Notes under the pieces: model-generated
What the model saw: only the letters and a program-made list of their open reading frames with translations
Told to the model about the DNA's origin: nothing
Database searches by the model: none
Translations under genes and position numbers: made by a program
In this document: positions 1-64,000 of the stretch, one piece after another
How the letters are laid out: the number at the start of each line of letters is the position of its first letter
Position numbering within the stretch: the stretch's first letter is position 1
Source of the DNA: Dictyostelium discoideum
Taxonomy: Eukaryota
Assembly (NCBI GenBank): GCA_000004695.1
Contig: CM000151.3
Span: 800,001 to 864,000, forward strand
Length of the DNA stretch: 64,000 nt
Direction of reading: 5' to 3'

Positions 1-2915
1 CCTATGAAATAAGTATTTCAAATTATAATACAGTACTTTTCAAATTAAAAGTAAGCGACAACCAAAGCGGTATAAAATTAATACGATCGACTTCAGCATT
101 GGTCATGCTTGGTGAATCATTGGTTTCAGGTGATTCATTAAATGCTACACTTGAACTTAGATTTCCATTTGATCAATATCTTACCTTAATTATGTTATGT
201 GATAATGCATTGAATTGTAATACCTACAGTTTTGACTCTTATTATTTTATACAATCACCAAATATTATAAGCTATTTAAAACCACCAAATCAATTATTTT
301 CAATACCAAAAGGTAAGACTATAGTCCATCCACAATACTAATCATAAAATAATTTCTTTTATTTCTATTTTATTAATTTTTTTTTTTTTTATTATTGTAA
401 TTTAGAATTTGATATTAGTAATTGTATTCTTGATATTTCATTTAAATATAATGATTTAGCGGTTACAGATAAATCAATTGCAAATGTTATGTATTTAGAT
501 ATAGTAAATTTCCCAACCGATAGAGATTTTATCATTAATTTATTTCCAAATCCAAGTATCTCTTTTTTAATACCACCAACTTATATTGCAACATATAATA
601 ATGTAACAAAGAAATTTGAATGTGAATTTATTGTACCTGCCAATATTAATATTGGCCCACTACAATACTATTTAACTTTTAATAGTTTTATTGTTTTTAG
701 TTTCTCTTTACCAAATCATTTCCAATTAAATATTAAGGAATCATTATATGCCGATTTTATTGGTCCAATTGCAACTAAAGTTTTAAAATATCAAAATGGT
801 GGTAGTGGTGGTTCAAATGTATTTGGATGGGAATTTTCATTTGAAAATGATATAAATGGATATAATGAGGGTTATATTCTAGTAAGAGGTTCAATTGATA
901 TGGCAATTAGAAATATTACAGGTGTATTATCAAGTGGAACAATATTTAGTGGCACTTATAGTTTTAGTGTAAACATTTCTATTACTTGTATATCTCAAAC
1001 TTATTCTATCGTTTATGCAAAATTTATTGATACTCAAGGACAACAAACAGTATTTAAAGTGGCAAATGAATTAAAATTTGAAATGTTAATGAATCCATTT
1101 TACCAACTTATAAAAAACGATGAAAGTTTTATAGATATCGATCTTGTTTGCGACCCAACTTTTTTATCATCAGCTGGAACAACGATAAACCCAAGTTTAA
1201 TTGAATTTACAATTTCAAAAACTGTGTTGGAAGTATTTTCAATTGATAGAAATGTAACATTTAGTTATAATGCATATCATCCAGATGGTTTACTTGATTC
1301 AATACATCCAATAATTTATCTATCATCATATGATCAAGAATTTATTACTGGAATTCAATCAACAACAATGACTCCAAAAAACTCAACCGTTATGAAATAT
1401 ATAACAACCATTGAAGTTCCAATAGGATTTGGTTATCCTGGTGGAATTATTGTAAGTTGTTATGGATTTATTTCAAATGCAGGTACACATAGTGGTTTTA
1501 CATCAAACCTTTTAAAAAAATCTGGTTTTCAATATAAAATTAATTCAGCAAAGAATTCAATGAATGTCATATTAACTGGAAATAGTGAATTATCAAGTAA
1601 TGGTGGGAAATTAATTATTTATGGTAGATTTTTAAGCTCAATTGCAACCGTTACTGTTAAATATAAAAATATAGAAAGTACGTACACACCAATACAACTA
1701 TCAGATACTCAATTCCTTTTAGATTCTATTTCAGCTTCAGACTATTATATTACAATAACAGCAAAAACTACATCTGGTGCTTCTTCTAGTAGTCTTATTG
1801 TTTATCCAAAATTATTTAAAAATACTACTTTACTAAGACCATCACCAACACCAACGCCAACACTACCAACAACACCAACACCAACAATTAAATGTAAAAC
1901 TACATGTGGTGAATCAAATAAACAAGGATATTGTTCAGTGACACAAGCTGTTTGTATTTGTTATTCACCATGGATCGGTGTTGATTGTCAATCTCAAATC
2001 GTTACAGTACCGCCTCCAAAAATAAATGAAACTAATCCATCAACTGAAATTACAACACCTAGTACATCAGAAATTAAATATTCATCAATTGTTTCAATTG
2101 TTTCATTAAGAGAACTTGACTATAATGATAATGTTGTAAATAATTATACATTTGATAAATGGGTATTTAAATCGATTTCTGATACTCAAAATAAAAAGAT
2201 TTATAGTTATTTTTCAAATATTACAATGAATAATCAAGTCGTATCAAATATTACATCAACTTTAGAATGGAATTCTCAAGCATCAATCGTACAATTTGCA
2301 GGTCAAGATATTTCATTAAATCCATCATCAATAAAGTATACAATTTCAATTTCAAAATATAACTTTTTAAATCAATTAAATACACTTCAATTAGTAATGT
2401 CTGCATCGATTCAAGCTCAAAATAATCCACAATCTGAAAATGATGAATGCTCATCAAATTCATTTGGAAATTCATCATCATCACCAAATCAAGATAAAAT
2501 CGATTCAAACTATATGCAACTTCAAGTTAATGATCATTCATTTTATGGTAGATTTATTAAGAGATGTTTATTAGATTCAAGAATTGTACCAATTTCAAAT
2601 TCAAAATTAGATGAAAATCAAATAGAACAAAAGAGTAATAATAAAATCAGTTCATTCATTGGAATTAATATACCATGGTTTTCGAGTGAAGCGATTATAG
2701 ATCCTGATTTCTCAGTTTTGTTAAGTCATTCTGATAACCCATGTAATGGAGTCAATGGAGATTCAGGTTTAACAAAATCACAATTAATTGGTATAATTGT
2801 AGGCTCTGTTTGTTTATTTATTGTTTTATTTATAATTGTATTTTATTTTCTCTTAAAAAGTTGTTTAACATTTAAAATCTTTATTTACAAATTATTTAAA
2901 AAAAGAAAACATTAA
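1..2915 (+). CDS. Type-I membrane protein with an EGF-like Cys module and a Thr/Pro-rich linker. 5'-partial; the gene starts upstream of the window. Exons 1..312 and 406..2915.
   Basis: Frame 3 is open from nt 3 to a GTAAGA donor at 313. An AT-rich intron ends tttag at 405. The join is in frame (phase 1) with the 808-aa ORF 489..2915. The protein has an EGF-like CKTTCGESNKQGYCSVTQAVCICYSPWIGVDCQ motif, a PSPTPTPTLPTTPTPT linker, and a single C-terminal TM segment (LIGIIVGSVCLFIVLFIIVFYFLL) followed by a basic tail. Confidence 0.6.
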
Positions 2916-3057
2916 ATAAAAAAATAAAAAAATAAAAAAAGAAAACATAAAATAAAAAATAAAAAAAAAAATTAATTATTAAAAAAATATTAAAGTAAAA
3001 AAAGTTGTGTTATTTATTATTTTCTCTGTTCTTATTGTTCCAGAGGTTTAATTGAGT

Positions 3058-3106
<49 letters not shown>

Positions 3107-4152
3107 ACTGGAAAAAATATGGGAAAAAAAAAAATTTAAAAAAAAAAATAAAATGATACAAAATGGAATGTACAGTTGATTAAAATTTAATTATAAAAAC
3201 TGGATTTATAATTTAAATCTAGATATAGCATGGAGGAATACAATAATAACGATAAAGAATTATTGGAGCCCATTTAGAATTTGTATTTATTGATGAAGAA
3301 CTAATATTATTAAAATTATTATTTACTTGATCATTTATTTTTGTTGATTTACTTGGTTTTCCAAAATTGGAATTAATAATATTTACTATATATTAAAGAA
3401 TTAAAAATTAATATTACGTTAATAAAACTTAAATATATATGAAAAGAAAGAAATAAAAAAAAAATTAAAAATATTTATTTAATTCTTACAAAATAATGAC
3501 ATTTTTTTGATTTTTAGAAAAAATTAATTGAATATTAATATTTATATATATAATTTAAAATTAAATAATTTGTTTAAATAATGAAAAATATAAAAAAAAA
3601 AAATTAATTATTAAATAAATTTAAAATTATTTGTTCAAAAATTGGTAAAAATAAAAAAAAAAAAAAATAAAAAAAAAAAAACAAACTGCTAAAGAATGTA
3701 ATTTGTAAACAATTTTAACACACATAATAGATTTAAATTCGGATAAGAACATTTTTAGTAGAAAATAAAAAAAAAAAAAAAATGGTAATAAAAGGCAAAA
3801 ATTATAGATAAGCAATTTTTAAAAAAAAAAAAAAATTGAATATTATGTATAGAGGATTTAGTGTTGAGTGTGTTAATTTGATAATTTTACCCCCAAACAA
3901 AAACCCCTACCACCAACACCACATATATCTTTCTTTGAGTTTATCAATTTGAAAAAAATAAAAATTAAAAATAAAAAAAAATAAAAAAAAATTAAAAAAA
4001 AAAAAATAAAAATAAAAAAAAATGCAATGATTTAACTCATTTCAAATCAAATATACAAAATATAATTATTATTATTATTATCATTATTATTATTATACAT
4101 CATTTAAACCATACCAGTATAAAAAGTTAAAAAAAAGATAAATATAGATACA

Positions 4153-4232
<80 letters not shown>

Positions 4233-4249
4233 TAAAAATAATAATATTC

Positions 4250-4286
<37 letters not shown>

Positions 4287-4974
4287 AAAATATTTTCTTT
4301 TGTGTGTTTTTTTTGTGTTTCCAAAATAAATAAATAACACTATTTTTACCACAATTCCCCACAACATATATATAGTAATTAATTTTAATTTAAATGGCAA
4401 TAATCAAATTATTGAAAATACCATATGATATTGAAAATTAGTATTTTCTATAAGCGACGATAACAATCGAGATAAAATATGTCAAGGAACAACAAAATTT
4501 CAAATAACAATCTAAAAGTGTGAATAATTCCAATATTTCTTTATTTTATATATTTATTTGTTGAACTATTTATTAATCCAATAAAAAAAAAAAAAAAAAT
4601 TATAAGATAAAAATATTTCTTTTTAAGATTTTTGTGTTTAATTGAAAAAAAAAAAAGAAAAACACGGAAATGTGTTACAATGAAATTAATTAAAAAACAA
4701 TATTTTAAAAATACTGTATTCATCATCATAAAAAAATTAAATTAATTATATTTTAAAATTTAAAATATTTTATTATTATAATTTAATTATTAAAAATTAA
4801 AAATGATTAAGGTTGGTATTTTTGAAAGAGGTTTTTTTTTTTTTCCCAATTATAAATTTTAATTGTTTTAAAATCTTTTTTTTTTTTTAAAGGAAATATT
4901 TAAAATCGTATACTTGATTTAAATCATCTTTAACAATATATTTTTCAAGCATAATTTTTTGTTTGATGTTCTTG

Positions 4975-5026
<52 letters not shown>

Positions 5027-5202
5027 TTAGTGTGCATGTGTTGAAAAACTATTTTATAAATTAATATATATATATATTAATAAATTTGTTTTTATTTATT
5101 TTTTATTTTTTATTTTTTATTTATTTTTAATATTACATTTATTACCTTTTTTTTTTTTAAGTTTATATTTTTTCATTTATAATTATAAACAGATTATTAT
5201 TG

Positions 5203-6963
<1,761 letters not shown>

Positions 6964-7240
6964 TTCTTGATTACATTTTAAAACACCATATGTTCTTTTA
7001 TATAATGCCTTTCAAATCCATCTAATAAATCGGTTGAATAACTCATTTTATATTATTTATTATATTTACAACTTTTTTGATATTTATTTTTTTATATATA
7101 TTTTATTTTTTTCTTTTCTTTTTTTTTTTTTTTCTTTTTCTTTTTTTTTCTTTTCTTTTTTTTTTTTTTTTTTTGAAATGGTATAATTGATTCTAAACAA
7201 TGATTGAATGGATAAAATAATAGTAATAATAGTAATAGTA

Positions 7241-7330
<90 letters not shown>

Positions 7331-7704
7331 TAATGAGGAATATGTTAGTTACTGTTAATTATTGTGTGATTAGAGAGAAAGAGTGTGTGTGGTGTGTGTA
7401 ATTTTTATATCTGTTATATTGTGTGATTGTGATGGTCTTCTTAAAAAAATGTATATTTTTTTTATTTTTTTTTTTTTTTGGGGGAATCAAAATAAGTTTT
7501 TTTTTTTTTTTCAAGTAATTAAAAAAAAAAAAAAAAAAGAAGCAATACAATAAATATATTGAAAAGTAATGATAATAATGTATAAAATAGTTTAGAAATA
7601 CACGTACATGTATTTGGTGGTTGTGGTTGTGTAACAAGTTTGTCAAAAAAAAAAAAAAAAATTAAAAAAAAAAATTAAAAAAATTAAAAAAAAAAAAATC
7701 ATAA

Positions 7705-7743
<39 letters not shown>

Positions 7744-8536
7744 CAAAAAAAAAAAGTTTTAGTTATGGCATTAACAACAACTTGACCGCCATACATTTTT
7801 TTTTTTTTTTTTGGCTTTTTTTTAATAATAAATTCCAATAATAATTCAAATTTTTTTTTTTTTTTTTTTCAAAAAAAATAATTTCAAATGGTTATAATGG
7901 TTTATAACCGAATGCAATAAAAAAATAGGAGAAAAAAAAAAAAAAAAAATTTTTTTATATTTTTTATAAAAAATATCCTGATTGCGATCGATTTTTTTTG
8001 GCATTGCTTAAAAAAAAAAAAAAAAAAAAAATATTATTTGTTATGTTTTTTTTTTTTTTTTTCCTTACTTTTTTTTTTTTTCCTTACTTTTTTTTTTTAT
8101 TCTATTACTATTTTTATTCTATTACTATTTTTTTTTTTATATTTTTTATTTTCTTTCTTTTTTTTTTTTTTTTTTTTTTTTTTTTGCAAGATATTTCACC
8201 CAATACCAGGTTAGGATTTATTTTTTAGGCTATTATGATAATCAAGTGACTTTTTTTAAAAAAAAAAAAAAGCAATAGTTTATTGATATTTGATGGGTTG
8301 TTTTTAAACAATAAACCCAACAATAGATGCAGCACTTTTATTTTTGTTTTTTTAATCAACAGAAATTTTAATTTTAATTTAATTTTTTTTTTTTTTTTCT
8401 TTTTTTTTTTATTCTTTTTTTTTTTTTATAAGGGGATTCACTAAGATTACTTGTCAAATATCTAACTTTTATTTTAAACTAATATCATAAAAAGTTATTG
8501 TTATAATTATTTTTATTTTTTTATTTTTGGTTATTA

Positions 8537-8568
<32 letters not shown>

Positions 8569-8714
8569 AATATTTTAAACCAAATAACTAATTAAAAAAA
8601 AAAAAACGATATAAGAGAAACGTGCTTCTTTGAATATAGAAATAGATTCTAAATATGATGTGTGGTCCTTCAATTGTGAAATTTAAAAACCCCTAATTAT
8701 TGTTTTTGACTGCT

Positions 8715-8749
<35 letters not shown>

Positions 8750-9236
8750 TGTGTCTTTTGCTTCTGGTTTTTATTTGGAAAGTTTTTAGAAATGTTTATA
8801 TATTTAAAATAATAAAATCACATTTAGAAGATTAGGGTTTTAAAGTTTGGATTGTTTGTAGTCCAGACAACTGGTACCAGGACTTTTTTTTATTTATTTT
8901 ATTTTTTTTATTTTATTTTATTTTTTTTATTTTATTTTATTTTTATTTTATTTTTTTTGTTTTTTTTTTTGTTGCTTTTTTTTACCAGCAATATCCATAA
9001 ATGTTGGGAAGTTAAGAAAAATTCCAGACAATTGACAAAATTAAATTTTGAAGTTCATTTGAAATTATCTAAAATAGCAATAAATTAATTAAATATATTA
9101 CTATTATTATTAAAATCCTACTTACTTAATGAAGACTTGAAAAAGAAGCGTTTGTAAAAAATAAAAATTTATTAATTAAAATTTTAAATAATATGGGTTT
9201 TTAAAACACAATAATAGTGTGTATAATATAATATTA

Positions 9237-9267
<31 letters not shown>

Positions 9268-9533
9268 TAAAAATAAAAAATAAAAAAATTAAAAAAAATT
9301 TATATACCCCACAACAATTAAATTATTATTTATTATTAATTTTTTTAAAAGTTTTTTTTTTTTTTTTTTTTAATTAATAAGGATATTTTATTTATTTATT
9401 TATTTATATTATTATTATTTTTTCATTTTTTATTTCTTTTTAAACTTTAAATTTATTTAATCATCAACATATTACATATATAACCACAGCATGATGTGAT
9501 TTAATTCGGCTTTATAATTGATTTTTATATAAA

Positions 9534-9565
<32 letters not shown>

Positions 9566-9927
9566 CTTTTCTTCATTCTTTTTATTATGGAATATACCGG
9601 ATCACGGCAAATTTTAAAATTTCATTTTTTTAATTCACTTTTTTTATAAAATTTCATTTTCAATTTTTTTTTTTTTTTTTTAATATTTTTTTAATTTTTT
9701 TTTTAATTTTTTTTTTTTTTTTTTTTGTAAATTAATATAAATTTTTTTTTTTATTTTTTATTTTTTTTATTTTTTAATTATATATACACATATATAAAGA
9801 AATTTATTATTATTACTTTAATTGTAATAAAATAGTATATCATTAATTTTTATTTCTATTTTTTTTTTATATAACTTTTTTTTTTTTTTTTTTTTTTTTT
9901 ATAAAATTTTATTAAATTAAAAAAAGA

Positions 9928-10027
9928 ATGAATCAAGCCGTAGCAGAATCAATTAATAAATCATTAAAATCTTCAACAGCAGATTATACCCCAAAAGGAT
10001 ATCATATTACCGAATTAGAATCTGGTA

Positions 10028-10066
<39 letters not shown>

Positions 10067-10099
10067 AAAATAATTTTTTTTTTTTTTTAAAAAATTAAA

Positions 10100-10166
<67 letters not shown>

Positions 10167-11771
10167 CAAATTAAATTAGATTCAATTTATTTAGATGAAC
10201 ATTTTTCAGGTAATGCAAAGATTTTCCATAATCCAGCAGTAGCAGTATTATATGAACAAGCATTGGCATTTGAACATGGATCAGCAATTACAAGTACAGG
10301 TGCATTGGTAACCAGATCAGGTGTAAAGACTGGAAGATCACCAAAGGATAAGAGAATTGTAAAGGAACCATCATCACAAGATGATATTTGGTGGGGACCA
10401 GTCAATATTGCAATGGATGATCTTTCATTTATGATCAATCGTGAAAGAGCCATCGATTATTTGAACACTCAAGAAAAGATCTACGTTATCGATGGTTACG
10501 CAGGATGGGATCCAAAATATCGTATCAAGGTTAGAGTCATTTGCGCACGTGCCTACCATGCTCTCTTTATGCACAATATGTTAATTCGTCCAGCCAATAG
10601 AGAAGAGTTAAGAAATTTTGGAGAACCAGATTACACCATTTACAATGCAGGTCAATTCCCAGCAAATCGTTACACTAAGGGTATGTCTTCAAGCTCATCA
10701 ATCGCCATTGATTTCGCTCGTAAGGAAATGGTTATTTTGGGTACTCAATACGCTGGTGAAATGAAAAAAGGTATTCTCACCATCATGATGTATCTCATGC
10801 CAAAGATGGGTGTCTTACCATTACATTCCTCTTGCAATCAAGCTCGTAACAATGGTGATACCACATTATTCTTTGGTCTCTCTGGTACTGGTAAAACTAC
10901 ATTATCCGCCGATATTAACCGTGAATTAATTGGTGATGATGAACATGTTTGGACCGATACTGGTTGTTTCAATATCGAAGGTGGTTGCTATGCAAAATGT
11001 ATCGATCTCTCTCGTGAAAAGGAACCAGAGATCTTTGATGCCATCAAGTTTGGTGCTGTTTTAGAGAATGTCGTCTACAATGAGTACTCTCGTAAGGTCG
11101 ATTACAATGATGTCTCTATCACTGAGAACACCCGTTGTGCCTACCCATTGGAACATATCCCAAATGCCAAATTCCCAGCTATTGCCGGTCATCCAAAGAA
11201 TATCATTATGTTAACTTGTGATGCTTTTGGTATTCTCCCACCAGTATCTCGTTTAGATGCCAATCAAGTTATGTACCATTTCATTCAAGGTTATACCGCC
11301 AAAGTTGCCGGTACTGAAGTTGGTGTCACCGAACCAACTGCAACCTTTTCAAGTTGTTATGGTGAACCATTCATCGTATGGCATCCAACCAAATACGCTG
11401 AAATGTTGGCTTCTCAACTCCATAAACATTCAGCTCGTGCTTGGTTAATTAATACTGGTTGGACTGGTGGTTCTCATGGTGTTGGTTCTCGTATTAAATT
11501 GGCCTACACTCGTGCCATCATCGATGCCATTCACAGTGGAGAACTTGAAAAAATTCCAACCACTAAAATGGATGTTTTCGGTTTCCAAGTACCAAATAGT
11601 TGTCCAGGTGTTCCATCTGAAATTTTAATGCCAATTAATGGTTGGGCTGATAAAGAGAAATATGTTTCAACTATGCATAAATTGGCTAAATTATTTATTG
11701 AAAATTTCAAAAAATTCCAAGATAAAGCTTCACCAGAACTTGTAGCAGCCGGTCCAATATTACCACAATAA
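9928..11771 (+). CDS. pckA: Phosphoenolpyruvate carboxykinase [ATP]. Exon 1 is 9928..10024; exon 2 is 10210 (or 10195)..11771.
   Basis: The 502-aa ORF holds the PEPCK-ATP kinase-1a motif [11 protein letters not shown]. It also has RSPKDKRIV and the ~[12 protein letters not shown] region, which matches the conserved PEPCK-ATP N-terminal segment (AAVLYE...). An upstream exon [32 protein letters not shown] ends at a GTAAGT donor (10025). Two alternative acceptors (tttag at 10194, ttttcag at 10209) are both in frame. Confidence 0.9.
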
Positions 11772-12085
11772 AAAAATAAAAATAAAAATAAAAACCAAGA
11801 AAAGAGTGTATATTTTTTAAAACTCAAAGGAAAAAAAATAAAATAAAATAAAATAAAATAAAATAAAATAAAAGTAAATAAAAAAAAAAAAATTAAATTT
11901 AAAAAAAAAGTTAAACATAAAACAAAAATAGATATAAAAAAGGTTTATTTTTAGAAATCAAACAAGAAAAAAAAATAAAAATAAAAATAAAAATAAAAAA
12001 AAAAAAATAAAAATAAAAAAATATCTTAAAATATAAAAATGGAAAAATAATGATGAGTGGCGCTACTTAATCAGTTTTTTTTTTA

Positions 12086-12129
<44 letters not shown>

Positions 12130-12561
12130 AAAAAAAAAATAAAAATAAATTAATTTTTATTTTTATTTTTTTATTTTTTTAATCACCACAAAAAAAACAA
12201 ACATTTGAGTGTGAAAAAAGGTGTTTGAAATATTATATATATATTTTGTACAAATTTTTTCATTTCAAAAAAAAAAAAAAAAAACCAAAAAAAAACCAAA
12301 ATTAAAAAAAAAAAAAAAAAAAAATTATTTATTCATTCATCCAAAAAAAAAAAAAAATTGTATTAATAAATTTTTGTATATATATAAATAACTAAAAAAA
12401 AAAAAAAAAAAAAGAAAAGGAAAAAAAGAAGGAAAACAAAACAAATCAAAAAGAAAGAAAAAAAAGAAAAAAAAACCAAAAAAAAAAAAAAAAAAAAAAA
12501 AAGTAAGATAGAGTTATTTATAGTTTTTATGCAAAAATAAAAATAAAAATAAAAAAAATTA

Positions 12562-12600
<39 letters not shown>

Positions 12601-12737
12601 ACAGAAAAAAAAATAAAATAAAAAAATAAAAATAAAATAACTAACTAAATCTTATTTTATTTTATTTTATTTTATTTTGTTTTATTTTATTTTATTTTAT
12701 TTATCTAATTTTTTTTTTTTTTTAAAAAAAAAAAAGA

Positions 12738-14339
12738 ATGTCAGCACAAAGACAATTTTCAGAAGATCTTTGGGATAAATTTGAATCAGTTGTTAAAAAA
12801 GTTGATAATGGTAAAATTTTCACACAACAATTAAGTAAATTTCTAAGTAAACAACAACAAATTGAATCAGCCTATGCCAAGAGTTTAGTAAAGTTATGTA
12901 AAGATAAATCATTTGCACCAGAGGTTGAAATGGGGACATTGAGAGATTCATTTCAATGTTATCGTGAACAATTGGAATTGATTGGAGCATTACATGAGGA
13001 ATTTTCAAATAGATTAGAGAAATTAGTTACCATTGGTATCGATGGATATTTGGAAGAGAGTAGAAAACAAAGAAAAGCATTGATTGCCAATGGTGAAAAG
13101 TGTACAAAGGATCTAAAGACTGCGGAGTCAAATGAGTCAAAAGCAAAGCAAAACTATGAAAAGTTAAAGAGGAAACAAGAGGAGGCCAATGAAGATCTCT
13201 CAAAACAACCTCCAGGCGCCAAAGAACAAAAGGCCAGAAAGACATTGGAATCTGCAACTAAAGCCGCTGACAAAGGTGATAATGAGTATAGGGAGAGTGT
13301 GAAATGTTTGCAACAAAATCAACAGAAATTCTATCATGAAGAGATGCCAAGAATTTTAGATGATCTTCAAAGATTTGAAGTTGAAAGAATTGATAAATCA
13401 AAAGATTGGTTAATGGAAGTTATCACTCAAAATGAATTGGTACCACCCGCTGTTATCATTCATAATGAAAACATTAAAAAAGGTATTGAATCTATCGATA
13501 GAGAACGTGATCTTCAAAATTATATCTTGGTAACAATGAGTGGTGCTCAAAAACCACCAGAAGCTCAATATGAACCTTATCAATCTGGTGGTGGTTTTGC
13601 AATAGTAAATAGTTCAAGTAATAGTAATTTAAATATAAGTCGTAAATCTGGTGAATTAAATGGTGGTGGTAGTATCCAAAATGGTGCTTCAATCATTTCT
13701 TCACCACAACAACCACAATATCAAAATATAGATCATCAAACTCCACCACAACCAAATATTATAATACAGCAACATCAACAATCAAACAACAACAACAACA
13801 CCAACAATAATAGTAATGTAATGACAACTCCACCACCACCACAACCACAACCACAACAACAACAATTACCTCAACCAACTCAATTAAATAATCCACCACA
13901 ACCACCAATTTCTTTAAGTAAAAATGATAGTAGTAATAGTATAAATAGTAATAGTAATGGTGAAATTGTAAGAGCACTTTATGATTATAATGCAACAGAG
14001 GAGAATGAAATTTCATTTAAAGCAAATGCTTTAATTAAAGTTGTTTTACGTGACGAAAGTGGTTGGTGGCAAGGTATGGTAATTGGAGAGAGTGATCGTA
14101 TTGGTGTTTTCCCAAGTAATTTTATTTCAGATTCTTCTGATTCTTCAAAGAAAAGAGTGGATGTAGCAGGTAGAAAATGTAAAGTACTTTACGATTATCG
14201 TACAGATTGTGAGGGTGAATTAAATATTAAAGAAGGTGAAATTTTAACAATTGAATATGAAGATGAAGGTTGGTTCTTTGGTTCAAATGAATCAAATGTT
14301 TCTGCAAGATTCCCTTCAAACTATGTTCAAGTCATTTAA
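12738..14339 (+). CDS. F-BAR + two C-terminal SH3 domains (Nwk/Bzz1-like architecture). Single exon, 533 aa.
   Basis: The N-terminus (DLWDKFESVVKK...IESAYAKSLVKLCKD) is an FCH/F-BAR signature. The middle is a Q/N/P-rich low-complexity linker. The two SH3 domains are IVRALYDYNATEENEISFKANALIKV...GWWQGM...GVFPSNFI and KCKVLYDYRTDCEGELNIKEGEILTIEYEDEGWFFG...ARFPSNYVQVI. Candidate Nwk/Bzz1p-like protein. Confidence 0.8.
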   Translation: MSAQRQFSEDLWDKFESVVKKVDNGKIFTQQLSKFLSKQQQIESAYAKSLVKLCKDKSFAPEVEMGTLRDSFQCYREQLELIGALHEEFSNRLEKLVTIGIDGYLEESRKQRKALIANGEKCTKDLKTAESNESKAKQNYEKLKRKQEEANEDLSKQPPGAKEQKARKTLESATKAADKGDNEYRESVKCLQQNQQKFYHEEMPRILDDLQRFEVERIDKSKDWLMEVITQNELVPPAVIIHNENIKKGIESIDRERDLQNYILVTMSGAQKPPEAQYEPYQSGGGFAIVNSSSNSNLNISRKSGELNGGGSIQNGASIISSPQQPQYQNIDHQTPPQPNIIIQQHQQSNNNNNTNNNSNVMTTPPPPQPQPQQQQLPQPTQLNNPPQPPISLSKNDSSNSINSNSNGEIVRALYDYNATEENEISFKANALIKVVLRDESGWWQGMVIGESDRIGVFPSNFISDSSDSSKKRVDVAGRKCKVLYDYRTDCEGELNIKEGEILTIEYEDEGWFFGSNESNVSARFPSNYVQVI

Positions 14340-14410
14340 ATAATCAAATAAATTCAAAAATAAAATCAAATAAAATCAAACAAAATCAAATAGTTAAATT
14401 ACATTTTGTT

Positions 14411-14454
<44 letters not shown>

Positions 14455-14810
14455 AGTCAAACTTTTAATTCAATTTTTAAAATATAAAACGTTATAATAA
14501 TAATAATAAAATAAAATAAATGATATATAATTTCTATCATTGGTATAATATACTTATTTTGGTAATTTGTTTTATTTTTATATTTTATTGTTTTTATAAA
14601 TATAAAAATAAAATAGGAAATCGGGTATTTTTTTTTTTTTAATTTTGGTGGGAATTTTATATAGATTCTTTTACTATTTTAGGATTTACCTTTTTTTTTT
14701 TAATTATAAATTGATTGGTTTTTTTTTTTTTTTTTTTTCATTCCAATATCAATTTAACAAATAAATCATATTTAATATTCAACTAATAAATAAAAAATAA
14801 AATAATTGAT

Positions 14811-15155
14811 ATGAATAATAATCCAATAATTAAAAATTATAAAAAATCGCTATCTCAATCATTTGATGATTTACTTGTAAATAAAGATATCGATGATTCA
14901 TTCACTTGTCCAATTTGTTTAAAATTATTAATTGATGCTCGTCAAGGGTGTTCAGAAGGTCATGTATTTTGTAATAATTGTATTACATCTTGGTTAAAAA
15001 ATAAAAATAATTGTGCAGTTTGTAGACTTCACATTTCACAAAATTGTTTATCAAAAAATAGATTTTTAGAATCAAATATTAAAAAAATTAAGGTAATTAT
15101 AAAAATATAATTATTATTATATAATTAATCAACTAACTATGTATTTATATTATTA

Positions 15156-15209
<54 letters not shown>

Positions 15210-15522
15210 TTATATGAAATAATAATAATAATAGGTTTTTTGCCCAAATAAGAATGATTTAAATGATTTAAATGATGATTCTGATGGTTGTCCGGAAATT
15301 CTTGAAATTGGTAATGTTGAATCCCATTCACTCAAATGTATTCACAGATTTGTGCTTTGTCAATATGGTGGTGATAAATGTGGTCCTGTTAGATTAAACA
15401 AACTATTATCTCATGAAATTGAATGTCCCTTTGTTGAAATCCAATTTGAAAACTCTAAAAAAACAAATTCCTTAAAAAAAAAAAAAAATTTTAGATTTCA
15501 AATCCCAAATAGCCCACAATAA
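14811..15522 (+). CDS. RING finger + TRAF-type zinc finger protein (TRAF-like). Exons 14811..15095 and 15235..15522. The 3' end is uncertain.
   Basis: RING: CPICLKLLIDARQGCSEGHVFCNNCITSWLKNKNNCAVCRLHI. A GTAATT donor follows AAG at 15096, and the acceptor is aataatag at 15234. The second exon encodes a TRAF-type Zn finger (CPEILEIGNVESHSLKCIHRFVLCQYGGDKCGPVRLNKLLSHEIECPFVEIQ). A further intron after the A-run at 15474-15492 is possible. Confidence 0.55.
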
Positions 15523-15744
15523 TTTTCACATAAACATTAATAATGCACCATTTTCAAAGGTTTTATCCAATCTAAAAATCTAAAAACAATATGGTCTGGT
15601 AATTAATTTAATTGAGTTGCCAGTATTTATTTAAAATAAAATTCTAATCAAGTTATAAAAGTAAAAATAAAAATAAAATTAAGTAAAATAAAATAAAAAA
15701 ATAAAAAAAAATCTTTATTATCTTTAATAAATTAATTAATTAAT

Positions 15745-15759
15745 TATTATTATTATTAC

Positions 15760-15857
<98 letters not shown>
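15745..15857. repeat. (ATT)n microsatellite of ~38 units. Similar long AAT/ATT tracts lie at ~4157..4228, ~5207..5321 (abutting the stop codon of the F-BAR gene) and ~7244..7330.
   Basis: Direct reading of the sequence. Confidence 0.9.
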
Positions 15858-15858
<1 letters not shown>

Positions 15859-16082
15859 TTTCTTGAACCAGCACCTTGAGAAGCGGCAGCATTTGTTTGA
15901 GCAGCTGGTGGTGGTGCTGCCATATTTACTAAGATAATTAAAAAGAGTGGAAGTAAATAGAACCACTTAATTAATAATAATAATAATAAAAATAAAAATT
16001 GTAATTTAAATTAAAATTGTAATTGATTAGTATATTGATCCTTATTTTTAATGTTTTTTTTTGTTTTTTCTTAAAAACTATT

Positions 16083-17023
16083 TCATAATTTACTTACATA
16101 TTTTCCAATAAATGATTGACTTTCCTCTTTTTCTTTTTCTTTTTCTTTCTCTTTTTCAACCTTTGGTTCTTCGTAGACCAACTTTAAAATATCCTCAGAG
16201 AAATCGATGATAACAAATAATTGATCTTTATCATCACCAGTAACTGGTGGTGATTTCTTTAATTGATAATTACTTGCAACAATATTCATATTATTTGAAT
16301 CTAAATTAATCTTTAAAAATTCATATTGTAATGAAGAATCATTTAAATTACCCTATATATTTATATCCATATATCAATTTATATAAATTCAATTTGAATT
16401 TGAATTTAACAATATATTTAAAAATAAAAAAAAGGATGGTATTAGTAAAATAAAAAAATAAAAATAAAAATAAAAACTATTATTATATAACAAACCTTTG
16501 GTAATGAAGAAAAAGATAAATTACTTGGATCTTTATCAGATACAACTGTTGTTTTAAATAAATCACATGATTTTTGATACAACTAAAAATAATTTTAATG
16601 TAATAATAAATTTGATAAATATATTATTTTTTATAAATTATATATATTATATATTACAAATTATATATTATATAATATATATTATATAATATATATTATA
16701 TAAATTATAATTTATATATTATGATGATGATGATGATGACTTACTGATCTACTTTCTTTTGTTAATGAATTTTTACATTTAATTTGAATTGCTTTTTTAA
16801 AATTTATAGAATCAACAGAAGTGATAGAATTGGTAGAGTGTGGTATTAATTTAGGTTTGAATAGAATTTTACATGATTTCGATTGATCTTCATTATGATA
16901 CATTGTAAATTCAATATCCTTTTGATTATTTAAATTTGAAACTGTTATACTTTCACTAATTTGTAATATTATTGTAAATAATGCAATAACAATAGATATT
17001 ATTGTTATTTTATTAAATTTCAT
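16083..17023 (-). CDS. Small secreted protein (signal peptide), three exons: 16745..17023, 16496..16582, 16083..16352. Function unknown.
   Basis: The N-terminus MKFNKITIISIVIALFTIILQISES is a signal peptide. A GTAAGT donor lies at 16739-16744 with an acceptor ttatttttag at 16583. A GTTTGT donor lies at 16490-16495 with an acceptor atatag at 16353. All junctions are in frame. The C-terminus carries an (EK)n acidic repeat from a (GAAAAA)n tract. Confidence 0.5.
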
Positions 17024-17457
17024 TTTATTTATTTGTATATTTGTATATTTATTTATTTATTTATTTATTTATTTGTTTGTTTGTTTGTTAATTTATTTAT
17101 GTGTTAGTTTGTTCTTTCTTTCTTTCTTTCTTTCTTATTTCTTTATTTTTTTATATATTTGTGTTGTCCAATGAAAAATGAAATTCAAACTTGAAATTAA
17201 AAAATAATTTTCATATTATTTGAAACCTTGTAAATTTTTTAAAAAAAAAAAAAAAATAAAAAAAATAAAAAAAATAAAAAAATAAAAAATAAAATAAAAA
17301 ATATATATGTTTAAAAAAAAAAAAAAGTTTAATAAAAAAAATTATTTGTTAAAAAAAATAGGTGGAAAGGAATAATCAATTTAAGTTCATTGTAAGAAAT
17401 AAAAAAATAAAAGAAATAACTTTAGTGAAAAAAAAAAAAAAAACTAAAAAAATAAGA

Positions 17458-17488
<31 letters not shown>

Positions 17489-17598
17489 GTTTAGTTGAAA
17501 AATATTATTTGTTTAAAAAAAAAATAGGTGTAAAAGGAATAATTAATTTAAGTTAATTGAAAAAGAAAAAAATAAAATATCATAATAAATCACTTTGG

Positions 17599-17641
<43 letters not shown>

Positions 17642-17880
17642 ATATTGATTAGTGCGCAACTTAAATTCCAAATTATTTATTAGTGTGTAATTATAAGCGA
17701 TTTCAAGAAAACAATTGAGATGGGCAACGCAACTAGCATCTTATTTTGTGATGCTCAAAATAAGTTATATAATAAAAAATTAATAAATTAAATTTCAGTT
17801 ATAAAAATAAAAAAATAAAAAAAACAATTTAGATGAGTATTTGGCCTCTCTTATTTTGTGATGCTCAAAATAAATTATTC

Positions 17881-17913
<33 letters not shown>

Positions 17914-18431
17914 GTTAAAGTTAAAAAAAAATAAAATAAAATAAAAAAAAATAAAAATAATAAAAGTATACTCCGTTTTTGATTTTATTGTTGTTCAACG
18001 TTGTTTTTTTTTTTTTTTTTTTATACTTATCAAATCACTTTTCCACCAGTCATTTAATGACGTAAGTTATCTTGATATTTTTATTGTTTAATTTTGGAAT
18101 GTTGAAAAAAAAAAAAAAAAAAAAATTTTAAATAAAATTCTTTAACGCTGTGTTGAAAACGGAGTTTTTTTTTTTCAAAACGATGTGAAAACGGAGTGAC
18201 TTTTTTCTTTTTTTTCGAGTATTTGTTGATTGTTTATATGGAAAATGAAGTAATCCTGTTTTAACAATGCGAACCTTTTGAGAATAAATTTTTTTTTTTT
18301 TTTTTTTTTATTCTATTCTTTATTATTATTTTTTTTTTTTTAATAATTATTGATTGTTATTATCTACAAATAAAAATAAAAACAAATAAAAACAAATAAA
18401 AAAAAAATAAAAAAATAAAAAATAAATAAAA

Positions 18432-19693
18432 ATGTCAACATTGACACCACCAACATTTTTAACAGTAGAATTATGCCAAACAGCATTTAACAATTTATTT
18501 AAATTATATTATACAGATCATGACCATAGTGAAGAGGAGGGGGGTGGTCATGAAGGACATATTCATGCTGGTGTTACGTGTGAAGAAGATCCAGATAAAC
18601 AATATTCCAAACCAATTCATATAGCAGCAGTTTTCATTATTCTTGGTGTAAGCTTTCTTGGTACGATGATACCAATTTTAGCAACCCATATAAAACAATT
18701 AAGAATTCCAAGATATGCAATCATCGTTGGTAAATCCATCGGTATTGGTGTTGTATTGTCATGTGCTTTCATTCACATGTTACTACCAGCCGTCATTTCT
18801 CTCACATCGGAATGTTTACCAGAATCATGGCATGAGGGTTACGAAGCCTATCCATACCTCTTTGCCCTTCTTGCTGGTATCGTTATGCAATTCATTGATT
18901 TCGTAGTTCTCCAATACTTAACTAACAAAGAGGCTAAAAAACATTTATCATCTTCAAATGACAATATCTCACTTCACGATGTTCATACTCCAGGTGGTGG
19001 TGATGGCCATACTCCAGGTGGTGACGAACATTCAAAATCCCATTGTCACGCTCCAAGTGGTGCTCATGGAAGTCATGTCCATGGTGGACTTTTAATGGAT
19101 CCAGCTGCTCTTAAAACTATTGAAGCTTATTTATTAGAATTTGGTATTACAGTTCATTCAGTTTTCATTGGTTTGGCTGTTGGTGTTGTTGATGATTCAA
19201 CTTTAAAAGGTAAATTAATTATTCTTTAAAAAAAGATTTTATTTATACATGCACATATTAATTTTCCATCTTTTTTTTTTTCCTCCTCTCCTAAAAAATA
19301 GCTTTATTAGTTGCATTAGCATTCCATCAATTTTTTGAAGGTGTTGCACTTGGTTCTAGAATTTCAGATGCTAAATTAACATCACATTGGCATGAAGCTT
19401 TATTAACATCAATTTTTGCAGTTTCAGCACCAATTGGTATTGCAATTGGTGTAGGTGTTGCCTCTTCTTTAAATGTTAATGGTCCAACCTATTTAATTGT
19501 TCAAGGTGTTTTTGATAGTGTTTGTGCTGGTATTTTACTTTACATCGGTTTCTCTTTAATGATTAAAGATTTCCCTGAAGATATGGAAGAATTATGTAGA
19601 GGTAAAAAATATGAATACTTTTTACGTGCTGGTTTATTTATAGGTCTCTGGGTTGGTGCTGCAATGATGGCTTTCATTGGAAAATATTTGTAA
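18432..19693 (+). CDS. ZIP (Zrt/Irt-like) family metal-ion transporter. Exons 18432..19209 and 19302..19693.
   Basis: His-rich N-terminus (HDHSEEEGGGHEGHIHAG) and His-rich cytoplasmic loop (HTPGGGDGHTPGGDEHSKSHCHAPSGAHGSHVHGG). Multiple TM helices. A GTAAAT donor at 19210 and an acceptor aaaaatag at 19301 are in frame. The second exon contains the ZIP signature HQFFEGVALGS. Confidence 0.8.
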
Positions 19694-19858
19694 AAAAAAA
19701 AAAAAAAAAAGTTAAAAATAATATATATAAATAATAATTTGGTTATTGGTGGACAATAACTAGATTTCCATTTTTGTACAAAAAAAAATAAAAAAAAATA
19801 AAATAAAATAGAAAAAAAAAATATAAAAATAAAAATAACCAATTATGCGTAATCAAAA

Positions 19859-19891
<33 letters not shown>

Positions 19892-20253
19892 CTTAAAAAC
19901 TTCGTTTCGTTTGAATATATTTAGTGAAACGAAATTTAGGAAATATTTTATTCTTAAAGAAATGATAGGTTTCACTTTGTTTTTAAAACTATTTCCAAAA
20001 ATGGAAAACACTTTTTTTGGATGGGGAAATGTTATTTTTTTTTAAAAAAAAAAAAATTAAAACATCTTTCTTTTTTTTTAATCATAAAAAAAAAAAAAAA
20101 GTCTCCCATATTTCAATTTAATAAAGTATAAAAAAAAAATAAAAAAGAAAAAATAAATAAAAATTTATATATGCATTTGCACACCTGGATTAATATTTTT
20201 AATTTGGTGGTCGAGTTTTATTATTATTATTATTATATTATATCATTTTAAAT

Positions 20254-21485
<1,232 letters not shown>

Positions 21486-21906
21486 TTTCTTTGACTTATA
21501 TATATTTATTATTTATTTATTTATTAAAAACACTGGAAAGTTGCGTTATTCTGTGTGTGTTTGTGAGATTCTGTATTTGTGTTTCTTTGAGATGATCTAA
21601 AGGAATAAATTAATGTTATTTGTTAATAATATGTTGAAAGCACTTTTCAATGTATATAATTAATATTAATTATTTCTATTCTGACAACTATCGAAAAGAA
21701 AAAAAAGAAAAAAAGAAAAAAAAAAAAAAAAATGTATTTTTATGGTTTTTTTTTTTTTTTTTCCAACTTGAAAAAAAGGGCGGCGTTGGAATTTTAATTT
21801 TTTTTGATTTTTTTTTTTTTTTTTTTTGCGTTGTAAACGTGGTCGTTAAAGAAAATGGAATACAAAATAAAAATAATAATATTTTATTTTTAACTTTTTT
21901 TCTTAG

Positions 21907-21937
<31 letters not shown>

Positions 21938-23415
21938 ATAATAATAATAATTATATATGTATAAAACAAAAAAAATAAAATAAAATAAGATAATAAAAAA
22001 TAAAAACTAATGTTGATATCTTTTTTTAATTTTTTTAATTTTTTTTTTTTTGTACAAGATATTTTTCTATTTTCGAATATTAATTTTCATACTTTATAGG
22101 TTTTTTTTTTTTTTTTTTATATTTTTTTTTGGAAAAAAAATAAAATAATGATGCGAACAAACCAACTGATCGAGTTTTTTTTATTTTTTTTATTATTATT
22201 ATTAATTTAGGATTTATATAAATATAAATTTAATATACATATACTAGCCTTTCTATTTGCATAGTTGTAAAATAAAATATAAAAAAAAAAAAACAAAAGA
22301 AAAAAAAAAAACAAAAAAAAAAATAATAAAAAAAAAAAAAGAATGTTTTTTTTTTATTAAATTAAATAGTATGGAGGGTTGTTTGTGTTTGTGTTTTTTT
22401 TTTATTATTAATTGATAACCACACATTATTGTACAAAGATTGAAAGAACAAATTTAATTTTTTATTTTTTTTTATTTTAATTTATTTTTATTATTATTAT
22501 TTTTTTTTTTTTTTTTTTTTTTTTTTAAGTGCGCTATATATTTGTGTGGGTGAGTGAATGTATGTGTTTGCATCTCTTTATTTCTCATTTGAGAATAAAG
22601 GTGAGAACGAATTTTTGAAGTATTATTTATTTAAATTTTGATCACTTTTTTTTTTTTTTTTTTTTTTATAATATATTTTTAAAAAAACTTTAAAAAATTT
22701 ATATTCATTAATTTTATTATTATATCCTCCAGTATGATTTAATCATATAGGTTTTTTTTTTTGAATGAATGAATTTTTTTAATTACAATACCTTTTATCT
22801 TTATTTTTTTATTTTAGTTAATGTTCAAGACAACTAAAAATACAAATAAATATAATAAACTTTGAGGGATAAATATATATCGATGACTGAAAAGCAAAAA
22901 AAAAAAAAAAAAGCAAAAAAAAAAAAAAAAAAAATCTAAAAAAATAAAAAAAAAAAAAAAAAATTATTTTAATTTTTTTAAAAAAAAAATAATCAGTTTT
23001 GGTCTAACGGATCGTTCCAATTTTTTTATTTTTTTTTATTTTTTTTTTGATTATTATTTTTTCTTATTTTATTTTATTGTTTTTTTTTTTCTTTTCTCCT
23101 AAAAAATAATAAAAGAAGATGAGGGATTTGATTCGGAAAAAAAAAAAAAAAAAAACCAAAAAAAAAAAAAAAAAAAAATTTATTAAAAAAAGAAATCAAA
23201 ATATATATATTCTAAACATAAATATTATTTTATTATTTTATTATTATTATAATTATTATTATTTTTATTAACCTTTTTTAATTTTTTTTAATTATAATTT
23301 TTTTTTTTTTTTTTTTTTTCTATTTTTTTTTTTTTTTGTATTTATTTTTATTTTATTTAATTTTTTTTTTTTTTTAATTTTTTTCCATATGATTGGTTAT
23401 TTATTTAGGGTTAGT

Positions 23416-23447
<32 letters not shown>

Positions 23448-24908
23448 GAAAAAAAAAAAAAATAAATAAATAAATAAATGTGGTTTTAGTGTAAATATCA
23501 TAAAAATCAAATAAAATCACAAAAAGCAATATTTTGCTCAATACAAAAATAAAAATATGTGCAGAAAAAAAAAAAAAATAAATAAAATAAAATAAAATAA
23601 AATAATAAAAATAAAATAATAAAAATAAAATAAAAAAATAAAAATAAAATAAATTAAATCTAAAGAGTTTATAAAGGAAATATTTTATTGTGTATGTGTG
23701 AGGTATATGGATATCTATTCTTGTCTGATGATAATGATTTGTAAAAATTATTTATTTATTTTTTATTCAATCAATAAAATATTCTTCAATTTGTAAATAA
23801 AATAAAATAATAAACCAAATTGCATTTACCTTTTTTTAAAAAAATTTATTTTTATTTTTTATTTTTTTTTAAATTTTTTTTTTAATTTTTTTTTGTCTTA
23901 TATATATAAACTTTTCTTTCTTTTTTCTTTACCTTCTCACTATTTTAAAATAAAAATAAAAATAAAAATAAAAATAAAAATAAAAATAAAAATAAAAATA
24001 AAAATAAAAAATGTTTTTACTAAAAAATCAGGACAACTATTTTTTGTTTTTTTTTTATTTTTAATTTTTTTTTTTTTTTATAATTGTCAGAAAGTCAGCG
24101 CTCACAAACTTAAAATAGAAAGAAACATTCTGGCGGCAATCGTTAAAAATATTATTTTTTTTTTTTTTTTTTTTTATGTACGTGGTTTTTTAACGACAAC
24201 AGGAAACCTTTTAAACAAAATAATTTTATAATAAAAAAAAAAAAAAAAATAAAAGAACCCAAAAGTGGAAAATTCAATCCTCCAAATTTTTTTTTTCTCT
24301 TTTTATTAATTATTAAAATATTTTTATTTATACAAAAATATAAGTAATTTTGGAAATATTTGAATTTAAAATTAAGAATGTGTGAACATTCCAAGTTATA
24401 TTTGGTTATTAATAGTTTGGACCATAATTTATAAAATCGTGATGGAAAAATGACAATTTTAAAACATTAAATATTTCATATTTTAAAAAGAAAAAAAAAA
24501 AAAAGAATAAAAATAAATAAATAAATTGTTCAATGGAATAAATCAAAAAAGATATTTTGTGAAACTAATAAAAATTACCCCCACTCGCAAATGCGTTTAT
24601 TAAAATAGTTTTTTTAATTATTTTTTTATTTTTTTTTTTTCCATTATTTTTTTTATTATTTTTTTTTTTTTGTTTTATTTTGTTTTATTTTGTTATATAA
24701 TTTTTGTTTTTTTTTTTTTTATTTGGTTGAACTCAATTTGGTAATAAAGTTTAAAATATATTTTATCAATGTCAAATTACACAAACTATTTTTCATTTAA
24801 TTTAAAAAACAAAAAAAAAAATAAAAATAAAAATAAAAAAAAATAAAAAAAAAAAAGAAAAAAATAAAATTTTTTTTTTTTATTTTTTTTTTTATTTTTA
24901 TTTTTTTA

Positions 24909-24961
<53 letters not shown>

Positions 24962-25176
24962 TTGGTACCATCAAAAATTTATAATTCTTTTTTTGTTTTA
25001 TATTATTTTAATTTTTATTCTATTTAATTTTTTTTTTTTAAAAAACAAAATTTTTTCTTCATTTAATCTTTTTTTTTTATTATTTATTTATATAAAAATA
25101 TTTTATATAAATAAGGAAAAAAAAAAATAAAAAATAAAAAATAAAAATAATAATATAATAATAATAAATTTTATTC

Positions 25177-25211
<35 letters not shown>

Positions 25212-25353
25212 ATATTTAATAAATATATAAAAATCCAACCTATTGTTTTTTTTTTTTTTTTTTTTCAATTTATTTTTTTATTCTTTTTTTTTTTTTATTT
25301 TAAAAAAAAATATATATATATTGTATATAAAATATAAATATATTTTTTAAATA

Positions 25354-27451
25354 ATGGAGGAAGATGAAGAAACAAAAAGATTAAATGAACGTCGTCGTAT
25401 TAGAGAAGAGAGAAGAAAGAAACAAGAAGAGGATGACGCAAAAGAGGACCAAGAGAGAAAAGCAAGAGAGGAAGAACGTAAAGTTCGTAAAGAAGCAAGA
25501 ACCAAAGAAAGAGGTGAGCGTGAAGCACAACAAAAGAAAGAATTGGAAGAATATATAAAGAGAACTGAAGAAGAACGTAGACAACGTAGGGAAGAACGTG
25601 AGAAACGTAGGATAGAAGAAGAGAAACAACAAAAAGAGGATGAGGAAAAGAGAAAGAGACAACAAGAAGAACGTGAAAGAAAACGTCGTGAAGAAGATGA
25701 AGAAAAGAGAAAGAAAATCAAAGAGTTGGAGGAATCACGTAGGAAGGTGTTAAAAGAGTTGGAAGAGGATGAGAATAGTTCACAAGTCGATTCGATTCTA
25801 TCACAAAAGAAGAGACGTTTAATTGCACGTCAAAAGATTGAATCAATTCTAGCATCTGTCGACCCAAGCAACTCACAATACGATCAAACCCAACCAACCC
25901 CAATTAAAATAGTATCATTATTATTAACGGATGAATTGAAGGAGGAGGTCATTGATTTGGTGGCAAGTGGTGGATTTAGATCATTGGTGGATTATATGTC
26001 GCAACCAGCATCCATCTCAACCATGGCAGAGTATTTGGTTGATATCAATGTGGGTGCCACCATTTTCGCTTCAAAACCAGAGTTCTTAAATGGTACAGCC
26101 TCGTTAGAGTTAAAGAATTCCTTAGCGAGAATGCAAGCTTCCTACGAAATCTTAAAGGGTGGAATTCAAACCATGGCAAAGATTATCACTGATCCTTCAA
26201 ACTCGTTCATATTGGATATACTCTTCTCTATGATTTCAAATCCACCTCCTATTCCACTTACAAATATGCACATTTTCACAGACCTAGTATGTAGTTATAT
26301 GAGTCGTAAACCAGAATTACTCATTTACATTTGCAATAACAAGGATACAATCTTACCTTCATTGATGCAACATCTTTCAAATAGTGAAACTGTTGATTTA
26401 TTATTGAAAATGGCTGAAATCGAAATGACACAAAGTAATGAAACCACATCTAATAGCAGCAGTGGTGGTAGCGCAGCATCATCATTTTTTAGTTTATTTA
26501 CAGGTTCATCAAGTAGTAGTAGCAGTAGTAACAACAATAACAACAATAGTAATAATAAAGAGAAACCAAATTGGACAAATGATTTAACACCATATTTAAT
26601 TTTAAGAATTAATGAAATTAGTAATTTAGAGAATGTTATAGTTGATCAATTAGATTTAGAGATTGATAATATTCAAAGATTAATGTTTGAATTAGTAAAG
26701 AAATATCCAAAATCAAAAGTTGCTCATCATTTATGTGGTCAATCATTCTCTAATGCAGTTTTAAGAAATGGTTTTAAATTAGCATTGGTTCATCCTTACA
26801 CTTCACCATTCTCATCATCAATGTTATCATTAATTTGCACATTAGTAGATTCGTCAGTTACAATGACTCAGTCTTTAATTACAAATTCTTCATCATCTTC
26901 TTCATCATCATTATTATCGTCATCATCGTCCTCATCATCATTATTATCATCATCATCATCATCAAATCAAGATTTACCATCAGTTATAAATTTATTATTT
27001 AAACAAATCGTTATCATTGATGATATTAGTAATGGTGAAGATAATTCAAGAGAGTTATCACCAATAAAAGCAATCTCTGAAATTTTAACCATTAAAAAAG
27101 ATTCACAAGAGATATTTAGTATTGTACGTTTGAAATGTTTACATTTAATTAATTCATTGGTAAAAGCAAATATTTCAAAATTAGATCGTGAAATTTGGGA
27201 GAGTGGTATCTTAAAGAAATGTATTGATATCTTTTTCGAATATGAAACCAATAATGTCATCCATTGTATGATAGAAGGTATCTTAACACCATTAATTCAA
27301 CGTTGTCTTGGTAGTGATGATGAAGAATTTATGTGTCATTTATTAAAAGATTGTTCCTTTGTTTCAAGAGTTGTAAATATTTTAAGTGGTGGTAATAATA
27401 GTGAATTAAATCAAATTAATAATAGTAATAATAATAATAATGATAATAGTA

Positions 27452-27493
<42 letters not shown>

Positions 27494-29079
27494 TAAATGG
27501 TAGTTTAAGTGGAGCTAGTAAATTAAGTGCATTATTTGTAAATAGTAAAGATAATGATGTAGTTATAGTTGAACAACAAAAATCTGAACCAGTAATTGGT
27601 GCACCAGCTCCTGCAATGGGTTCATTATCAAGAGGTGGTGGTAAAAAGATAAGAAGAAAGGTATCTTTCTTTAGTACTGATGAAGATTCAACTTCAAATG
27701 CACAAGATGAAAATAATACTAGCAGTAATACAAATGGCGATGTTAAATTAGCAATTGGTGATTTATCAATGTTTCAACCACCAACTTCAACTCCAGCTCC
27801 AGCCACCTCAACTACTGAACAATCTTCCGATAAAAATTCTTTAGAAAATACAGTAGTTAGCTCAGAAAAGAGATTCTCTGCAACTTTAACTTCAACTTTC
27901 TCTATATCTTCATCCTCTTCTTCTTCAACATCTTCTACATCTTCTACATCAACTACTACAACAAAGATAAATGGCACCTCTAGTAGTAGTAGTAATAGTG
28001 GTAGCAGTAGTATTAGTAAAAAAGCAGAAAAAGAATTAAAGGAACAAGAGAAACAAAAAATAAAAGAGTTGATGGATACCTTAAAATCAAAACAATTAAC
28101 ACCAGATCAAGAAAAAGCAATTAAATCACAAATTAAGCAACTCAAGAAAGAAAAAAGACAAAAGAAAGAAGAAAAGAAATTAGCAAAAAGATTAAAAGAA
28201 AAAGAAAAAGAAAGTAAATCAAAATCATCAACATCAACATCATCATCTACTTCTTTAAAGAATAGTTCTGGTTCAGTAGTTTTACCAACATCAACAAACA
28301 AATTAAAATCGTCTTCATCAAACTCACCATCATCTTCACCAGTTTTAACATCAACCACTACATCCACATTAGCAGCAGCAACAACAACAACAACAACACC
28401 AACATCCACCACAGCACCAACCACAACCACAACAACAACAACAACAATGACAACAACAACAATTACTTCAACTTTATCAGATCAATCAAGTGATACAAGT
28501 AGTAATAGTGATAGTTGTTCAAATAGTGATGTTTCAAGTGAAATCTCAAAACTATCATTAAATGACAATTCTCAACCAATCGAGGCATCAGTTGAAAATA
28601 TTGAATCAATTGAAGAGCAAAGTGTAGTAGTAGTATATCATAATGAAGAATCGTCTAACAATGGTAGCAGTAATAATACCGAATGTAATAATAGTAAAAT
28701 AAATGATGAATCATCAACTAACACCCCAACCACCTCAACCACCACAGCAACAAAGAAGAAAGGAGTAAATCATAATGTTGGACATATTATATCACTATGT
28801 ATTGAAATTACCCATATCGTTAACAAGAGTAAAGGTCAATTGCTTAGAGATATTGTTGATGAATGTTGCCTATTCCAAGGTCAATGGGATGAAGTTGTTG
28901 TACCAAAATTACGTCAAGAAATATCATTTAGAAATATCAAACCAATTGGTACCGTTTCAATGCGTAAAGGTAGAAAGGGTGCTCCACCAACTCCATTTGC
29001 AAATGTTGAATCTTTCCAAAATATGGCAAATGGTGTTCCAATTCCTCCAACAAATCCTTCCTCAAAATTCTTTTTCTAA
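25354..29079 (+). CDS. SAPS-domain protein (SIT4/PP6 phosphatase-associated regulatory subunit-like) with an N-terminal E/R/K-rich charged helix and long S/T/N low-complexity tails. 1241 aa, single exon.
   Basis: Residues ~185-700 form a large alpha-helical conserved block. It includes IDIFFEYETNNVIHCMIEGILTPLIQRCL, which resembles the SAPS FFKYPWNNFLH-QVE motif. The first ~140 aa are almost purely E/R/K/Q (MEEDEETKRLNERRRIREERRKKQEED...). The C-terminal half is poly-S/T/N. Confidence 0.45.
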
Positions 29080-29536
29080 AAATATAATAATAATAATAAT
29101 ATAATAAAAAAACAAAACAAAAAACAAAAACAAAAATATAATAAACAAAAAAGAAAAAAAAAAAAAAAAGAAAAAAAAAAAGAAAAAAAAATATTAAAAA
29201 AAAAGATCTATATGGCAAAGAAATAAAAAAAAAAAAAAAAAAAAAAAAGAAAAACAAAAACTAACAAAAAAAAAATAGAAAAATAAACTAAATAAACATA
29301 TTTGAAAATTAAAAAAACTTATTTCTTTCTTTTCTTTCTTGATTTTATTATTTTTTTTTTGTTAGTTTTTGTTTTCTTTTTTTTTTTTTTCTTTTTTTCT
29401 TTTTTTTTTTTATTTCTTTACCATATAGATCTTGATTTTATTATTTTTTTTTTTATTTTTTTATTTTTATTATTTTTTTTTTTTTTTTTTGTTTATTAAT
29501 TTACATGTATAAAAAAAAGATAGCAAGAATGCAAGA

Positions 29537-29967
29537 TTATTCACCCAAAAATTTAGTTGATATTTGATCTATAATATCATAAGAATCTTTCCAAATTTCA
29601 GATCCATCATCTTCATTTTTATGTTCCTCTAAAAATTCACTAAATTGAACTAAAAAAGCAGTTACTCTGGAAACTGAATCTATTATCATTGTTTTATTTT
29701 CATCTAAAATTTCAATTTGTTTCTTTACATCATATATATCTTTAGTTTCATCTGCTTTAAATCTTTCAACATTTTCAATTTGTAATTGTTCTTCTTTTTT
29801 ATAAAGCATATAATCTTTTTCTAATCTATTAATGAAAGGGGGTTTATTTATAATTTTATTTATAATTTTATTTATAATTTTATTTATTATTGTTAATTTT
29901 TAATTATTATTATTTTGAAAATAAAACCAAAAGTTAATAAATTACTTATGTGTAAGAAATAATTATT

Positions 29968-30002
<35 letters not shown>

Positions 30003-30065
30003 CAAATAATACCTTTTTAGTGCATCAATTTTAATTTTTAAACTTCTTTTTGTGTCCAAAACCAT
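29537..30065 (-). CDS. Tubulin-specific chaperone A (TBCA)-like protein. Exon 1 is 30013..30065; exon 2 is 29537..29825. 113 aa.
   Basis: MVLDTKRSLKIKIDALKR joins LEKDYMLYKKEEQLQIENVERFKADETKDIYDVKKQIEILDENKTMIIDSVSRV... across a GTATTA donor (30007-30012) and an aatag acceptor (29826-29827), phase 2. The pattern R-LKIK-(x)-KRL-K(D/E)-Y, then YD(I/V)KKQ-E(I/V)L-E...MIPD/IDS, matches the TBCA family. The length also matches (~110 aa). Confidence 0.55.
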
Positions 30066-30366
30066 TGTGTTTTATTCTTTGTTTTTATTTTTGTTTTTTA
30101 TTTTATTTTATTTTTTTTTTTTTTTTTTTTCACCCACAAAAATAGATTTTGAAAATGACAATTTAATTTTTTTTTTTTTTTATTATTTATTTTTTTTTTA
30201 CATTTCCACAAAAAAAAAATAAAAAATAAAAATTAAAAAAAAATAAAATTAAAAAAACGATTGTTTGTCGTCTTTTTATTTTTTTTATTTTTTTTTTTTA
30301 TTTCCAAAACATTTTCTTTTTTTTTTAATAAAATACAAATATAAAAATAAAATAATAAGAAAAAGA

Positions 30367-33093
30367 ATGGCAGATGAAGATGATGGATTACAATTAAATA
30401 TTTGTTATTTACAACGTGTACCTAAAAAAGAAATAAATTCAAAAGCAGAAGAGGAAGCCTACTTTAAAGAAAATATCAGTAATAATAATAACTTTACAAA
30501 TAATAGAGCATATAGAGAGAAAACAAACAAAAATGAAAATAATTTAAATAATAATAAGAACAACAACAATAACAACAATAATAATAAAACTTACAATAAC
30601 AACAATAGTAATAATAGTTACAATAATAATAATTACAATAATAACTCATTTAATAATAATAATAATAATAACTATAATAATAATAATAGCAATAATAATA
30701 ATAATTCAAATAATAATAATTTAAATAAAAAACCAACATTTTTAGAAAAGAAAATTCAACAAGAACAAAAACAAAAAGAATTAAAAGAATTAAAAGGACC
30801 ACAACATCATAGATATAGGAATCAAGAGAATGAAGAGTCAAATGCAATTGAATCAAATTCAAATAATTTTAAAGATAAATATAAGTTTGCAGAAAATAAA
30901 ACTAAAAAAGATGAATTTAATAGACCAATTTTAGAAACAATTGAAAGTAATATTAAAGTTGAAAAATCTGAAACATTCAGTTCAATGAATTGGGGTTCAT
31001 TACAATTATCTGAAACATTGGTAAGGAATTTAGTTGGACATATGAAACATGAAAAACCAACACATATTCAAGAGGCATCGATAACACCAATTTTAAAAGG
31101 TAATGATGCATTGGTTAAGGCACAAACTGGTAGTGGTAAAACTTTATCCTATTTAATACCAGTGGTGCAAAAATTAACCGAACAACGTGTTACAAGATCA
31201 GATGGTTGCTATTGTGTAATCATTACACCAACAAGAGAATTATCATCACAGATTTATGAAGAACTTCAAAAACTTTTAAAACCATTCTATTGGATCGTTC
31301 CGGGTATAATTATGGGTGGTGAGAATAGAAGTGCTGAAAAAGCACGTATACGTAAAGGTATAAATATTTTAGTTGCAACACCTGGTAGATTATTAGATCA
31401 TTTACAAAATACTCAATCATTTCCAACTGATAATATTAAATGGTGTATTTTGGATGAAGCTGATAAATTATTGGATTTAGGTTTTGAAAAGGATGTTACC
31501 ACTATCATTAATTTATTAGATTCAAAAAAGAGAACAATGAAATTCAAAAGACAAAATATTTTAGTTTCTGCTACTCTTAGTGAAGGTATTTCAAGATTGG
31601 CTTCATTATCATTAACAAGTCCAGTTTACATTGGTTTGGATTCAAAAGTATTAGAAAAAGGTGAAAATCCATTCCAAGCTGCTGAAAAAGAAATGCTTCA
31701 AGCTCCAAAACAATTGGATCAATTTTATGTTGAAGTTGAATCAAAAGAACGTCTAACTTCTTTAATAGCCTTTATTAGATGGAAAACTTCAAATATTACA
31801 ATTGATAAAGGCGATGTTGCCTCTGGTAATAGTTCAGCAAATTCAAAAATGATTGTTTTCTTTTCATCATGTGATTCAGTCGATTTTCATCATTATATGT
31901 TTAGTAATATGAAAATGGATAAAGAGAGAGGTGTAAAAAGAACAAAGAAAGAACAAATTAAACAAGATAAATTAATTCAACAACATAAACAAAAGAATTC
32001 AAAAATTTTCCAAACTGGTAATGAAAGTGATGATGAAGAAAGTGATAATGATGATAGTGACGATAGTGATTCAAATAATTCAGATTCAGAAACTGATGAA
32101 GAAAAAGAAATTGAAAAACAAATTAAAGAGGCAACATCAAATCCAAATTATAGGGTAAAAACATCAGTTTTTTCAGTACCAATTTTTAAACTTCATGGTG
32201 AATTAGATCAACAAACTAGAACTAAAACATTTTTTGATTTTAAAAATTCACCAAATGGTATTTTATTAACTACCGATGTTTCAGCAAGAGGTTTAGATTT
32301 ACCATCGGTAAATTGGATCGTTCAATATGATCCATGTTCCGATACAAAAGATTATATTCATAGAATTGGTAGAACTGCTCGTTTAGGTAATCAAGGTTGT
32401 TCATTATTATTCCTTTTACCAAGTGAAAAGAAGTATATTGATCATTTGGCTAAATTTAATGTCTCTGTTAAAGAAATGAAAGTTACAACTATTCTTCAAA
32501 GTTTATTCTACACAAGTGATGGTCAATTGAAAAAAACTTCAAAATCTTCACAATTGGAATCACAAGTACACGATTTACAATTACTATTTGAAAGATTTTT
32601 AATTTATGATTCAAAAGCAAAGGAAATGGCAAGATGTGCTTATCAATCTTTCCTTAGATCTTATGCAACTCATAAAGCTGATGTTAAATCAATATTTCAT
32701 ATATCTTATTTACATTTAGGTCATGTTTCAAAGAGTTTTGCACTAAGAGAAACTCCAACAGAATTAAATAAAATGTCTGCTGGTATTAAAGGTGCTAAAG
32801 CGGCTAAAAAAGGTGATGAAGATACACTCCAAAAACAAACTGCTGATTTTAAAATGAAAAATTATAAATCTGTAAATGAATTCTCTGATGGTTTAAATGA
32901 TCAACCTTTACAAAGAGCAAATTTCCATTATGAATCTGCTAGTGGTGTCATTCACAATATCTATCAACGTCATTTCAATAGAAACGAAAGAGATGAAGCT
33001 GATAAAAACTCAAATCCAAAAGAAATCAAAGAAAAGAAAAGAAGATTATATGATAAAAAAATTGAATCAAATAAAAAATTTAAATCAAAATAA
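30367..33093 (+). CDS. DEAD-box ATP-dependent RNA helicase (DDX31/Dbp7-like). 908 aa from the ATG at 30367.
   Basis: Helicase motifs: Q-region ...PTHIQEASITPIL, I AQTGSGKT, Ia PTRELSSQ, II ILDEADKLLDLGF, III LVSATLS, V TTDVSARGLDLP, VI HRIGRTARLGNQG. There is an N-terminal N-rich low-complexity region and an acidic D/E/S insertion in the C-terminal RecA domain. The ORF-track start at 30265 lies in a poly-T promoter run (MSSFYFFYFFF) and is rejected. Confidence 0.9.
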   Translation: MADEDDGLQLNICYLQRVPKKEINSKAEEEAYFKENISNNNNFTNNRAYREKTNKNENNLNNNKNNNNNNNNNKTYNNNNSNNSYNNNNYNNNSFNNNNNNNYNNNNSNNNNNSNNNNLNKKPTFLEKKIQQEQKQKELKELKGPQHHRYRNQENEESNAIESNSNNFKDKYKFAENKTKKDEFNRPILETIESNIKVEKSETFSSMNWGSLQLSETLVRNLVGHMKHEKPTHIQEASITPILKGNDALVKAQTGSGKTLSYLIPVVQKLTEQRVTRSDGCYCVIITPTRELSSQIYEELQKLLKPFYWIVPGIIMGGENRSAEKARIRKGINILVATPGRLLDHLQNTQSFPTDNIKWCILDEADKLLDLGFEKDVTTIINLLDSKKRTMKFKRQNILVSATLSEGISRLASLSLTSPVYIGLDSKVLEKGENPFQAAEKEMLQAPKQLDQFYVEVESKERLTSLIAFIRWKTSNITIDKGDVASGNSSANSKMIVFFSSCDSVDFHHYMFSNMKMDKERGVKRTKKEQIKQDKLIQQHKQKNSKIFQTGNESDDEESDNDDSDDSDSNNSDSETDEEKEIEKQIKEATSNPNYRVKTSVFSVPIFKLHGELDQQTRTKTFFDFKNSPNGILLTTDVSARGLDLPSVNWIVQYDPCSDTKDYIHRIGRTARLGNQGCSLLFLLPSEKKYIDHLAKFNVSVKEMKVTTILQSLFYTSDGQLKKTSKSSQLESQVHDLQLLFERFLIYDSKAKEMARCAYQSFLRSYATHKADVKSIFHISYLHLGHVSKSFALRETPTELNKMSAGIKGAKAAKKGDEDTLQKQTADFKMKNYKSVNEFSDGLNDQPLQRANFHYESASGVIHNIYQRHFNRNERDEADKNSNPKEIKEKKRRLYDKKIESNKKFKSK

Positions 33094-33212
33094 ATAATCT
33101 TTTTAAAAAAATAAATATATATTATCCATTTTTTTTTTTTTTTTTTTAAAAAGTAATAATTTTGTAAATTGTTTATTATTTTTTTCTAAATACTATTATA
33201 CATTTAATTAAT

Positions 33213-33567
33213 TTAATTACAACCACAACTTGGATGTAAAATTGGATTTGTAATGGTACCAACTGTGTTTAAAACTGATCCCACAATTACACCAGTACCA
33301 ATTAAAACTCCACCAACAAGATTTCCTACTACATTTCCCAAAGTTGGTCCACCACATGGGCTATATTGAATTGAGTTTAATGATTGACTAGATGATGGTG
33401 ATGATGATGAGAATGAAACATTTTTTGATTTTGTAATTGATTTAACATTACCAATTGATGAGATTGAAGCTATAATAAATTAATATTAATATTTATAATT
33501 TTAAAAAATAAACAATTTAAAAACTATATTTTTTTAAATTTTATTATAAATTACCTAAGATTGTCAT
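33213..33567 (-). CDS. HssA/B-like (hssA/2C/7E family) small Gly/Ser-rich protein, divergent copy A. Exon 1 is 33555..33567; exon 2 is 33213..33469.
   Basis: ATGACAATCTTAG|GTAATT (MTIL-G), then an acceptor tattatag. The product is [89 protein letters not shown]. This matches the family layout of a 5-codon first exon, [10 protein letters not shown], a C/G-rich core, and a C-terminal CGC motif. Confidence 0.7.
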
Positions 33568-34238
33568 TTTTAGTTTTTAGTTTTTTTTTTTTATTATTTT
33601 TAAAAAAAAAATTATTTATTTATAGTAAAATAAAATCATATGTTTTTTTTTTTTTTTTTAACTTGTTTGGATAATAAATGATTTCATTTTTTTGATTAAT
33701 ATTAATCAATACAGATTTATTGTTTGAGTTTTAATTGTATGAAATACCAAAAAAAGTAAAAGTTAATCTTTGAAAATGAGATTTTCAAAAAAAAACAAAA
33801 GGATTATAATAAAATAATCTATTTTTTTTTTATTAAAAAGGATAAAAATATTTTTTGGAAAAATGAAAATGATTTGGTGTGTTTAAATCTATAAAAAATT
33901 AATTGCCTTTTTGCAAATGAAAAAATTTTAAATAAAAAAAAAAAAAATAACACAGATTAAAAATTAAATATTTAAATCTGATTTTAATTTGTTAAACCCT
34001 TTTTTAAAATTATTGACTTTTTCTGTTGATTGTTATAATGATAATTGAATGATTACAAAAGTTTATATTAAAACTTAAGATTTTCTTATTCATTTTCATA
34101 TCCTTTTTTTCTTTAAAAATATTAAATTTTAATATTACTCTAATATTTTGAATTTGTTTTGATAAAAATCAATATATTTAAATATATTAATTTTTTTAAA
34201 AGTCAAGTAACATGTAAAGATAAACAAATTATTTTAAA

Positions 34239-34277
<39 letters not shown>

Positions 34278-34355
34278 AATTAATTTAATTTTTACAGTTT
34301 ATTGAATTATTTTTAGTATTTGTTTTAATCTTTTAATTTAAATAATTTTACAGTT

Positions 34356-34685
34356 TTAATGGCAACCACAGTTTGGACCACTTAATAAACCACCAACAAC
34401 ACCATTGACAGTACCAACAATAATACCAGTTCCGACAAGTACACCACCTACGAGATTACCAACAGTACCAATTAATGGACTACCACCACCGCAGCCACCA
34501 CATTGTATTGAATTTGATGATTGTAATGATGAGTTTGATAATGATGAAAAATTATTTGATTTTGAAATTGATTTAACATTACCAATTCATGAGATTGAGG
34601 CTATTTAAAAATAATATAAAATAATTAATTTTAATATTATTTAATGTATATATATATATATATAAAACATACCTAAGATTGTCAT
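34356..34685 (-). pseudogene. HssA/B-like copy B. It has a premature in-frame TGA in codon 9 and a 12-nt in-frame deletion. Exon 1 is 34673..34685; exon 2 is 34356..34600.
   Basis: Exon 1 ATGACAATCTTAG|GTATGT is intact. Exon 2 begins CCTCAATCTCATGAATTGG, which in phase 1 reads A S I S stop. The plus strand has attCatgag where the other copies have attGatgag. Exon 2 also lacks the GTTGGAACTGTC segment. Confidence 0.6.
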
Positions 34686-34837
34686 TTTTAATTTTGTTAA
34701 TTGGAAATTAATTTTTTGATTTAATGATTATAAAATAAAAAAAAAAAAAACCTTTTATATCAAATTTTTTTAAACAAAAATTATTTATTTTTATTTGTTT
34801 TTAATTTATCTTACAAAAAATAAAAATAATAATTAAC

Positions 34838-35037
34838 TATCAATTAAGAAATAATGTGTTAATGGGGGTAATTATTGTGTGTTAATTAATCAACCGAATC
34901 CACCAAGGTTTTGATATGTATAAACTATTAAGTTAATACTTCATATAAATTTTTTTTTTTAAAATTTATATTGTTTCAGTTTAATTGTTCAAACACACAA
35001 TTAACCCCTCATTAACACATTATTTCCTAATTGATAG
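34838..35037. repeat. ~200-bp hairpin element with ~47-bp imperfect terminal inverted repeats (CTATCAATTARGAAATAATGTGTTARTGGGGGTAA...TTAACCCCWCATTAACACATTATTTCCTAATTGATAG). Copy 1, at the axis of hssl pair B/C.
   Basis: The left and right arms are reverse complements at ~90% identity. A ~110-bp spacer is itself partly palindromic. Further copies lie at 36840..37040, 40248..40446 and 42011..42208. A solo right-arm fragment lies at 52781..52806. Confidence 0.7.
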
Positions 35038-35389
35038 TAAATTTAAAGTATTTTTATTTATTTTTAAAGAATTTTTATTTATTCTACTCACACATCATAT
35101 TAAAATTTTTTTTTTTTTTTTTTTTTATTGTGTGGTATAATTTAATATATCTATTATACAAGAAAATAGTTTTTTGAAAATGAGATCTTTTGTGATCTAA
35201 ACAGTTAAATTTCTGAAAAAAAAGAATTTAATTATAATAATAAATTATTTGTTTTTTTTAAATTGATTTTTTTTTTTTTTAAATTTTTTTTTTTTCAAAA
35301 GTTCAAAATAAAAGTATAAATTCTAATTTTATTTCAATCATTATTTCATTAAATTAAACAATCAAAAAAATTTTAAATAAATTAATAAA

Positions 35390-35739
35390 ATGACACTCTT
35401 AGGTAAGTAATTAAATAATTAATTATAGTTTATTAAAAAATAATTTTATTAATTACTTATTTTTTAATATTAAAAAACTTAGCTTCAATCTCATCAATTG
35501 GTAATGTTAAATCAATTTCAAAATCAAATAATTTTTCATCATTATCAAACTCGTCATTACAATCATCAAACTCAATACAATGTGGTGGCTGCGGTGGTGG
35601 TAGTCCATTAATTGGTACTGTTGGTAATCTCGTCGGTGGTGTACTTGTCGGAACTGGTATTATTGTTGGTACTGTCATTGGAACTGTCAATGGTGTTGTT
35701 GGTGGTTTATTAAATGGACCAAACTGTGGATGTCATTAG
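35390..35739 (+). CDS. HssA/B-like copy C. Exons 35390..35402 and 35483..35739. 89 aa.
   Basis: ATGACACTCTTAG|GTAAGT with an acceptor aaaaaacttag. The product is [89 protein letters not shown]. The listed minus-strand ORF 35457..35690 is its antisense. Confidence 0.75.
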
Positions 35740-35934
35740 AACTGTAAAATTATTTAAATTATAATATTTTGTAATCAAAAAAGTTTTTTTATAATAAATA
35801 ACTTTGTATTAATAAAAAATTAAATCCAAAAAAGACTTAATGTTTCATTTTTTATTTTTTTATAATTTTTTTATTTTATTTTTACAATATTGTAAATTAC
35901 AAAAAGAGATTGATTATTTATACTTTTTTAAATT

Positions 35935-36190
35935 AATTACACTGACTTTCAACAGTTCTAGCATTTAGAATTAAAATATCAATTTGATATTACTTATAAA
36001 ATTTAATTAACCAATCTTTTAATTTACTTTGTCAGTAATATCAATCGATTCTACTTGAACACCAATATCCAAACATTCTTTTTTACTTCTTCTAATATTT
36101 CAATTTCCTTCCAGTCAAACCAAACCTCTTCCAGGATGACGCACCTGTGATAACTATTGCTTTTGGTGTCGGAAAATTTGTTTTCTTTTT
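35935..36190 (-). pseudogene. Decayed fragment of SDR exon 1 (remnant of a third SDR copy).
   Basis: The plus strand is alignable to 38650..38960 of SDR copy 1 (actgactttcaacagttc...cacctgtgataactattgcttttggtgtcggaaaatttgttttc). It has many substitutions and indels and no intact ORF. Confidence 0.6.
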
Positions 36191-36348
36191 TTATAATTTA
36201 AAAAACTTAATATTGTATAAAATAAAATATAAACAAATGAATTCAAAAATAATTTTTTTATTTTTAAATAATGAATTTAATTTTTACAGTTTATTGAATT
36301 ATTTTTAGTTTTTGTTTTATATCTATTAATTTAAATAATTTTACAGTT

Positions 36349-36688
36349 TTAATGGCAACCACAGTTTGGACCACTTAATAAACCACCAACAACACCATTG
36401 ACAGTTCCAACGACAGTACCAAGAATAATACCAGTTCCGACAAGTACACCACCTACGAGATTACCAACAGTACCAATTAATGGACTACCCCCACCGCAGC
36501 CACATTGAATTGAATTTGATGATTGTAATGACGAGTTTGATAATGATGAAAAATTATTTGATTTTGAAATTGATTTAACATTACCAATTGATGAGATTGA
36601 AGCTATTTAAAAATAATATAAAATAATTAATTTTTAATTATTTTGTGTATATATTTTTAGATTTTAAAGACATACCTAAGATTGTCAT
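36349..36688 (-). CDS. HssA/B-like copy D. Exon 1 is 36676..36688; exon 2 is 36349..36602. 88 aa (one-codon deletion).
   Basis: MTIL-G|GTATGT, acceptor ttttaaatag. Exon 2 encodes [84 protein letters not shown]. Confidence 0.75.
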
Positions 36689-36839
36689 TTTTTTAATATT
36701 GCTAATTGTAAATTTTAATAGTTTGATTTAATGATTTTTTTTTAAAATAAAAAAACCTTTTATATCAAATTTTTTAAAACAATAATTATTTTTTTTTATT
36801 TATTTTTAATTTATCTTACAAAATAATAATAATAATTAA

Positions 36840-37040
36840 CTATCAATTAGGAAATAATGTGTTAGTGGGGGTAAATATTGTGTGTTAATTAATCAACCGA
36901 ATCTACCGAAGTTTTTATATGTATAAACTATTGTGTTAGTTCTTCATATAAATTTTTTTTTTTAAAATTTATATTGTTTCAGTTTAATTGTTCAAACACA
37001 CAATTAACCCCACATTAACACATTATTTCCTATTTGATAG
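36840..37040. repeat. Hairpin IR element, copy 2 (axis of hssl pair D/E).
   Basis: Same arms as copy 1. Confidence 0.7.
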
Positions 37041-37374
37041 TAAATTTATATTATTATTATTTTTTTTTTTTTTTAGAAGTTTTATTTATTAACACATATT
37101 AATAATTTTTTTTTTTTTTGTGTGGTTTAATTTAGTATATCAATTATACAAGAAAATAATTTTTTGAAAATGAGATTTTTTGTGATTTAAACAGTTAAAT
37201 ATCTGAAAAAAAAAAGAATTTAATTATAAAAATAAATTATTTGTTTTTTTTTTAAATTAATTATATTTTTTAATTTTTTTTTTATTGAAAATAAAAGTAT
37301 AAATTCTAATTTTATTTTCAATCATTATTTCATTAAATCAAACAATCAAATAAACTTTAAAATAAATTAATAAA

Positions 37375-37721
37375 ATGACACTCTTAGGTAAATAATTAAA
37401 ATAAATTGTAGTTTATTAAAAAGTAATTTTATTAATTTATTTTATTTTATAAATTTAAAAAATTTAGCTTCAATCTCATCAATTGGTAATGTTAAATCAA
37501 TTTCAAAATCAAATAATTTTTCATCATTATCAAACTCATCATTACAATCATCAAACTCAATACAATGTGGTGGCTGCGGTGGTAGTCCATTAATTGGTAC
37601 TGTTGGTAATCTCGTAGGTGGTGTACTTGTCGGAACTGGTATTATTGTTGGTACTGTCGTTGGAACTGTCAATGGTGTTGTTGGTGGTTTATTAAGTGGT
37701 CCAAACTGTGGATGCCATTAA
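37375..37721 (+). CDS. HssA/B-like copy E. Exons 37375..37387 and 37468..37721. 88 aa.
   Basis: ATGACACTCTTAG|GTAAAT, acceptor aaaaaatttag. Same protein family. The minus-strand ORF 37442..37672 is the antisense artefact. Confidence 0.75.
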
Positions 37722-37871
37722 ATTTATTAAAATCGATAATGTTTTTTTATAATAAATAAATTTGTATAAATAAAAAATGAATTTCAAAAAAGACTTAACA
37801 TGTTCATTTTTATTATAACTATTTTTTTTTTTTTTTTTTACAATATTATAAATTACAAAAAAAAAGATTGA

Positions 37872-39063
37872 TTATTTATTATGAGTCTTAATTTTTTGAG
37901 AATTTAAATTTTTAACTGATGAGGAGGGACAATTTTCTCTTTTTGATTCATTTGTAGAATATCGAGAGTGATGAGAATAATGAGTTACTGGTTTCCTATA
38001 GTCTGGATATTTTGCAAGAGAATTTATAATAAAATTAGTGGCATCTCTTAAAGTTGGTGGAATTGTGGCAAAGAAATGAGATATACAATAAACTAAAGGT
38101 GGGCATGAAATTATTGCATCATTTCTACTAATACCATCTACAATGTATTTTGAAGCTTTGTCAGTTGTTATAGGTAGTAACATTGGTATATCTTTATAAT
38201 CCAAAGAATCAACTAATGGAGTATAAACAAAACCTGGTATTATTACTGAAACGCCAACACCTCTTGATGCTAAACCATTTCTAAGTATTAACCCAAATGA
38301 TTTTAGGTAACCTTTACTTGATGAATATCCTGCCATTGTATAATCAAAATATGGTGTAATACTTGACATCAAAACCAATTGACCAGATCCTCTTGATTCA
38401 AAGATTGGTACCATTGGTAAAACTGTATTCAAGGTTCCAATTACCTATAATAAATAATTTATTAATTAGTTTTAAAAGAATATCATTACTTTTTATATTT
38501 TTAAAATTATTTAAGATATTACATTTGTGTTTGTAACTGTTAATATTCTTTCAGTAAAATCTAATTCTTTTGGTAACATTGCTGGAATTTTTTTTTTAAA
38601 TATAAATAAATATATTAAGAAAACCAATTTTTTTTTTTTTAAAAAAGTAATTATACTGACTTTCAACAGTTCCAGCATTTGCAATTAAAATATCAATTTT
38701 ATATTTATTATCAAATTTAATTAACCAATCATATAATTTTTCTTTGTCAGTGACATCAATTGATTCAATTTCTACTTGAACACCAAGATCCAAACATTCT
38801 TTTTGAATTTCTTCTAATTTTTCAATGTTTCTTCCAGTTAAACCTAAAACCAAAGAATTATTGGTTTTTCTTTTTGCATATTCAAGTGCTATTCCTCTAC
38901 CAATACCAGATGATGCACCCGTGATAACTATTGCTTTTGGTGTTGGGAAATTTGTTTTCTTTTTTTTATAATTTAAAAAACCTAATATAGGATAAAATAT
39001 TAAAAGAATCATTGAACCAATTATATTGGTCAACAATAAAGATATATCAGTTAGCACTGCCAT
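37872..39063 (-). CDS. Membrane-anchored short-chain dehydrogenase/reductase (SDR), copy 1. Exons 38661..39063, 38523..38581, 37872..38444.
   Basis: N-terminal TM helix (LTDISLLLTNIIGSMILLIFYPILGFL). Rossmann motif ITGASSGIGRGIALEYAKRK. NAG motif ILIANAGTVE. Catalytic YSSSK in exon 3. The splice sites are GTCAGT (38655-38660) with ttccag (38582-38583), and GTAATA (38517-38522) with ttattatag (38445-38446). Phases 1/0 are consistent, and the same sites occur in copy 2. Confidence 0.8.
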
Positions 39064-39130
39064 TCTTATTATTAATTTTTTTTGAAAAATTTAAATTAAA
39101 AAAAAATTTAAATTAATAAAAAAAATTTAA

Positions 39131-39168
<38 letters not shown>

Positions 39169-39334
39169 TTAAAGTGTTAAAATTCTAAACCGTTTAAAAG
39201 AATGTTTAATTAATTAATTCAAAAACACCAAGAATAAAAATTGATTTACAATATTAAATTTTCATTTTTTAACAAATTTTTTTTATATTTTTTAAAAAAA
39301 ATACAAAACAGGAAGGTTGTCAAAACAGATCTAT

Positions 39335-39382
<48 letters not shown>

Positions 39383-39645
39383 TTTAATATAAAATTAAAT
39401 AATTAAATAAATCATTTTAAATCTAATTTTAATTTTAAAAACATTTTACAAAGATTAAAATCAGATTTAAAATAACTTTTTCTTTAGTTAATCAAATAAT
39501 AATTAAATAATTTCAAAAGTTTATATTTATACTTTTTTTTTTTATTCATTTTCATATTCACTTTTAATAAGATTATCATAAAAAATTCTGAATTGTTTTA
39601 ATGAAATAAATTTATTAAATATTTTAAAAAAATGAATTCAAAATT

Positions 39646-39680
<35 letters not shown>

Positions 39681-39760
39681 AATAATGAATTTAATTTTTA
39701 CAGTTTATTGAATTATTTTTAGTATTTTTTTATATCTATTAATATAAATAATTTTCAGTT

Positions 39761-40107
39761 CTAATGACATCCACAGTTTGGACCACTTAATAAACCACCA
39801 ACAACACCATTGACAGTTCCAACAACAGTACCAAGAATAATACCAGTTCCAACAAGTACTCCACCGACGAGATTACCTACGGTACCAATTAATGGACTAC
39901 CACCACCGCAGCCACATTGAATTGAATTTGATGATTGTAATGACGAGTTTGATAATGATGAAAAATTATTTGATTTTGAAATTGATTTAACATTACCAAT
40001 TGTTGAGATTGAAGCTAAGTTTTTAATATTAAAAAATAAATAATTAATAAAATTTTTTTTTAATAAACTACTATTAATTATTTTAATTACTTACCTAAGA
40101 GTGTCAT
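39761..40107 (-). CDS. HssA/B-like copy F. Exon 1 is 40095..40107; exon 2 is 39761..40014. It is plus-slot type (MTLL-G|GTAAGT) sitting in a minus-strand slot.
   Basis: The revcomp of cttacctaagagtgtcat gives ATGACACTCTTAG GTAAGT. Exon 2 encodes [84 protein letters not shown], then a TAG stop. Confidence 0.75.
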
Positions 40108-40247
40108 TTTATTAATTTATTTAGAGTATTTTGATTTAATGATTTATTAAAAAAAAAAAAAAAAAAAAAATCCTTTTATATCAAAATTTTTTATAACAAT
40201 AATAACAACGTTTATTTGCTTTTAATTTATCTTAATAATAGTAATTA

Positions 40248-40446
40248 ACTATCAATTAGGAAATAATGTGTTGGTGGGGGTAAATATTGTGTGTTAATTA
40301 ATCAACCGAATCTACCGAAGTTTTTATATGTATAAACTATCGTGTTAGTACTTCATATAAACTTTTTTTTTAAATTTATATGTTTCAGTTTAATTGTTCA
40401 AACACACAATTAACCCCACAATAACATATTATTTCCTAATTGATAG
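40248..40446. repeat. Hairpin IR element, copy 3 (axis of hssl pair F/G).
   Basis: Same arms as copy 1. Confidence 0.7.
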
Positions 40447-40760
40447 TAAATTTATATTATTATTATTATTTTTTAAAAAAAGTTTTATTTATTCTTCTCA
40501 CACACATTAAAAATAATAATATTTTTTTTTTTGTGAGGTTTAATTTAATATATCGATTATATAAGAAAATAATATTTTGAAAATAAGATTTTTTGTGATT
40601 TAAACAGTTAAATATCTGAAAAAAAGAATTTAATTATAATAATTAATTATTTGTTTTTTTTAATTTTTTTATTTTTTTTATTCAAAATAAAAGTATAAAT
40701 TCTAATTTTATTTTCAATCATTAAATTAAACAATCAAATAAACTCTAAATAAATTAATAA

Positions 40761-41112
40761 AATGACACTCTTAGGTAAGTAATTAAAATAATTAATAGTA
40801 GTTGATTAAAAAATAATTTTATTAATTATTTATTTTTTAATATTAAAAAACTTAGCTTCAATCTCAACAATTGGTAATGTTAAATCAATTTCAAAATCAA
40901 ATAATTTTTCATCATTATCAAACTCATCATTACAATCATCAAATTCAATTCAATGCGGTGGCTGCGGTGGTGGTAATTCATTAATTGGTACTGTTGGAGG
41001 TCTTGTTGGTGGTGTACTTGTTGGAACTGGTATTATTGTTGGTACTGTCATTGGAACTGTTAATGGTGTTGTTGGTGGTTTATTAAGTGGTCCAAGCTGT
41101 GGATGCCATTAA
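40761..41112 (+). CDS. HssA/B-like copy G. Exons 40761..40773 and 40856..41112.
   Basis: MTLL-G|GTAAGT with an acceptor aaaaaacttag. Exon 2 encodes [11 protein letters not shown]...[53 protein letters not shown]. Confidence 0.75.
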
Positions 41113-41274
41113 AATAATGTTTTTTAGAATAAATAAATTTGTATATATAAAAAATGAAATTCAAAAAATACCTAACACCTTTCTTTTTTTTTTTTTATTA
41201 TTTGTTTTTAATTTTTTTATATAATTACTAAAATTGAATTTTTTTTTTTTTTTTTTAAAAATTAATTACACTGA

Positions 41275-41400
41275 CTTCCAACTGTTCCAGTATTTGCAAT
41301 TGATCAATTTGATGTTTATCATCCAAATTTAATTAACTGATCTTTATATTTTCTTTGTCAGTGACATCATAAAAATTCTGAATTTGTAGTTATAAAATGT
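41275..41400 (-). pseudogene. Short decayed SDR exon-1 remnant (fourth ancestral copy).
   Basis: cactgacttccaactgttccagtatttgcaattga...tttctttgtcagtgacatc aligns to the 3' end of SDR exon 1 (38650..38760). Confidence 0.45.
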
Positions 41401-41528
41401 AACATGTAAAGATTAACAAATGAATTCAAAAATAATTTTTTTTTTTTTTTATTAATTTAATTTTTACAGTTTATTTGAATTATTTTTAGTATTTGTTATA
41501 TATTTTTTAATTTAAATAATTTTACATT

Positions 41529-41870
41529 TTAATGGCAACCACAGTTTGGACCACTTAATAAACCACCAACAACACCATTGACAGTTCCAACGACAGTACC
41601 AACAATAATACCAGTTCCTACAAGTACACCACCCACAAGATTACCAACAGTACCAATTAATGGACTACCACCACCACAGCCACCACATTGAATTGAATTT
41701 GATGATTGTAATGACGAGTTTGATAATGATGAAAAATTATTTGATTTTGAAATTGATTTAACATTACCAATTGATGAGATTGAAGCTATTTAATAATAAA
41801 ATAAAATAATTAATTTTTAATTATTTTGTGTATATTTTTTAGATTTTAAAGACATACCTAAGATTGTCAT
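41529..41870 (-). CDS. HssA/B-like copy H. Exon 1 is 41858..41870; exon 2 is 41529..41785.
   Basis: MTIL-G|GTATGT, acceptor aaatag, full-length 89-aa product ending ...GPNCGCH. Confidence 0.75.
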
Positions 41871-42010
41871 TTTTTTAATTTTGTTAATTGTAAATTTTAA
41901 TAGTTTGATTTAATGATTTTTTTAAAAAAAAAAAAACCTTTTATATCATAATTTTTAAATTTTTTTATTTGTTTTTAATTTATCTTACAAAAAAAAAAAA
42001 TAATAATAAA

Positions 42011-42208
42011 CTATCAATTAGGAAATTTATGTGTTAGTGGGGGTAAATATTGTGTTAATTAATCAACCGAATCTACCGAAGTTTTTATATGTATAAACTA
42101 TCGTGTTAGTACTTCATATAAACTTTTTTTTTAAATTTATATTGTTTCAGTTTAATTGTTCAAACACACAATTAACCTCACAATAACATATTATTTCCTA
42201 ATAGATAG
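42011..42208. repeat. Hairpin IR element, copy 4 (axis of hssl pair H/I).
   Basis: Same arms as copy 1. Confidence 0.7.
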
Positions 42209-42562
42209 TATATTTTTATTATTATTTTTTTTTTAAAAAAAGTTTTGTTTTTTCTTCTCACACATATCATATAAAAAATAATAATAATAATTTTTTTTTT
42301 TTTTTTGTGTGGTTTAATTTAATATATCGATTATACAAGAAAATCGTTTTTTGAAAATGAGATTTTTTGTGATTTAAACAGTTAAATATCTGAAAAAAAG
42401 AATTTAATTATAATAATTGATTATTTGTTTTTTTTTTTAAAATTAATTATATTATTTAATTTTTTTTTTTTATTCAAAATAAAAGTATAAATTCTAAATT
42501 TATTTTCAATCATTATTTCATTAAATCAAACAATCAAATAAACTTAAAAATAAATTAATAAA

Positions 42563-42912
42563 ATGACACTCTTAGGTAAATAATTATAATTAATTATAGT
42601 TTATTAAAAAAGTAATTTTATTAATTATTTTATTTTATAATATTAAAAAACTTAGCTTCAATCTCATCAATTGGTAATGTTAAATCAATTTCAAAATCAA
42701 ATAATTTTTCATCATTATCAAACTCATCATTACAATCATCAAATTCAATTCAATGTGGTGGCTGCGGTGGTGGTAGTCCATTAATTGGTACTGTTGGTAA
42801 TCTCGTCGGTGGAGTACTTGTTGGAACTGGTATTATTGTTGGTACTGTTGTTGGAACTGTCAATGGAGTTGTTGGAGGTTTATTAAGTGGTCCAAACTGT
42901 GGATGTCATTAA
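42563..42912 (+). CDS. HssA/B-like copy I. Exons 42563..42575 and 42656..42912.
   Basis: MTLL-G|GTAAAT, acceptor aaaaaacttag, 89-aa product. The minus ORF implied in the track is antisense. Confidence 0.75.
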
Positions 42913-43066
42913 AATAAATGTTTTTTTATAATAAATAGCTTTGTACAAATAAAAATGAAATTCAAAAAGATTTAATACATTTCTTTTTTTTTTATTATTT
43001 ATTTTTTTATTTTTTATTTTTACAATATTTATTTTTAAATTAGAAAAAATGATTAATTATTTATTA

Positions 43067-44242
43067 TTATGCCTCTTTATTTTTTTGAGAATTTGAATTC
43101 ATAGCTGGTGAGGAGGGACAATCCTCTCTTTTTGATTCATTTGTTGAATATTGAGAGTGATGAGAATAATGAGTTACTGGTTTACTATAATCTGGATATT
43201 TCAAAAGAGAATTTGAAATGAAATTAGTGGCATCTCTTAAAGTTGGTGGAATTGTGGCAACGAAATGAGATATACAATAAATTAAAGGTGGGAATGAAAT
43301 TATTGCATCATTTCTACTAATGCCATCGACAATGTATTTTGAAGCTTTGTCAGTTGTTATAGGTAGTAACATAGGTATATCCTTATAATCCAAAGAATCA
43401 ACTAATGGAGTATAAATAAAACCTGGTGTTATTACTGAAACGCCAACGCCTCTTGATGCTAAACCATTTCTAAGTATTAACCCAAATGATTTTATGTAAC
43501 CTTTACTTGATGAATATCCTGCCATTACATAATCAAAATATGGTGTAATACTTGACATCAAAACCAATTGACCAGATCCTCTTGATTCAAAGATTGGTAC
43601 CATTGGTAAAACTGTATTCAATGTTCCAATTACCTATAATAATTTATTAATTAGTTTTAAAAGAATATCGTTACTTTATATTCAAATTATTTAAGATATT
43701 ACATTTGTGTTTGCAACTGTTAATATTCTTTCAGTAAAATCTAATTCTTTTGGTAAAATTGCTATGAAAATTATTTTTTTTAAATAATTAATACAAGTAA
43801 ACCTTTTTTTTTTTTTTAAAAAAAATTATGTATACTGACTTTCAATAGTTCCAGCATTTGCAATTAAAATATCAATTTTATATTTATTGTCAAATTTAAT
43901 TAACCAATCATTTAATTTTTCTTTGTCAGTGACATCGATTGATTCAATTTCTACTTGAACACCAAGACCCAAACATTCTTTTTGAATTTCTTCTAATTTT
44001 TCAATGTTTCTTCCAGTTAAACCTAAAACCAAAGAGTTATTTTTTTTTCTTTTTGCATATTCAAGTGCTATTCCTCTACCAATACCAGATGATGCACCCG
44101 TGATAACTATTGCTTTTGGTGTTGGGAAATTTGTTTTCTTTTTTTTATAATTTAAAAAACCTAATATAGGATAAAATATTAATAGAATTATTGAACCAAT
44201 TATATTGGTCAACAATAATGATATATCAGTTAAGACTCCCAT
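43067..44242 (-). CDS. Membrane-anchored SDR, copy 2 (paralog of 37872..39063). Exons 43840..44242, 43703..43761, 43067..43633.
   Basis: Nearly identical to copy 1. It has the same TM N-terminus, TGASSGIGRG, the GTCAGT donor (43834-43839), the middle 59-nt exon (ILPKELDFTERILTVANTN), and YSSSKGYIKSFG in exon 3. Confidence 0.8.
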
Positions 44243-44655
44243 TCTTATTATTTTTTATTTTTTTTGAAATGAAAAAAAAAAAAAATTATTAAATGGCAAA
44301 AACTCAATCAAAAAAAAAAAAAATAAATAAATAAAAAAAATAAAAATAAAATAAAATAAATCTGATTCCAAAGATATTTTTAGATTTTTTTTATTTTTTT
44401 TTTTTTATTTTTCCCAAATAAGAATTTAATTAAATAAAAATTGAATAATTAAATAAACCAAAATTAAAAAATAAAATATAAAAAACAAATTACTTTAATT
44501 AGAAATTAATTTATAAAAAAAAAGAAAAAAGAAAATTGTGAAATAAATTTTTTAAAATTATGGAGCATATAAAAAGAACAAATTTTTTTTTTATTATTTC
44601 CAATATTATTATTTATATTTTAAAAAATAAACAAATAAACAAATAAAAAAAAAAA

Positions 44656-45699
44656 ATGTTTAAACAAATAATTATATTTATAGCTTTAATACTTTTTATT
44701 TTTAATCAATTGGATATAGTATCAAGTTGTAGATGTGATTCAGATTGTGAAGATTGTAACGAATGTACATTAGATACCTGCTCCCGTGGATGTTGTTCAA
44801 ATATTGAAATAGATTGTGCTGATGATAATCCATGTACCAAAGATTCATGTTCCAAAGAGACTGGTTGTATTCATGAAGATATTAATTGTGATGATGGTGA
44901 TGCTTGTACAACTGATTCATGTTCTCAATTATCTGGTTGTTGTAATTTACCAATCTCTTGTGATGCTTGTACAACCGATTCTTGTTTAAATTCCACTGGT
45001 TGTTGTAGTTTACCAATCTCTTGTGATGATGGTGATGCTTGTACAACTGATTCATGTTCAAAGAAAACTGGTTGCAGTAATGTTCCAATTGCATGTGATG
45101 ATGGCAATGCTTGTACCAATGATGGTTGTTCAAAGGAAACTGGTTGCACTCATTCTAATATCGATTGTGATGATGGTGATGCTTGTACAACTGATTCATG
45201 TTCAAAGAAAACTGGTTGCTGTAATGTTCCAATTGCTTGTGACGATGGTAATGCTTGTACCACTGATGGCTGTTCCAAGGAAACTGGTTGCACACATTCT
45301 AATATCGACTGTGATGATGGTGATGCTTGCACTACTGATTCATGTTCTAAAAAGACTGGTTGCAGTAATATACCAATGTCTTGTAATGATAATGATGCTT
45401 GCACAACCGATTCATGTTCAAACTCTACTGGTTGTTGTAATTCCCCGATTTCATGCGATGATGATCATGCTTGTACCACCGATAGTTGTTCTAAAGAAAC
45501 TGGTTGTTGCAATTCCCCAATCTCTTGTGATGATGGTGATTTGTGTACCACCGACAGTTGTTCTAAAGAAACTGGTTGTTGCCATACTCCAGTTTCATGC
45601 GATGATGGAGAAGATTGTACAACTGACACTTGTTCATCAAAATTAGGATGTGTTCATACCTATATCACTATTTCTCAACCAAAACCTGTTGATTGTTGA
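44656..45699 (+). CDS. Secreted Cys-rich protein built of ~13 tandem 24-aa Dictyostelium CTDC-type repeats. 347 aa.
   Basis: Signal peptide MFKQIIIFIALILFIFNQLDIVSS. The repeat unit is C(D/N)DG(D/N)ACTTDSCSK(K/E)TGC(C/S)N(V/I)PI(A/S). It is the 24-residue Cys repeat of EcmA/EcmB-type extracellular matrix proteins (Pfam Dicty_CTDC). The overlapping ORFs 44882..45133, 44925..45149, 45023..45646 and 45150..45404 are repeat-frame artefacts. Confidence 0.7.
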   Translation: MFKQIIIFIALILFIFNQLDIVSSCRCDSDCEDCNECTLDTCSRGCCSNIEIDCADDNPCTKDSCSKETGCIHEDINCDDGDACTTDSCSQLSGCCNLPISCDACTTDSCLNSTGCCSLPISCDDGDACTTDSCSKKTGCSNVPIACDDGNACTNDGCSKETGCTHSNIDCDDGDACTTDSCSKKTGCCNVPIACDDGNACTTDGCSKETGCTHSNIDCDDGDACTTDSCSKKTGCSNIPMSCNDNDACTTDSCSNSTGCCNSPISCDDDHACTTDSCSKETGCCNSPISCDDGDLCTTDSCSKETGCCHTPVSCDDGEDCTTDTCSSKLGCVHTYITISQPKPVDC

Positions 45700-45884
45700 C
45701 ACTAACTTTAAAAAATAAAAATATTCAGAAAAAAAAAAAAAAATAAAAAAAAAAATAAAAAAAGCTAAAAATAAAAAAATCTCGAAAAATTAGGTTTTAA
45801 AAAATGAAAAGTTTTTTTTTAAATATTTATTTTTTTTTTTTCCACAATTACCACCATTCTATAGATAAAATTAATAATTTATAA

Positions 45885-48800
45885 ATGATTTTTAAATTAT
45901 TAATTTTATTAATTTTTATAAAAATTACCTTTATAAATACATTAATAACAAAAAGTTATTACGTTAATAAATCAGGTAGTGATTTCAGTGGTAATGGTAC
46001 AATTGATAATCCATTCAAAAGTTTATGCAACCCTTTATTATCAATAATAAATGAAATTAAAGATCCTTATACAAATGTTAACGTTTTTATTGGGAATGGA
46101 TATTATTACAACTTAAATTGTACTAAGAAATTTAATAATAATAATATAAATATAATATCATTTTCACCTTATAAAGAGAACTATAATCAAAGTGATATAA
46201 CTATATCAAATTTTAATTTTCAAGTGATAAATAGTATTGTTCAATTTATCAGATTGAAATTAATATATGATATAGAAAACAATGGTTTAGAAAAGATAAA
46301 GATAAATGATAATGCACAATTGATAATATCAGGTTGTGAAGTCACACTGGAAAATCAATTAAAAAGCTCCTATTTCATTCATTCTAATAGATCTCACATT
46401 GGCATAATAAATTCAAATATAAAATCCTCTTCAAAGATTATGTACATTGAGGAAGATAGTAGTGGACAAATTAGGAATTGTATATTCAAAGATATAATAT
46501 CAAATCAACAATCAATTGTAGTAATAGATAGTTACTTAAATACAGAAGATGTAATTTTTGAAAACATTTACTCGATTGGAACTAGTTTTTTAACTTCAAA
46601 TTCTAGCACCGTAACATTTAATAATTGTAGTTTTTCAAATTTAATTATCGATGGTTTTCACCCATTTTCAACAACTTCAGATTCATTAATTAATTTTAGT
46701 GGATTTACAATCAAAAATTCATTTTTTCAAAGAGGATTTCTAAGAATTAAAAATTCAAATACATCAATTGAGAATGGAGTTTTTTTAAATAATAAAGCGT
46801 ATGGGTTTAATTTAGAAACAGATTCTTTGATTATTATAGAGGATAGTGATGTCGTTGATATATTTGATTGTAGTTTTAAAGGTAATTCAATTTCTTCTTT
46901 TTTCTTTTTTAATAATTCAAAAGTAATGATTCAATCATCAACATTTATAGATAATATTAGTACTTTTTTAGTTTCAAATAATAGTTTTGTCTTTGTTGTT
47001 GATGTTGAATTTTCAAATTGTAAATCTTCACTTTCAAAGTTTTTATTCTCCTTATATCAATCAAACTCACTTTTAGATAGAATTTCAATATTTTCAAATT
47101 CATTTATGGGTTCAGTTGTTCAGTGTATTGAATGTTCTCTAACTTTTGAAAAATTAAAATTTCAAGATAATGAATTTTTTAAAAATCCATTATATTTTAA
47201 TGATGATGATGATGATATTAGTGATTATAATGATAATGATTTTCCAAGTGCTGCAATCAATATTAAAGATGGTCATTTAAATATAGTAAATTCAACTTTT
47301 CAATCAAATATTCATTGGTCAAATAATTTAATTAGAATAAAAGAAAAAAGTGATATTAATTTTACAAATACATTATTTATTAATAATGAAATAAAAAAAG
47401 AAAATTTTAATTTAATTTCAATTGATTACTCAATATTAAGATTTAAATCTATAAATTTTAAAAACACAAAAACGATTAGTGGTGCAATTGGTATTTTTAA
47501 TAATTCTTTATTTGGTTCAACTAATTCAAATTATTCTAATAATTATTGCTCACAGAGTGGCTCTATTTTTTATTTTAATAATAATTCAAATTTTATCAAC
47601 TCTACTACAAATGCAAATGATGATGATGATGATGAATTAACAAATAATACATTCACTAATAATCATGCTATAATATCTGGTGGTGTATTATTCTCAATGG
47701 ATTCAATAGTTTTAGATATTCAAGATGATAAATTCAATAACACATTTTCAAACAATAGTGCGTTTTTTGGAAATATATATGCATCAAATCCAACATCAAT
47801 TAGAGTAGAATTACCATCAACCACTAATTTAAGATTAGAATCAACTATTAAATTATATGACCAATATGAAAATTTAATTATACGAAATGTTTATGATATT
47901 CAAGTTATAGTTACTATGATTAATAATAATAATGGTTCATCAACATCTATTATTAAAACATTTAATACAGCAATTAAAAATGGTTTTGGTTTATTTGATT
48001 TTTCATTTAAAACAATTGATAAAAATGGTGAATCAATTTATATCTATAGTAACTATTATAATTTTACAATTTATACCAATATATCATTACCAAATATTCC
48101 AAATTATAATGGCACTTTTATATTAGATTCTTCAAACCTCTGCCCTCTTCAATATCAATATTACGATAATGGTGAATGTAAATTTTGTCCAGTAGGTACT
48201 ACCCTCTCAAGTTTATTATATGCAAGTGGTAAAGCATCATGTGTAAATTGTTTTTCAAATACTGTTTGTTTAGGATCAATGGTTTATACTTTTGATAATT
48301 ATTACTTATTAATTGATAATAAAACAGCGATTGGTACATATCAATGTCCGGTGGGAATGTGTGGAAATTATGGTTCATGCATTGCTACTCAAAATACAGG
48401 TTTATTATGTTTAGAATGTGTTGATGGAAACAGTAAAAATGGATTCTATTGTTGTTCTTCAAGTTCTCCATGGTTAATTATAGTTTACATTATTTTTATT
48501 ATTTTATTTGGTTTATCATTTTCGTTAATTAAATATTGTGATAGATTATCAATTTCAATTTTTAAATCAACAATTGTATTCTTTCAAATTAATTCAATGA
48601 TTTTCTATGCATATCCAGGTTTATACTTTATTCAATTGTTTAGATTCTCAATTGATTTCATTTCGAACATTTGTATTTTCAATAAATTTAATTACATTTA
48701 TAAATCAATGCTTACATTAATATCAATTATAATTGTTATTGGATTATCACAAACTCATATTTCATTAACAATTTTAATTAAATTAAATTTATTCCCTAAA

Positions 48801-49460
48801 TGGACTAAAAAATTATTATTAAAATCCAAAAAATTAACAAATAATTATAATAATAATAATAATTTTAATTCAATATATAATTTATATTTAATTTTATTTC
48901 AACCAATTATTTATAATTTAATATCAATATTATCAGTGAAAAATATAAATGGTAAAAAGTTTTTATCAATTGATCCATCAACATCATTTTTAGAAAATAG
49001 TCATTTTAAAGTAGTAATTTCATTTATTATTATAATTTCAATTTTATTATTATTATCAATACCAGTTATTTTAATAATTTCAAATTTTAAAAAAATTAAT
49101 TTTTTAATTATTAAAAATTATTATTATAAAAAATCTTTTAAATATTGGGATTTACTTTGGTTATTAATTAATACTTTAATTTGTATTTTCAGTATTACTC
49201 TATTATATTCACCAAATCACCAAATTATAGTAATTTTTACAATAGTTTCAATTTTTTCTTTTTTAAATTATTATTTTGAACCTCAAAGAAATCCAAAAAT
49301 TTATCAATTTGAAAATTTTATCAATTTATTACGAATCATTATTATATCTATTGTTGGATCTTTTGTTTTTCAATCAATTCCTTTAAAATTTAATGGTTTA
49401 TTAATAACAATTTTATCATTTTCTATAATATTTTATATAATAAAAATAAAAATAATTTAA
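45885..49460 (+). CDS. Large membrane protein. It has a signal peptide, an ~800-aa N/S-rich parallel beta-helix-like repeat ectodomain, a Cys-rich module, and a C-terminal ~9-TM polytopic domain. 1191 aa.
   Basis: Signal/anchor MIFKLLILLIFIKITFINTLI. There are repeated NxS/T-rich ~22-aa segments with an (I/V)xNxxF periodicity typical of right-handed beta-helix (PbH1/Pmp-like) repeats. The Cys cluster is CPLQYQYYDNGECKFCPVGTT...CVNCFSNTVC...CPVGMCGNYGSCIATQNTGLLCLECVDG. It is followed by about nine hydrophobic helices to the C-terminus. Confidence 0.55.
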   Translation: MIFKLLILLIFIKITFINTLITKSYYVNKSGSDFSGNGTIDNPFKSLCNPLLSIINEIKDPYTNVNVFIGNGYYYNLNCTKKFNNNNINIISFSPYKENYNQSDITISNFNFQVINSIVQFIRLKLIYDIENNGLEKIKINDNAQLIISGCEVTLENQLKSSYFIHSNRSHIGIINSNIKSSSKIMYIEEDSSGQIRNCIFKDIISNQQSIVVIDSYLNTEDVIFENIYSIGTSFLTSNSSTVTFNNCSFSNLIIDGFHPFSTTSDSLINFSGFTIKNSFFQRGFLRIKNSNTSIENGVFLNNKAYGFNLETDSLIIIEDSDVVDIFDCSFKGNSISSFFFFNNSKVMIQSSTFIDNISTFLVSNNSFVFVVDVEFSNCKSSLSKFLFSLYQSNSLLDRISIFSNSFMGSVVQCIECSLTFEKLKFQDNEFFKNPLYFNDDDDDISDYNDNDFPSAAINIKDGHLNIVNSTFQSNIHWSNNLIRIKEKSDINFTNTLFINNEIKKENFNLISIDYSILRFKSINFKNTKTISGAIGIFNNSLFGSTNSNYSNNYCSQSGSIFYFNNNSNFINSTTNANDDDDDELTNNTFTNNHAIISGGVLFSMDSIVLDIQDDKFNNTFSNNSAFFGNIYASNPTSIRVELPSTTNLRLESTIKLYDQYENLIIRNVYDIQVIVTMINNNNGSSTSIIKTFNTAIKNGFGLFDFSFKTIDKNGESIYIYSNYYNFTIYTNISLPNIPNYNGTFILDSSNLCPLQYQYYDNGECKFCPVGTTLSSLLYASGKASCVNCFSNTVCLGSMVYTFDNYYLLIDNKTAIGTYQCPVGMCGNYGSCIATQNTGLLCLECVDGNSKNGFYCCSSSSPWLIIVYIIFIILFGLSFSLIKYCDRLSISIFKSTIVFFQINSMIFYAYPGLYFIQLFRFSIDFISNICIFNKFNYIYKSMLTLISIIIVIGLSQTHISLTILIKLNLFPKWTKKLLLKSKKLTNNYNNNNNFNSIYNLYLILFQPIIYNLISILSVKNINGKKFLSIDPSTSFLENSHFKVVISFIIIISILLLLSIPVILIISNFKKINFLIIKNYYYKKSFKYWDLLWLLINTLICIFSITLLYSPNHQIIVIFTIVSIFSFLNYYFEPQRNPKIYQFENFINLLRIIIISIVGSFVFQSIPLKFNGLLITILSFSIIFYIIKIKII

Positions 49461-49539
49461 TTAAAATCAATTTAATTAAAATTAATTTAATTATACATAT
49501 AATAAAATTTAATTTTTTTTTTTTTTTTTAAACAAAGAT

Positions 49540-50921
49540 TTAATTGTCAAGAAATATAATGAGTGCGAGGTAGGCTGGATTATAAAAAACCGTCACTTTC
49601 ATCTTTTATTGTATATACTTAAAAAAGATATTGAAAAAAGGGACCAATTCACAGAAAAATTATTTTATAAATTTTTAGAAGGTAATAGTGAATTAGATTT
49701 ACTTAAAGAAATGTTTTAACTATTCCCACAGTTTTTACCATCAACTCCAATGGCCGAAAATATTGTTCAAGTTTAAAACCAACTAAAAACCCATCATTCT
49801 TCTTTATTATCTTCAGAATTTTCTTCTTCTTTATTATCTTCTTCATCCGATACTTCATCTGATACTTCTTTTTCTTCACTCGATTCTTTTTCAAATGAAG
49901 AATTTACTGAAAAATCTTATGATTTTGCTTTTTAATCTCCATATGATTCATTTGTTAAATATTTTATAATATCTAAACTAGAATATAAAAGTAACAAATA
50001 GAGAATGCATGTTATGCTAATAATTGTAAAATTGTGGGATATTATCTTGGTTTAAATCAACTCGATAGATACTAAGGGAGTGAAATTAATATTTATAAAC
50101 ATTGTGATTTTATTGCTCATTGAGGGGTAAAGATTTTCAACTATTCAAATTTATTTTTGATAAAAATCCAAGACTAATTCGTGAATGTGTATCCTCTGAA
50201 CAATTTATAAAATTATTGGTAAGAACCGGTGATGTCCAATTCGTTATTTACTTTTGTAAAATTCAAGGACCTTCTTTTAAACCTCCACTATTACAACCAC
50301 ATATGATCGCAAAATCATCATTAAGCATAGTTATATTCCTATGCTCACTTTTAAGAGTAAAGGGCTCTGCCTATTATAAATCATTATTATATGCTATTGA
50401 TAAAAGGAAGAATAAAAGCGAGAGATTGCTACTTTTAAGAGTCCTTATTGAAGAATCTATGAAAAGGTTGATGATGGTTTAGTAGTGCAAGATGTAGTTT
50501 ACTCATTCTGCAGAATTGGTGATTTAGATTGCATAATATACCTCCGTGATATTTTCTCAACTACCACGAAAACATAGTTATAAGTTTATGGTTTCATGTT
50601 TCGCCTTGGATGTACCAATATCTTCAAAAAAAATTTCATGTAACTGATTGGATTTTAGAAAATACAAATGTATGTTGTTCAAATCTTGGTTTACAGTACC
50701 TTTGCATAAATATCACCAATCTTAAGCATATACTCGATAGAATATTAATAAAATTTGTACCCAAAGGTGTAATCTCAAGTAATATGCTTTTGAATGCAAT
50801 GCATTCAACAAATAAAATTGCTCATGATAAAGAAAACTTAGATTATCTAGCTTCTTTTTTACCAAATCATTTAATCCCTACTTTTCCAATTGAAACCTCA
50901 ATAGAGGATTTTGACAATTAA
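49540..50921 (+). pseudogene. Decayed 5'-truncated tandem duplicate of the gene at 51193..52713.
   Basis: Alignable to the downstream gene from codon ~28 (KDLIVKKYNECEVGWIIKNRHFHLLLY...) to the C-terminus (...PNHLIPTFPIETSIEDFDN). It is interrupted by multiple stops and frameshifts. Only fragmentary ORFs survive (50120..50482, 50610..50921). The 3' flank is also duplicated (50991..51090 matches 52831..52920). Confidence 0.75.
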
Positions 50922-51073
50922 TAGATTTTGACTATTAGTAATAATAAAAATAATAATAAAAATTAAAAACTAATAAAAAAATAATAAATTTAATTACTTT
51001 AAACGAAATAAAAAAGTTATTTATATATTTCCTATATGAAATGATACTAATAATATATTTGTTGTTTTTTTCT

Positions 51074-51108
<35 letters not shown>

Positions 51109-51192
51109 TCTTGCAACAATTTGTTTTTTTTTTTTTTCAAATTTATTTTTTATTTTTTTTTTTTCCTCAATCTTAAAAAAACAATCATCAAA

Positions 51193-52713
51193 ATGGATAA
51201 TTTATTTAGATTAGTATTTAAAAATGTAATTATTAGAAATCAAATATTTAGGTTTGTTAGAATTTTAAACAAAGATTTAATTGTGAAGAAATATAATCAG
51301 TGTAATATGGGCTGGATTATAAAAAATGGTCACTTTCATCTTTTATTGTATAAACTTAAAAAACATATTAAAAGGGACCAATTCTCAGAAGAATTATTTT
51401 ATAGATTTTTACAAGGTAATAGTGAATTACATTTACTTAAAGATATGTTTAAAATATTCCCACAGTTTTTACCGTCAACTCCAATTGCTGAAAATATATT
51501 AATTGAACATTGTTCAAGTTTAAAACCAACTAAAAACCTATCACCCTCTTCTTCTTCATATTCTCCAAACTTTTCTTCTACTTCAGTATCTTCTTCTTCA
51601 TCTGATTCTTCTTTTTCTTCAATTGATTCTTCTTCTTCTTCTTCTTCTTCTTCCAATCAAGAATTTTGTGAACAATCATATGATTATGATTCCTCTTCTC
51701 CATATGATTCTAGTTTAGATATTATAAAATATTTAACAAATGAATTAAATATAAAAGTAACAAATAAAGCAATAAATAATGCATGTGCAGCTAATAATTG
51801 TAAAATTGTGGGATATTATCTTGGTTTAAATCAACTCGATAGATACAAAGGGAATGAAATTGATATTTATGATAATTGTAATATTGGTACTTTATTTTGC
51901 TCATTGAGGGGTAAAGATTTTCAATTATTTAAATTTATTTTTGAAAATAATCCAAATTTAACTTCTCAATGTATAAGCTATGACAAATTTATAAAATTAA
52001 TGGTAGCAACAGGTGATATCCAATTCATTATTCACTTTGGTAGAGTTCAAGGACCTTCTTATAAACCTCCACAATTACAACCATATATGATCGCAAAATC
52101 ATCATTAAGTATAATTAAATACCTATGCTCATTTTTAAAAATAAATGACCCTATGTATTATAAATCATTATTATATGCTATTGAAAAAAGGAAAAATCAA
52201 AGCGAGAGATTCCTACTTTTAAAATTCCTTATTGAAGAGTTTAGAATCTATGAAAAGGTTGAAGGTAGTACAGTGGTGCAAGAAGTAGTTTACTCATTCT
52301 GCGGTATCGGTGATTTAGATTGCATAATATACCTCCGTGATTTTTACTTAACTCTACCACAAAATCATAGTTTTAAGTTTTTAATTCCACGTTCCGCCTT
52401 GGATGTATCAATATCTTCAAAAAATTTTCATGTAACTAATTGGATTTTAGAAAATACAAATGTATGTTGTTCAATTAATGGTTTAAGGTACCTTTGCAAA
52501 AATATGGCCAATCTTAAGCATATACTTGATAGAATATTAATAAAATTTGTGCCCATTCGTGCAATCTCAAGTAAAATGCTTTTGGATGCAATGCATTCAA
52601 CAAATAGAATTGCTCATGATAAAGAAAATTTTGATTATCTAGCTTCTTTTTTACCAAATCATTTAATCCCTACTTTTCCAATTGAAACCTCAATAGAGGA
52701 TTATGACTATTAA
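51193..52713 (+). CDS. Dictyostelium-specific protein of unknown function, with a Ser-rich low-complexity segment. The intact member of a tandem pair, ~506 aa.
   Basis: Continuous ORF from ATGGATAATTTATTTAGA (MDNLFRLVFKNVIIRNQIFRFVRILNKDLIVKKYNQCNMGWIIKNGHFHLLLYKLKK...). I recognised no domain. The ORF-track start at 51106 lies in poly-T and is rejected. Confidence 0.55.
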   Translation: MDNLFRLVFKNVIIRNQIFRFVRILNKDLIVKKYNQCNMGWIIKNGHFHLLLYKLKKHIKRDQFSEELFYRFLQGNSELHLLKDMFKIFPQFLPSTPIAENILIEHCSSLKPTKNLSPSSSSYSPNFSSTSVSSSSSDSSFSSIDSSSSSSSSSNQEFCEQSYDYDSSSPYDSSLDIIKYLTNELNIKVTNKAINNACAANNCKIVGYYLGLNQLDRYKGNEIDIYDNCNIGTLFCSLRGKDFQLFKFIFENNPNLTSQCISYDKFIKLMVATGDIQFIIHFGRVQGPSYKPPQLQPYMIAKSSLSIIKYLCSFLKINDPMYYKSLLYAIEKRKNQSERFLLLKFLIEEFRIYEKVEGSTVVQEVVYSFCGIGDLDCIIYLRDFYLTLPQNHSFKFLIPRSALDVSISSKNFHVTNWILENTNVCCSINGLRYLCKNMANLKHILDRILIKFVPIRAISSKMLLDAMHSTNRIAHDKENFDYLASFLPNHLIPTFPIETSIEDYDY

Positions 52714-52961
52714 TAATAATAAAAATAATATTAATAAATAATAATAATGCATCTATCCAAAAAACATAAAATTTACCCCCACTAACACATTATTTCCTAT
52801 TGATATTTTTTGTAATAAAAATTAAAATAATAAATTTAATTACTTTAAATGAAATAAAAAATTTATTTATATTTAGTTCCTATATGAAATGATACTAATA
52901 GATTTGTTGTTTTTTTTTCTTTTTAAATTTAATATTTTATAAACTTTTTTTTTTTTTTTTT

Positions 52962-52962
<1 letters not shown>

Positions 52963-53048
<86 letters not shown>

Positions 53049-53051
53049 TTT
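52963..53051. repeat. (ATTT)n microsatellite of ~22 units, immediately 3' of the minus-strand gene 53054..55615.
   Basis: tttatttatttattta... read directly. Confidence 0.9.
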
Positions 53052-53053
53052 CA

Positions 53054-54011
53054 TTAATGATTTGAAGAGCAACAAGAAAGTAAAGTTTTTAATTGAGTTT
53101 GAATGACTTCATTAGTTTGTTGTAAAAGTGAATTTCTATTTGCTAATAATTCCTTACTATTTTTTAATCTTGATGTATCCTCCATTAGTTGAGATAAAGA
53201 GGTAGTTGCTTTTGCACCAAGATTTTCCAACTCTTGGAGTTCTTTTCTCAATTTTTTGTTTTCATTAAATAATACCTCTCTTTCTCTTTCCATTCTTTCA
53301 AGTTTTGTAACTAAAGAACGCAAACTAAATGATAATGATACAAGTGATGAATTTGTAGTTGATCCATTTGAATAGTCATCATAATTATTTCCGGAATCAA
53401 ATGAATTTGAATTTCTTTTTCTTTTTCCATTTTCATTTTGTTCGTTATAATCTTGTTGATTATTATAAAATTGTTGTGTTTGTTGATGATGTTGTTGTTG
53501 TTGTTGTTGCTGTTGTTGTTGCTGTTGTGGTGGTGGTTGATGTTGTTGTTGCTGTTGTTGTTGCTGTTGTTGTTGTTGTTGTTGAGTGTGTTGGTATTGA
53601 TGATGTTGTTGGTATTGTTGTTGTTGTTGTTGTTGTTGCTGTTGCTGTTGTTGGTGTTGTTGTTGTTGAGGTCCATTTAAATGAGAGGGGAAAATTGAAT
53701 GTTGTTGAGATGATGTTGGTGACTGTTGCTGTTGTTGATGATGTTGTTGTTGCTGCTGTTGTCCACCATTTATCATGCTATTATACTGTAAGAATATTTT
53801 ATCATTTCCTTTATTATACAAATGTTGTTGAGTTTGAATTTGTGTTGGTTGATTTGATTTTTGTTTATCCTCCATTGTCTGAGTTCTTTTTCTACCTCTG
53901 TTAGCAGCTGTTGTCGTTGTAGTGGTTGTTGTTGTCGTTTGCTGTTGATTTGAATTTGATGGTGAATAGGAATTATTATTATTACCATTACTATTATTAT
54001 TATTATTACTA

Positions 54012-54081
<70 letters not shown>

Positions 54082-55611
54082 TACTATTATTTGTATTATT
54101 ATTGGTATTATTGGTATTATTATTATTATTGTTATTGATATTGTTACTGTTAATGTTATTATTGCTATTGTTATTATTATTTGGTGCAATTTTTGGTAAA
54201 ACTACAATAGGTTGAGAAGTTGAATTATTATTATTATTATTTGATTGTGATATTTGTTGAAGTTTATTTGATAGATATTGATGATCAGTTTCAATATTTC
54301 TTGAAGAGATTTTATTTCCATCTCTAGCTTTATCGATCATAACCAAAGTATTTTCATTTTCTTCATCATTTTCATCGTCATAATTCATTTGAGAATTGTT
54401 TTGGTGATGTTGATTTTGGATATATTGTTGTTGTTGTTGTTGTGCTTGTTGTTGATATTGTTGTGCTTGTTGTTGTAATTGTTGTTGTTGATACAATGAT
54501 CTTCCATTATTACTCACTTTAATATTTCTATTTACAAGAGACTCGACTGAAGATAAAATTTCAATATTATTTCTACTATTATTATTATTGTTGTTGTTGT
54601 TGTAACTATTATTATTGGTATTAAACTCTCTATCTCTATCCCTATCTCTTTCTCTATCTCTATCTCTTTCTCTTTCTCTATCTCTATCTCTATCTCTTTC
54701 TCTTTCTCTTTCTCTTTCTCTTTCTCTTTCTCTTTCTCTTTCTCTTTCTCTTTCTCTTTCTCTTTCTCTTTCTCTTTCTCTTTCTCTTTCTCTATCCCTA
54801 TCTCTTTCTTTTGATTGGTTGGGCGAATTATTGTAATTATTATTATTGTTGTTGTTGTTATTATTATTATTATTATTTTTATTATTATTATTTTGTACTG
54901 ACACAGTTGTTGTATTAGGTGTAGAATGTGATGATGATGGACTATTCAATTGATTTAATATTTTAATTGTTGAATCATTTTCAAAATTATTAGTTTGTTC
55001 GGAGGATGGGGAATCTTCTCTATTTGTGTTGTTGTAGTTGTTATTATTTGATTTTTTGGATGATTGTTCATAATCATCGTGGAGGTCTTCAATTAGGTTT
55101 CTATTGAGTTTATTGGAACCATTAACACCTTTATTTGATCTTTCGTCATCATTATCATCAATCTCCATTTGTTCTCTCTCTTTTTCATTTTTTTCTTTTT
55201 CTTCATCATCACTATTATTTTCATTTTTATTATTATTATTATTATTGTTATTGTTATTATTATTATTATTATTATTGTTGTTGTTGTTGTTGTTGTTGTT
55301 GTTATTAATAATTTCGCTACTATCATCGTCATCAAAAGCAATTTCCTTTTCTTTATCCTTTTCTATGTCTCTTTCTCTTTCTCTTTCTTTTTCTTTTTCT
55401 TCTTTTTCACTTTCTCTTTCTTTTTCTTTTTCTTTTTCTTTTTCTTTTTCTTTTTCTTTTTCTTTTTCTTTTTCTTTTTCTCTTTCATTCTCTTGAGGAG
55501 GTTGTGGAGAATTTGGATCTTTTTGTGAATCATTTTCACCACTTATTTTTGAATCAATTTCTTGGGCATCTTCATTTTTGTTATTAATTGAAGCTGTAAC
55601 AGTTTCGATTT

Positions 55612-55615
<4 letters not shown>
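53054..55615 (-). CDS. Highly repetitive low-complexity nuclear-type protein. It has poly-N, poly-Q, (ER)n, (EK)n and a poly-T(hr) run, plus a basic patch and a C-terminal coiled-coil/leucine-zipper-like region. 853 aa.
   Basis: Single long ORF. The basic segments are RGRKRTQTMEDKQK and NGKRKRNS. The C-terminus is LVTKLERMEREREVLFNENKKLRKELQELENLGAKATTSLSQLMEDTSRLKNSKELLANRNSLLQQTNEVIQTQLKTL. The (ER)n comes from a (TCTCTT/GAGA) DNA tract at 54615..54836. Overlapping plus-strand ORFs (poly-L, poly-V, poly-Y, SL repeats) are artefacts. Confidence 0.6.
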
Positions 55616-55642
<27 letters not shown>

Positions 55643-56397
55643 ATTATTAAAAAATAAATATTTAAATAAATTTGGTAGACTACTTTTAAAAATTATTTTA
55701 TTTAAAATTTATTTATTTATTTTATTTAAAATTTATTTGTTTTTTTTTTTTTTTTTTTTTTTATTTTTTTTTTTTTTACTATTATAAAAATTTAATATTA
55801 TATTACCAGAGATATAGTAATAAAAAAAAATGATTAAAAAAAAAAAAAAAAAAAAATTAAATGTAATATGTAATCTTGTCTTATATAAAACAAATAAAAA
55901 TATAAATAAAAAATAAATAAAAAATAATAATAATAAAAAAAAAAAATAAAAAATAAAAAATAAAAAATAATTATAAAATTTTAAAATAAAAAAAAACCAA
56001 ACAGTAACCAATTTTACAAATTTAATTAAAATAGAATTCTAATTTTATATGGTGTAGGTGTGGTTTTGTTTTTTTTTTTTTTTCTTATTTATTTAATTAT
56101 TTAATTTATTTTTTTTTGATTTTTTTTTGATTTTATTTTTTTATTTGTTGAAATTAAATAAGGAAAATTTTTATAAAAACAAGCAAATAATAAAAACCAC
56201 TAATCTCTACTTATTAAAGGTTTTTTTTTTTTTTTTGTGTGGTGTGTGTTTGAGTAAGAATTTTGACTGAAAAAAAAAAGAACAAAAGATTTATTTGAAT
56301 TTTTTAAGTAGATAAATTTAAAATTGTCATTATTTTATTTTTTATTTATTTTTATTTTTATTTTATTTGTTATTAATTTTTTTTTTTTTTTTGCATA

Positions 56398-56428
<31 letters not shown>

Positions 56429-57131
56429 CCTTCCAAACTACAAATTAAATGTAATTATTTCCAATCGTATAATTATTTTTTTAATTTTTAAATATATTTT
56501 GCTTTTTTCCCTATACATTATCACTTTTTTTTTTTTTTTTCTTTTTATAAACCATTCTTAATTATTATTATAATTGTTTTATTTATTATTATTATTAAAA
56601 TTATTATTATTATTAAAATTATTATTTTAATTTTATTAATATTTTTTTAAAATATATTTGGTTATTTAGAGATATGTTTTTTCATTTTCGGCTGAATCTA
56701 ATTTAGTAAAAAAAAAAAAAAAAAAAAAACATTTATTATTAATTGATAGTACATTCAATTTTAAATAGTAAAATCCTAACTATAACTTTGTACATCGCTC
56801 AAATTATTATTAACCCTTTTTTTTTTTAATACACATTTCATTCCATGATTTCAAAACCTTATTTCCTACCACAAAAAATGATTGAAAAAAAAAAAAAAAA
56901 AAAATAAAAAAAAAAAAGAAAAAAAAAATTAAAAAATAAAAATTAAAAAAATTTATTTTCAAAAACTTTGTCGTTTTTTTTTTTTTTTTTTTTCTTTTCG
57001 TTTTATCATTAACTTAATTCCCGTTTCCATCTTTTTTTTTTTCACCACCCTTTTTTTATTTTATTTTTGTAAATAGTAAATAAATAAATAAATACATTAA
57101 AAAAAGTAATTTTAAATAAATATAAATAAAA

Positions 57132-58102
57132 ATGTCAAAACAAATTGAAAAGATTGAAAAGGAATTACCAACTGTTTCCTTTACAACCAATAAAGATTCA
57201 AAGAAATATAGAGATAAAAAGAGAAAAGAAAGACAAATTAAAAAAGAAAAAGGTATAAAAGTAAATAAAATAAAGAAACAAGTATATAATAGTGATAGTG
57301 AAGATGAAAAAGATAGTGATGAAGATGAAATTGAAGATGAATTTGCAAGTTTAAGTGAAGAAGAAGAAGAAGAAAAAGAAAAAATTGTAGAAAATAATAA
57401 AAAACAAAAAACATCATCATCATCATCATCAAATGAACCTGTAAATAGATTTGAATTAGATAAAGAAGCATTATCAAATAAATTGAGTAGCATTTTAGCT
57501 CATGGTACAAGCACTAAAAAACAAAAACCAACAACCACAACAGCTGCTGCTGCTGCTGATGGTAGTACAATCCTTTCAAAATCTGAACAAACTTTAAATG
57601 AAACCCTTAAAAAAGAAAAAGAAAAAAAGAAACAAGAAAAAGAAAGACAATTAGAAAAAGAATTATTACAAACTAAAGACTATAAACCAATTGAAATCCT
57701 TTTAACCCCTGAAGAAAGAGATTTAATGAGATTAGCTAAAAAAGGTGTTATCAAATTATTCAATGCCGTCACTCAACATCAACAATCTGGTTTAACTGCT
57801 TCTGTTGATCAAAAATCTAAAAATAGTAATTATCAAAATCTTTTCATTTTATTTTTTATTTTATATTTATATTTATTTTATTAATAAAACTTTTTTTTTT
57901 TAAAAAAAAAAAATTATAAATTTAGTTACCAAAAATCAATTCTTGGAAAACTTAAAAAATACTAAAGTAAAGAAAGCAAATGAAGATGATGATGATTATT
58001 CAGACGATGATTATTCAGACGACCAAAAAGATGGAGAACAATGGGATGTATTAAAAGATGATTATTTAGTTAAAAACGAATATGATATTAAAGAAGAACA
58101 AG

Positions 58103-58106
<4 letters not shown>
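57132..58106 (+). CDS. RRP15-like rRNA-processing protein. Exon 1 is 57132..57826; exon 2 is 57926..58106.
   Basis: K/E/S-rich protein containing LAKKGVIKLFNAVTQHQ, which resembles the conserved GVV(K/Q)LFNAV core of the Rrp15p family. A GTAATT donor lies at ~57827 and a tttag acceptor at ~57925. Exon 2 encodes an acidic tail (DDDDYSDDDYSDDQKDGEQWDVLKDDYLVKNEYDIKEEQD). An off-by-one uncertainty in my coordinates is noted. Confidence 0.5.
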
Positions 58107-58146
<40 letters not shown>

Positions 58147-58648
58147 AAAAAAATATCTCAAATAAAAATAAAAATAGAAATAAAAAAAAAAAAAAAAAAC
58201 AAAAAAACATTAAAAAAAAAAAAAAAAAAGCCCCTTTTTTTCTATTTTTATTTTTATTTTTTTATTTTTAAATTTCCTATTTTCCCTTTATTTTTTTTTT
58301 TTTACTTTATTTTTATTTTTATTTTTTTATTTTTATTTTTTTTTATTTTTTTTTTTTGTTTTAAAAAATATAAGTCGCGAGCTTGTGTAACTTCTCGGAC
58401 CCATTAAGAAGTTTTTTTTTATTTTTATTTTTTTTAGAAAAAAAAAAAAAAAATAAAAAAAAAATAAAAAAAAACTTTTTCATTTTTTTTTTTTTTTTTT
58501 TTAAATCCACCCAATTGTACATTATATAATATTATATTTATTTATATATAAATTGTTTTTTTCATTTTTTTTTTTTTTTTTTTTCTCTCTCTTTAATATT
58601 TATTTGATATTCGACCCATAGATCAAAATACATATTAAAAAAAGAAAA

Positions 58649-59025
58649 ATGTCATCTAAAAATAATGGTAACAATAATACAGCTTCTTTACTTTTAAAGA
58701 AACAACTCTTAGGTAAGATATATATAATTAAAATATAGAATCAAAATAAACCTCTTCTTCATTATCCTTCTTCTTCTTCTTCTTCTTTCTTCTTCTTCTT
58801 CTTCTTATTATTATTATTCTTCTCTATACTAACATAGTAATATTATATATATGTAGAATTAAATAAAAATCCAATTGATGGTTTTTCAGCAGGTTTAGTT
58901 GACGAATCTAATATTTATGAATGGCAAATTATGATTATGGGCCCACCAGATACATTATACGAAGGTGGTATATTTAATGCAACTTTATCATTTACACCAG
59001 AATACCCAGTAAAGTATGTTATCGT

Positions 59026-59064
<39 letters not shown>

Positions 59065-59548
59065 CAATAGGTAATAGATATTAACAAATTTCAATTGTTT
59101 TTATAATCAATAATCAATAATAATCAATAATAATCAATAATAATCAATAATAATCAATAATAATCAATAATAATCAATAATAATCAATAATAATCAATAA
59201 TAATCAATAAACAATGATCAATAATCAATAATCAATTTATTAAATAATTTTAGACCGCCAAAGATGAAATTTATTACAGAAATGTGGCACCCAAATGTTT
59301 ATAAAGAGGGTGAAGTTTGTATTTCTATTTTACACGAAGGTGAGGACGCATATGGTTATGAGAAATCAAATGAAAGATGGTCACCAGTTCACACTGTCGA
59401 ATCAATTCTTGTATCAGTAATTTCAATGTTATCATCACCAAACGACGAGTCACCAGCAAATATCGATGCTGCTAAAGAGTGGCGTAACTCTAGAGAAACT
59501 TTTAATAAAAAGGTCCAAAGACTTGTCAGAAAGACTCAAGATAGCTAA
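58649..59548 (+). CDS. Ubiquitin-conjugating enzyme E2 (UBC7/UBE2G-like). Exons 58649..58712, 58857..59013, 59254..59548.
   Basis: MSSKNNGNNNTASLLLKKQLL, then ELNKNPIDGFSAGLVDESNIYEWQIMIMGPPDTLYEGGIFNATLSFTPEYPVK, then PPKMKFITEMWHPNVYKEGEVCISILHEGEDAYGYEKSNERWSPVHTVESILVSVISMLSSPNDESPANIDAAKEWR. These give the HPN motif, the active-site Cys in VCISIL, and the acidic insertion typical of UBC7/UBE2G. The donors are GTAAGA and GTATGT. The acceptors are atgtag and aattttag. The phases are consistent. Confidence 0.85.
59107..59218. repeat. Tandem 10-mer minisatellite (AATAATCAAT) x ~11 inside intron 2 of the E2 gene.
   Basis: Direct reading. It lies between the GTATGT donor (59014) and the acceptor at 59253. 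Confidence 0.9.
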
Positions 59549-59987
59549 AAAAATAAAAATAATAAAAAAAAAAAAAATAACATAAACAACGTATCAAGAA
59601 ATATATATTCATTTTTTGAAAAAAATAAAAAATAAAATATAAAATACACCAAAACAATTTTTTATTTTTTATTTTATTAATTATTTATTTTATTTTTTAA
59701 ATTGGAATTATTAAAATTGATTTATTTTAGTTACCTATACTATTGGAGTATTATTGTTGATAAATTATCATATACATCAGAGCATTCAGTATTACCTTTT
59801 ACAGAATAATATCTAAAACACTTTTTATGATCACCACTTTGAAAAAATAAAAATATTTCCAAATAAAAATAAAATCTTTTCCAAATTTATTAAGTCTTTT
59901 TTTAAAAATTAGATTTATTTTAAATAAAACAGAACATGAAACAAAAATAAAATTCTAATTTGTTTGATTTGATGACATTATATTATT

Positions 59988-60019
<32 letters not shown>

Positions 60020-60065
60020 AGGGAACTGTTTGTTGGATAATATTTTTTTTTTTTTTTTTTTTTTT

Positions 60066-60512
60066 TTAATTATAGGTATATGTAACTAAATAGTATGGAT
60101 ATGATTGTTGATTATCATAAACGATATAAATATCAGAGCCCAGTGGATTACCTTTTACAGAATCATATCTTACATTTTTATTTGTAGAATCTTTTAGGGG
60201 TGGTAATTTGAGTGAACTGTCTGGCTCTGAGGTAATTGAATCACCAATTAAAACTGTGGCAATAAAGATTTGATTTAATTTTTGTGGAGTTTTATAGCTA
60301 TATCTATGTGAATATGATGCATTATATGCAAAGTAACTACCATTTCCCCACATACAACTCTCTTTAGAAAATCTCCAATCAAAGCAATTTTTAGAATTAT
60401 AAATTGATTCTGGTTGTGTTGCACTGGTACCATGGAATAAATATAATTCACCCTAGAAATATAAATATTTTTTTAGAATTGGAATATTAGTTTATTTTTT
60501 TATATTTATTAC

Positions 60513-60547
<35 letters not shown>

Positions 60548-61103
60548 AACATAGACACTTACACTTTTACCATTATTATGAGCTTCAATTTTATTTTTTT
60601 TATAATAATAATCTTCATAGGAACTTCTATTTTGAACGAATTCAACTTTATTGATAATTACACCTGGTAATGTTTCCGACATTCTTGTACGAATTTCTAA
60701 CCATTCTTTACCACCTTTTTCAATTTCTACTAAACAACACTCTTTCTTATGATCCCATCTATTTGGATAAATGATTTTATTATTATTTTTAAATTCTAAA
60801 ATTTGAGATTTAATATCTAGAACTTGTTCTTTTAGACCCTCTAAATTAACATTTGATGTTTTTGTATCATAATTAATTTCAACACCATATGATAAACATT
60901 TATCTTTTATAAAACTTAATGAATCAATTGGAATTTGAATATTTATAATATTTTCTGAATATTTATACTTTATAACTAAATCTTCTAATTCCTTTACAAA
61001 TGATCTTATATCATTTATATTACCTTTAACTATAATTTGATATTTATTTTTACTTTTAACAACAACACCATCATCATCATCATCGTCATCATTATTATTA
61101 TTA

Positions 61104-61180
<77 letters not shown>

Positions 61181-64000
61181 TGGAATATTATTATTTGGAT
61201 TATTATTATTTGGATTATTTTTATTATTATTATTATTGGTTTTTGGATTTAATAATTTTAATAGTTGGCCAAAAAAGCCATTTCCGTCATTATTATTATT
61301 ATTATTATTATTTATAGTGGTTGGAGTTGTGTTTTTATTGTTTTTATTGTTATTATTAATATTATTATTTATAATATTCCTTTTAACTAATCTTTTGGTG
61401 TATTGTAATTTATCATTTAATTGATACCACGAAGATGGATTATTATGATCTATAAAGTAAACAGTATAGGTCGAACCATTCTTTTTTTGATTTAGATCAC
61501 CAATGATTGAAACCAATCGAAGACGAGAATTATATGCTTTTTCAATTTGAATTGATTGGTCGTAATCATATGGAATATCTTTACCATCATTTTCTCTCCA
61601 TGTCCATTCATAATTTAAACTCTTTGGTTTAATAGGTTCATAATTTGTATTTAAAATTGATTTATTTGGTTGAGTGGTGGTGTTTTTATTAATGCTGCTA
61701 TTTTTATTGTGAAATAAAGTACCATTATCTGAGAATTTAATCAAACTATTTTCAAATATATTTGCAGTACTTTGATTTAAATCAACAAAATTAACTTCAT
61801 TTAATGTTGTTTCATTTGTTAATAAAAATTCAATTGCACTTTTAATTATAATTGGTACTGCTTCTTTTGGATCATAACCGAAAATACCTGTACTAATTGC
61901 TGGAATTGAAATTGATTGGCAATTTAATGCTGTTGCACTTCTTAAAGAGCTATGAATTGACATATGTAAAATTCTAGCTTTATTTGGATTATCATTTTTT
62001 GGACCAACTGTATTAATTACGAATATATTACCCATTTTAAATTTACTTCCATAAACAGAACAACCTGTACCTATTGGACCGTTTTTTTCATAATATGATT
62101 CACAAAATTCTTTAAATGTAGCGCCGGCAGCTTCTTGAATTGAAAATGCAGCACCACCTAAATTCTTTAATTTTTCATTTGCAGGGTTAACGATTGCATG
62201 CGTTTTTTGTTTTGTTATATCACCTTTTATAATTCTAATAATTTTACCATTTGATAAATTTAATGAAATAATTGTTTCATTTTCAACTTTTAATTCAACA
62301 AGTGTAAAAGTTTCTTTTTGTAATTTACCAACTTTTTTTAAATCAAATAAAATGTCATGTCTAATTTTATCAATTGTAATTGCCCTTGTTTCTATACTAT
62401 TTTCATATGAATATTTTTCTTTTAATAATTCAAGATAAATAATCTTTATATTTTCTGGGTCACCACTAATTTTAACATTTAATTCTTCTTTATTATAATA
62501 ATATCTAATACCAATTTGTTGAGATTTTATTTCTAATGATTCAATTAAATTTTTTAACTATAAAATAATTAAAAGAGTTAATATTTATTTTTGTATATAT
62601 TTTATATATTTATTTATTTTATATATATTGATATATTTACCTTTAAAGATGATAATTTACTTAATTGAATAGTTTTGGTTTCACTTGGAGTTGTTGATAT
62701 CAATGAATCAATATCTGCTGTAACTAATTTAAATTTCTCTATACATGGTACACAAATTATTATTTCTTCACTATTTATTAAAATTGTTGCATTGTATTGT
62801 TTTTCAATTTCTTTAATTTTCATTAAATTTGAAGTGGCAACAATAAGGATTTCTTTTAAATTTGGTGAATTATATTTTTGAAAATGAATTGAATTTTTTG
62901 AAGAAATTATTGATTTTTCAATTTTTTCAACTTGATTTTTATTTCCATAAACTAAAACATTCTTGAAATCAATTTGTGTATCATCACTCTTTGATGGTGA
63001 GATTTTAATTGAAACTAATTCATCATTATTATTATTACATTGTTCTTGTAATGATTTTAAAATATTTGATAAAACTTTTGATTTTATAAATAGATCATCA
63101 CCAGATAAATCAATTGTTTTTTCATAAAATCCATTTAATGCTTCATCAATAATTTTCTTTATTTGAATATAAACAGTCTCTAATGATTTTATTGAAATTT
63201 TATTTGTACCTATTATTCTAGTTGAATTTGTAAATTTTTGATTAATTAATTTTAAAATTGATTTTTGTTCTAAAAATAGAATTTCAATTTCTTTTTCAAC
63301 TTCATAAACATGTTCAACCTATTTATTATTAATAATTATTAAAATCAACTTTGGTTTTTTTTTTATTTTTTTTATTTTTAGTAATTAAAGCTAATACTTA
63401 CTTTACTTTTATTTAGTAGATTCATTACAATTGCTGAAACAATTTCTAAATTTTCTTTTGAATTTGCTTCCATTTTAATTCCACCATTTTGATAATGCAT
63501 TACATAATCTTTGGTATTTAATGAACTCCAATCATATCTTCCTCTCATTTGTTGCTCATTCATTGGAACAAACTTTTTTAAATTTTTGAAATCTTCAATG
63601 AAATTCTTAACCAAAATGACTTTTGATGATTCACCAGTAATTAAAAAAAATATTTGATTATTATTTTTATTATTTGATTTTTGTTTTTGATTTTGATTAT
63701 TATGTTGTTGTTGCTGATGTTGATTGGTATTATTGTTTTCATCAATTTGAAAATGTGTAAGGTAAGTTTTAATGGCTTTTGAATATTTATAAATTAAATT
63801 TTTATGAGTTTCAAAGAAAAGAGAATTAAATTTTACTCTTTCTCTTCTTAAATTACCAATTTGAAGTAAAATGGATTCTTGTGATTCACTTGATAATTGA
63901 CCTTCAACTTTAAAGGTACCATCTTTTTCAATAATTTTTGATGGTATAATTGATTGTTTCCATTGTCTTAATAAATGAATTTTAATATAAATATGGAATC
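60066..64000 (-). CDS. Macro-domain + WWE-domain + PARP catalytic-domain protein (mono-ADP-ribosyltransferase type). 5'-partial; the N-terminus lies beyond the window end. Exons >64000..63402, 62641..63318, 60563..62557, 60066..60452.
   Basis: Macro domain: IIRIIKGDITKQKTHAIVNPANEKLKNLGGAAFSIQEAAG...SISIPAISTGIFGYDPKEAV. WWE domain: YEWTWRENDGKDIPYDYDQSIQIEKAYNSRLRLVSIIGDLNQKKNGSTYTVYFIDHNNPSSWYQLNDKLQYTKRLVKR. PARP catalytic region: GELYLFHGT...CMWGNGSYFAYNASYSHRYS...IFIATVLIG. It is split by an intron containing (ACACATAC)n. The donors are GTAAGT at three sites and GTAAAT at one. The acceptors are aaatag, attttatag and atttctag. All junctions are phase 0. Confidence 0.8.

Follow-up and report, generated by a model that had tools for sequence, protein, structure and literature searches.

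Positions 33213-44242 of the window, a 64,000-nucleotide stretch of Dictyostelium discoideum AX4 DNA that corresponds to chr2:800001-864000 and to whose numbering all coordinates below refer, carry nine two-exon gene copies of the hssA/2C/7E type and, besides these, two intact membrane-type SDR genes along with two SDR relics that are truncated. This segment as a whole is best explained as the Group 2 sigN array of D. discoideum AX4, at about 833.2-844.2 kb of chromosome 2, a reading to which we assign a probability of about 0.9. Seven of its copies are near-identical genes (sigN6, 12, 7, 11, 8, 14 and 9); the other two are a pseudogene partner and sigN10, an outlier. The locus is identified by its SDR genes: both products match the D. 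discoideum AX4 proteins XP_645503.1 and XP_645508.1 exactly, and DDB_G0271720 is listed at chromosome 2 843067-844242, equivalent to 43067-44242 of the window. Identity with Group 2 sigN follows from the 13-nt first exon, the intron lengths and the 88-89 aa products, all of which agree with Table 1 of PMC2257962.

The array is already known. Its 13-nt exon and inverted pairs were described for Group 2 sigN by Vicente et al. in 2008 (BMC Microbiol 8:1; PMC2257962), who reported that the promoters between the genes are palindromic and contain two pairs of GBF-type G-boxes, and who traced the genes back to an inverted gene pair, or inverted tandem, that was duplicated repeatedly. The same study found prestalk expression of Group 2 sigN and, upon deletion of the whole cluster, no phenotype.

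Gene copies of the array

A pattern scan combined with splicing, applied to the whole 64 kb, returned nine hssl copies (A to I in the table) and none further. The two-exon structure and 13-nt first exon proposed in the initial annotation were recovered: exon 1 reads ATGACA(A/C)TCTTAG in every copy, an intron of 72-85 nt follows, and exon 2 completes a product of 88-89 aa. The two splice donors it had named are indeed used, GTAAGT in C, F and G and GTATGT in B, D and H, but GTAAAT (E, I) and GTAATT (A) also occur. Small ORFs had been taken as antisense to hssl genes, and the three listed ORFs of at least 60 aa, at 34405-34608 (+), 35457-35690 (-) and 37442-37672 (-), do oppose hssl exon 2. The count of nine genes needs amending to eight intact copies and one pseudogene. 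Copy B, as read, is a pseudogene: it begins MTILASIS*, with an in-frame TGA at codon 9, and has a 12-nt in-frame deletion. It shows 89.5% identity by tblastn, and PMC2257962, which lists seven Group 2 genes, does not include it. Copy A is divergent, with 52% identity to the core copies and a Pfam PF05710 match of E = 6.5e-23; we named it sigN10 from its size, intron length and position beside Group 2 (PMC2257962).

The suggested membership in the HssA/B-like family was confirmed by a full-length match to PF05710 in Pfam (E = 1.8e-26, 93 bits against a cut-off of 21.4), the copies being named sigN genes of the hssA/2C/7E family. This family is restricted to dictyostelids, with only 6 matches among 1.8 billion representative proteins. 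Small and rich in Ser, Gly and Cys, the SigN products have a hydrophobic segment resembling a glycine zipper, and their secretion or membrane association is probable.

Intact SDR genes follow pairs 2 and 4 and decayed exon-1 remnants follow pairs 1 and 3, as first annotated. SDR1 is a classical SDR with a hydrophobic N-terminus (PF00106, E = 3.4e-30), and SDR2 is 91.6% identical to it, with a dN/dS of 0.46. The array SDRs are annotated merely as 'short-chain dehydrogenase/reductase family protein'. The relic after pair 1 is devoid of exons 2-3 and of the ATG region and has an internal deletion of ~57 bp; its 35930-36124 corresponds to 38644-38848 (84.9%) and its 36131-36224 to 38906-38999 (90.5%). 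Both relics have one 3' deletion junction in common, and the alignment of 35785-36043 with 41120-41369 runs unbroken across it.

Table 1. Features of the array in window coordinates.
Feature	Position	Strand	Description
sigN10 (copy A)	33213-33567	-	exon 1 33555-33567, 85-nt intron, exon 2 33213-33469, 89 aa
Unnamed hssl pseudogene (copy B)	34356-34685	-	inverted partner of sigN6
Palindromic promoter core, pair 1	34811-35067	.	G-box pair TGGGGGT...TGTGTGT, mirror ACACACA...CCCC
sigN6 (copy C)	35390-35739	+	89 aa; named by pairing, intron length and protein size in PMC2257962
SDR relic after pair 1	35930-36224	-	part of exon 1 and end of intron 1 kept
sigN12 / DDB_G0271714 (copy D)	36349-36688	-	88 aa, intron 72-73 nt
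Palindromic promoter core, pair 2	36820-37069	.	regions A and B of Vicente et al.
Conserved promoter island, plus-gene side	37144-37203	+	contains TTGAAAATGAGAT
sigN7 / DDB_G0271818 (copy E)	37375-37721	+	88 aa; complement of sigN12
SDR1 = XP_645503.1 / Q75JC5; presumably DDB_G0271820	37872-39063	-	three exons 39063-38661, 38581-38523, 38444-37872; 344 aa
sigN11 (copy F)	39761-40107	-	88 aa; complement of sigN8
Palindromic promoter core, pair 3	40233-40477	.	
sigN8 (copy G)	40762-41112	+	89 aa, intron 80-81 nt
Shorter SDR relic after pair 3	41243-41369	-	matches 38628-38758 (84%)
sigN14 (copy H)	41529-41870	-	89 aa, intron 71-72 nt
Palindromic promoter core, pair 4	41985-42236	.	one G-box degraded
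sigN9 (copy I)	42563-42912	+	89 aa
SDR2 = XP_645508.1 / Q75JE7 = DDB_G0271720	43067-44242	-	three exons, 342 aa

Palindromic promoters

Eight hssl copies form four head-to-head pairs, each around an imperfect palindrome of ~250 bp; the divergent pairs centred on a hairpin had been recognised from the outset, with the hairpin put at ~200 bp. Folded as DNA, the pair 2 palindrome reaches -54 kcal/mol (z = -12 against shuffles), and the G-boxes are located at the palindrome arms. Among the four units the palindrome core is 91-94% conserved, matching the coding sequence, with 67-76% in the flanking intergenic DNA. The promoter island on the plus-gene side is 93% conserved, compared to ~70% in its flanks. 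Sites equivalent to TTGAAAATGAGAT lie at 35174, 40577 and 42351, and sigN10 has one upstream at 33770; the motif gives 5 matches where 0.10 are expected.

How might such an arrangement work? Each head-to-head pair would be driven from a shared intergenic promoter, whose core is the palindrome with its mirrored pairs of candidate GBF-type G-boxes. Given this symmetry and the mirrored G-boxes, a single element may switch on both divergent genes post-aggregation, from ~8-10 h, in prestalk and then in cup cells. sigN12 is reported to be GBF-dependent (microarray), and sigN9 promoter-lacZ shows prestalk and stalk expression (PMC2257962).

Duplication history

The segmental duplication noted initially is clear: 36225-39165 and 41408-44341 are 90.5% identical over 3 kb, and identity among the four pair units is 83-91%. 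The proposed ancestral unit, hssl(-)-palindrome-hssl(+)-SDR(-), is upheld by D. firmibasis and D. dimigraforme, which have the same unit with a single SDR, and would have grown by tandem segmental duplication. Its fourfold amplification from one unit, in contrast, is not supported, since both relics carry one deletion junction, which fits a stepwise path instead. Along the likely path one unit would have become two, SDR exons 2-3 would have been lost in one of them, and a two-pair super-unit of ~5.2-5.4 kb would then have been duplicated. Pairs 1 and 3 are the least similar units (83-86%), so that a simple super-unit duplication fits poorly unless gene conversion or faster decay is assumed.

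Alternative explanations

Instead of marking the middle of an inverted gene duplication, could the ~250-bp hairpin be a mobile element of MITE type, or what is left of one, that inserted between the two genes of an ancestral pair and was co-opted as promoter? We consider this highly improbable. Terminal inverted arms of ~75-100 nt and the very stable fold would suit such an element, as would a lone 46-nt arm copy (87-91% identity) at 52761-52809, located in non-promoter DNA between tail-to-tail genes, and the palindromic core is not detectable in the sister-species hssl promoters examined. However, this is a single dispersed half-copy in 64 kb, the AT-rich flanks contain no recognisable target-site duplication, and the G-box motifs in the arms are precisely those that a GBF-dependent promoter should have. 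Mirror symmetry extends to the coding regions and to ~40 bp upstream of each ATG, which argues that the whole pair is an inverted duplication. Nor do we favour the notion that sigN/hssl loci work through transcripts and not proteins, as reported for hssA; this is highly improbable, even if a frame-shifted hssA construct still suppresses a STATa-related culmination defect, according to the literature summary in PMC6198379, cup-cell transcript levels are very high and the gene deletion is without phenotype. SigN proteins are under purifying selection: synonymous change far exceeds non-synonymous change in the seven intact core genes (pooled pS 0.123 vs pN 0.020, pN/pS ~0.16), and 41 residues, three cysteines included, are invariant among the eight intact copies and one D. 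dimigraforme homologue. A 12-kDa product and vesicular staining have moreover been seen with antibodies (literature).

Why, then, are SDR genes interleaved with sigN? The initial annotation had suggested co-regulation or a shared pathway, such that hssl and the membrane SDR would have been co-amplified as a functional module. We give this hardly any credence, and at the level of expression it is largely refuted. In its favour, SDR and hssl were physically duplicated together, as two intact SDR copies and two relics attest, and SDR1 and SDR2 have both stayed intact at the dN/dS given above. D. firmibasis and D. dimigraforme also have hssl(+) and SDR(-) tail-to-tail, and D. citrinum has a remnant of this arrangement; with the adjacency kept in three species and a trace of it in a fourth, a functional link retains some plausibility. 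Published RNA-seq patterns, however, are opposite, the SDR being vegetative-only and sigN development-only: DDB_G0271720 shows 72 and 67 TPM in vegetative cells and at most 0.41 in cup, stalk and spore, whereas sigN12 and sigN7 go from ~0 in vegetative cells to 300-590 at 8 h and reach 1600-2400 TPM in cup cells, values that cover one of the two SDRs and two sigN genes and in which reads of near-identical paralogs may be mis-assigned. SDR and hssl are convergent and have separate promoters, two of the four SDR copies have decayed while their hssl pairs, apart from copy B, have stayed intact, and in sister species a single-copy SDR stands beside multi-copy hssl arrays. No hssl genes lie in the neighbourhoods examined, those of the SDR paralog cluster and of the SDR loci in D. 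purpureum, and the published deletion of all Group 2 genes must remove SDR1, yet yielded no phenotype. The SDR genes look like duplication passengers rather than functional partners: HSD17B11/13-like, membrane-anchored dehydrogenases, vegetatively expressed, that would have been carried along as neighbours and not be co-regulated with sigN.

Comparison with known systems

Compared to Group 2 sigN of PMC2257962, the locus is identical, and nothing in it is different in kind. That account mentions neither the SDR genes interleaved in the array nor their relics, nor that sigN6 has a pseudogene partner, nor the TTGAAAATRAGAT island that sigN10 also has. With GBF-dependent post-aggregative promoters the array shares paired (T/G)G(T/G)G(T/G)G(T/G) half-sites and induction after aggregation; what sets it apart is that its putative GBF site pairs are arranged in a long palindrome that would serve two divergent genes. 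The array SDRs resemble membrane/lipid-droplet anchored classical SDRs (human HSD17B11 and HSD17B13, yeast YMR226C) in PF00106, the TGxxxGxG and YxxxK motifs and a hydrophobic N-terminal anchor, and SDR1 aligns over its full length to HSD17B13 (E = 3e-17). Unlike these enzymes, they possess a C-terminal low-complexity tail.

With the hssA/2C/7E family (HssA/B-like, PF05710; ~96-100 D. discoideum genes) the array copies have full-length PF05710 and small Ser/Gly/Cys-rich products in common, as well as the 13-nt first-exon architecture found in 89 of 96 members. hssA itself differs in being a pstA gene, with an effect that RNA may mediate. Nine hssA-like genes that group in a tight clade of their own are cup-specific and late (PMC6198379), whereas Group 2 sigN start earlier, at 8-10 h; despite this earlier onset, sigN7 and sigN12 are likewise cup-enriched.

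Identity of the locus

The array is already known from the literature and from genome annotation, and the sole new idea attached to it, a functional tie between its hssA/2C/7E (HssA/B-like, here hssl) genes and the neighbouring SDR genes, fails the tests made here. Spliced by hand, the two three-exon SDR genes exactly match XP_645503.1/Q75JC5 and XP_645508.1/Q75JE7 of D. discoideum AX4 chromosome 2. The consulted entries of the Kin et al. 2018 supplement (PMC6198379) include DDB_G0271720 (EAL71550, SDR family), a minus-strand gene at chr2 843067-844242. This interval equals that of SDR2, so the window corresponds to chr2:800001-864000 (offset 800,000); the next table entry, DDB_G0271722 at 844656, agrees with an ATG at 44656. 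When the spliced hssl product was used as query in a word-indexed search of proteins, a single match came back, from D. dimigraforme (63% identity). Exact D. discoideum hssl sequences are absent from the collection searched, and the locus was therefore identified via the adjacent SDR genes, its chromosomal position and published descriptions.

Vicente et al. 2008 (PMC2257962) counted 96 sigN-related genes, 89 of them with an ORF in a 13-nt first exon. Seven sigN genes, ~95% identical to one another, form their Group 2 and share a 10-kb stretch of chromosome 2 with the outlier sigN10. Neighbours were found to be oppositely oriented (sigN7/12, 9/14 and 8/11, with sigN6 alone) and to flank palindromic intergenic regions with two pairs of GBF-type G-boxes, regions A and B. 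Intron lengths and protein sizes agree with Table 1 of that study, our intron counts being one nucleotide longer; together with the published pairings they yield the assignment of copies to genes listed in the table. The array has been known since 2008, along with the structure of its genes, their palindromic G-box promoters and the origin by duplication; dictyBase and UniProt carry annotations for the genes. Group 2 sigN genes are induced at ~8–10 h of development and expressed in prestalk and cup cells, but not in growth, according to the literature; PMC2257962 gives ~10 h, with a sigN9 promoter active in prestalk and stalk and a sigN12 that is GBF-dependent. In the same study an anti-Group-2 antibody caused mound disaggregation, and published suggestions for the role of sigN proteins are cell adhesion or the extracellular matrix.

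Features of the array and of related loci. Positions refer to the window unless a sister-species locus is named.
Feature	Position	Strand	Remark
Copy A	33213-33567	-	sigN10
Copy B	34356-34685	-	unnamed pseudogene; pair 1
Copy C			sigN6; pair 1
Copy D			sigN12; pair 2
Copy E			sigN7; pair 2
Copy F			sigN11; pair 3
Copy G			sigN8; pair 3
Copy H			sigN14; pair 4
Copy I			sigN9; pair 4
Hairpin of pair 1	34811-35067		imperfect palindrome, arms ~75-100 nt
Hairpin of pair 2	36820-37069		as above
Hairpin of pair 3	40233-40477		as above
Hairpin of pair 4	41985-42236		as above
SDR relic	35930-36224	-	behind pair 1
SDR1	37872-39063	-	probably DDB_G0271820
SDR relic	41243-41369	-	behind pair 3
SDR2	43067-44242	-	DDB_G0271720
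3-kb repeat	36225-39165 / 41408-44341		90.5% match
Relic alignment	35785-36043 / 41120-41369		unbroken across the junction
Plus-side island	37144-37203		93% conserved
TTGAAAATRAGAT site	33770-33782		203 bp upstream of sigN10
TTGAAAATRAGAT site	35174-35186		pair 1
TTGAAAATRAGAT site	37164-37176		pair 2
TTGAAAATRAGAT site	40577-40589		pair 3
TTGAAAATRAGAT site	42351-42363		pair 4
TTGAAAATRAGAT copy, D. citrinum (L002)	13318-13330	-	~2 kb downstream of SDR
Inverted hssl partners, D. firmibasis (L001)	4767-5033 / 5863-6129		95-97% identical within species
Inverted hssl partners, D. dimigraforme (L003)	11463-11669 / 12719-12925		95-97% identical within species
Poly(A)-/poly(T)-rich tracts	39074-39171, 39324-39428		upstream of SDR1
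Solo arm copy	52761-52809		46 nt, 87-91% identical
Gene left of solo arm	51106-52713	+	convergent
(TTTA)n microsatellite	52955-53052		roughly 20 units
853-aa ORF, right of solo arm	53054-55615	-	convergent

Structure and family of the hssl genes

Scanning the 64-kb window for the 13-nt first exon and splicing the candidates in silico yielded nine hssl copies, and tblastn with an hssl product detected none beyond these nine in the window. The region has a G+C content of ~20%, usual for Dictyostelium. All nine copies consist of a 13-nt coding exon 1, a single short intron with a GTAAGT, GTATGT, GTAAAT or GTAATT donor, and an exon 2 of ~250 nt, and eight of them encode uninterrupted products of 88–89 aa that begin with MT(I/L) and end in GPNCGCH. 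The initial annotation counted nine genes. Its reading of the sequence was accurate, except that copy B, in which codon 9 is TGA and 12 nt are deleted, is a pseudogene as read. Copy B is the inverted partner of sigN6, is absent among the named sigN genes, and retains the 13-nt exon, the GTATGT donor and the promoter-proximal region.

Assignment to the HssA/B-like family is confirmed by full-length matches to PF05710 (profile positions 1–90 of 90): a core copy scores 93.3 bits (E = 1.8e-26) and sigN10 81.8 bits (E = 6.5e-23), with a cut-off of 21.4 bits. The listed small ORFs had been read as antisense to the genes, and those of at least 60 aa that overlap hssl indeed lie opposite exon 2. The products are small (the family criterion is <120 aa) and rich in Ser, Gly and Cys, with C41, C86 and C88 invariant. 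An exhaustive search of 1.84 billion representatives returned six proteins only at E <= 0.001; the family is very narrow, and PF05710 is reported to be Dictyostelium-specific. AlphaFold2, run on a single sequence, gave a mean pLDDT of 48.5, too low for use; the most it suggests is that the Gly-rich segment with its GxxxG motifs may form a helical hairpin.

Does selection act on these proteins? Pooled over the seven intact core genes, pS is 0.123 and pN 0.020, a ratio of 0.16, so the protein sequence is under purifying selection. This is relevant, as hssA itself is reported to act through its transcript (PMC6198379). Copies within a species have species-specific residues in common, and the hssl arrays are homogenised or were independently expanded. 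Inverted partners are nearly identical within each sister species, versus only ~80% protein identity between D. firmibasis and D. dimigraforme, a difference that indicates concerted evolution or independent recent duplication.

Duplication history of the array

Both intact SDR genes encode classical short-chain dehydrogenases: they match PF00106 (adh_short) with 105 bits against a cut-off of 26.6 (E = 3.4e-30) and carry the motifs ITGASSGIG (TGxxxGxG, cofactor), IANAG and YSSSK (YxxxK, catalytic). Their N-terminus is hydrophobic, and over their full length they align with HSD17B13, a membrane or lipid-droplet enzyme. SDR1 and SDR2 are 91.6% identical (dS 0.093, dN/dS 0.46).

Self-BLAST of the array upheld the proposed segmental and inverted duplications. 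Besides the 3-kb repeat, pair units are 83–91% identical to one another, and minus-strand hssl genes mirror their plus-strand partners at 84–93%. Only exon-1 sequence is left of the SDR relics behind pairs 1 and 3, and both relics run from just past the SDR stop codon directly into intron 1. Since the relics can be aligned with each other without a break through this junction, a single deletion seems to have been inherited by both. In the simplest history, one unit would have become two, one of these would have lost SDR exons 2–3, and the resulting two-pair super-unit (period 5183–5406 bp) would then have been duplicated. Pairs 1 and 3 are the least similar, so this course of events would need gene conversion or faster decay.

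Palindromic cores and promoter elements

Each head-to-head pair is separated by an imperfect palindrome of ~250 bp. Folded as single-stranded DNA, the second reaches -54 kcal/mol (z = -12 versus dinucleotide shuffles). The arm sequence includes CTATCAATTAGGAAATAATGTGTTAGTGGGGGTAAAT. In the arms, TGGGGGT precedes TGTGTGT, and ACACACA and CCCCACA form the mirrored set; one box is gone in pair 4. Could the hairpin as such be under selection? Across the four hairpins RNAalifold found no meaningful covariation: the covariation term is positive, and the paired changes amount to three A-U/U-A flips, located in outer columns that are AT-rich. This gives no evidence for selection on structure. The cores are 91–94% conserved among the four units, versus 90–99% for coding sequence and 67–76% for flanking intergenic DNA; this pattern fits functional constraint or gene conversion. 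An RNA gene was considered for the hairpin and is unsupported, as the Rfam scan returned no family at gathering score in 33000–44700 and ARAGORN no tRNA in the whole window. A low-complexity inverted repeat of poly(A)- and poly(T)-rich tracts upstream of SDR1 is probably merely AT-rich intergenic DNA.

The intergenic regions as a whole are asymmetric, the side of the plus-strand gene being ~175 bp longer and holding a second conserved island (TTGAAAATGAGAT). Because the palindrome is off-centre, global alignment of whole intergenic regions with their own reverse complement was uninformative (~55% identity). The island contains TTGAAAATRAGAT, which occurs five times in the window versus 0.10 expected, each time ~200 bp upstream of an hssl ATG, namely those of the four plus-strand genes and of sigN10, where it forms the perfect palindrome TTTGAAAATGAGATTTTCAAA. 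The motif holds inverted TTGA half-sites, reminiscent of Dd-STAT sites. The hssl promoters of the sister-species loci lack it, and the fetched sequence of these loci contains one copy, that of D. citrinum. Nor did these loci yield a hairpin equivalent, as BLAST gave AT-rich noise only and searches with a composite G-box regex and for inverted repeats gave nothing.

The hairpins were also inspected for features of a MITE-like element: inverted arms are present, and there is no clear target-site duplication. A search for dispersed arm copies, covering the 64-kb window of the D. discoideum genome, revealed a solo arm containing ACCCCCAC...CACATTATTTCCTATTGATA between two convergent genes, away from any hssl gene, which could be a mobile-element relic or the remnant of an old duplication. 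The 853-aa ORF to its right is rich in poly-N, poly-Q and (ER/DR) repeats, and the microsatellite lies directly downstream of it.

Are the SDR genes functionally tied to the hssl genes?

Co-duplication had suggested to the initial annotation a functional association of hssl and SDR genes, such as co-regulation, and this is not borne out. In the rows consulted of the Kin et al. 2018 supplement (PMC6198379), which cover SDR2, sigN7 and sigN12 but neither DDB_G0271820 nor other sigN genes, the hssl and SDR genes are not co-expressed; their patterns are opposite. The SDR gene DDB_G0271720 is vegetative-only (72.4 and 66.7 TPM, versus at most 0.41 TPM in any replicate of cup, stalk or spore), and the two sigN genes are absent from vegetative cells (sigN12: 0 h 0, 8 h 586, vegetative 0.14, cup 1620; sigN7: 0 h 0, 8 h 302, vegetative 0, cup 2364). 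Each SDR gene and the plus-strand hssl gene before it are arranged tail-to-tail, the stop codons being ~150 bp apart; the SDR has an upstream region of its own, so it shares no promoter with hssl. Linkage is kept in D. firmibasis and D. dimigraforme, where a single-copy SDR orthologue has the same flank of hssl(-), hssl(+) and SDR, with more hssl pairs nearby, while D. citrinum has only an 18-aa hssl remnant beside the SDR. The species that keep the linkage are close relatives with general synteny, a Rrp15 gene being nearby in two. Within the fetched sequence, no hssl was present near paralogous SDR loci, that is, a tandem triplet in D. discoideum (L004) and two D. purpureum loci (L005, L006), the former of which adjoins a tubulin gene.

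SDR1 lies between sigN7 and sigN11, so a contiguous deletion of all seven Group 2 genes must remove it, and from the gene order the Group 2 deletion strain would lack SDR1. Deletion of the whole Group 2 region had no growth or developmental phenotype, nor was there a phenotype when Groups 1 and 2 were deleted together (PMC2257962). Taken together, expression, geometry, synteny, paralogous loci and deletion indicate that the SDR was carried along as a passenger in the duplications, its conserved adjacency probably being ordinary synteny among close relatives. Alternatively, the tail-to-tail layout might itself be functional, developmental read-through from the very highly transcribed sigN(+) shutting off the vegetative membrane SDR(-) via transcriptional interference or antisense RNA. 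Such read-through would account for the mutual exclusion in expression as well as for the linkage having been retained in three species; we nevertheless regard it as very improbable and favour the passenger reading. We found no mention of DDB_G0271720 or DDB_G0271820 in the main texts of the literature. In D. cf. discoideum, a 207-aa gene model (ACTFIZ_001786) joins hssl-like sequence, 95% identical over residues 6–87, to SDR-like sequence; the model probably results from faulty annotation that fused an hssl gene with the adjacent SDR relic, and it places the two side by side in another isolate.

Relation to the published cluster

The useful outcome is a negative one: published expression and gene geometry contradict the hssl-SDR association. 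To the known cluster we add the pseudogene partner of sigN6, a common deletion junction by which the duplications can be ordered, a second motif conserved in the promoters and extending to sigN10, purifying selection on the proteins, and species-specific array homogenisation in sister species. These additions may aid promoter dissection or work on concerted evolution of the hssA/2C/7E family. The exon architecture of our copies agrees with the descriptions of that family in PMC2257962 and in Kin et al. 2018 (PMC6198379), which restates the 13-bp exon structure. As in GBF-regulated promoters, predicted paired half-sites of the form (T/G)G(T/G)G(T/G)G(T/G) lie upstream of the genes, and the G-box pairs in the hairpin arms are those of PMC2257962.

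Follow-up and report, generated by a model that had tools for sequence, protein, structure and literature searches.

A broken, unlisted partner of sigN6 in the Dictyostelium discoideum sigN Group 2 array is probably a young unprocessed pseudogene

The hssA/2C/7E family of Dictyostelium (Pfam PF05710, 'Coiled'), with about 96-100 genes in D. discoideum, includes the genes that Vicente et al. 2008 (PMC2257962) described as sigN Group 2, namely sigN6, 7, 8, 9, 11, 12 and 14, whose products of 88-89 aa are ~95% identical; the more distant sigN10 (62-64% identical) shares with them ~10 kb of chromosome 2. In that account the Group 2 genes lie in inverted pairs with palindromic common promoters, the published pairings being 7/12, 9/14 and 8/11, with sigN6 left unpaired. 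Both the array and the family are already well described, and a nonsense pseudogene in a tandem family that evolves in concert is a textbook situation. The copy examined here (copy B) resembles CYP21A1P/CYP21A2 and the globin pseudogenes in having retained its promoter and intron, in the small size of its lesion and in the presence of converting paralogues nearby, but is far younger and cleaner than these, its lesions being a single nonsense change and a single in-frame deletion by slippage. It is not mentioned in the literature searchable here: it is absent from Table 1, Additional file 1 and the pairings of PMC2257962, where no sigN13 occurs and the words 'pseudogene' and 'stop codon' are not used.

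The window, the whole 64-kb stretch of chromosome 2 that was analyzed, is very AT-rich (~20% GC) and contains exactly nine family members detectable by tblastn, here lettered A to I, each of which matches PF05710; an anchor-pattern match at 10686 lies inside pckA and is unrelated to the family. The array spans 9.7 kb (33213..42912). Directly upstream of sigN10 is a DDX31/Dbp7-like DEAD-box helicase gene (30265-33093, plus strand), which consists of one exon of 908 aa and has a CTE_SPB4 domain and long inserts rich in Asn. Published names were mapped onto the copies by protein lengths, intron sizes and the published pairings, the intron sizes given in PMC2257962 being uniformly one less than those measured here. 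Copy A (33213-33567, minus strand) is sigN10, and from Table 1 of PMC2257962 together with the pairings we infer that C, the intact divergent partner of copy B, is sigN6 (35390..35739, plus), D is sigN12 (36349-36688, minus), E is sigN7 (37375-37721, plus), F is sigN11 (39761-40107, minus), G is sigN8 (40762-41112, plus), H is sigN14 (41529-41870, minus) and I is sigN9 (42563-42912, plus). The supplements of PMC6198379 equate sigN7 with DDB_G0271818, and a table among them places the SDR gene DDB_G0271720 at chr2:843,067-844,242 (minus); adh_short ORFs lie on the minus strand of the window at precisely 43,067-44,242, which identifies the window as D. discoideum AX4 chr2:800,001-864,000. The coordinates in PMC2257962 are ~13.5 kb below those of the later PMC6198379 table. 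An exact look-up of the nine spliced proteins in a protein collection gave no match, and a homology search with them recovered a single relative, a D. dimigraforme protein of 62% identity, which is a lone family member at a non-syntenic locus. A metagenome scan for sigN-like exon-2 starts gave 0 matches. A homology search with the helicase, aimed at syntenic regions of sister species, gave matches of at most 68-74% identity, which covered a third of the protein.

Copy B (34356-34685, minus strand, from the ATG to the original TAA; chr2:834,356-834,685) is the unlisted, broken partner of sigN6, with which it forms a fourth head-to-head pair. Like the Group 2 genes it lies in the chromosome 2 cluster, in a divergent pair served by a common palindromic promoter, and it occupies the position expected of the missing sigN6 partner. 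Its layout is likewise that of the Group 2 family: the sequence-only reading had called exon 1 and the splice signals intact, and indeed exon 1 (34673..34685, minus) is a 13-nt ORF, ATGACAATCTTAG, the same as in A, D and H, followed by a 72-nt GT...AG intron (34601..34672, minus; GTATGT...AAATAG with a (TA)8 run) and by an exon 2 that extends over 245 nt to the original TAA (34356..34600, minus) and is 94-98% identical to exon 2 of copies C-I. The eight Group 2-type copies fall into a minus type (B, D, F, H) and a plus type (C, E, G, I), and the intron of copy B is of the minus type, with 87% identity to that of D and 84% to that of H. When codon 9 is read as Ser, the translation matches PF05710 end to end (residues 1-84, E = 1.2e-24, 87.4 bits against a cut-off of 21.4 bits) and shows the features of the family, with an N-terminal half rich in Ser, a hydrophobic C-terminal half rich in Gly and Val, and CGC at the end. 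Copy B differs from the Group 2 genes in a stop at codon 9 and four codons fewer, and from the hssA/2C/7E family at large in its broken ORF, transcript activity having been reported for hssA itself.

The premature TGA at codon 9 that had been proposed for this copy can be read directly from the minus strand (34587..34589, read 34589-34587; TCA to TGA by a change at 34588). Exon 2 opens CC TCA ATC TCA TGA, and the peptide ends after the eight residues M-T-I-L-A-S-I-S. On the plus strand, base 34588 is C in copy B and G in 8/8 of the other copies, and a 17-mer carrying the C occurs in copy B only. The further claim that all other copies read attGatgag stands for the G itself but not for the exact string, which is present in six of them (TCA, Ser); F and G carry attGTtgag (ACA, Thr) at the codon-9 site. 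Copy B has one additional private change in its exon, a synonymous GCC at codon 5 (34599, minus), where the others have GCT.

The second reported lesion, a 12-nt in-frame deletion, is also real. Copies C-I contain two tandem 12-nt units, G/CTTGGTACTGT(C/T) followed by (G/A)TTGGAACTGT(C/T), which encode xGTV-xGTV; at the corresponding junction (34404..34418, minus) copy B has a single unit, GTTGGTACTGTC, followed by AAT, and so has four codons fewer with the frame kept. The exact 12 nt that are missing are not uniquely placeable, ACTGTC being common to both units; the exact string GTTGGAACTGTC is found in D, E, F, H and I, with C and G carrying ATTGGAACTGT(C/T). At this repeat copy A is too divergent for base-level alignment, but its protein is full length in this stretch, which indicates that the loss is derived in copy B. 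Even with readthrough of the TGA the ORF of copy B would comprise 85 codons, short of the uninterrupted 87-89 codons of the family. By itself the loss may not be disabling, given that 3-nt length variants occur in the intact copies D, E and F.

Both lesions were then compared with a second assembly, GCA_054883475.1, in which the locus (L002, on the 3.6-Mb contig JBTAPE010000001.1) was found by an exact match to the single-exon DEAD-box helicase (window 30367-33090). It is collinear with window positions 20,318-43,114 and contains all nine copies in the same order; across 29,001-43,114 it shows 0 substitutions and six homopolymer-length differences. The sequence-only reading had named a G at the altered position in another assembly as the mark of a sequencing error; the second assembly has C there too, and throughout copy B it agrees with the reference at every base: the 12-nt gap, the TGA, the GCC at codon 5 and the (TA)8 run of the intron are all present. 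Elsewhere it differs from the reference in homopolymer lengths, repeat tracts and ~12 single bases, and its contig coordinates are offset by ~18 kb, which together indicate that it is a separate assembly and not a copy of the reference. With 0 substitutions in 14 kb it appears to represent the same or a nearly identical strain lineage, and the comparison accordingly bears on base-calling and assembly error, not on natural populations. The stop and the 12-nt loss are thus both real and private to copy B in two assemblies. Window 22699-25449 differs from L002 2374-5091 at ~12 single bases, almost all of them changes to A or T beside homopolymers, and in many homopolymer lengths, with the differences concentrated in AT-rich spacers; their probable source is noise in the sequencing or assembly of one of the two, not strain divergence. 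A (TGA)n/(TCA)n tract at ~20260-21200, read on the minus strand as ~300 consecutive serines, also differs in length and interruptions between the two assemblies.

We next consider the sequences that surround the broken frame. The bidirectional intergenic promoter common to copies B and C (34686..35389) aligns with the D-E, F-G and H-I spacers at a mean column identity of 89%. Within it lies a 54-nt inverted repeat (34815-34868 and 35006-35059, 81% complementary) that bears G/C-rich boxes (TGTGTTAATGGGGGTAA... and ...TTAACCCCTCATTAACACA) and corresponds to the promoter palindrome that Vicente et al. 2008 (PMC2257962) reported, with its putative GBF-type sites; the repeat is fully conserved beside copy B and has equivalents in the three other spacers. 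In an alignment of the four bidirectional spacers, the G/C-rich boxes and a TATA-like element, CCTTTTATATC (34751-34761), are all conserved on the copy B side. The 340-nt upstream region of copy B shares 87-92% identity with its counterparts in D, F and H, and the copy B intron, promoter and 3' flank are homologous to theirs, as expected of an unprocessed pseudogene. All the cis-signals for transcription and splicing of copy B are intact, and it is probably still transcribed from the promoter common to sigN6 into an mRNA with an early stop. The promoter region analyzed for sigN6 in PMC2257962 would have crossed the unrecognized copy B.

Divergence within the array places these lesions in their evolutionary setting. 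Among the intact copies (n=7) mean dN is 0.019 and mean dS 0.132, and the resulting dN/dS of ~0.14 indicates that the protein is under purifying selection. Exon-2 dS is practically the same between the two types (0.133) as within them (0.131), whereas identity between and within types is 55-62% versus 87-94% in the promoters and 69-77% versus 84-97% in the introns. This absence from exon 2 of the type signal that the flanks have kept indicates gene conversion that would be confined to the coding exon. What looks like a visible conversion or recombination tract between inverted paralogues is found in F (the inferred sigN11) at window 40015-40150: this gene lies on the minus strand and has a minus-type distal promoter and 3' flank, but its proximal 5' region, its exon 1 (MTLL) and its 80-nt intron (92-95% identity with those of C and G) are of the plus type. 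The array seems to have grown in larger steps as well. The block D-E-SDR' is ~90% identical over 2.9 kb to the block H-I-SDR, which argues for a larger segmental duplication and not the duplication of pairs only; the SDR in question is DDB_G0271720 (43067-44242, minus; chr2:843,067-844,242; recognized by its adh_short ORFs and listed in the supplementary table of PMC6198379), and its paralogue lies inside the array between E and F (window ~37872-39063, minus). The Group 2 knockout interval published in PMC2257962 (9.6 kb, in older assembly coordinates) would also have removed this inner SDR copy.

Against this background copy B does not stand out by its divergence. It has two private substitutions each in the promoter, intron, exon 2 and 3' flank, numbers no higher than those of intact copies (G has seven in exon 2), and no private amino-acid change beyond the stop and the gap; relative to D it shows Sd = 5 and Nd = 0. 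There is thus no excess of private or nonsynonymous changes of the kind that relaxed constraint would leave, a pattern that either gene conversion or a very recent origin could produce. Its variable sites form a mosaic of D-like and E-like states, and no transfer of its lesion to the neighboring copies was seen here.

Taking these observations together, we consider copy B very likely to be a real pseudogene of the sigN Group 2/hssA-2C-7E family, young and of the unprocessed (duplicated) kind, or a null allele. The earlier suggestion of recent pseudogenization in a homogenizing array is supported both by the counts of private changes and by the contrast between dS and the flanks. A single TCA-to-TGA transversion at codon 9 cuts the product to eight residues and, separately, slippage or unequal exchange between the 12-nt units would have removed VGTV from the hydrophobic Gly-rich segment. 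The loss would have been tolerated through the high redundancy of the family, and the pristine look of the copy may reflect a recent lesion, exon-limited conversion among the eight Group 2 copies that overwrote other changes, or both.

Several lines of evidence bear on how readily such a null copy might arise and persist. In copies A and C-I, 12-14 of the 88-89 codons are TCA, and a stop results from 6.1-6.7% of the single-base changes possible in these genes, as against 4.2% under a baseline of uniform codon usage. The eight copies together have 17 private exon-2 substitutions, among which such stop-prone codons lead one to expect about one nonsense change, provided that a single copy evolves almost neutrally. 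A deletion of the entire Group 2 region produced no aggregation or developmental defect (PMC2257962), and development was also normal in six strains that each had one family gene knocked out (PMC8554618). As for the age of the lesions, D. discoideum has a base-substitution rate of 2.47e-11 per site per generation and frequent repeat slippage (PMC7466956), of which the 12-nt loss is a typical product. At this rate two private substitutions in ~330 bp are far too many for laboratory culture; it is very unlikely that the point changes of copy B arose there, and the wild progenitor most likely already carried the lesions. The word 'recent' is nonetheless inseparable here from 'old but continually converted', as conversion could keep an older pseudogene looking young.

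The alternative that fares best is a sub-case of the pseudogene explanation and does not contradict it, namely that the null allele of copy B occurs only in the NC4/AX laboratory lineage, or segregates as a rare variant, and that the gene is intact in other wild isolates. The decay of copy B is limited to the stop, the slippage deletion and a single synonymous change, and the two genomes compared are essentially identical in this region, both of which leave room for such an allele; the low mutation rate speaks against an origin in laboratory culture, though not against natural polymorphism. We entertain this version as a serious possibility, if one that falls short of an even chance.

A second alternative is that copy B is dead as a protein gene yet functional as a transcript, so that the stop is not disabling in the relevant sense. 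A frame-shifted construct of hssA, the founding member of the family, still suppressed the STATa-partial phenotype (PMC6198379), which implies that a gene of this family may keep some function after its ORF is lost, and copy B has kept its promoter, intron and 3' flank. Such intact cis-signals are equally expected of a very young pseudogene or under gene conversion, however, and both the dN/dS of the intact Group 2 copies and the disruption of mounds by antibodies to a Group 2 peptide (PMC2257962) point to a role at the protein level; the Rfam scan of the region (see below) yielded only sub-threshold chance matches. We judge a transcript function improbable, and give an equally small chance to the specific idea that the copy B transcript, in the manner of frame-shifted hssA, would act in prestalk development via the promoter common to sigN6. 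Were it true, selection could not see the nonsense codon, and some of the sigN/hssA family would work as RNA.

Still less probable is that the TGA, the deletion or both are reference errors or a misassembly of near-identical repeats, with the real gene intact. The array exons are 93-98% identical, and there is a precedent in the sigN2 gene model, which was corrected after the region was re-sequenced by Vicente et al. (PMC2257962). As against this, the separately assembled GCA_054883475.1 is identical across all of copy B, which makes a reference sequencing error very unlikely, and a 12-nt loss is not typical of base-calling.

Lastly, we examined whether the stop could be bypassed. The mature mRNA of copy B contains no in-frame ATG 3' of the TGA, and each alternative AG acceptor yields an ORF of at most 34 aa; the sole in-frame alternative acceptor sits in a GC-richer exon context common to D and E as well. 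An Rfam scan of 33,000-36,000 found no match to SECIS at E up to 10, and its sub-threshold matches to SNORA8 and snoZ5 inside exon 2 were set aside as chance. The stop context, TCA TGA ATT, is accompanied by neither a SECIS nor a known readthrough signal, and no sequence feature rescues translation of copy B. Decoding of the TGA as selenocysteine or by programmed readthrough, to give a full 85-aa protein, has a negligible probability, for although the frame beyond it is otherwise open to the normal TAA and Dictyostelium has selenoprotein machinery, an open downstream frame is expected after any recent nonsense mutation, 8/8 paralogues have Ser or Thr at this site and never Cys or Sec, TGA-A is a strong termination context, and the SECIS search was without a match. 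On the opposite strand, a mechanical ORF call gives a 67-aa antisense ORF with a TTG start (34405-34608, plus) in copy B only, the start context being made by the deletion junction and the frame kept open by the C at 34588. No antisense ORF of at least 40 aa exists in the equivalent stretch of the intact copies D and H, and the ORF is absent from the gene calls on record for any assembly; it is most likely meaningless.

The significance of copy B is modest and the outcome an ordinary one, since the family knockouts show redundancy. It nevertheless adds a ninth, broken member to the published eight-gene cluster and explains the apparent lack of a partner for sigN6. For practical purposes, its specific k-mers, namely GCCTCAATCTCATGAATTGG for the stop (versus GC[CT]TCAATCTCATCAATTGG for the unbroken state, read in the unique intron context of copy B) and ATTGTTGGTACTGTCAATGG for the deletion junction, can be masked or tracked in sigN expression counts and in knockout or guide RNA design. 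In evolutionary terms, copy B represents a clean nonsense allele within an array whose coding exons are homogenized by gene conversion. The same conversion could eventually mend its stop or spread it, and across D. discoideum strains the lesion might serve as a natural marker of conversion tracts and of whether the stop is being repaired or is spreading.

Follow-up and report, generated by a model that had tools for sequence, protein, structure and literature searches.

Palindromic units between divergent sigN Group 2 gene pairs of Dictyostelium discoideum as the probable core of a common bidirectional promoter

The DNA analysed here is a 64-kb stretch (the window), whose composition of about 20% G+C, with long A/T runs and (AAT)n tracts, is typical of Dictyostelium. 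Unfiltered BLAST and a whole-window repeat finder are dominated by A/T low-complexity matches, and filtered BLASTN and profile HMM were the usable searches. An array of about 9.7 kb holds seven intact genes, one pseudogene and one diverged ninth member of the hssA/2C/7E family (Pfam PF05710, E 1.8e-26). The ATG codons lie at 34685(-)/35390(+), 36688(-)/37375(+), 40107(-)/40762(+) and 41870(-)/42563(+), so that the pairs, here termed A to D, are divergent and the palindromic unit described below falls in the 5' region common to both genes. Genes start with ATGAC(A/C)(A/C)TCTTAG|GTA, in which a 13-nt exon 1 is followed by an intron of 72-81 nt and then by exon 2, and the products of the seven intact genes are 88-89 aa long. 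Pair A consists of A1 (34359-34685, minus strand), a pseudogene of sigN type whose codon 9 is an in-frame stop, and the intact sigN-type gene A2 (35390-35741, plus strand; 89 aa, exon 1 of 13 nt, intron of 80 nt), which is sigN6-like. The remaining pairs are intact throughout and comprise B1 (36347-36688, minus; 88 aa, sigN12-like) and B2 (37375-37722, plus; 88 aa, sigN7-like), C1 (39759-40107, minus; 88 aa, sigN11-like, with a 5' end of R type as defined below) and C2 (40762-41130, plus; 89 aa, sigN8-like), and D1 (41526-41870, minus; 89 aa, sigN14-like) and D2 (42563-42926, plus; 89 aa, sigN9-like). The diverged ninth member (33216-33616, minus) is sigN10-like and has no arm of the palindrome upstream. 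Convergent Pro/Thr-rich ORFs around the unit were rejected, being artefacts read from the strand opposite the Gly-rich exon 2. When four sigN proteins and two neighbouring ORFs were looked up exactly, the protein collection gave no match, and a homology search with a sigN protein returned a single match, a D. dimigraforme protein whose locus (L001) lacks the arm.

The array is very probably the sigN Group 2 cluster of D. discoideum chromosome 2. Thirteen sigN genes were studied by Vicente, Galardi-Castilla, Escalante & Sastre 2008 (BMC Microbiol 8:1; PMC2257962), whose Group 2 comprises sigN6, 7, 8, 9, 11, 12 and 14, with sigN10 nearby, in about 10 kb of chromosome 2; the deleted Group 2 interval is 819699-829288 (9.6 kb). 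In these genes exon 1 measures 13 nt, the introns are 71-80 nt long and the encoded proteins have 88/89 aa; the genes are paired as 7/12, 9/14 and 8/11, sigN6 being unpaired (PMC2257962). The assignment is based on a one-to-one match of the lengths and pairing of our seven intact genes with Table 1 of that paper, the introns each being 1 nt longer here; the span of the array (about 9.7 kb) also agrees with the deleted interval of 9.6 kb. The pseudogene A1 explains why sigN6 appears unpaired.

As the original prediction held, four long imperfect palindromes lie between the divergent hssA-family pairs, and BLASTN recovers them as units of about 200 bp. With 34838-35037 as query, BLASTN finds four full-length copies in the 64-kb window, all in one common orientation (34838-35037, 36841-37040, 40250-40446 and 42012-42208), the other copies being 88.6-93.5% identical to the first, and one extra arm-only match at 52761-52805. 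Delimited by their arms, the units are A (34836-35039; L arm 34836-34890, R arm 34985-35039), between pseudogene A1 and the sigN6-like A2; B (36839-37042; L arm 36839-36893, spacer 36894-36987, R arm 36988-37042), between the sigN12-like B1 and the sigN7-like B2; C (40248-40448; L arm 40248-40302, R arm 40394-40448), between the sigN11-like C1 and the sigN8-like C2; and D (42010-42210; L arm 42010-42062, R arm 42156-42210), between the sigN14-like D1 and the sigN9-like D2. Alignment of the eight arms and the solo copy gives an arm length of about 52-55 bp and the consensus ACTATCAATTAGGAAATAATGTGTTA(G/A)TG(-/T)GGGGT..ATTGTGTGTT, of which ACTATCAATTAGGAAATAATGTGTTA is the strongly conserved outer half, with two G-box heptamers (TGGGGGT and TGTGTGT) coming next. 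A profile HMM built from the eight arms yields nine matches in the 64 kb, namely the eight array arms (E 1e-12 to 1e-16) and the solo arm (E 1.2e-8); beyond these nine, the best remaining match in the window reaches only E 1.5. The L and R arms of a unit are 69-79% identical in gapped global alignment, 73-81% in a second comparison and about 86% over the best core of about 47 nt; the arms are thus longer and less alike than the roughly 47 bp and 90% identity first proposed.

The two arms are separated by a spacer of about 92-95 bp, which had been described as partly palindromic. This holds for a single local stem of 11 bp, composed of A and T only, at about 34944-34972; the two halves of the spacer as a whole are no more complementary than shuffled sequence (z 0-1). 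Fold prediction bears out the hairpin: single-stranded DNA of copy A has a predicted energy of -47 kcal/mol (z = -9.5). The unit is closer to the left ATG (140-151 bp) than to the right one (314-353 bp), and its axis lies 86-106 bp to the left of the ATG midpoint, and likewise of the axis of the gene inverted repeat, rather than exactly on the symmetry axis of the pair. It also stands out as an island of higher G+C content, 21-28% against 8-10% in the flanks.

The long predicted stem might suggest a hairpin RNA gene, in which the unit is transcribed and processed to small RNAs from a miRNA-like precursor, the more so as most miRNAs of D. discoideum originate in intergenic hairpins and are subject to developmental regulation (PMC6161686). 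Such a gene is scarcely credible here, however: no Rfam match is obtained at E <= 1, the arm core was not found in one supplementary file of PMC6161686, a loop of about 95 nt is atypical of a miRNA precursor, and the differences between L and R arms, which are single-base indels in the G-run, are not compensatory. A full-text literature search for the arm strings returned unrelated papers only. A likeness of ACCCCACA to DUSE, the upstream element of small-RNA genes, was set aside, the match being inexact and no RNA family having matched.

The surroundings of the unit indicate how its four copies arose. The four complete ATG-to-ATG intergenic regions align at a mean identity of 89%, with no fall at the edges of the 200-bp unit. 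Self-comparison of 33-45 kb reveals direct repeats of 1.6-3.0 kb, each of which carries a gene pair with its promoter and some of which also carry the SDR gene: 36225-39165 versus 41408-44341 (90%), holding pair B with a short-chain dehydrogenase gene and pair D with the duplicate of that gene; 34261-35921 versus 36253-37879 (87.5%); and 39575-41242 versus 41366-43036 (84%). The continuous alignment together with these direct repeats implies that the units were copied passively, along with the genes and promoters. The junctions of the duplications fall in the tail-to-tail regions, away from the palindromes.

This pattern bears directly on the proposal that the unit is a MITE-like mobile hairpin, that is, a non-autonomous DNA transposon of which the 200-bp unit or the 52-bp arm was inserted between the genes and once at 52.8 kb. 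The small size, the inverted terminal arms (about 52 bp, 73-81% identical) and the strong predicted hairpin agree with such an element, and small hairpin-forming transposons do exist in D. discoideum (thug-S; PMC4894637, PMC6161686). However, no element boundaries are seen, similarity between copies running on through the intergenic regions and into the genes, and both the orientation of the unit and its distances from the genes are constant across the four copies. A search for target-site duplications at the units and at the solo arm found only a trivial AATT or TA beside the units and nothing at the solo arm. No further arms were found in about 148 kb of Dictyostelium sequence outside these arrays and the one solo site, and a metagenome scan for the arm core gave 0 matches. 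The sigN unit resembles MITEs and thug-S in its length of about 200 bp, its inverted arms and its hairpin-forming capacity, and differs from them in lacking target-site duplications and discrete boundaries, in showing no independent insertion sites in the sequence scanned, in the limited likeness of its arms (73-81%) and in having been duplicated together with its flanks.

The arm-only copy 10 kb from the array, which counts on the transposon side, deserves closer description. The fragment initially placed at 52781-52806 is a real solo arm, although the string quoted for it spans 52771-52806; we delimit it as 52762-52808 on the minus strand and assign it to the L-arm type, with the first G-box intact and the second decayed. 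It shares the exact 19-mer AATGTGTTAGTGGGGGTAA, for which 0.03 chance matches are expected with up to 3 mismatches, and this 19-mer together with the HMM score removes the worry that it might be a chance AT-rich match. The solo arm is located between the stop codons of the convergent ORFs 51106-52713 (plus) and 53054-55615 (minus), 49 bp past the stop codon of the former, a 535-aa ORF with a truncated paralogue at 50120-50921, so that it does adjoin a tandem-duplicated gene and pseudogene pair as first noted. The paralogous 3' flank (about 50921-51100) aligns on either side of the arm and lacks the approximately 43 bp that hold it, an indel that would fit a mobile element; the arm sits in one of the two tandem gene copies, away from their junction. 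No sigN coding relic was found near it. Promoter function is unlikely for this copy, given its 3' intergenic position.

A solo element is also present at the equivalent site, between the orthologous genes, in the D. cf. discoideum assembly GCA_054859205.1 (L003), where the flanking DNA is about 7% diverged, and it must therefore be old. A second strain thus has the solo site occupied, and the paralogous flank offers the sole comparison of the 'empty' kind. In L003 the similarity extends over about 85 bp, from the arm into L-type spacer (AAACTGAATCTACCGATATTATATGTAT versus CAACCGAATCTACCGAAGTTTTTATATGTAT in the array), which marks it as a promoter fragment and not a discrete mobile unit; the second G-box is decayed in both strains. 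The simplest reading of these sequences is that the solo copy is an old, decaying ectopic copy of part of the L-side promoter.

Syntenic loci were retrieved, with the neighbouring dehydrogenase as anchor, from three D. discoideum or D. cf. discoideum assemblies and from D. dimigraforme; their single-copy flanks are 91-94% identical to the window. D. discoideum GCA_054859385.1 has three pairs, each with the unit (3/3), and in L003 all of four pairs carry it (4/4). The array of D. cf. discoideum GCA_054859235.1 (L005) is rearranged: it contains two units, and a single further arm stands about 20 bp away from a broken gene. The comparison of copy number that the original prediction called for thus gives 4, 3 or 4 complete pairs, or a rearranged set. 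No complete pair without the unit was found in the three other D. discoideum or D. cf. discoideum assemblies, which is a further point against insertion. Taken with the age of the solo copy and its continuation into spacer, the evidence leaves a transposon origin highly improbable. Strain-to-strain footprinting is uninformative, as the copies are 86-95% similar, between assemblies as within them, which is much like the 91-94% of the single-copy flanks.

In L005 one complete intergenic module is inverted relative to its neighbour, with the short and long promoter sides both flipped; a copy with an apparent divergence of 65% is this inverted module and was rejected as a case of divergence. As the flip takes in both promoter sides, its breakpoints must lie in or beyond the gene inverted repeats, which are 400-460 bp long and 83-88% identical, and not in the 52-bp arms. 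The flipped module, the lone arm abutting a broken gene, the differences in array structure among assemblies and the position of the solo arm beside another tandem duplication could all be ascribed to a recombinogenic cruciform, a hairpin that extrudes or stalls replication and so seeds duplications, copy-number changes and inversions. Diverged arms and a long spacer make a poor substrate for cruciform or hairpin formation, however, and the arms here are 73-81% identical with a non-palindromic spacer of about 92-95 bp between them. Moreover, the duplication junctions are tail-to-tail, the gene repeats in or beyond which the flip breakpoints lie suffice for homologous recombination, the spacer is never flipped in orientation relative to its flanks, and the solo arm is off the junction of the neighbouring duplication. 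That the palindrome drives rearrangement of the array is therefore very unlikely.

D. dimigraforme (L004) has one divergent pair, whose several G-rich boxes all lie on the same strand and in which neither arm homology nor a palindrome was found; on the sequences compared, only the D. discoideum complex has the palindrome. The sigN pairs of Group 1 reportedly lack it too and show similar expression (PMC2257962). The palindromic arrangement is thus dispensable for having such a gene pair.

What the palindrome preserves is best seen by comparing the L and R sides of each pair. Since all copies are recent, conservation from copy to copy is little informative, and it is the older L/R split that carries information. 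Exon 2 is 88-96% identical between the L and R genes of a pair (z 27-33 against shuffles), and the arms are 73-81% identical (z 5.7-7.7 against shuffles). Everything else compared is at background: the introns (65-69%, z 1.1-2.6), the proximal 70 bp (63-67%, z 0.4-2.3), the distal promoter (z -2.0 to 1.6) and the two halves of the spacer (50-54%, z 0-1). The arms fit the description of preserved islands in otherwise randomised non-coding DNA, as expected of a functional cis-element.

An alternative is that this likeness is a non-functional by-product, the arms being alike through occasional inverted-copy gene conversion or recent origin and not through regulatory selection. Patchy conversion does operate in the array, in that exon 2 is highly similar between L and R while the intron is at background and C1 has acquired an R-type 5' end, and the absence of the palindrome in D. 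dimigraforme counts on the same side. However, L-type and R-type arms carry diagnostic differences that are fixed in 4/4 copies, which means that the arms have not been homogenised recently; an isolated 52-bp conversion tract amid unalignable sequence in every pair would be unlikely; and the arms carry the motif class implicated for these genes, of which sigN12 is reported to depend on GBF. On balance we regard a by-product as unlikely, though less so than the mobile, recombinogenic or RNA-coding hairpins considered above.

The motif class in question is that of the transcription factor GBF, whose sites consist of two closely spaced boxes. In the L arms TGGGGGT and TGTGTGT lie 13 nt apart, as at 36866-36885 on the plus strand (TGGGGGT at 36866, TGTGTGT at 36879), with equivalent matches to the heptamer consensus at 34863/34876, 40275/40288 and 42038. 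The R arms carry ACACACA with CCCCACA or a degenerate variant, and matches to the consensus lie on the C strand at 34993, 36996/37008, 40402/40414 and 42164. Some heptamers are degenerate in the R arm of A and in both arms of D. Paired boxes are spaced 12-15 nt, and the 64 kb contain seven close pairs of G-boxes on one strand, five of them inside arms. The consensus itself is loose, matching about once per kb in the window. It is the heptamer (T/G)G(T/G)G(T/G)G(T/G) quoted for GBF in PMC2257962 (GBF: Schnitzler et al. 1994, cited there), where the putative GBF sites are described as 'pairs of closely located' sites.

In the same study the promoters of adjacent inverted sigN genes were found to be alike, 'indicating their palindromic structure', and the palindromic promoter was described as having four G-rich boxes that make up regions A and B, each with two putative GBF sites (PMC2257962). 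As each arm holds a putative G-box pair, the arms correspond to these regions. The system reported there and the one described here agree in several respects: the genes form divergent 88/89-aa pairs, exon 1 measures 13 nt, the intergenic region is palindromic and its four G-rich boxes fall into two pairs, and the origin lies in repeated inverted-tandem duplication, given in the paper as successive duplications of a tandem of two inverted genes (PMC2257962). LacZ placed under the complete upstream intergenic region of sigN9, which by the present gene assignment is that of pair D, was expressed in prestalk cells, the onset of sigN expression was at 10-12 h, and sigN12, by the same assignment B1, was GBF-dependent in a microarray study cited by the authors (PMC2257962). 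The arms therefore resemble the G-boxes and CA-rich elements bound by GBF in post-aggregative Dictyostelium genes in their fit to the heptamer, their close pairing, their position upstream of genes expressed at 10-12 h and the reported GBF-dependence of one such gene; unlike established GBF elements, they are putative sites, several of which are degenerate in copies A (R arm) and D.

Taken together, these data make it likely, in our judgement, that the unit is the GC-richer core of a bidirectional promoter common to each divergent sigN Group 2 pair, built of two inverted modules of about 52 bp with putative GBF sites and amplified together with the genes. Of the three possibilities offered by the original prediction, it is the bidirectional cis-regulatory module that finds support, and for this very locus it had been published in the form of the palindromic sigN Group 2 promoters (PMC2257962). 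The present work contributes the anatomy of the unit, its co-duplication with the genes, the L/R footprint, the G-box content and a comparison of other strains and species in which the unit is present, varied or absent; the literature contributes the activity of the full intergenic reporter, the GBF-dependence of sigN12 and the timing of expression. Most likely, an old inverted duplication of one gene with its promoter left the palindrome as its trace, after which non-coding sequence apart from the module would have decayed, and the block of pair plus promoter would then have been amplified by tandem and segmental duplication to four copies. Each module would recruit GBF, a post-aggregative zinc-finger factor, and perhaps another factor on its outer half, and would most likely induce the adjacent gene, or both, in prestalk cells at about 10-12 h. 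At a distance of 10 kb, the solo copy would be a decayed ectopic fragment of an L-side module with adjacent spacer. We infer that the arms themselves would be the GBF-responsive elements and their palindromy incidental; as a hairpin, whether of DNA or of RNA, the palindrome probably plays no part.

A compact block of factor sites between co-regulated divergent genes is familiar from histone H2A-H2B pairs and from the yeast GAL1-GAL10 UAS. In contrast to these, the sigN block is itself duplicated in inverted form, with one module per gene, as a residue of inverted duplication.

The essentials of this promoter have been known since 2008 (PMC2257962), and the current view of Dictyostelium gene regulation is unchanged by our results. 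The earlier paper treats only the G-boxes, in a figure; new here are the extent of the arm (about 52 bp) including its outer half, which has no G-box, the asymmetric position of the unit, the statistics of the L/R footprint, the pseudogene paired with sigN6, the relic arm at 52.8 kb, and the differences in copy number, orientation and presence among assemblies. For annotation, the hairpin would be entered as the known sigN Group 2 promoter core and not as a transposon or structural oddity. The sharper definition of the module (52 bp, a non-G-box outer half, decayed flanks) offers a design for mutagenesis of GBF-dependent bidirectional regulation. The natural variation of the array is documented as well: the number of pairs is three to four, one module is flipped, one copy survives as a relic, and D. 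dimigraforme lacks the palindrome.

A more speculative extension, which we hold to be unlikely, is that a promoter module of about 52-85 bp (the arm with adjacent spacer) can be copied ectopically by a mechanism other than transposition, for example templated repair or patch conversion, and would thereby seed GBF-type sites elsewhere, the solo copy being a surviving example, and that natural strains would differ in promoter orientation and pair number on account of the nested inverted repeats, and expression would be affected.

Among 13 copies from the four assemblies, the arms are 93.5% identical, the spacer 92% and the flanks 87%; the excess of the arms over the flanks is modest (93.5 versus 87%) and partly reflects the proneness of flanking A/T runs to indels. 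Within the arm, variation is lowest in the outer 26 bp, which contain no G-box, so that GBF may not be the only or even the main factor, and another factor at the outer half may be the real ligand. On the long side of the promoter, a further conserved block (37114-37238, plus strand) includes a third G-box, TGTGTGG, at 37119 (equivalents at 35129 and 42306). The 100-bp block 37139-37238, this third G-box and the last 85 bp before the right ATG are each as conserved as the unit itself.

Within the divergent sigN-type gene pairs, exon 2 of the left gene is 88–96% identical in nucleotide sequence to exon 2 of the right gene (window 36347–36688 versus 37375–37722, and likewise in pairs A and D), and in the same pairs the intron immediately 5′ of exon 2 shows left–right similarity equal to the shuffled background. 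Taken together, these two levels of similarity point to exon-restricted gene conversion or to nucleotide-level constraint on sigN exon 2. The similarity is intriguing because a frame-shifted hssA reportedly keeps its activity, as relayed in PMC6198379.

In pair C (window 39759–40162), the left gene carries a right-type 5′ end, comprising the MTLL start and an 80-nt intron, and this is the only pair in which the proximal promoters of the left and right genes are significantly similar (40108–40162 versus 40761–40706, 79%). The combination indicates that a local conversion event took place in pair C. A further conserved promoter block (window 37114–37238, with equivalents in copies A, C, and D) is confined to the long side of the palindromic promoter unit, i.e., toward the right ATG; the short side carries nothing equivalent. 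It contains a third G-box, TGTGTGG, ~90 bp past the right arm in the direction of the right ATG.

Paired with the sigN6-like gene is a pseudogene, at window 34359–34685 (−), whose reading frame is interrupted by a stop at codon 9; the remainder of its exon 2 is nevertheless 94% identical to the paralogues. Three Pro/Thr-rich ORFs (34405–34608, 35457–35690, and 37442–37672) returned by mechanical ORF finding were rejected as artefacts, being antisense readings of exon 2 of the sigN genes, which is Gly-rich; such ORFs would misguide prokaryote-style annotation.

The number of gene pairs varies by assembly, with four in the window, four in D. cf. discoideum GCA_054859205.1, three in D. discoideum GCA_054859385.1, and a single pair, lacking arms, in D. 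dimigraforme. The second D. cf. discoideum assembly (L005, GCA_054859235.1) holds a rearranged set of sigN pairs, in which one complete intergenic module (13284–13946) is flipped relative to the adjacent module and a broken sigN exon 2 has a lone arm (11627–11679) ~20 bp away.

On the minus strand, two copies of a two-exon short-chain dehydrogenase gene (PF00106; window 37872–39063 and 43067–44242) belong, together with two sigN pairs, to a ~5.2-kb segmental duplication. Just beyond the second dehydrogenase gene, a 72-bp unit forms a tandem array of at least eight copies at 67–84% identity (44888–45691), probably within a repeat-containing coding region. Farther along, a gene is tandemly duplicated at 50120–50921 and 51106–52713, the upstream copy being fragmented; the 535-aa ORF product of the downstream copy has no Pfam match. 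The 3′ flanks of the two copies can be aligned apart from an indel of ~43 bp, which corresponds to the solo arm, the arm copy outside the sigN array.

Follow-up and report, generated by a model that had tools for sequence, protein, structure and literature searches.

A short 5′ segment of Dictyostelium sigN11 was very probably copied from its inverted partner sigN8 by gene conversion

The window, by which we mean the whole stretch of 64,000 nucleotides from Dictyostelium discoideum that was analysed, is AT-rich eukaryotic DNA with a G+C content of approximately 20%. A hallmark of Dictyostelium, a Dicty_CTDC repeat protein, is encoded at positions 44656-45699. Pattern searches of the window identified a small two-exon gene in nine copies, here designated A to I; the start motif gave nine matches compared to 0.47 expected by chance, and the end motif gave eight matches with 0 expected. 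The cluster extends over 9.7 kb (33213-42912). Located on the minus strand are copies A (33213-33567; intron 85 nt, product 89 aa), B (34357-34685), D (36349-36688; 73 nt, 88 aa), F (39761-40107; 80 nt, 88 aa), and H (41529-41870; 72 nt, 89 aa), and on the plus strand copies C (35390-35739; 80 nt, 89 aa), E (37375-37721; 80 nt, 88 aa), G (40762-41112; 81 nt, 89 aa), and I (42563-42912; 80 nt, 89 aa). Exon 1 is 13 nt and the intron 72-85 nt in all nine copies, and the eight that are intact (A and C-I) have a second exon of 254-257 nt and upon in silico splicing gave products of 88-89 amino acids of the form MT[IL]...GCH. Copy B is a pseudogene that contains a premature TGA stop at codon 9 and a 12-nt deletion in exon 2. 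Four head-to-head pairs, B/C, D/E, F/G, and H/I, have common intergenic regions of 654-704 bp. The interval on which we focused, 39761-41112, ends exactly at the stop codon of F on one side and the stop codon of G on the other.

The encoded proteins match the Pfam family PF05710 (hssA/2C/7E) over the full length of the profile, with scores of 84.3 bits for F, 89.9 bits for G, and 81.8 bits for A (gathering threshold 21.4 bits). The genes are also built in the manner of this family: the first of two exons contributes a 13-nt ORF, the single intron is short, the second exon measures about 250 nt, and the Ser/Gly/Cys-rich product has fewer than 120 residues. A cluster of about 10 kb organised in head-to-head pairs has been described on chromosome 2 of D. 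discoideum as Group 2 of the sigN genes (Vicente et al., 2008, BMC Microbiol 8:1, PMC2257962). Its members are sigN6, 7, 8, 9, 11, 12, and 14 plus sigN10, with the pairings sigN8/sigN11, sigN7/sigN12, and sigN9/sigN14, and with sigN8 described as complementary to sigN11 (PMC2257962). In the published sigN genes a single intron separates exon 1, with its 13-nt ORF, from a second exon of 253-256 nt; the products have 88-89 amino acids, and the Group 2 pairs have palindromic promoters with GBF-like G-boxes (PMC2257962). In the order of copies A and C-I, the published intron lengths and numbers of amino acids are 84/89, 79/89, 72/88, 79/88, 79/88, 80/89, 71/89, and 79/89 (PMC2257962); our intron and protein lengths agree with this table with a constant offset of 1. 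Arrangement, promoters, and intron and protein lengths identify the locus as this sigN Group 2 cluster, in which A and C-I correspond to sigN10, sigN6, sigN12, sigN7, sigN11, sigN8, sigN14, and sigN9, respectively, and copy B is absent from the list of Vicente et al. (2008). The assignment of F as sigN11 follows from its being the gene to which sigN8 is complementary and from the 88 amino acids and 79-nt intron listed for it.

Searches outside the window returned little. None of the eight intact proteins had an exact match in a collection of 15 billion proteins, a homolog search of this collection found a single relative, a D. dimigraforme protein with 62% identity, and metagenomes scanned for a 42-mer that is conserved among copies C-I in their second exon yielded 0 matches. 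The D. dimigraforme locus was considered as an outgroup for the polarity of the sequence types described below. It was rejected for this use because its head-to-head pair is sigN10-like and non-syntenic (0 matches by tblastx).

The copies were aligned from −360 to +620 relative to the ATG, and every variable column was tabulated. The original prediction held that the genes in the minus slot of the pairs (B, D, and H) differ from those in the plus slot (C, E, G, and I) in start, splice donor, and ending, and every item that it listed is present in the sequence. The minus-slot copies start with ATGACAATC (MTIL), use the donor GTATGT, and end in GGT TGC CAT TAA; the plus-slot copies start with ATGACACTC (MTLL), use GTAAGT or GTAAAT, and end in GGA TG(T/C) CAT. 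The two types are approximately 72% identical over the intron and 5′UTR and 92-96% identical in exon 2. Copy F is located in the minus slot (exon 1, 40095-40107; intron, 40015-40094, 80 nt, GTAAGT...TTAG; exon 2, 39761-40014, all on the minus strand), yet it has MTLL, the donor GTAAGT, and the ending GGA TGT CAT TAG, as had been noted. Likewise, the change of TCA to ACA that gives S9T, for which F had been singled out together with its partner, is confined to F and G (G exon 1, 40762-40774; intron, 40775-40855; exon 2, 40856-41112, all on the plus strand). The broader claim, that this minus-slot copy carries the plus-slot allele, held for a short 5′ tract and for the last codons and failed for the promoter, the body of exon 2, and the 3′ flank, a pattern that has the look of a multi-donor mosaic. 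F is therefore a mosaic without being a whole plus-type gene, and its plus-type character is limited to a 5′ segment of 122-189 nt and the last few codons.

The minimal plus-type tract in F covers positions 40003-40124 on the minus strand (122 nt), with a maximal extent of 39945-40132 (189 nt). It begins 17 nt ahead of the ATG and extends through exon 1, in which Ile3 has become Leu, and the complete intron to the twelfth nucleotide of exon 2, thereby taking in S9T. The matching segment of G, the candidate donor template, is located at 40745-40867 on the plus strand (mapped from alignment columns 463-605). Within the tract F and G differ by two substitutions and one indel, such that 123 of 126 columns (97.6%) are identical, compared to 118 of 126 for F and C; against B, D, and H, 90-95 of about 127 columns are identical (71-75%), with 19-23 substitutions. 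Three variants in the tract, at alignment columns 463, 516, and 605 (S9T), are common to F and G and are not found in other plus copies. Among 16 copy pairs compared in this segment F-G was the closest, with C-G, E-I, and D-H differing by 6+1, 7+2, and 4+1 substitutions plus indels, respectively. The alignment contains 81 substitution sites at which {B,D,H} and {C,E,G,I} are fixed for different states. F has the plus state at all 14 diagnostic sites within 40029-40120 and the minus state at 63 of the 67 sites outside (Fisher p = 4.5e-13), and its run of 15 plus states was reached in 0 of 100000 permutations. Chance is excluded as an explanation for this pattern.

At its 5′ side the tract ends at an A-rich junction (40124-40133, minus strand) adjoining the motif ATCATTAAAT(C/T)AAA, which is common to both slot types. 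Here F is about 11 nt shorter than either the minus or the plus type (columns 452-462). In the junction (columns 443-463), F has the minus-type state and not that of G at column 443, whereas at column 463 it matches G alone. A clean microhomology join at AATCAAA was tried as a description of this junction, which lies in low-complexity sequence, and was discarded since its prediction was off by one indel and one substitution. The 3′ limit can only be placed within 39945-40002, because this interval contains no variable sites; the next variable site, 39944, separates F from G.

Outside the tract, the sequences flanking the gene are of the minus type on both sides. The promoter half of F (40125-40440, minus strand) is 85-87% identical to those of B, D, and H; its alignments with plus-type promoters were poor, at 56-58% for C, E, and I and 71% for G over a partial alignment of 156 columns. 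Fifty of its 51 diagnostic sites are minus-type, and the split BDHF|CEGI received 100% bootstrap. A central palindromic element of the common F/G promoter (40224-40471; arms 40224-40280 and 40415-40471) bears G-rich, GBF-type boxes in its arms; the element was left intact by the exchange and corresponds to regulatory regions A and B of Vicente et al. (2008; PMC2257962). Minus-type sequence resumes directly 3′ of the F stop codon, and the first 100 nt of the 3′ flank (39660-39760, minus strand, AACTG-AAAATTATTTA...ACTAAAAATAATTCAATAAACTG) are of this type, with 11 of 11 diagnostic sites in 39686-39749 minus-type and the BDHF split again at 100%. We built bootstrapped NJ trees for each segment and obtained support by explicit split counting. 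In the tract, CEGIF was recovered in 100%, FG in 99.3%, and BDHF in 0% of the replicates. The grouping of F that the original prediction had proposed to examine by alignment and phylogeny is thus with G in the tract and with B, D, and H in the promoter and 3′ flank, and F does not cluster with B/D/H over the whole gene and its flanks, the outcome that would have spoken against the prediction. The closest relative of F changes along the gene, with recipient-type sequence on both sides of the tract, as is characteristic of gene conversion. Accordingly, sigN11 is a chimera in which a minus-type promoter drives a plus-type 5′UTR, exon 1, and intron.

The remainder of exon 2 has a different history. 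The body of F exon 2 (39771-39944, minus strand) is a patchwork, D-like with I-like patches. It shares with D a 3-nt deletion at 39915/39916 (QCGCGGG) and a C at 39835 that changes Val to Leu, and the protein body of F is identical to that of D; synonymous variants at 39866, 39860, 39851, and 39824 are common with I, either exclusively or jointly with C or G. The DF split received 70% bootstrap in this segment. F and G are among the most distant pairs here, with 16 differences in 228 positions (Fisher p = 0.025 versus the tract), and none of the seven private exon 2 substitutions of G is found in F. The last codons of F (39761-39770, minus strand) read GGA TGT CAT TAG. Exon 2 has a single slot-diagnostic site, the GGA at 39770, and here F has the plus state; TGT is common with C and I, and TAG with C only. 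This ending cannot derive from the present G, since TAG matches only C and G ends in GGA TGC CAT TAA, lacking the AACTG motif. Copy C is the only plus copy with a 3′UTR that starts in the minus-type AACTGTAAAATTATTTAAATTA motif, which would give homology for an exchange with F at the 3′ end. Arm-to-arm gene conversion, as originally proposed, therefore stands for the 5′ segment (FG 99.3% in 40003-40124) but not for the ending or for the D-like body of exon 2.

Mosaicism in exon 2 extends to the other copies. In a four-gamete test 28 of 55 informative site pairs failed within 254 nt, from which it follows that all copies exchange short patches of exon 2. This mosaic indicates concerted evolution of exon 2, with promoters, introns, and flanks remaining slot-specific. 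A run-length permutation test of all copy pairs in exon 2 found no significant pair that included F. The best pairs, with values uncorrected for 28 tests, were B-C (0.0066), C-I (0.017), and B-I (0.018); the long run common to B and C, which are head-to-head partners, is an observation to be set alongside the possibility of recurrent exchange between arms that is discussed below. The D-like, I-like, and C-like patches of F are suggestive of pieces from several donors. They may be separate small conversions or the product of one early whole-gene conversion that was later overprinted.

The history of the array provides information regarding donor and direction. According to Vicente et al. (2008) the array arose from an inverted tandem that was duplicated successively, and the word conversion has 0 occurrences in that paper (PMC2257962). 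Stringent self-comparison of the window resolved a unit of about 2 kb for each of the four pairs, with 86-90% identity between units, and in addition a duplicated 5.2-kb superunit, in which 36225-39165 matches 41408-44341 with 90.5% identity over 3 kb. The match aligns D, E, and a two-exon short-chain dehydrogenase gene with H, I, and a second copy of the dehydrogenase gene. The positional counterparts are therefore B-F, C-G, D-H, and E-I, a scheme that agrees with the closeness of D-H, E-I, and C-G in the intron segment and with the 3′ flank, where B and F group together. Given that B is minus-type, the ancestor of F was minus-type too. G is plus-type throughout, in promoter, exon 1, intron, and 3′ flank, and F is plus-type in the tract only, which sets the direction of transfer as G to F. 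Because both genes have the plus-type segment and G keeps its own type, the exchange was non-reciprocal. The F states that are found in G and absent from C place the transfer from the G lineage after the superunit duplication. In the one assembly analysed, the 5′ end of F (sigN11) was thus very probably acquired from G (sigN8) by non-reciprocal interlocus gene conversion between inverted repeats.

The plus states at the two ends of F, in the 5′ tract and at GGA 39770, leave some room for a larger event. An early plus-type copy, either G before its divergence or the C/G ancestor, could have converted F over its full length, between −17 and the stop codon, in one step. D- and I-like copies would then have overwritten the central part of exon 2, and G would have gained the exon 2 changes peculiar to it. 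In F and in C, the positional paralog of G, TAG precedes the AACTG motif of the 3′UTR, and the seven G-private differences in exon 2 could be later than the event. However, this scenario requires more events, and G itself has TGC CAT TAA without the AACTG motif. The G-private changes are also distributed weakly unevenly, with zero to one in the tract versus seven in exon 2, and the F tract has G states missing in C, which makes the donor younger than the C/G split. We consider a whole-gene conversion of this kind unlikely, although it deserves more weight than the explanations that follow.

An artefact in which reads from G were merged into F during assembly or cloning is a very unlikely source of the mosaic. 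The region is error-prone for assembly, consisting of four units of about 2 kb with 86-90% identity, and a single assembly was analysed. However, the tract measures about 120-190 nt and is bordered on both sides, within the length of one Sanger read, by unambiguous minus-type sequence. In addition, the tract is not identical to G: one substitution on the F side, one on the G side, a difference in poly-A length, and the 11-nt junction deletion, which is unique to F, distinguish the two, and F has two private substitutions in exon 2. For sigN11, Vicente et al. (2008) list 88 amino acids and a 79-nt intron, which also speaks for the sequence, as far as a listing derived from the same reference genome, and hence not independent, can do so (PMC2257962).

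Reciprocal crossing-over between the arms was a further suggestion of the original prediction, as a small inversion followed by homogenisation. Inverted repeats are able to flip the segment that they enclose, and F and G form such a pair, with 654 bp between them. Such an event would move the promoter halves and leave a minus-type exon 1 and intron in G, but minus-type sequence in the F promoter reaches −18, G has a plus-type promoter, and the plus-type 5′ segment is present in both genes. The inversion is excluded on these grounds, namely the unswapped promoter halves and the plus-type 5′ end of G, and we attach next to no probability to it. Equally improbable is that no sequence was transferred, F having either retained the ancestral type of intron and exon 1 or arrived at it by convergent mutation: the original pair was probably an inverted duplication (Vicente et al., 2008; PMC2257962) whose arms once had the same intron, but the flanks of F have all derived minus-type states of B, D, and H, the tract has G states missing in C, E, and I, and it is not credible that 14 diagnostic substitutions and several indels within 120 nt arose by convergence.

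Returning to conversion of F by G, the copying of sequence is directly visible in the alignment and the repair route is read from the anatomy of the junctions. We propose gap repair anchored in exon 2 because the tract crosses the heterologous intron and reaches 17-26 nt upstream of the ATG. In this model F would initially have been an ordinary minus-slot copy that suffered a break or gap in the region of its intron and exon 1. Homologous repair would then have overwritten its 5′ end using as template the inverted partner G, about 620 bp away, with the highly similar exon 2 serving as anchor for strand invasion and synthesis proceeding through the intron, exon 1, and 5′UTR of G. The new strand may have been recaptured on F in a short A-rich motif near ATCATTAAATCAAA that is present in both types, and recapture out of register would account for the loss of about 11 nt at the junction.

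The sigN genes are small prestalk genes of Dictyostelium. Our results indicate that the Group 2 array was shaped by short-tract conversion between inverted and direct copies, beyond the published duplication, a finding of modest importance. We therefore regard the F/G event as one visible episode of ongoing short-tract conversion in the array, a process that normally spares the slot-specific promoters, introns, and 3′ flanks. As a consequence of such conversion, protein or exon trees of the family do not mirror the duplication history. The chimeric nature of sigN11 is also relevant to the design of gene-specific probes, primers, and knock-outs in the cluster and to the use of these genes as prestalk markers. 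A more far-reaching idea, which we regard as doubtful, is that the head-to-head palindromes promote partner-directed repair, for example of breaks at the hairpin- or cruciform-prone promoter. Arm-to-arm conversion might then be recurrent and driven by this architecture, shuffling 5′UTR, intron, and N-terminal modules between divergently transcribed partners and contributing to the maintenance or regulatory evolution of the approximately 100-member hssA/2C/7E family.

Compared with the published account of sigN Group 2 (PMC2257962), the locus itself presents no differences, with the same gene structure, pairs, and palindromic promoters. Our additions to that description are small and consist of the mosaic sigN11, the unannotated pseudogene B, and the 5.2-kb superunit; the specific F/G event appears to be unreported. 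The arrangement of donor and recipient as inverted repeat arms on one chromosome, without inversion, is likewise found in the human Y palindrome P6 (PMC3723533). In the Y palindromes, arms measuring tens to hundreds of kb are kept more than 99.9% identical by frequent multi-kb conversion (PMC3723533), whereas the sigN arms are about 380 nt long, with an identity of 93% for F/G and 86-88% for the remaining pairs (F/G 93.4%; B/C 86.4%, D/E 87.0%, H/I 87.9%). Near-identity of whole arms in all palindromes, as expected of systematic Y-like homogenisation, is not seen in the array. Since the other three pairs kept their slot-specific introns, homogenisation between arms has been sporadic and not systematic.

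Parallels are also found in surveys of interlocus conversion between paralogs in Caenorhabditis and Drosophila (PMC3966223, PMC3924832). In those systems, as in the sigN array, conversion is non-reciprocal and involves closely spaced, similar paralogs, and the outcome is a short tract (on the order of 10^2 nt), a discordant phylogeny along the gene, and homogenised coding sequence with diverged flanks. The F tract differs from such paralogs (PMC3966223, PMC3924832) in that it leaves the conserved exon 2 and crosses the poorly conserved intron and 5′UTR (approximately 72% identity), to stop in a very short common motif with a small deletion. One-side-anchored gap repair would fit these features better than simple correction of a heteroduplex. 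The F/G event is an ordinary interlocus gene conversion between neighbouring paralogs of a known family and calls for no new mechanism.

Positions 36225-39165 and 41408-44341 of the window form a duplicated superunit with a period of 5.2 kb and 90.5% identity over 3 kb. The superunit contains D and E, a head-to-head sigN pair whose counterparts are H and I, together with a two-exon short-chain dehydrogenase (SDR) gene, which in the first superunit lies at 37872-38432 and 38596-39063 (minus strand); its second copy is at 43067-43621 and upstream. The array therefore grew by duplication not of single pairs alone but also of a larger block, made up of four sigN genes together with one SDR gene.

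Exchange between copies was evident in exon 2 of copies B-I, where 28 of the 55 pairs of informative sites were incompatible in the four-gamete test. At 13 polymorphic sites in succession the partners B and C (sigN6) carry the same state (uncorrected p = 0.0066), a hint that pair 1 too has undergone an arm-to-arm exchange. Copy B itself (34357-34685, minus strand), the minus-slot partner of C, is by its sequence a pseudogene: codon 9 is TGA (34587-34589) and 12 nt of exon 2 are deleted. Apart from these lesions the copy is intact in its promoter, its intron (GTATGT donor) and its 3′ flank. Copy B is absent from the published list of sigN genes (Vicente, 2008; PMC2257962). Exon 2 of G (sigN8; 40856-41112) has seven private substitutions, several of them non-synonymous (SP to NS, N to G and N to S). 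The coding sequence of G is the most divergent of Group 2, yet its 5′ segment is the template copied into F (sigN11).

At the 3′ end of C (35737-35767), the TAG stop is followed by about 25 nt of a 3′UTR motif (AACTGTAAAATTATTTAAATTA) of the minus type, the class otherwise found in B, D, F and H, after which the plus-type flank resumes; the stretch is missing from G and I. Either it survives from an ancestral state or a further conversion introduced it, and no other homology could account for the TAG ending common to C and F.

The promoter shared by F and G carries an inverted repeat with 57-nt arms (40224-40280 and 40415-40471; 81% complementary) and a 134-nt spacer, and an equivalent repeat is central in the shared promoters of the other three pairs too. 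These repeats carry G-rich boxes (GTGGGG/CCCCAC) and correspond to regions A and B, to which GBF putatively binds (Vicente, 2008; PMC2257962). The spacers flanking F contain very long A/T homopolymer runs of 20-45 nt (39130-39165, 39340-39376, 39648-39680 and 40150-40171). Long A/T homopolymers are typical of Dictyostelium intergenic DNA; beside the converted gene F they are potential fragile or slippage sites.

Divergent pairs also exist outside D. discoideum, since a Dictyostelium dimigraforme locus (JBTAPM010000036.1) has two family members arranged head-to-head, at 9459-9700 (minus strand) and 10396-10727 (plus strand). Only the plus copy has a gene call, and the minus copy looks interrupted. 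Their products start MTIM... and MTIF..., and the C-terminus of the pair, ...SCGCN, resembles that of sigN10 (copy A).

Follow-up and report, generated by a model that had tools for sequence, protein, structure and literature searches.

Organization of the gene

The window analysed here, a 64,000 nt stretch of Dictyostelium discoideum DNA, contains at its end four exons of a gene whose product combines macro, WWE and PARP catalytic domains. The existence of this gene and the positions of its exons are confirmed. The gene and all of its features given below are encoded on the minus strand. The product comprises 1218 amino acids within the window and terminates at a TAA codon (60068-60066), while on its N-terminal side the reading frame runs off the window edge. 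The preliminary description of this locus, which reported the three domains in at least four exons and an N-terminal exon open to the edge, is supported in its overall interpretation.

The first visible exon (63402-64000, coding frame from 63998) encodes in-window residues 1-199 and carries the expected Q/N-rich low-complexity insert (63657-63743, residues 86-114). Its first visible residues (YIK..LL..W) align with the Polysphondylium violaceum and Cavenderia orthologues, and the exon is therefore coding right up to the window edge. An ATG at 63963 was considered as the start codon and rejected, because it does not match the frame of the exon. Exon 2 (62641-63318) encodes residues 200-425, and exon 3 (60563-62557) encodes residues 426-1090, which include the last of a series of KH-like modules, the macro and WWE domains, a poly-N/poly-D linker and a PARP14-type KH module; the exon ends within the PARP domain, of which it contributes the N-terminal portion. 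The linker is an in-frame low-complexity segment (61070-61381, residues about 818-921) that appears as (ATT)49 on the plus strand. The last exon (60066-60452) encodes residues 1091-1218, the core of the PARP catalytic domain, together with the stop codon. The final ~100 nt of coding sequence recur as a degenerate copy 240 nt downstream of the stop.

All three introns are canonical GT..AG introns in phase 0, with GC contents between 0.07 and 0.23. Intron 1 (63319-63401; 83 nt, GTAAGT..TAG, GC 0.12) interrupts a region where the alignment with the orthologue is unbroken across the junction. Intron 2 (62558-62640) is likewise 83 nt long (GTAAAT..TAG, GC 0.07), and intron 3 (60453-60562; 110 nt, GTAAGT..TAG) cuts the PARP domain. 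One intron had been described as carrying a (ACACATAC)n tract. A tract is present in intron 3 (60513-60564), but it is not a clean array of that unit; it is an imperfect (ACACAT)n repeat, to which Tandem Repeats Finder assigns a period of 6, 8.7 copies and 84% matches.

Evidence for a single gene

Comparison with other assemblies and species indicates that these exons belong together and that the gene extends beyond the window. An NCBI contig that is 99.85% identical (assembly GCA_054883475.1; the stretch of it that was compared ends at window position 62741) is annotated with a single product of 1604 aa whose stop codon is identical to that of the window gene. Given the 1218 residues encoded in the window, about 386 residues should lie outside it. 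The orthologue from P. violaceum is 1588 aa long and is collinear with the joined exon product over residues 4-818 and 931-1218, across all three junctions. When a 199-aa PARP-only sequence was used as the query, the nearest named protein came from 'Dictyostelium cf. discoideum'.

We also considered whether the exons come from more than one gene, such as a macro-WWE gene and a small independent PARP gene. This arrangement is very improbable. It is suggested by a sibling assembly, GCA_054859205.1, in which the gene caller produced two products of 1141 aa and 234 aa, the latter containing only the PARP domain, and by the listing of a short PARP-only Dictyostelium protein, DDB0304590, in the literature (PMC2964712). 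However, the split in the sibling assembly coincides with frame-disrupting indels at that locus (termed L002), and the 234-aa protein, which might have been taken for a recent PARP-only paralogue, is the C-terminal gene call of this syntenic orthologue. Moreover, intron 3 lies inside the PARP domain, such that residues 1030-1090, which align with PARP12 and PARP15, reside in exon 3, and the PARP12 alignment runs unbroken across the junction. The uniform phase and canonical splice sites of the introns, the collinear P. violaceum protein and the single 1604-aa annotation all argue for one gene.

The indels at L002 bear on a further question, namely whether the window gene is itself a decaying pseudogene. 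The L002 orthologue carries at least five apparent frame-disrupting indels, its neighbour genes being intact, and the degenerate duplicate downstream of the stop codon could be read in the same way. For the window gene we regard decay as even less probable than a split into separate genes, since an uninterrupted frame of 3654 nt runs through its four exons, in AT-rich sequence that readily produces stop codons. In addition, all three domains score above their cut-offs, and the model in the near-identical assembly GCA_054883475.1 is intact.

Macro and WWE domains

The macro domain matches Pfam PF01661 with 79.5 bits (cut-off 22) at residues 548-662 (61847-62191), and its structural extent is about residues 528-700 (61733-62251). 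The motifs by which the domains had originally been recognized (GDIT...VNPANEKLKNLGGAAF...ISTGIFGYD, YEWTWREN, LFHGT and GSYFAYNASYS) are all present. Among solved structures, the best match to the macro domain is macrodomain 1 of PARP14 (63.4 bits), whereas macrodomain 2, a reader, scores 31.3 bits. The segments VNPAN552-x6-GG, in which Asn552 is encoded at 62177-62179, and ISTGIFGY align to PARP14 macrodomain 1 (VNASN..HYGG and ISSGVFGF) and to MacroD. The domain carries both sequence hallmarks of the hydrolytic class: a GG loop preceded by the conserved Asn, and a phosphate loop of the form G-[IVA]-[FY]-G. Macrodomain 1 is a hydrolase in PARP14 (PMC10499325, PMC10470015). Because the domain of the window protein is closest to this hydrolase-class module, it may not only read ADP-ribose but also erase it. 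Alternatively, it may only bind, because Asn replaces the His of the KH-x-GG loop found in PARP14 macrodomain 1 and SARS-CoV-2 Mac1, and the Asp of MacroD is replaced by Ala. The preliminary description summarized the protein as two readers joined to a writer; its domain assignments hold, but given the resemblance to the PARP14 hydrolase this formula is probably too simple.

Between the macro and PARP domains resides the WWE domain (61379-61609, residues 742-818; Pfam PF02825, 27.1 bits, cut-off 21.1), with its signature residues W743, W745 and E747 encoded at 61592-61606. A profile built from six orthologues matches only WWE domains among solved structures, including those of DTX1 (6.5e-10), TRIP12 (3.5e-6) and PARP11 (7.5e-4), as well as those of Deltex, ZAP and RNF146, and the alignment shows conservation at its Y, Q and R positions. 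A point against ligand reading by this domain is that the WWE domain of PARP14 itself did not bind PAR (PMC13224862).

Predicted KH-fold modules

The original list of domains was correct for macro, WWE and PARP, but it missed a set of KH-fold modules. Five tandem modules with the order beta-alpha-alpha-beta-beta-alpha are predicted at residues 141-479 (62396-63578, spanning introns 1 and 2), within the ~400 residues that precede the macro domain, and the GXXG loop is absent from each of the five. An AlphaFold2 model of this region, built from three sequences only, contains the five modules with a mean pLDDT of 74.4, compared with a pLDDT of 37.8 for a single-sequence model of residues 115-529. 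A profile of the N-terminal region searched against PDB sequences gave only chance matches, to Cys-loop channels (E >= 0.06). With medium confidence, we propose from these models that the N-terminal region consists of PARP14-like KH-fold modules.

A further KH-like module lies directly before the PARP domain (60779-61042, residues about 931-1018). It matches the Pfam model KH_PARP14_3 with 33.1 bits (cut-off 28) in a scan of the isolated segment, and with 24.3 bits in the whole protein. KH-type modules of the sort that mark PARP14-like macro-PARPs are therefore represented in the window protein.

PARP catalytic domain

The PARP catalytic domain (60075-60664, residues 1057-1216, interrupted by intron 3) matches Pfam PF00644 with 51.3 bits (cut-off 26.7). 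Its best matches are the catalytic domains of PARP12 (E 3e-26), PARP15 and PARP14, with E values ranging from 1e-21 to 3e-26. The catalytic triad, which the preliminary description had proposed to check, is H-Y-I, and each of its codons was checked: H1097 (60432-60434) in LFHGT, Y1130 (60333-60335) in GSYFA, and I1198 (60129-60131) in SDIYIVY. These motifs align to the triad of PARP12, where I1198 corresponds to the PARP12 isoleucine, and each of the five orthologue sequences that were read has I or V as its third residue. A PARP profile match together with the His and Tyr of the NAD+ site and a non-acidic third position is characteristic of the mono-ART subclass (H-Y-I/L/V), and the triad predicts that the domain catalyses mono-ADP-ribosylation rather than poly-ADP-ribosylation.

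Some PARPs with an H-Y-I/V triad, or close relatives of such proteins, are inactive, as exemplified by PARP13 and PARP9. The window protein could by analogy be a catalytically dead scaffold that works only via its reader domains and U-box. Absence of the H-Y-E glutamate would be consistent with such a role, as would the apparent frameshifts in the sibling-lineage orthologue, which suggest that the gene is dispensable, and a dN/dS of about 0.45 between the window gene and L002. We consider this improbable, since H and Y are retained, every orthologue read has I or V at the third position, and the catalytic domain counts among the gene's more constrained portions (dN/dS 0.35, and 0.31 for the macro domain, versus 0.62 for the N-terminal region). 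H-Y-I-type motifs are also active in PARP10, PARP12, PARP14 and PARP15 (PMC1266365, PMC2964712). We therefore favour a catalytically active mono-ADP-ribosyltransferase.

An N-terminal U-box in related proteins

The part of the gene beyond the window was seen only in L002, which is more divergent than the 99.85%-identical contig. There, upstream of the region that corresponds to the window, a U-box is encoded (PF04564, 32.5 bits, cut-off 21.4), a module that lay out of view of the preliminary description. A U-box profile from four orthologues matches the U-boxes of CHIP, UBE4A and Ufd2 with E values from 4.5e-8 (CHIP) to 8e-5. Orthologues from Cavenderia and Luapelamoeba have the order U-box, (RRM), Macro, WWE, PARP, with RRM_1 present in both, and the N-terminus of the Polysphondylium orthologue aligns with the Cavenderia and Luapelamoeba U-boxes but gives no Pfam U-box score. 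The evidence for a U-box thus comes from the sibling species and from more distant orthologues, outside the window and in genomes other than this exact one. No RRM was found in the 1218 in-window residues. A gene for a UBE2G1-type E2 lies adjacent to the window gene, but linkage probably does not identify its product as a functional partner, as this adjacency is missing in P. violaceum.

Identity and proposed function

It is highly probable that the window carries the C-terminal three quarters of the gene for pARTg (DDB0232928), a U-box-KH-macro-WWE-KH-PARP protein with the activities proposed here. We infer identity with DDB0232928 from its unique architecture and from the organism; like pARTg, the window gene belongs to a D. 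discoideum-type genome and pairs a macro domain with a PARP domain that bears an H-Y-I/L motif. The preliminary description suggested placing the protein within the Dictyostelium PARP repertoire, and both this placement and the U-box/macro/WWE/PARP architecture are already known from the literature of 2005-2016 (PMC1266365, PMC2964712, PMC4245714, PMC5087659). Dd.pARTg was reported to have a macro (A1pp) domain and a pART domain with an H-Y-I/L motif (PMC1266365). DDB0232928 was subsequently described with U-box and Macro domains and assigned by published trees to clade 3D, where orthology to animal PARP14 was called only 'possible' (PMC2964712). Dictyostelium clade 3 PARPs with macro, RRM and WWE domains were noted to carry a U-box (PMC4245714), and pARTg has been drawn with U-box, MACRO and PARP domains (PMC5087659, Fig. 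1A). The literature on pARTg that we found consists of sequence analyses, and our search for functional work returned none.

As a discovery the gene therefore carries little weight, given that it and its architecture have been catalogued. What the present analysis adds is a candidate PARP14-like KH-fold N-terminal region, proposed from structural models with moderate confidence, and sequence evidence that places the macro domain in the hydrolase-type macrodomain 1 class; published descriptions of pARTg mention neither the KH-fold modules nor the resemblance to macrodomain 1.

The full protein of ~1600 aa would comprise, from N- to C-terminus, a U-box, a run of KH folds, the macro domain, the WWE domain, the poly-N linker, a KH-like module and the PARP domain. 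Observation supports the exon structure, the domain assignments, the triad and the U-box of the orthologues, and with medium confidence the KH fold, whereas the enzymatic activities, the ligands and the biological role that follow are inferred. In such a protein, the H-Y-I catalytic domain would use NAD+ to modify substrates, and itself, with single ADP-ribose units. The macrodomain-1-like domain would bind mono-ADP-ribose and probably remove it, thereby limiting or editing the mark, and the WWE domain would read an ADP-ribose-containing ligand. The KH-like modules, which have no GXXG loop, may serve as protein-protein or weak RNA-binding scaffolds, whereas the N-terminal U-box would recruit E2~ubiquitin. 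A single polypeptide would in this way link ADP-ribosylation with ubiquitylation, a combination that vertebrates divide between PARP14/PARP9 and DTX3L.

A bolder proposal is that the amoebozoan protein is a single-chain counterpart of PARP14/PARP9-DTX3L that writes, reads and erases mono-ADP-ribose and adds ubiquitin on the same targets, and that it acts in defence against intracellular bacteria or viruses. If this were so, the apparent frameshift decay in the sibling lineage would reflect the rapid turnover typical of immune genes. We hold this proposal as a whole to be doubtful. The value of the gene lies in the genetic tractability of Dictyostelium, where one chain may unite activities that are currently being elucidated in PARP14 and DTX3L-PARP9.

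Comparison with known systems

The window gene shows no difference in kind from Dictyostelium pARTg, which comes from the same organism group, is the sole reported Dictyostelium protein with macro and PARP domains, and has an H-Y-I/L motif. The U-box of pARTg is matched via the syntenic orthologue and the wider family, and WWE domains have been described in clade 3 PARPs of amoebozoans.

The link to metazoan macro-PARPs that was drawn at the outset is borne out by the matches to PARP14 macrodomain 1, to the catalytic domains of PARP12, PARP15 and PARP14, and to solved WWE domains. In the window protein, as in human PARP14 (ARTD8/BAL2), KH-type modules precede the macro region, and a WWE domain and a C-terminal mono-ART domain follow, the latter with a third triad residue that is not acidic. 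The window protein is matched by the Pfam PARP14 KH models, and its macro domain is nearest to the hydrolase macrodomain 1. However, PARP14 has three macro domains and the window protein one, and PARP14 proper has one or more N-terminal RRMs whereas the part in the window has none. The extra KH-like module lies between the WWE and PARP domains in the window protein but before the WWE domain in PARP14. The family of the window protein has a built-in U-box that PARP14 does not, and the long poly-N linker is also unlike PARP14. The clade 3E WWE-PARPs (PARP12, PARP11 and PARP7) have the same H-Y-I triad and likewise a WWE domain ahead of the catalytic domain, but the window protein has no CCCH zinc fingers and has instead a macro domain and, in its family, a U-box.

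Crosstalk between mono-ADP-ribosylation and ubiquitin is the theme that joins pARTg with PARP14 and with DTX3L-PARP9, a complex that connects ubiquitylation with ADP-ribosylation and resembles the pARTg-type protein in its E3 ligase, KH-like modules, macrodomain-1-type macro domain and PARP fold (PMC13224862, PMC11080071). DTX3L-PARP9 is a complex, whereas the pARTg-type protein unites all of these elements in a single chain. The pARTg family has a U-box as its E3 module where DTX3L has RING-DTC, and DTC-dependent ubiquitylation of ADP-ribose should not be assumed for pARTg. Finally, PARP9 has a Q-Y-T triad and is inactive, whereas the PARP domain of the window protein retains H and Y.

Gene structure and published status

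The macro-PARP gene on the minus strand of the window is most probably pARTg (DDB0232928). Otto et al. (2005; PMC1266365) listed a pART with a macro (A1pp) domain in D. discoideum and assigned the H-Y-I/L motif to Dd.pARTg. Citarelli et al. (2010; PMC2964712) assigned DDB0232928, with an extreme N-terminal U-box and a macro domain, to clade 3D, and Perina et al. (2014; PMC4245714) found macro, RRM, WWE and PARP domains in amoebozoan clade 3 PARPs, with an additional N-terminal U-box in Dictyostelium species. Gunn et al. (2016; PMC5087659) drew pARTg with U-box, MACRO and PARP, as one of six macrodomain proteins in D. discoideum. This makes the gene a known one, and the overall interpretation in the preliminary description was right. 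No experiments on the protein were found in the literature searched, where recent papers on PARP14 and DTX3L-PARP9 do not mention Dictyostelium. To the published account we add confirmation of the mono-ART prediction, the class of the macro domain, and probable KH-like modules in the N-terminal region.

Three-frame translation of minus-strand positions 64000-59990 gave four long open segments in differing frames, connected by three phase 0 introns with canonical GT..AG ends: intron 1 at 63401-63319 (83 nt, GTAAGT..TAG), intron 2 at 62640-62558 (83 nt, GTAAAT..TAG) and intron 3 at 60562-60453 (110 nt, GTAAGT..TAG). GC content is 0.07-0.23 in the introns versus 0.20-0.30 in the exons. The spliced product, on which residues are numbered here, has 1218 amino acids and ends at a TAA codon (60068-60066); an ATG at 63963 was rejected as the start, being in a different frame. 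The split into several exons proposed earlier is thus upheld, as is the exon left open at the window edge, the 5′ side of the gene having no end inside the window. The intronic repeat noted previously is also present, as an imperfect period-6 tract, (ACACAT) x8.7, at 60513-60564 in intron 3.

Several observations agree that these exons form one gene, as first described, and not separate genes. Intron 3 lies within the PARP domain. Residues 4-818 and 931-1218 have collinear counterparts (36-41% identity) in the 1588-aa Polysphondylium violaceum protein KAF2071317.1, whose alignment is gap-free over the first two exon junctions, and the third junction is covered by the alignment with PARP12. Contig JBTAPE010000001.1 (GCA_054883475.1), located via a neighbouring open reading frame, is 99.85% identical to the window across 21.5 kb and is annotated with a single gene that shares the stop codon and encodes 1604 amino acids; about 386 residues must therefore lie outside the window.

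Macro, WWE and PARP domains

All three domains named in the preliminary description exceed their curated Pfam cut-offs: Macro (residues 548-662; 79.5 bits, cut-off 22), WWE (742-818; 27.1 bits, cut-off 21.1) and PARP (1057-1216; 51.3 bits, cut-off 26.7). Among solved structures, the catalytic domain is closest to PARP12, PARP15 and PARP14 (E 3e-26 to 1e-21). Alignment with PARP12 places the triad at H1097 (LFHGT), Y1130 (GSYFA) and I1198 (SDIYIVY), with codons checked, and the third residue is I or V in orthologues. The choice posed earlier between H-Y-E and H-Y-I/L is settled as H-Y-I, the motif of mono-ADP-ribosyltransferases, and mono-ART activity is predicted.

The macro domain aligns best with PARP14 macrodomain 1 (63.4 bits, versus 31.3 bits for macrodomain 2), and MacroD-type hydrolases align with it too. 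It retains the VNPAN Asn together with the GG and G-I-F-G loops. By sequence it is of the macrodomain 1 class. In PARP14 it is macrodomain 1 that hydrolyses (PMC10499325, PMC10470015), so this domain may be an eraser of the mark in addition to a reader. Of the single-sequence domain calls, WWE is the weakest; a profile built from six orthologues matches solved WWE domains only, led by DTX1 (6.5e-10), TRIP12 (3.5e-6) and PARP11 (7.5e-4), followed by Deltex, ZAP and RNF146.

The best-scoring representative match, P0041 (1154 aa, from an ENA contig of 69,951 bp outside the window), has five tandem PARP catalytic domains and neither a macro nor a WWE domain.

U-box and state of the orthologous locus

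A 199-aa PARP query matched a 234-aa product of 'Dictyostelium cf. discoideum' with 88% identity. Its locus (L002, in assembly GCA_054859205.1) shares its gene order with the window (PARP, UQ_con, Rrp15p and genes of 862 and 507 aa), so that the locus is orthologous and a paralogue is ruled out. Its upstream part encodes Met, a poly-N run, a U-box (PF04564, 32.5 bits, cut-off 21.4) and a poly-Q run, followed by sequence matching the first residues of the window exon. An N-terminal profile made from L002, P. violaceum, Cavenderia fasciculata and Luapelamoeba hula has U-box matches in CHIP, UBE4A and Ufd2 (E 4.5e-8 to 8e-5). In Pfam scans, the Cavenderia and Luapelamoeba orthologues carry U-box, RRM_1, Macro, WWE and PARP domains, and the Heterostelium orthologue gives KH_1 and PARP14-type KH matches.

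The L002 orthologue (7640-9920) has at least five frame-disrupting indels within what are single exons in the window, among them 1-bp changes away from homopolymers and a deletion of 5 bp from the WWE region, and the gene caller gives it as two products of 1141 and 234 aa. This may reflect lineage-specific decay to a pseudogene, or the indels may be assembly errors; the flanking single-exon genes (862 and 507 aa) are intact, and dN/dS between the window gene and L002 is ~0.45.

At 59730-59828 (minus strand), ~240 nt downstream of the stop, the window also holds a degenerate duplicate of the final ~100 nt of the coding sequence. It encodes ...RYDSVKGN..SD.Y..YDN..., and in local alignment it scores 104, where shuffles give 52 +/- 6.5 and at most 76.

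Probable KH-like modules

Residues 1-545 gave no significant Pfam match. Scanned alone, the residues that separate the poly-N linker from PARP matched KH_PARP14_3 (33.1 bits, cut-off 28) and, more weakly, KH_PARP14_6 and KH_PARP14_8. AlphaFold2 modelling of the N-terminal region reached a pLDDT of 37.8 from the single sequence and a mean of 74.4 with a three-sequence orthologue alignment; the latter model has five successive beta-alpha-alpha-beta-beta-alpha units (residues 141-479). Its Foldseek matches in the PDB, which support a KH fold for these residues, include the five-KH protein GLD-3 (3n89, E 3e-4), PNO1, the KH domains of N4BP1 and secretin N-domains. The GXXG loop is absent from all five modules; many of the KH modules in PARP14, PARP9 and DTX3L have likewise been described as KH-like (PMC11080071, PMC13224862). 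A profile search of PDB sequences with the N-terminal region found nothing. Because of this and the shallow alignment, we propose with medium confidence that the region is built of KH-like modules.

Neighbouring genes

Tail-to-tail with the macro-PARP gene is a plus-strand gene (58649-59548; exons 58649-58711, 58858-59009 and 59254-59548) for a 171-aa UBE2G1-type ubiquitin-conjugating enzyme (E 4.5e-75 to human UBE2G1), whose second intron holds (AATAATCAAT)x12 at 59109-59232. L002 shows the same adjacency and P. violaceum lacks it, and for the latter reason no functional linkage was read from it.

Tandem repeats of ~2 kb, 86-90% identical, surround short-chain dehydrogenase genes at 34260-41217. 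Two genes at 49526-50957 and 51263-52748 form a neighbouring paralogous pair (~500 aa each, 83.6% DNA identity). A single-exon 853-aa open reading frame at 53054-55615 (minus strand) consists mostly of poly-N, poly-Q, (EK)n and (ER/DR)n runs. An 853-aa gene is annotated at the matching position of JBTAPE010000001.1, and no recorded sequence is identical to that of the window, which fits repeat-length polymorphism between strains.

Proposed mechanism and relation to vertebrate systems

In the mechanism we envisage, the ART domain would mono-ADP-ribosylate the protein itself and its substrates, the macro domain would bind and probably remove the mark, and the WWE domain would read an ADP-ribose ligand. 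The KH-like modules may contact protein or RNA, and the predicted U-box would recruit E2~ubiquitin. The protein would then be similar to the PARP14 / PARP9-DTX3L system put into a single chain. It differs in having a predicted U-box where that system has RING-DTC and a single macro domain in place of three; its in-window part has no RRM.
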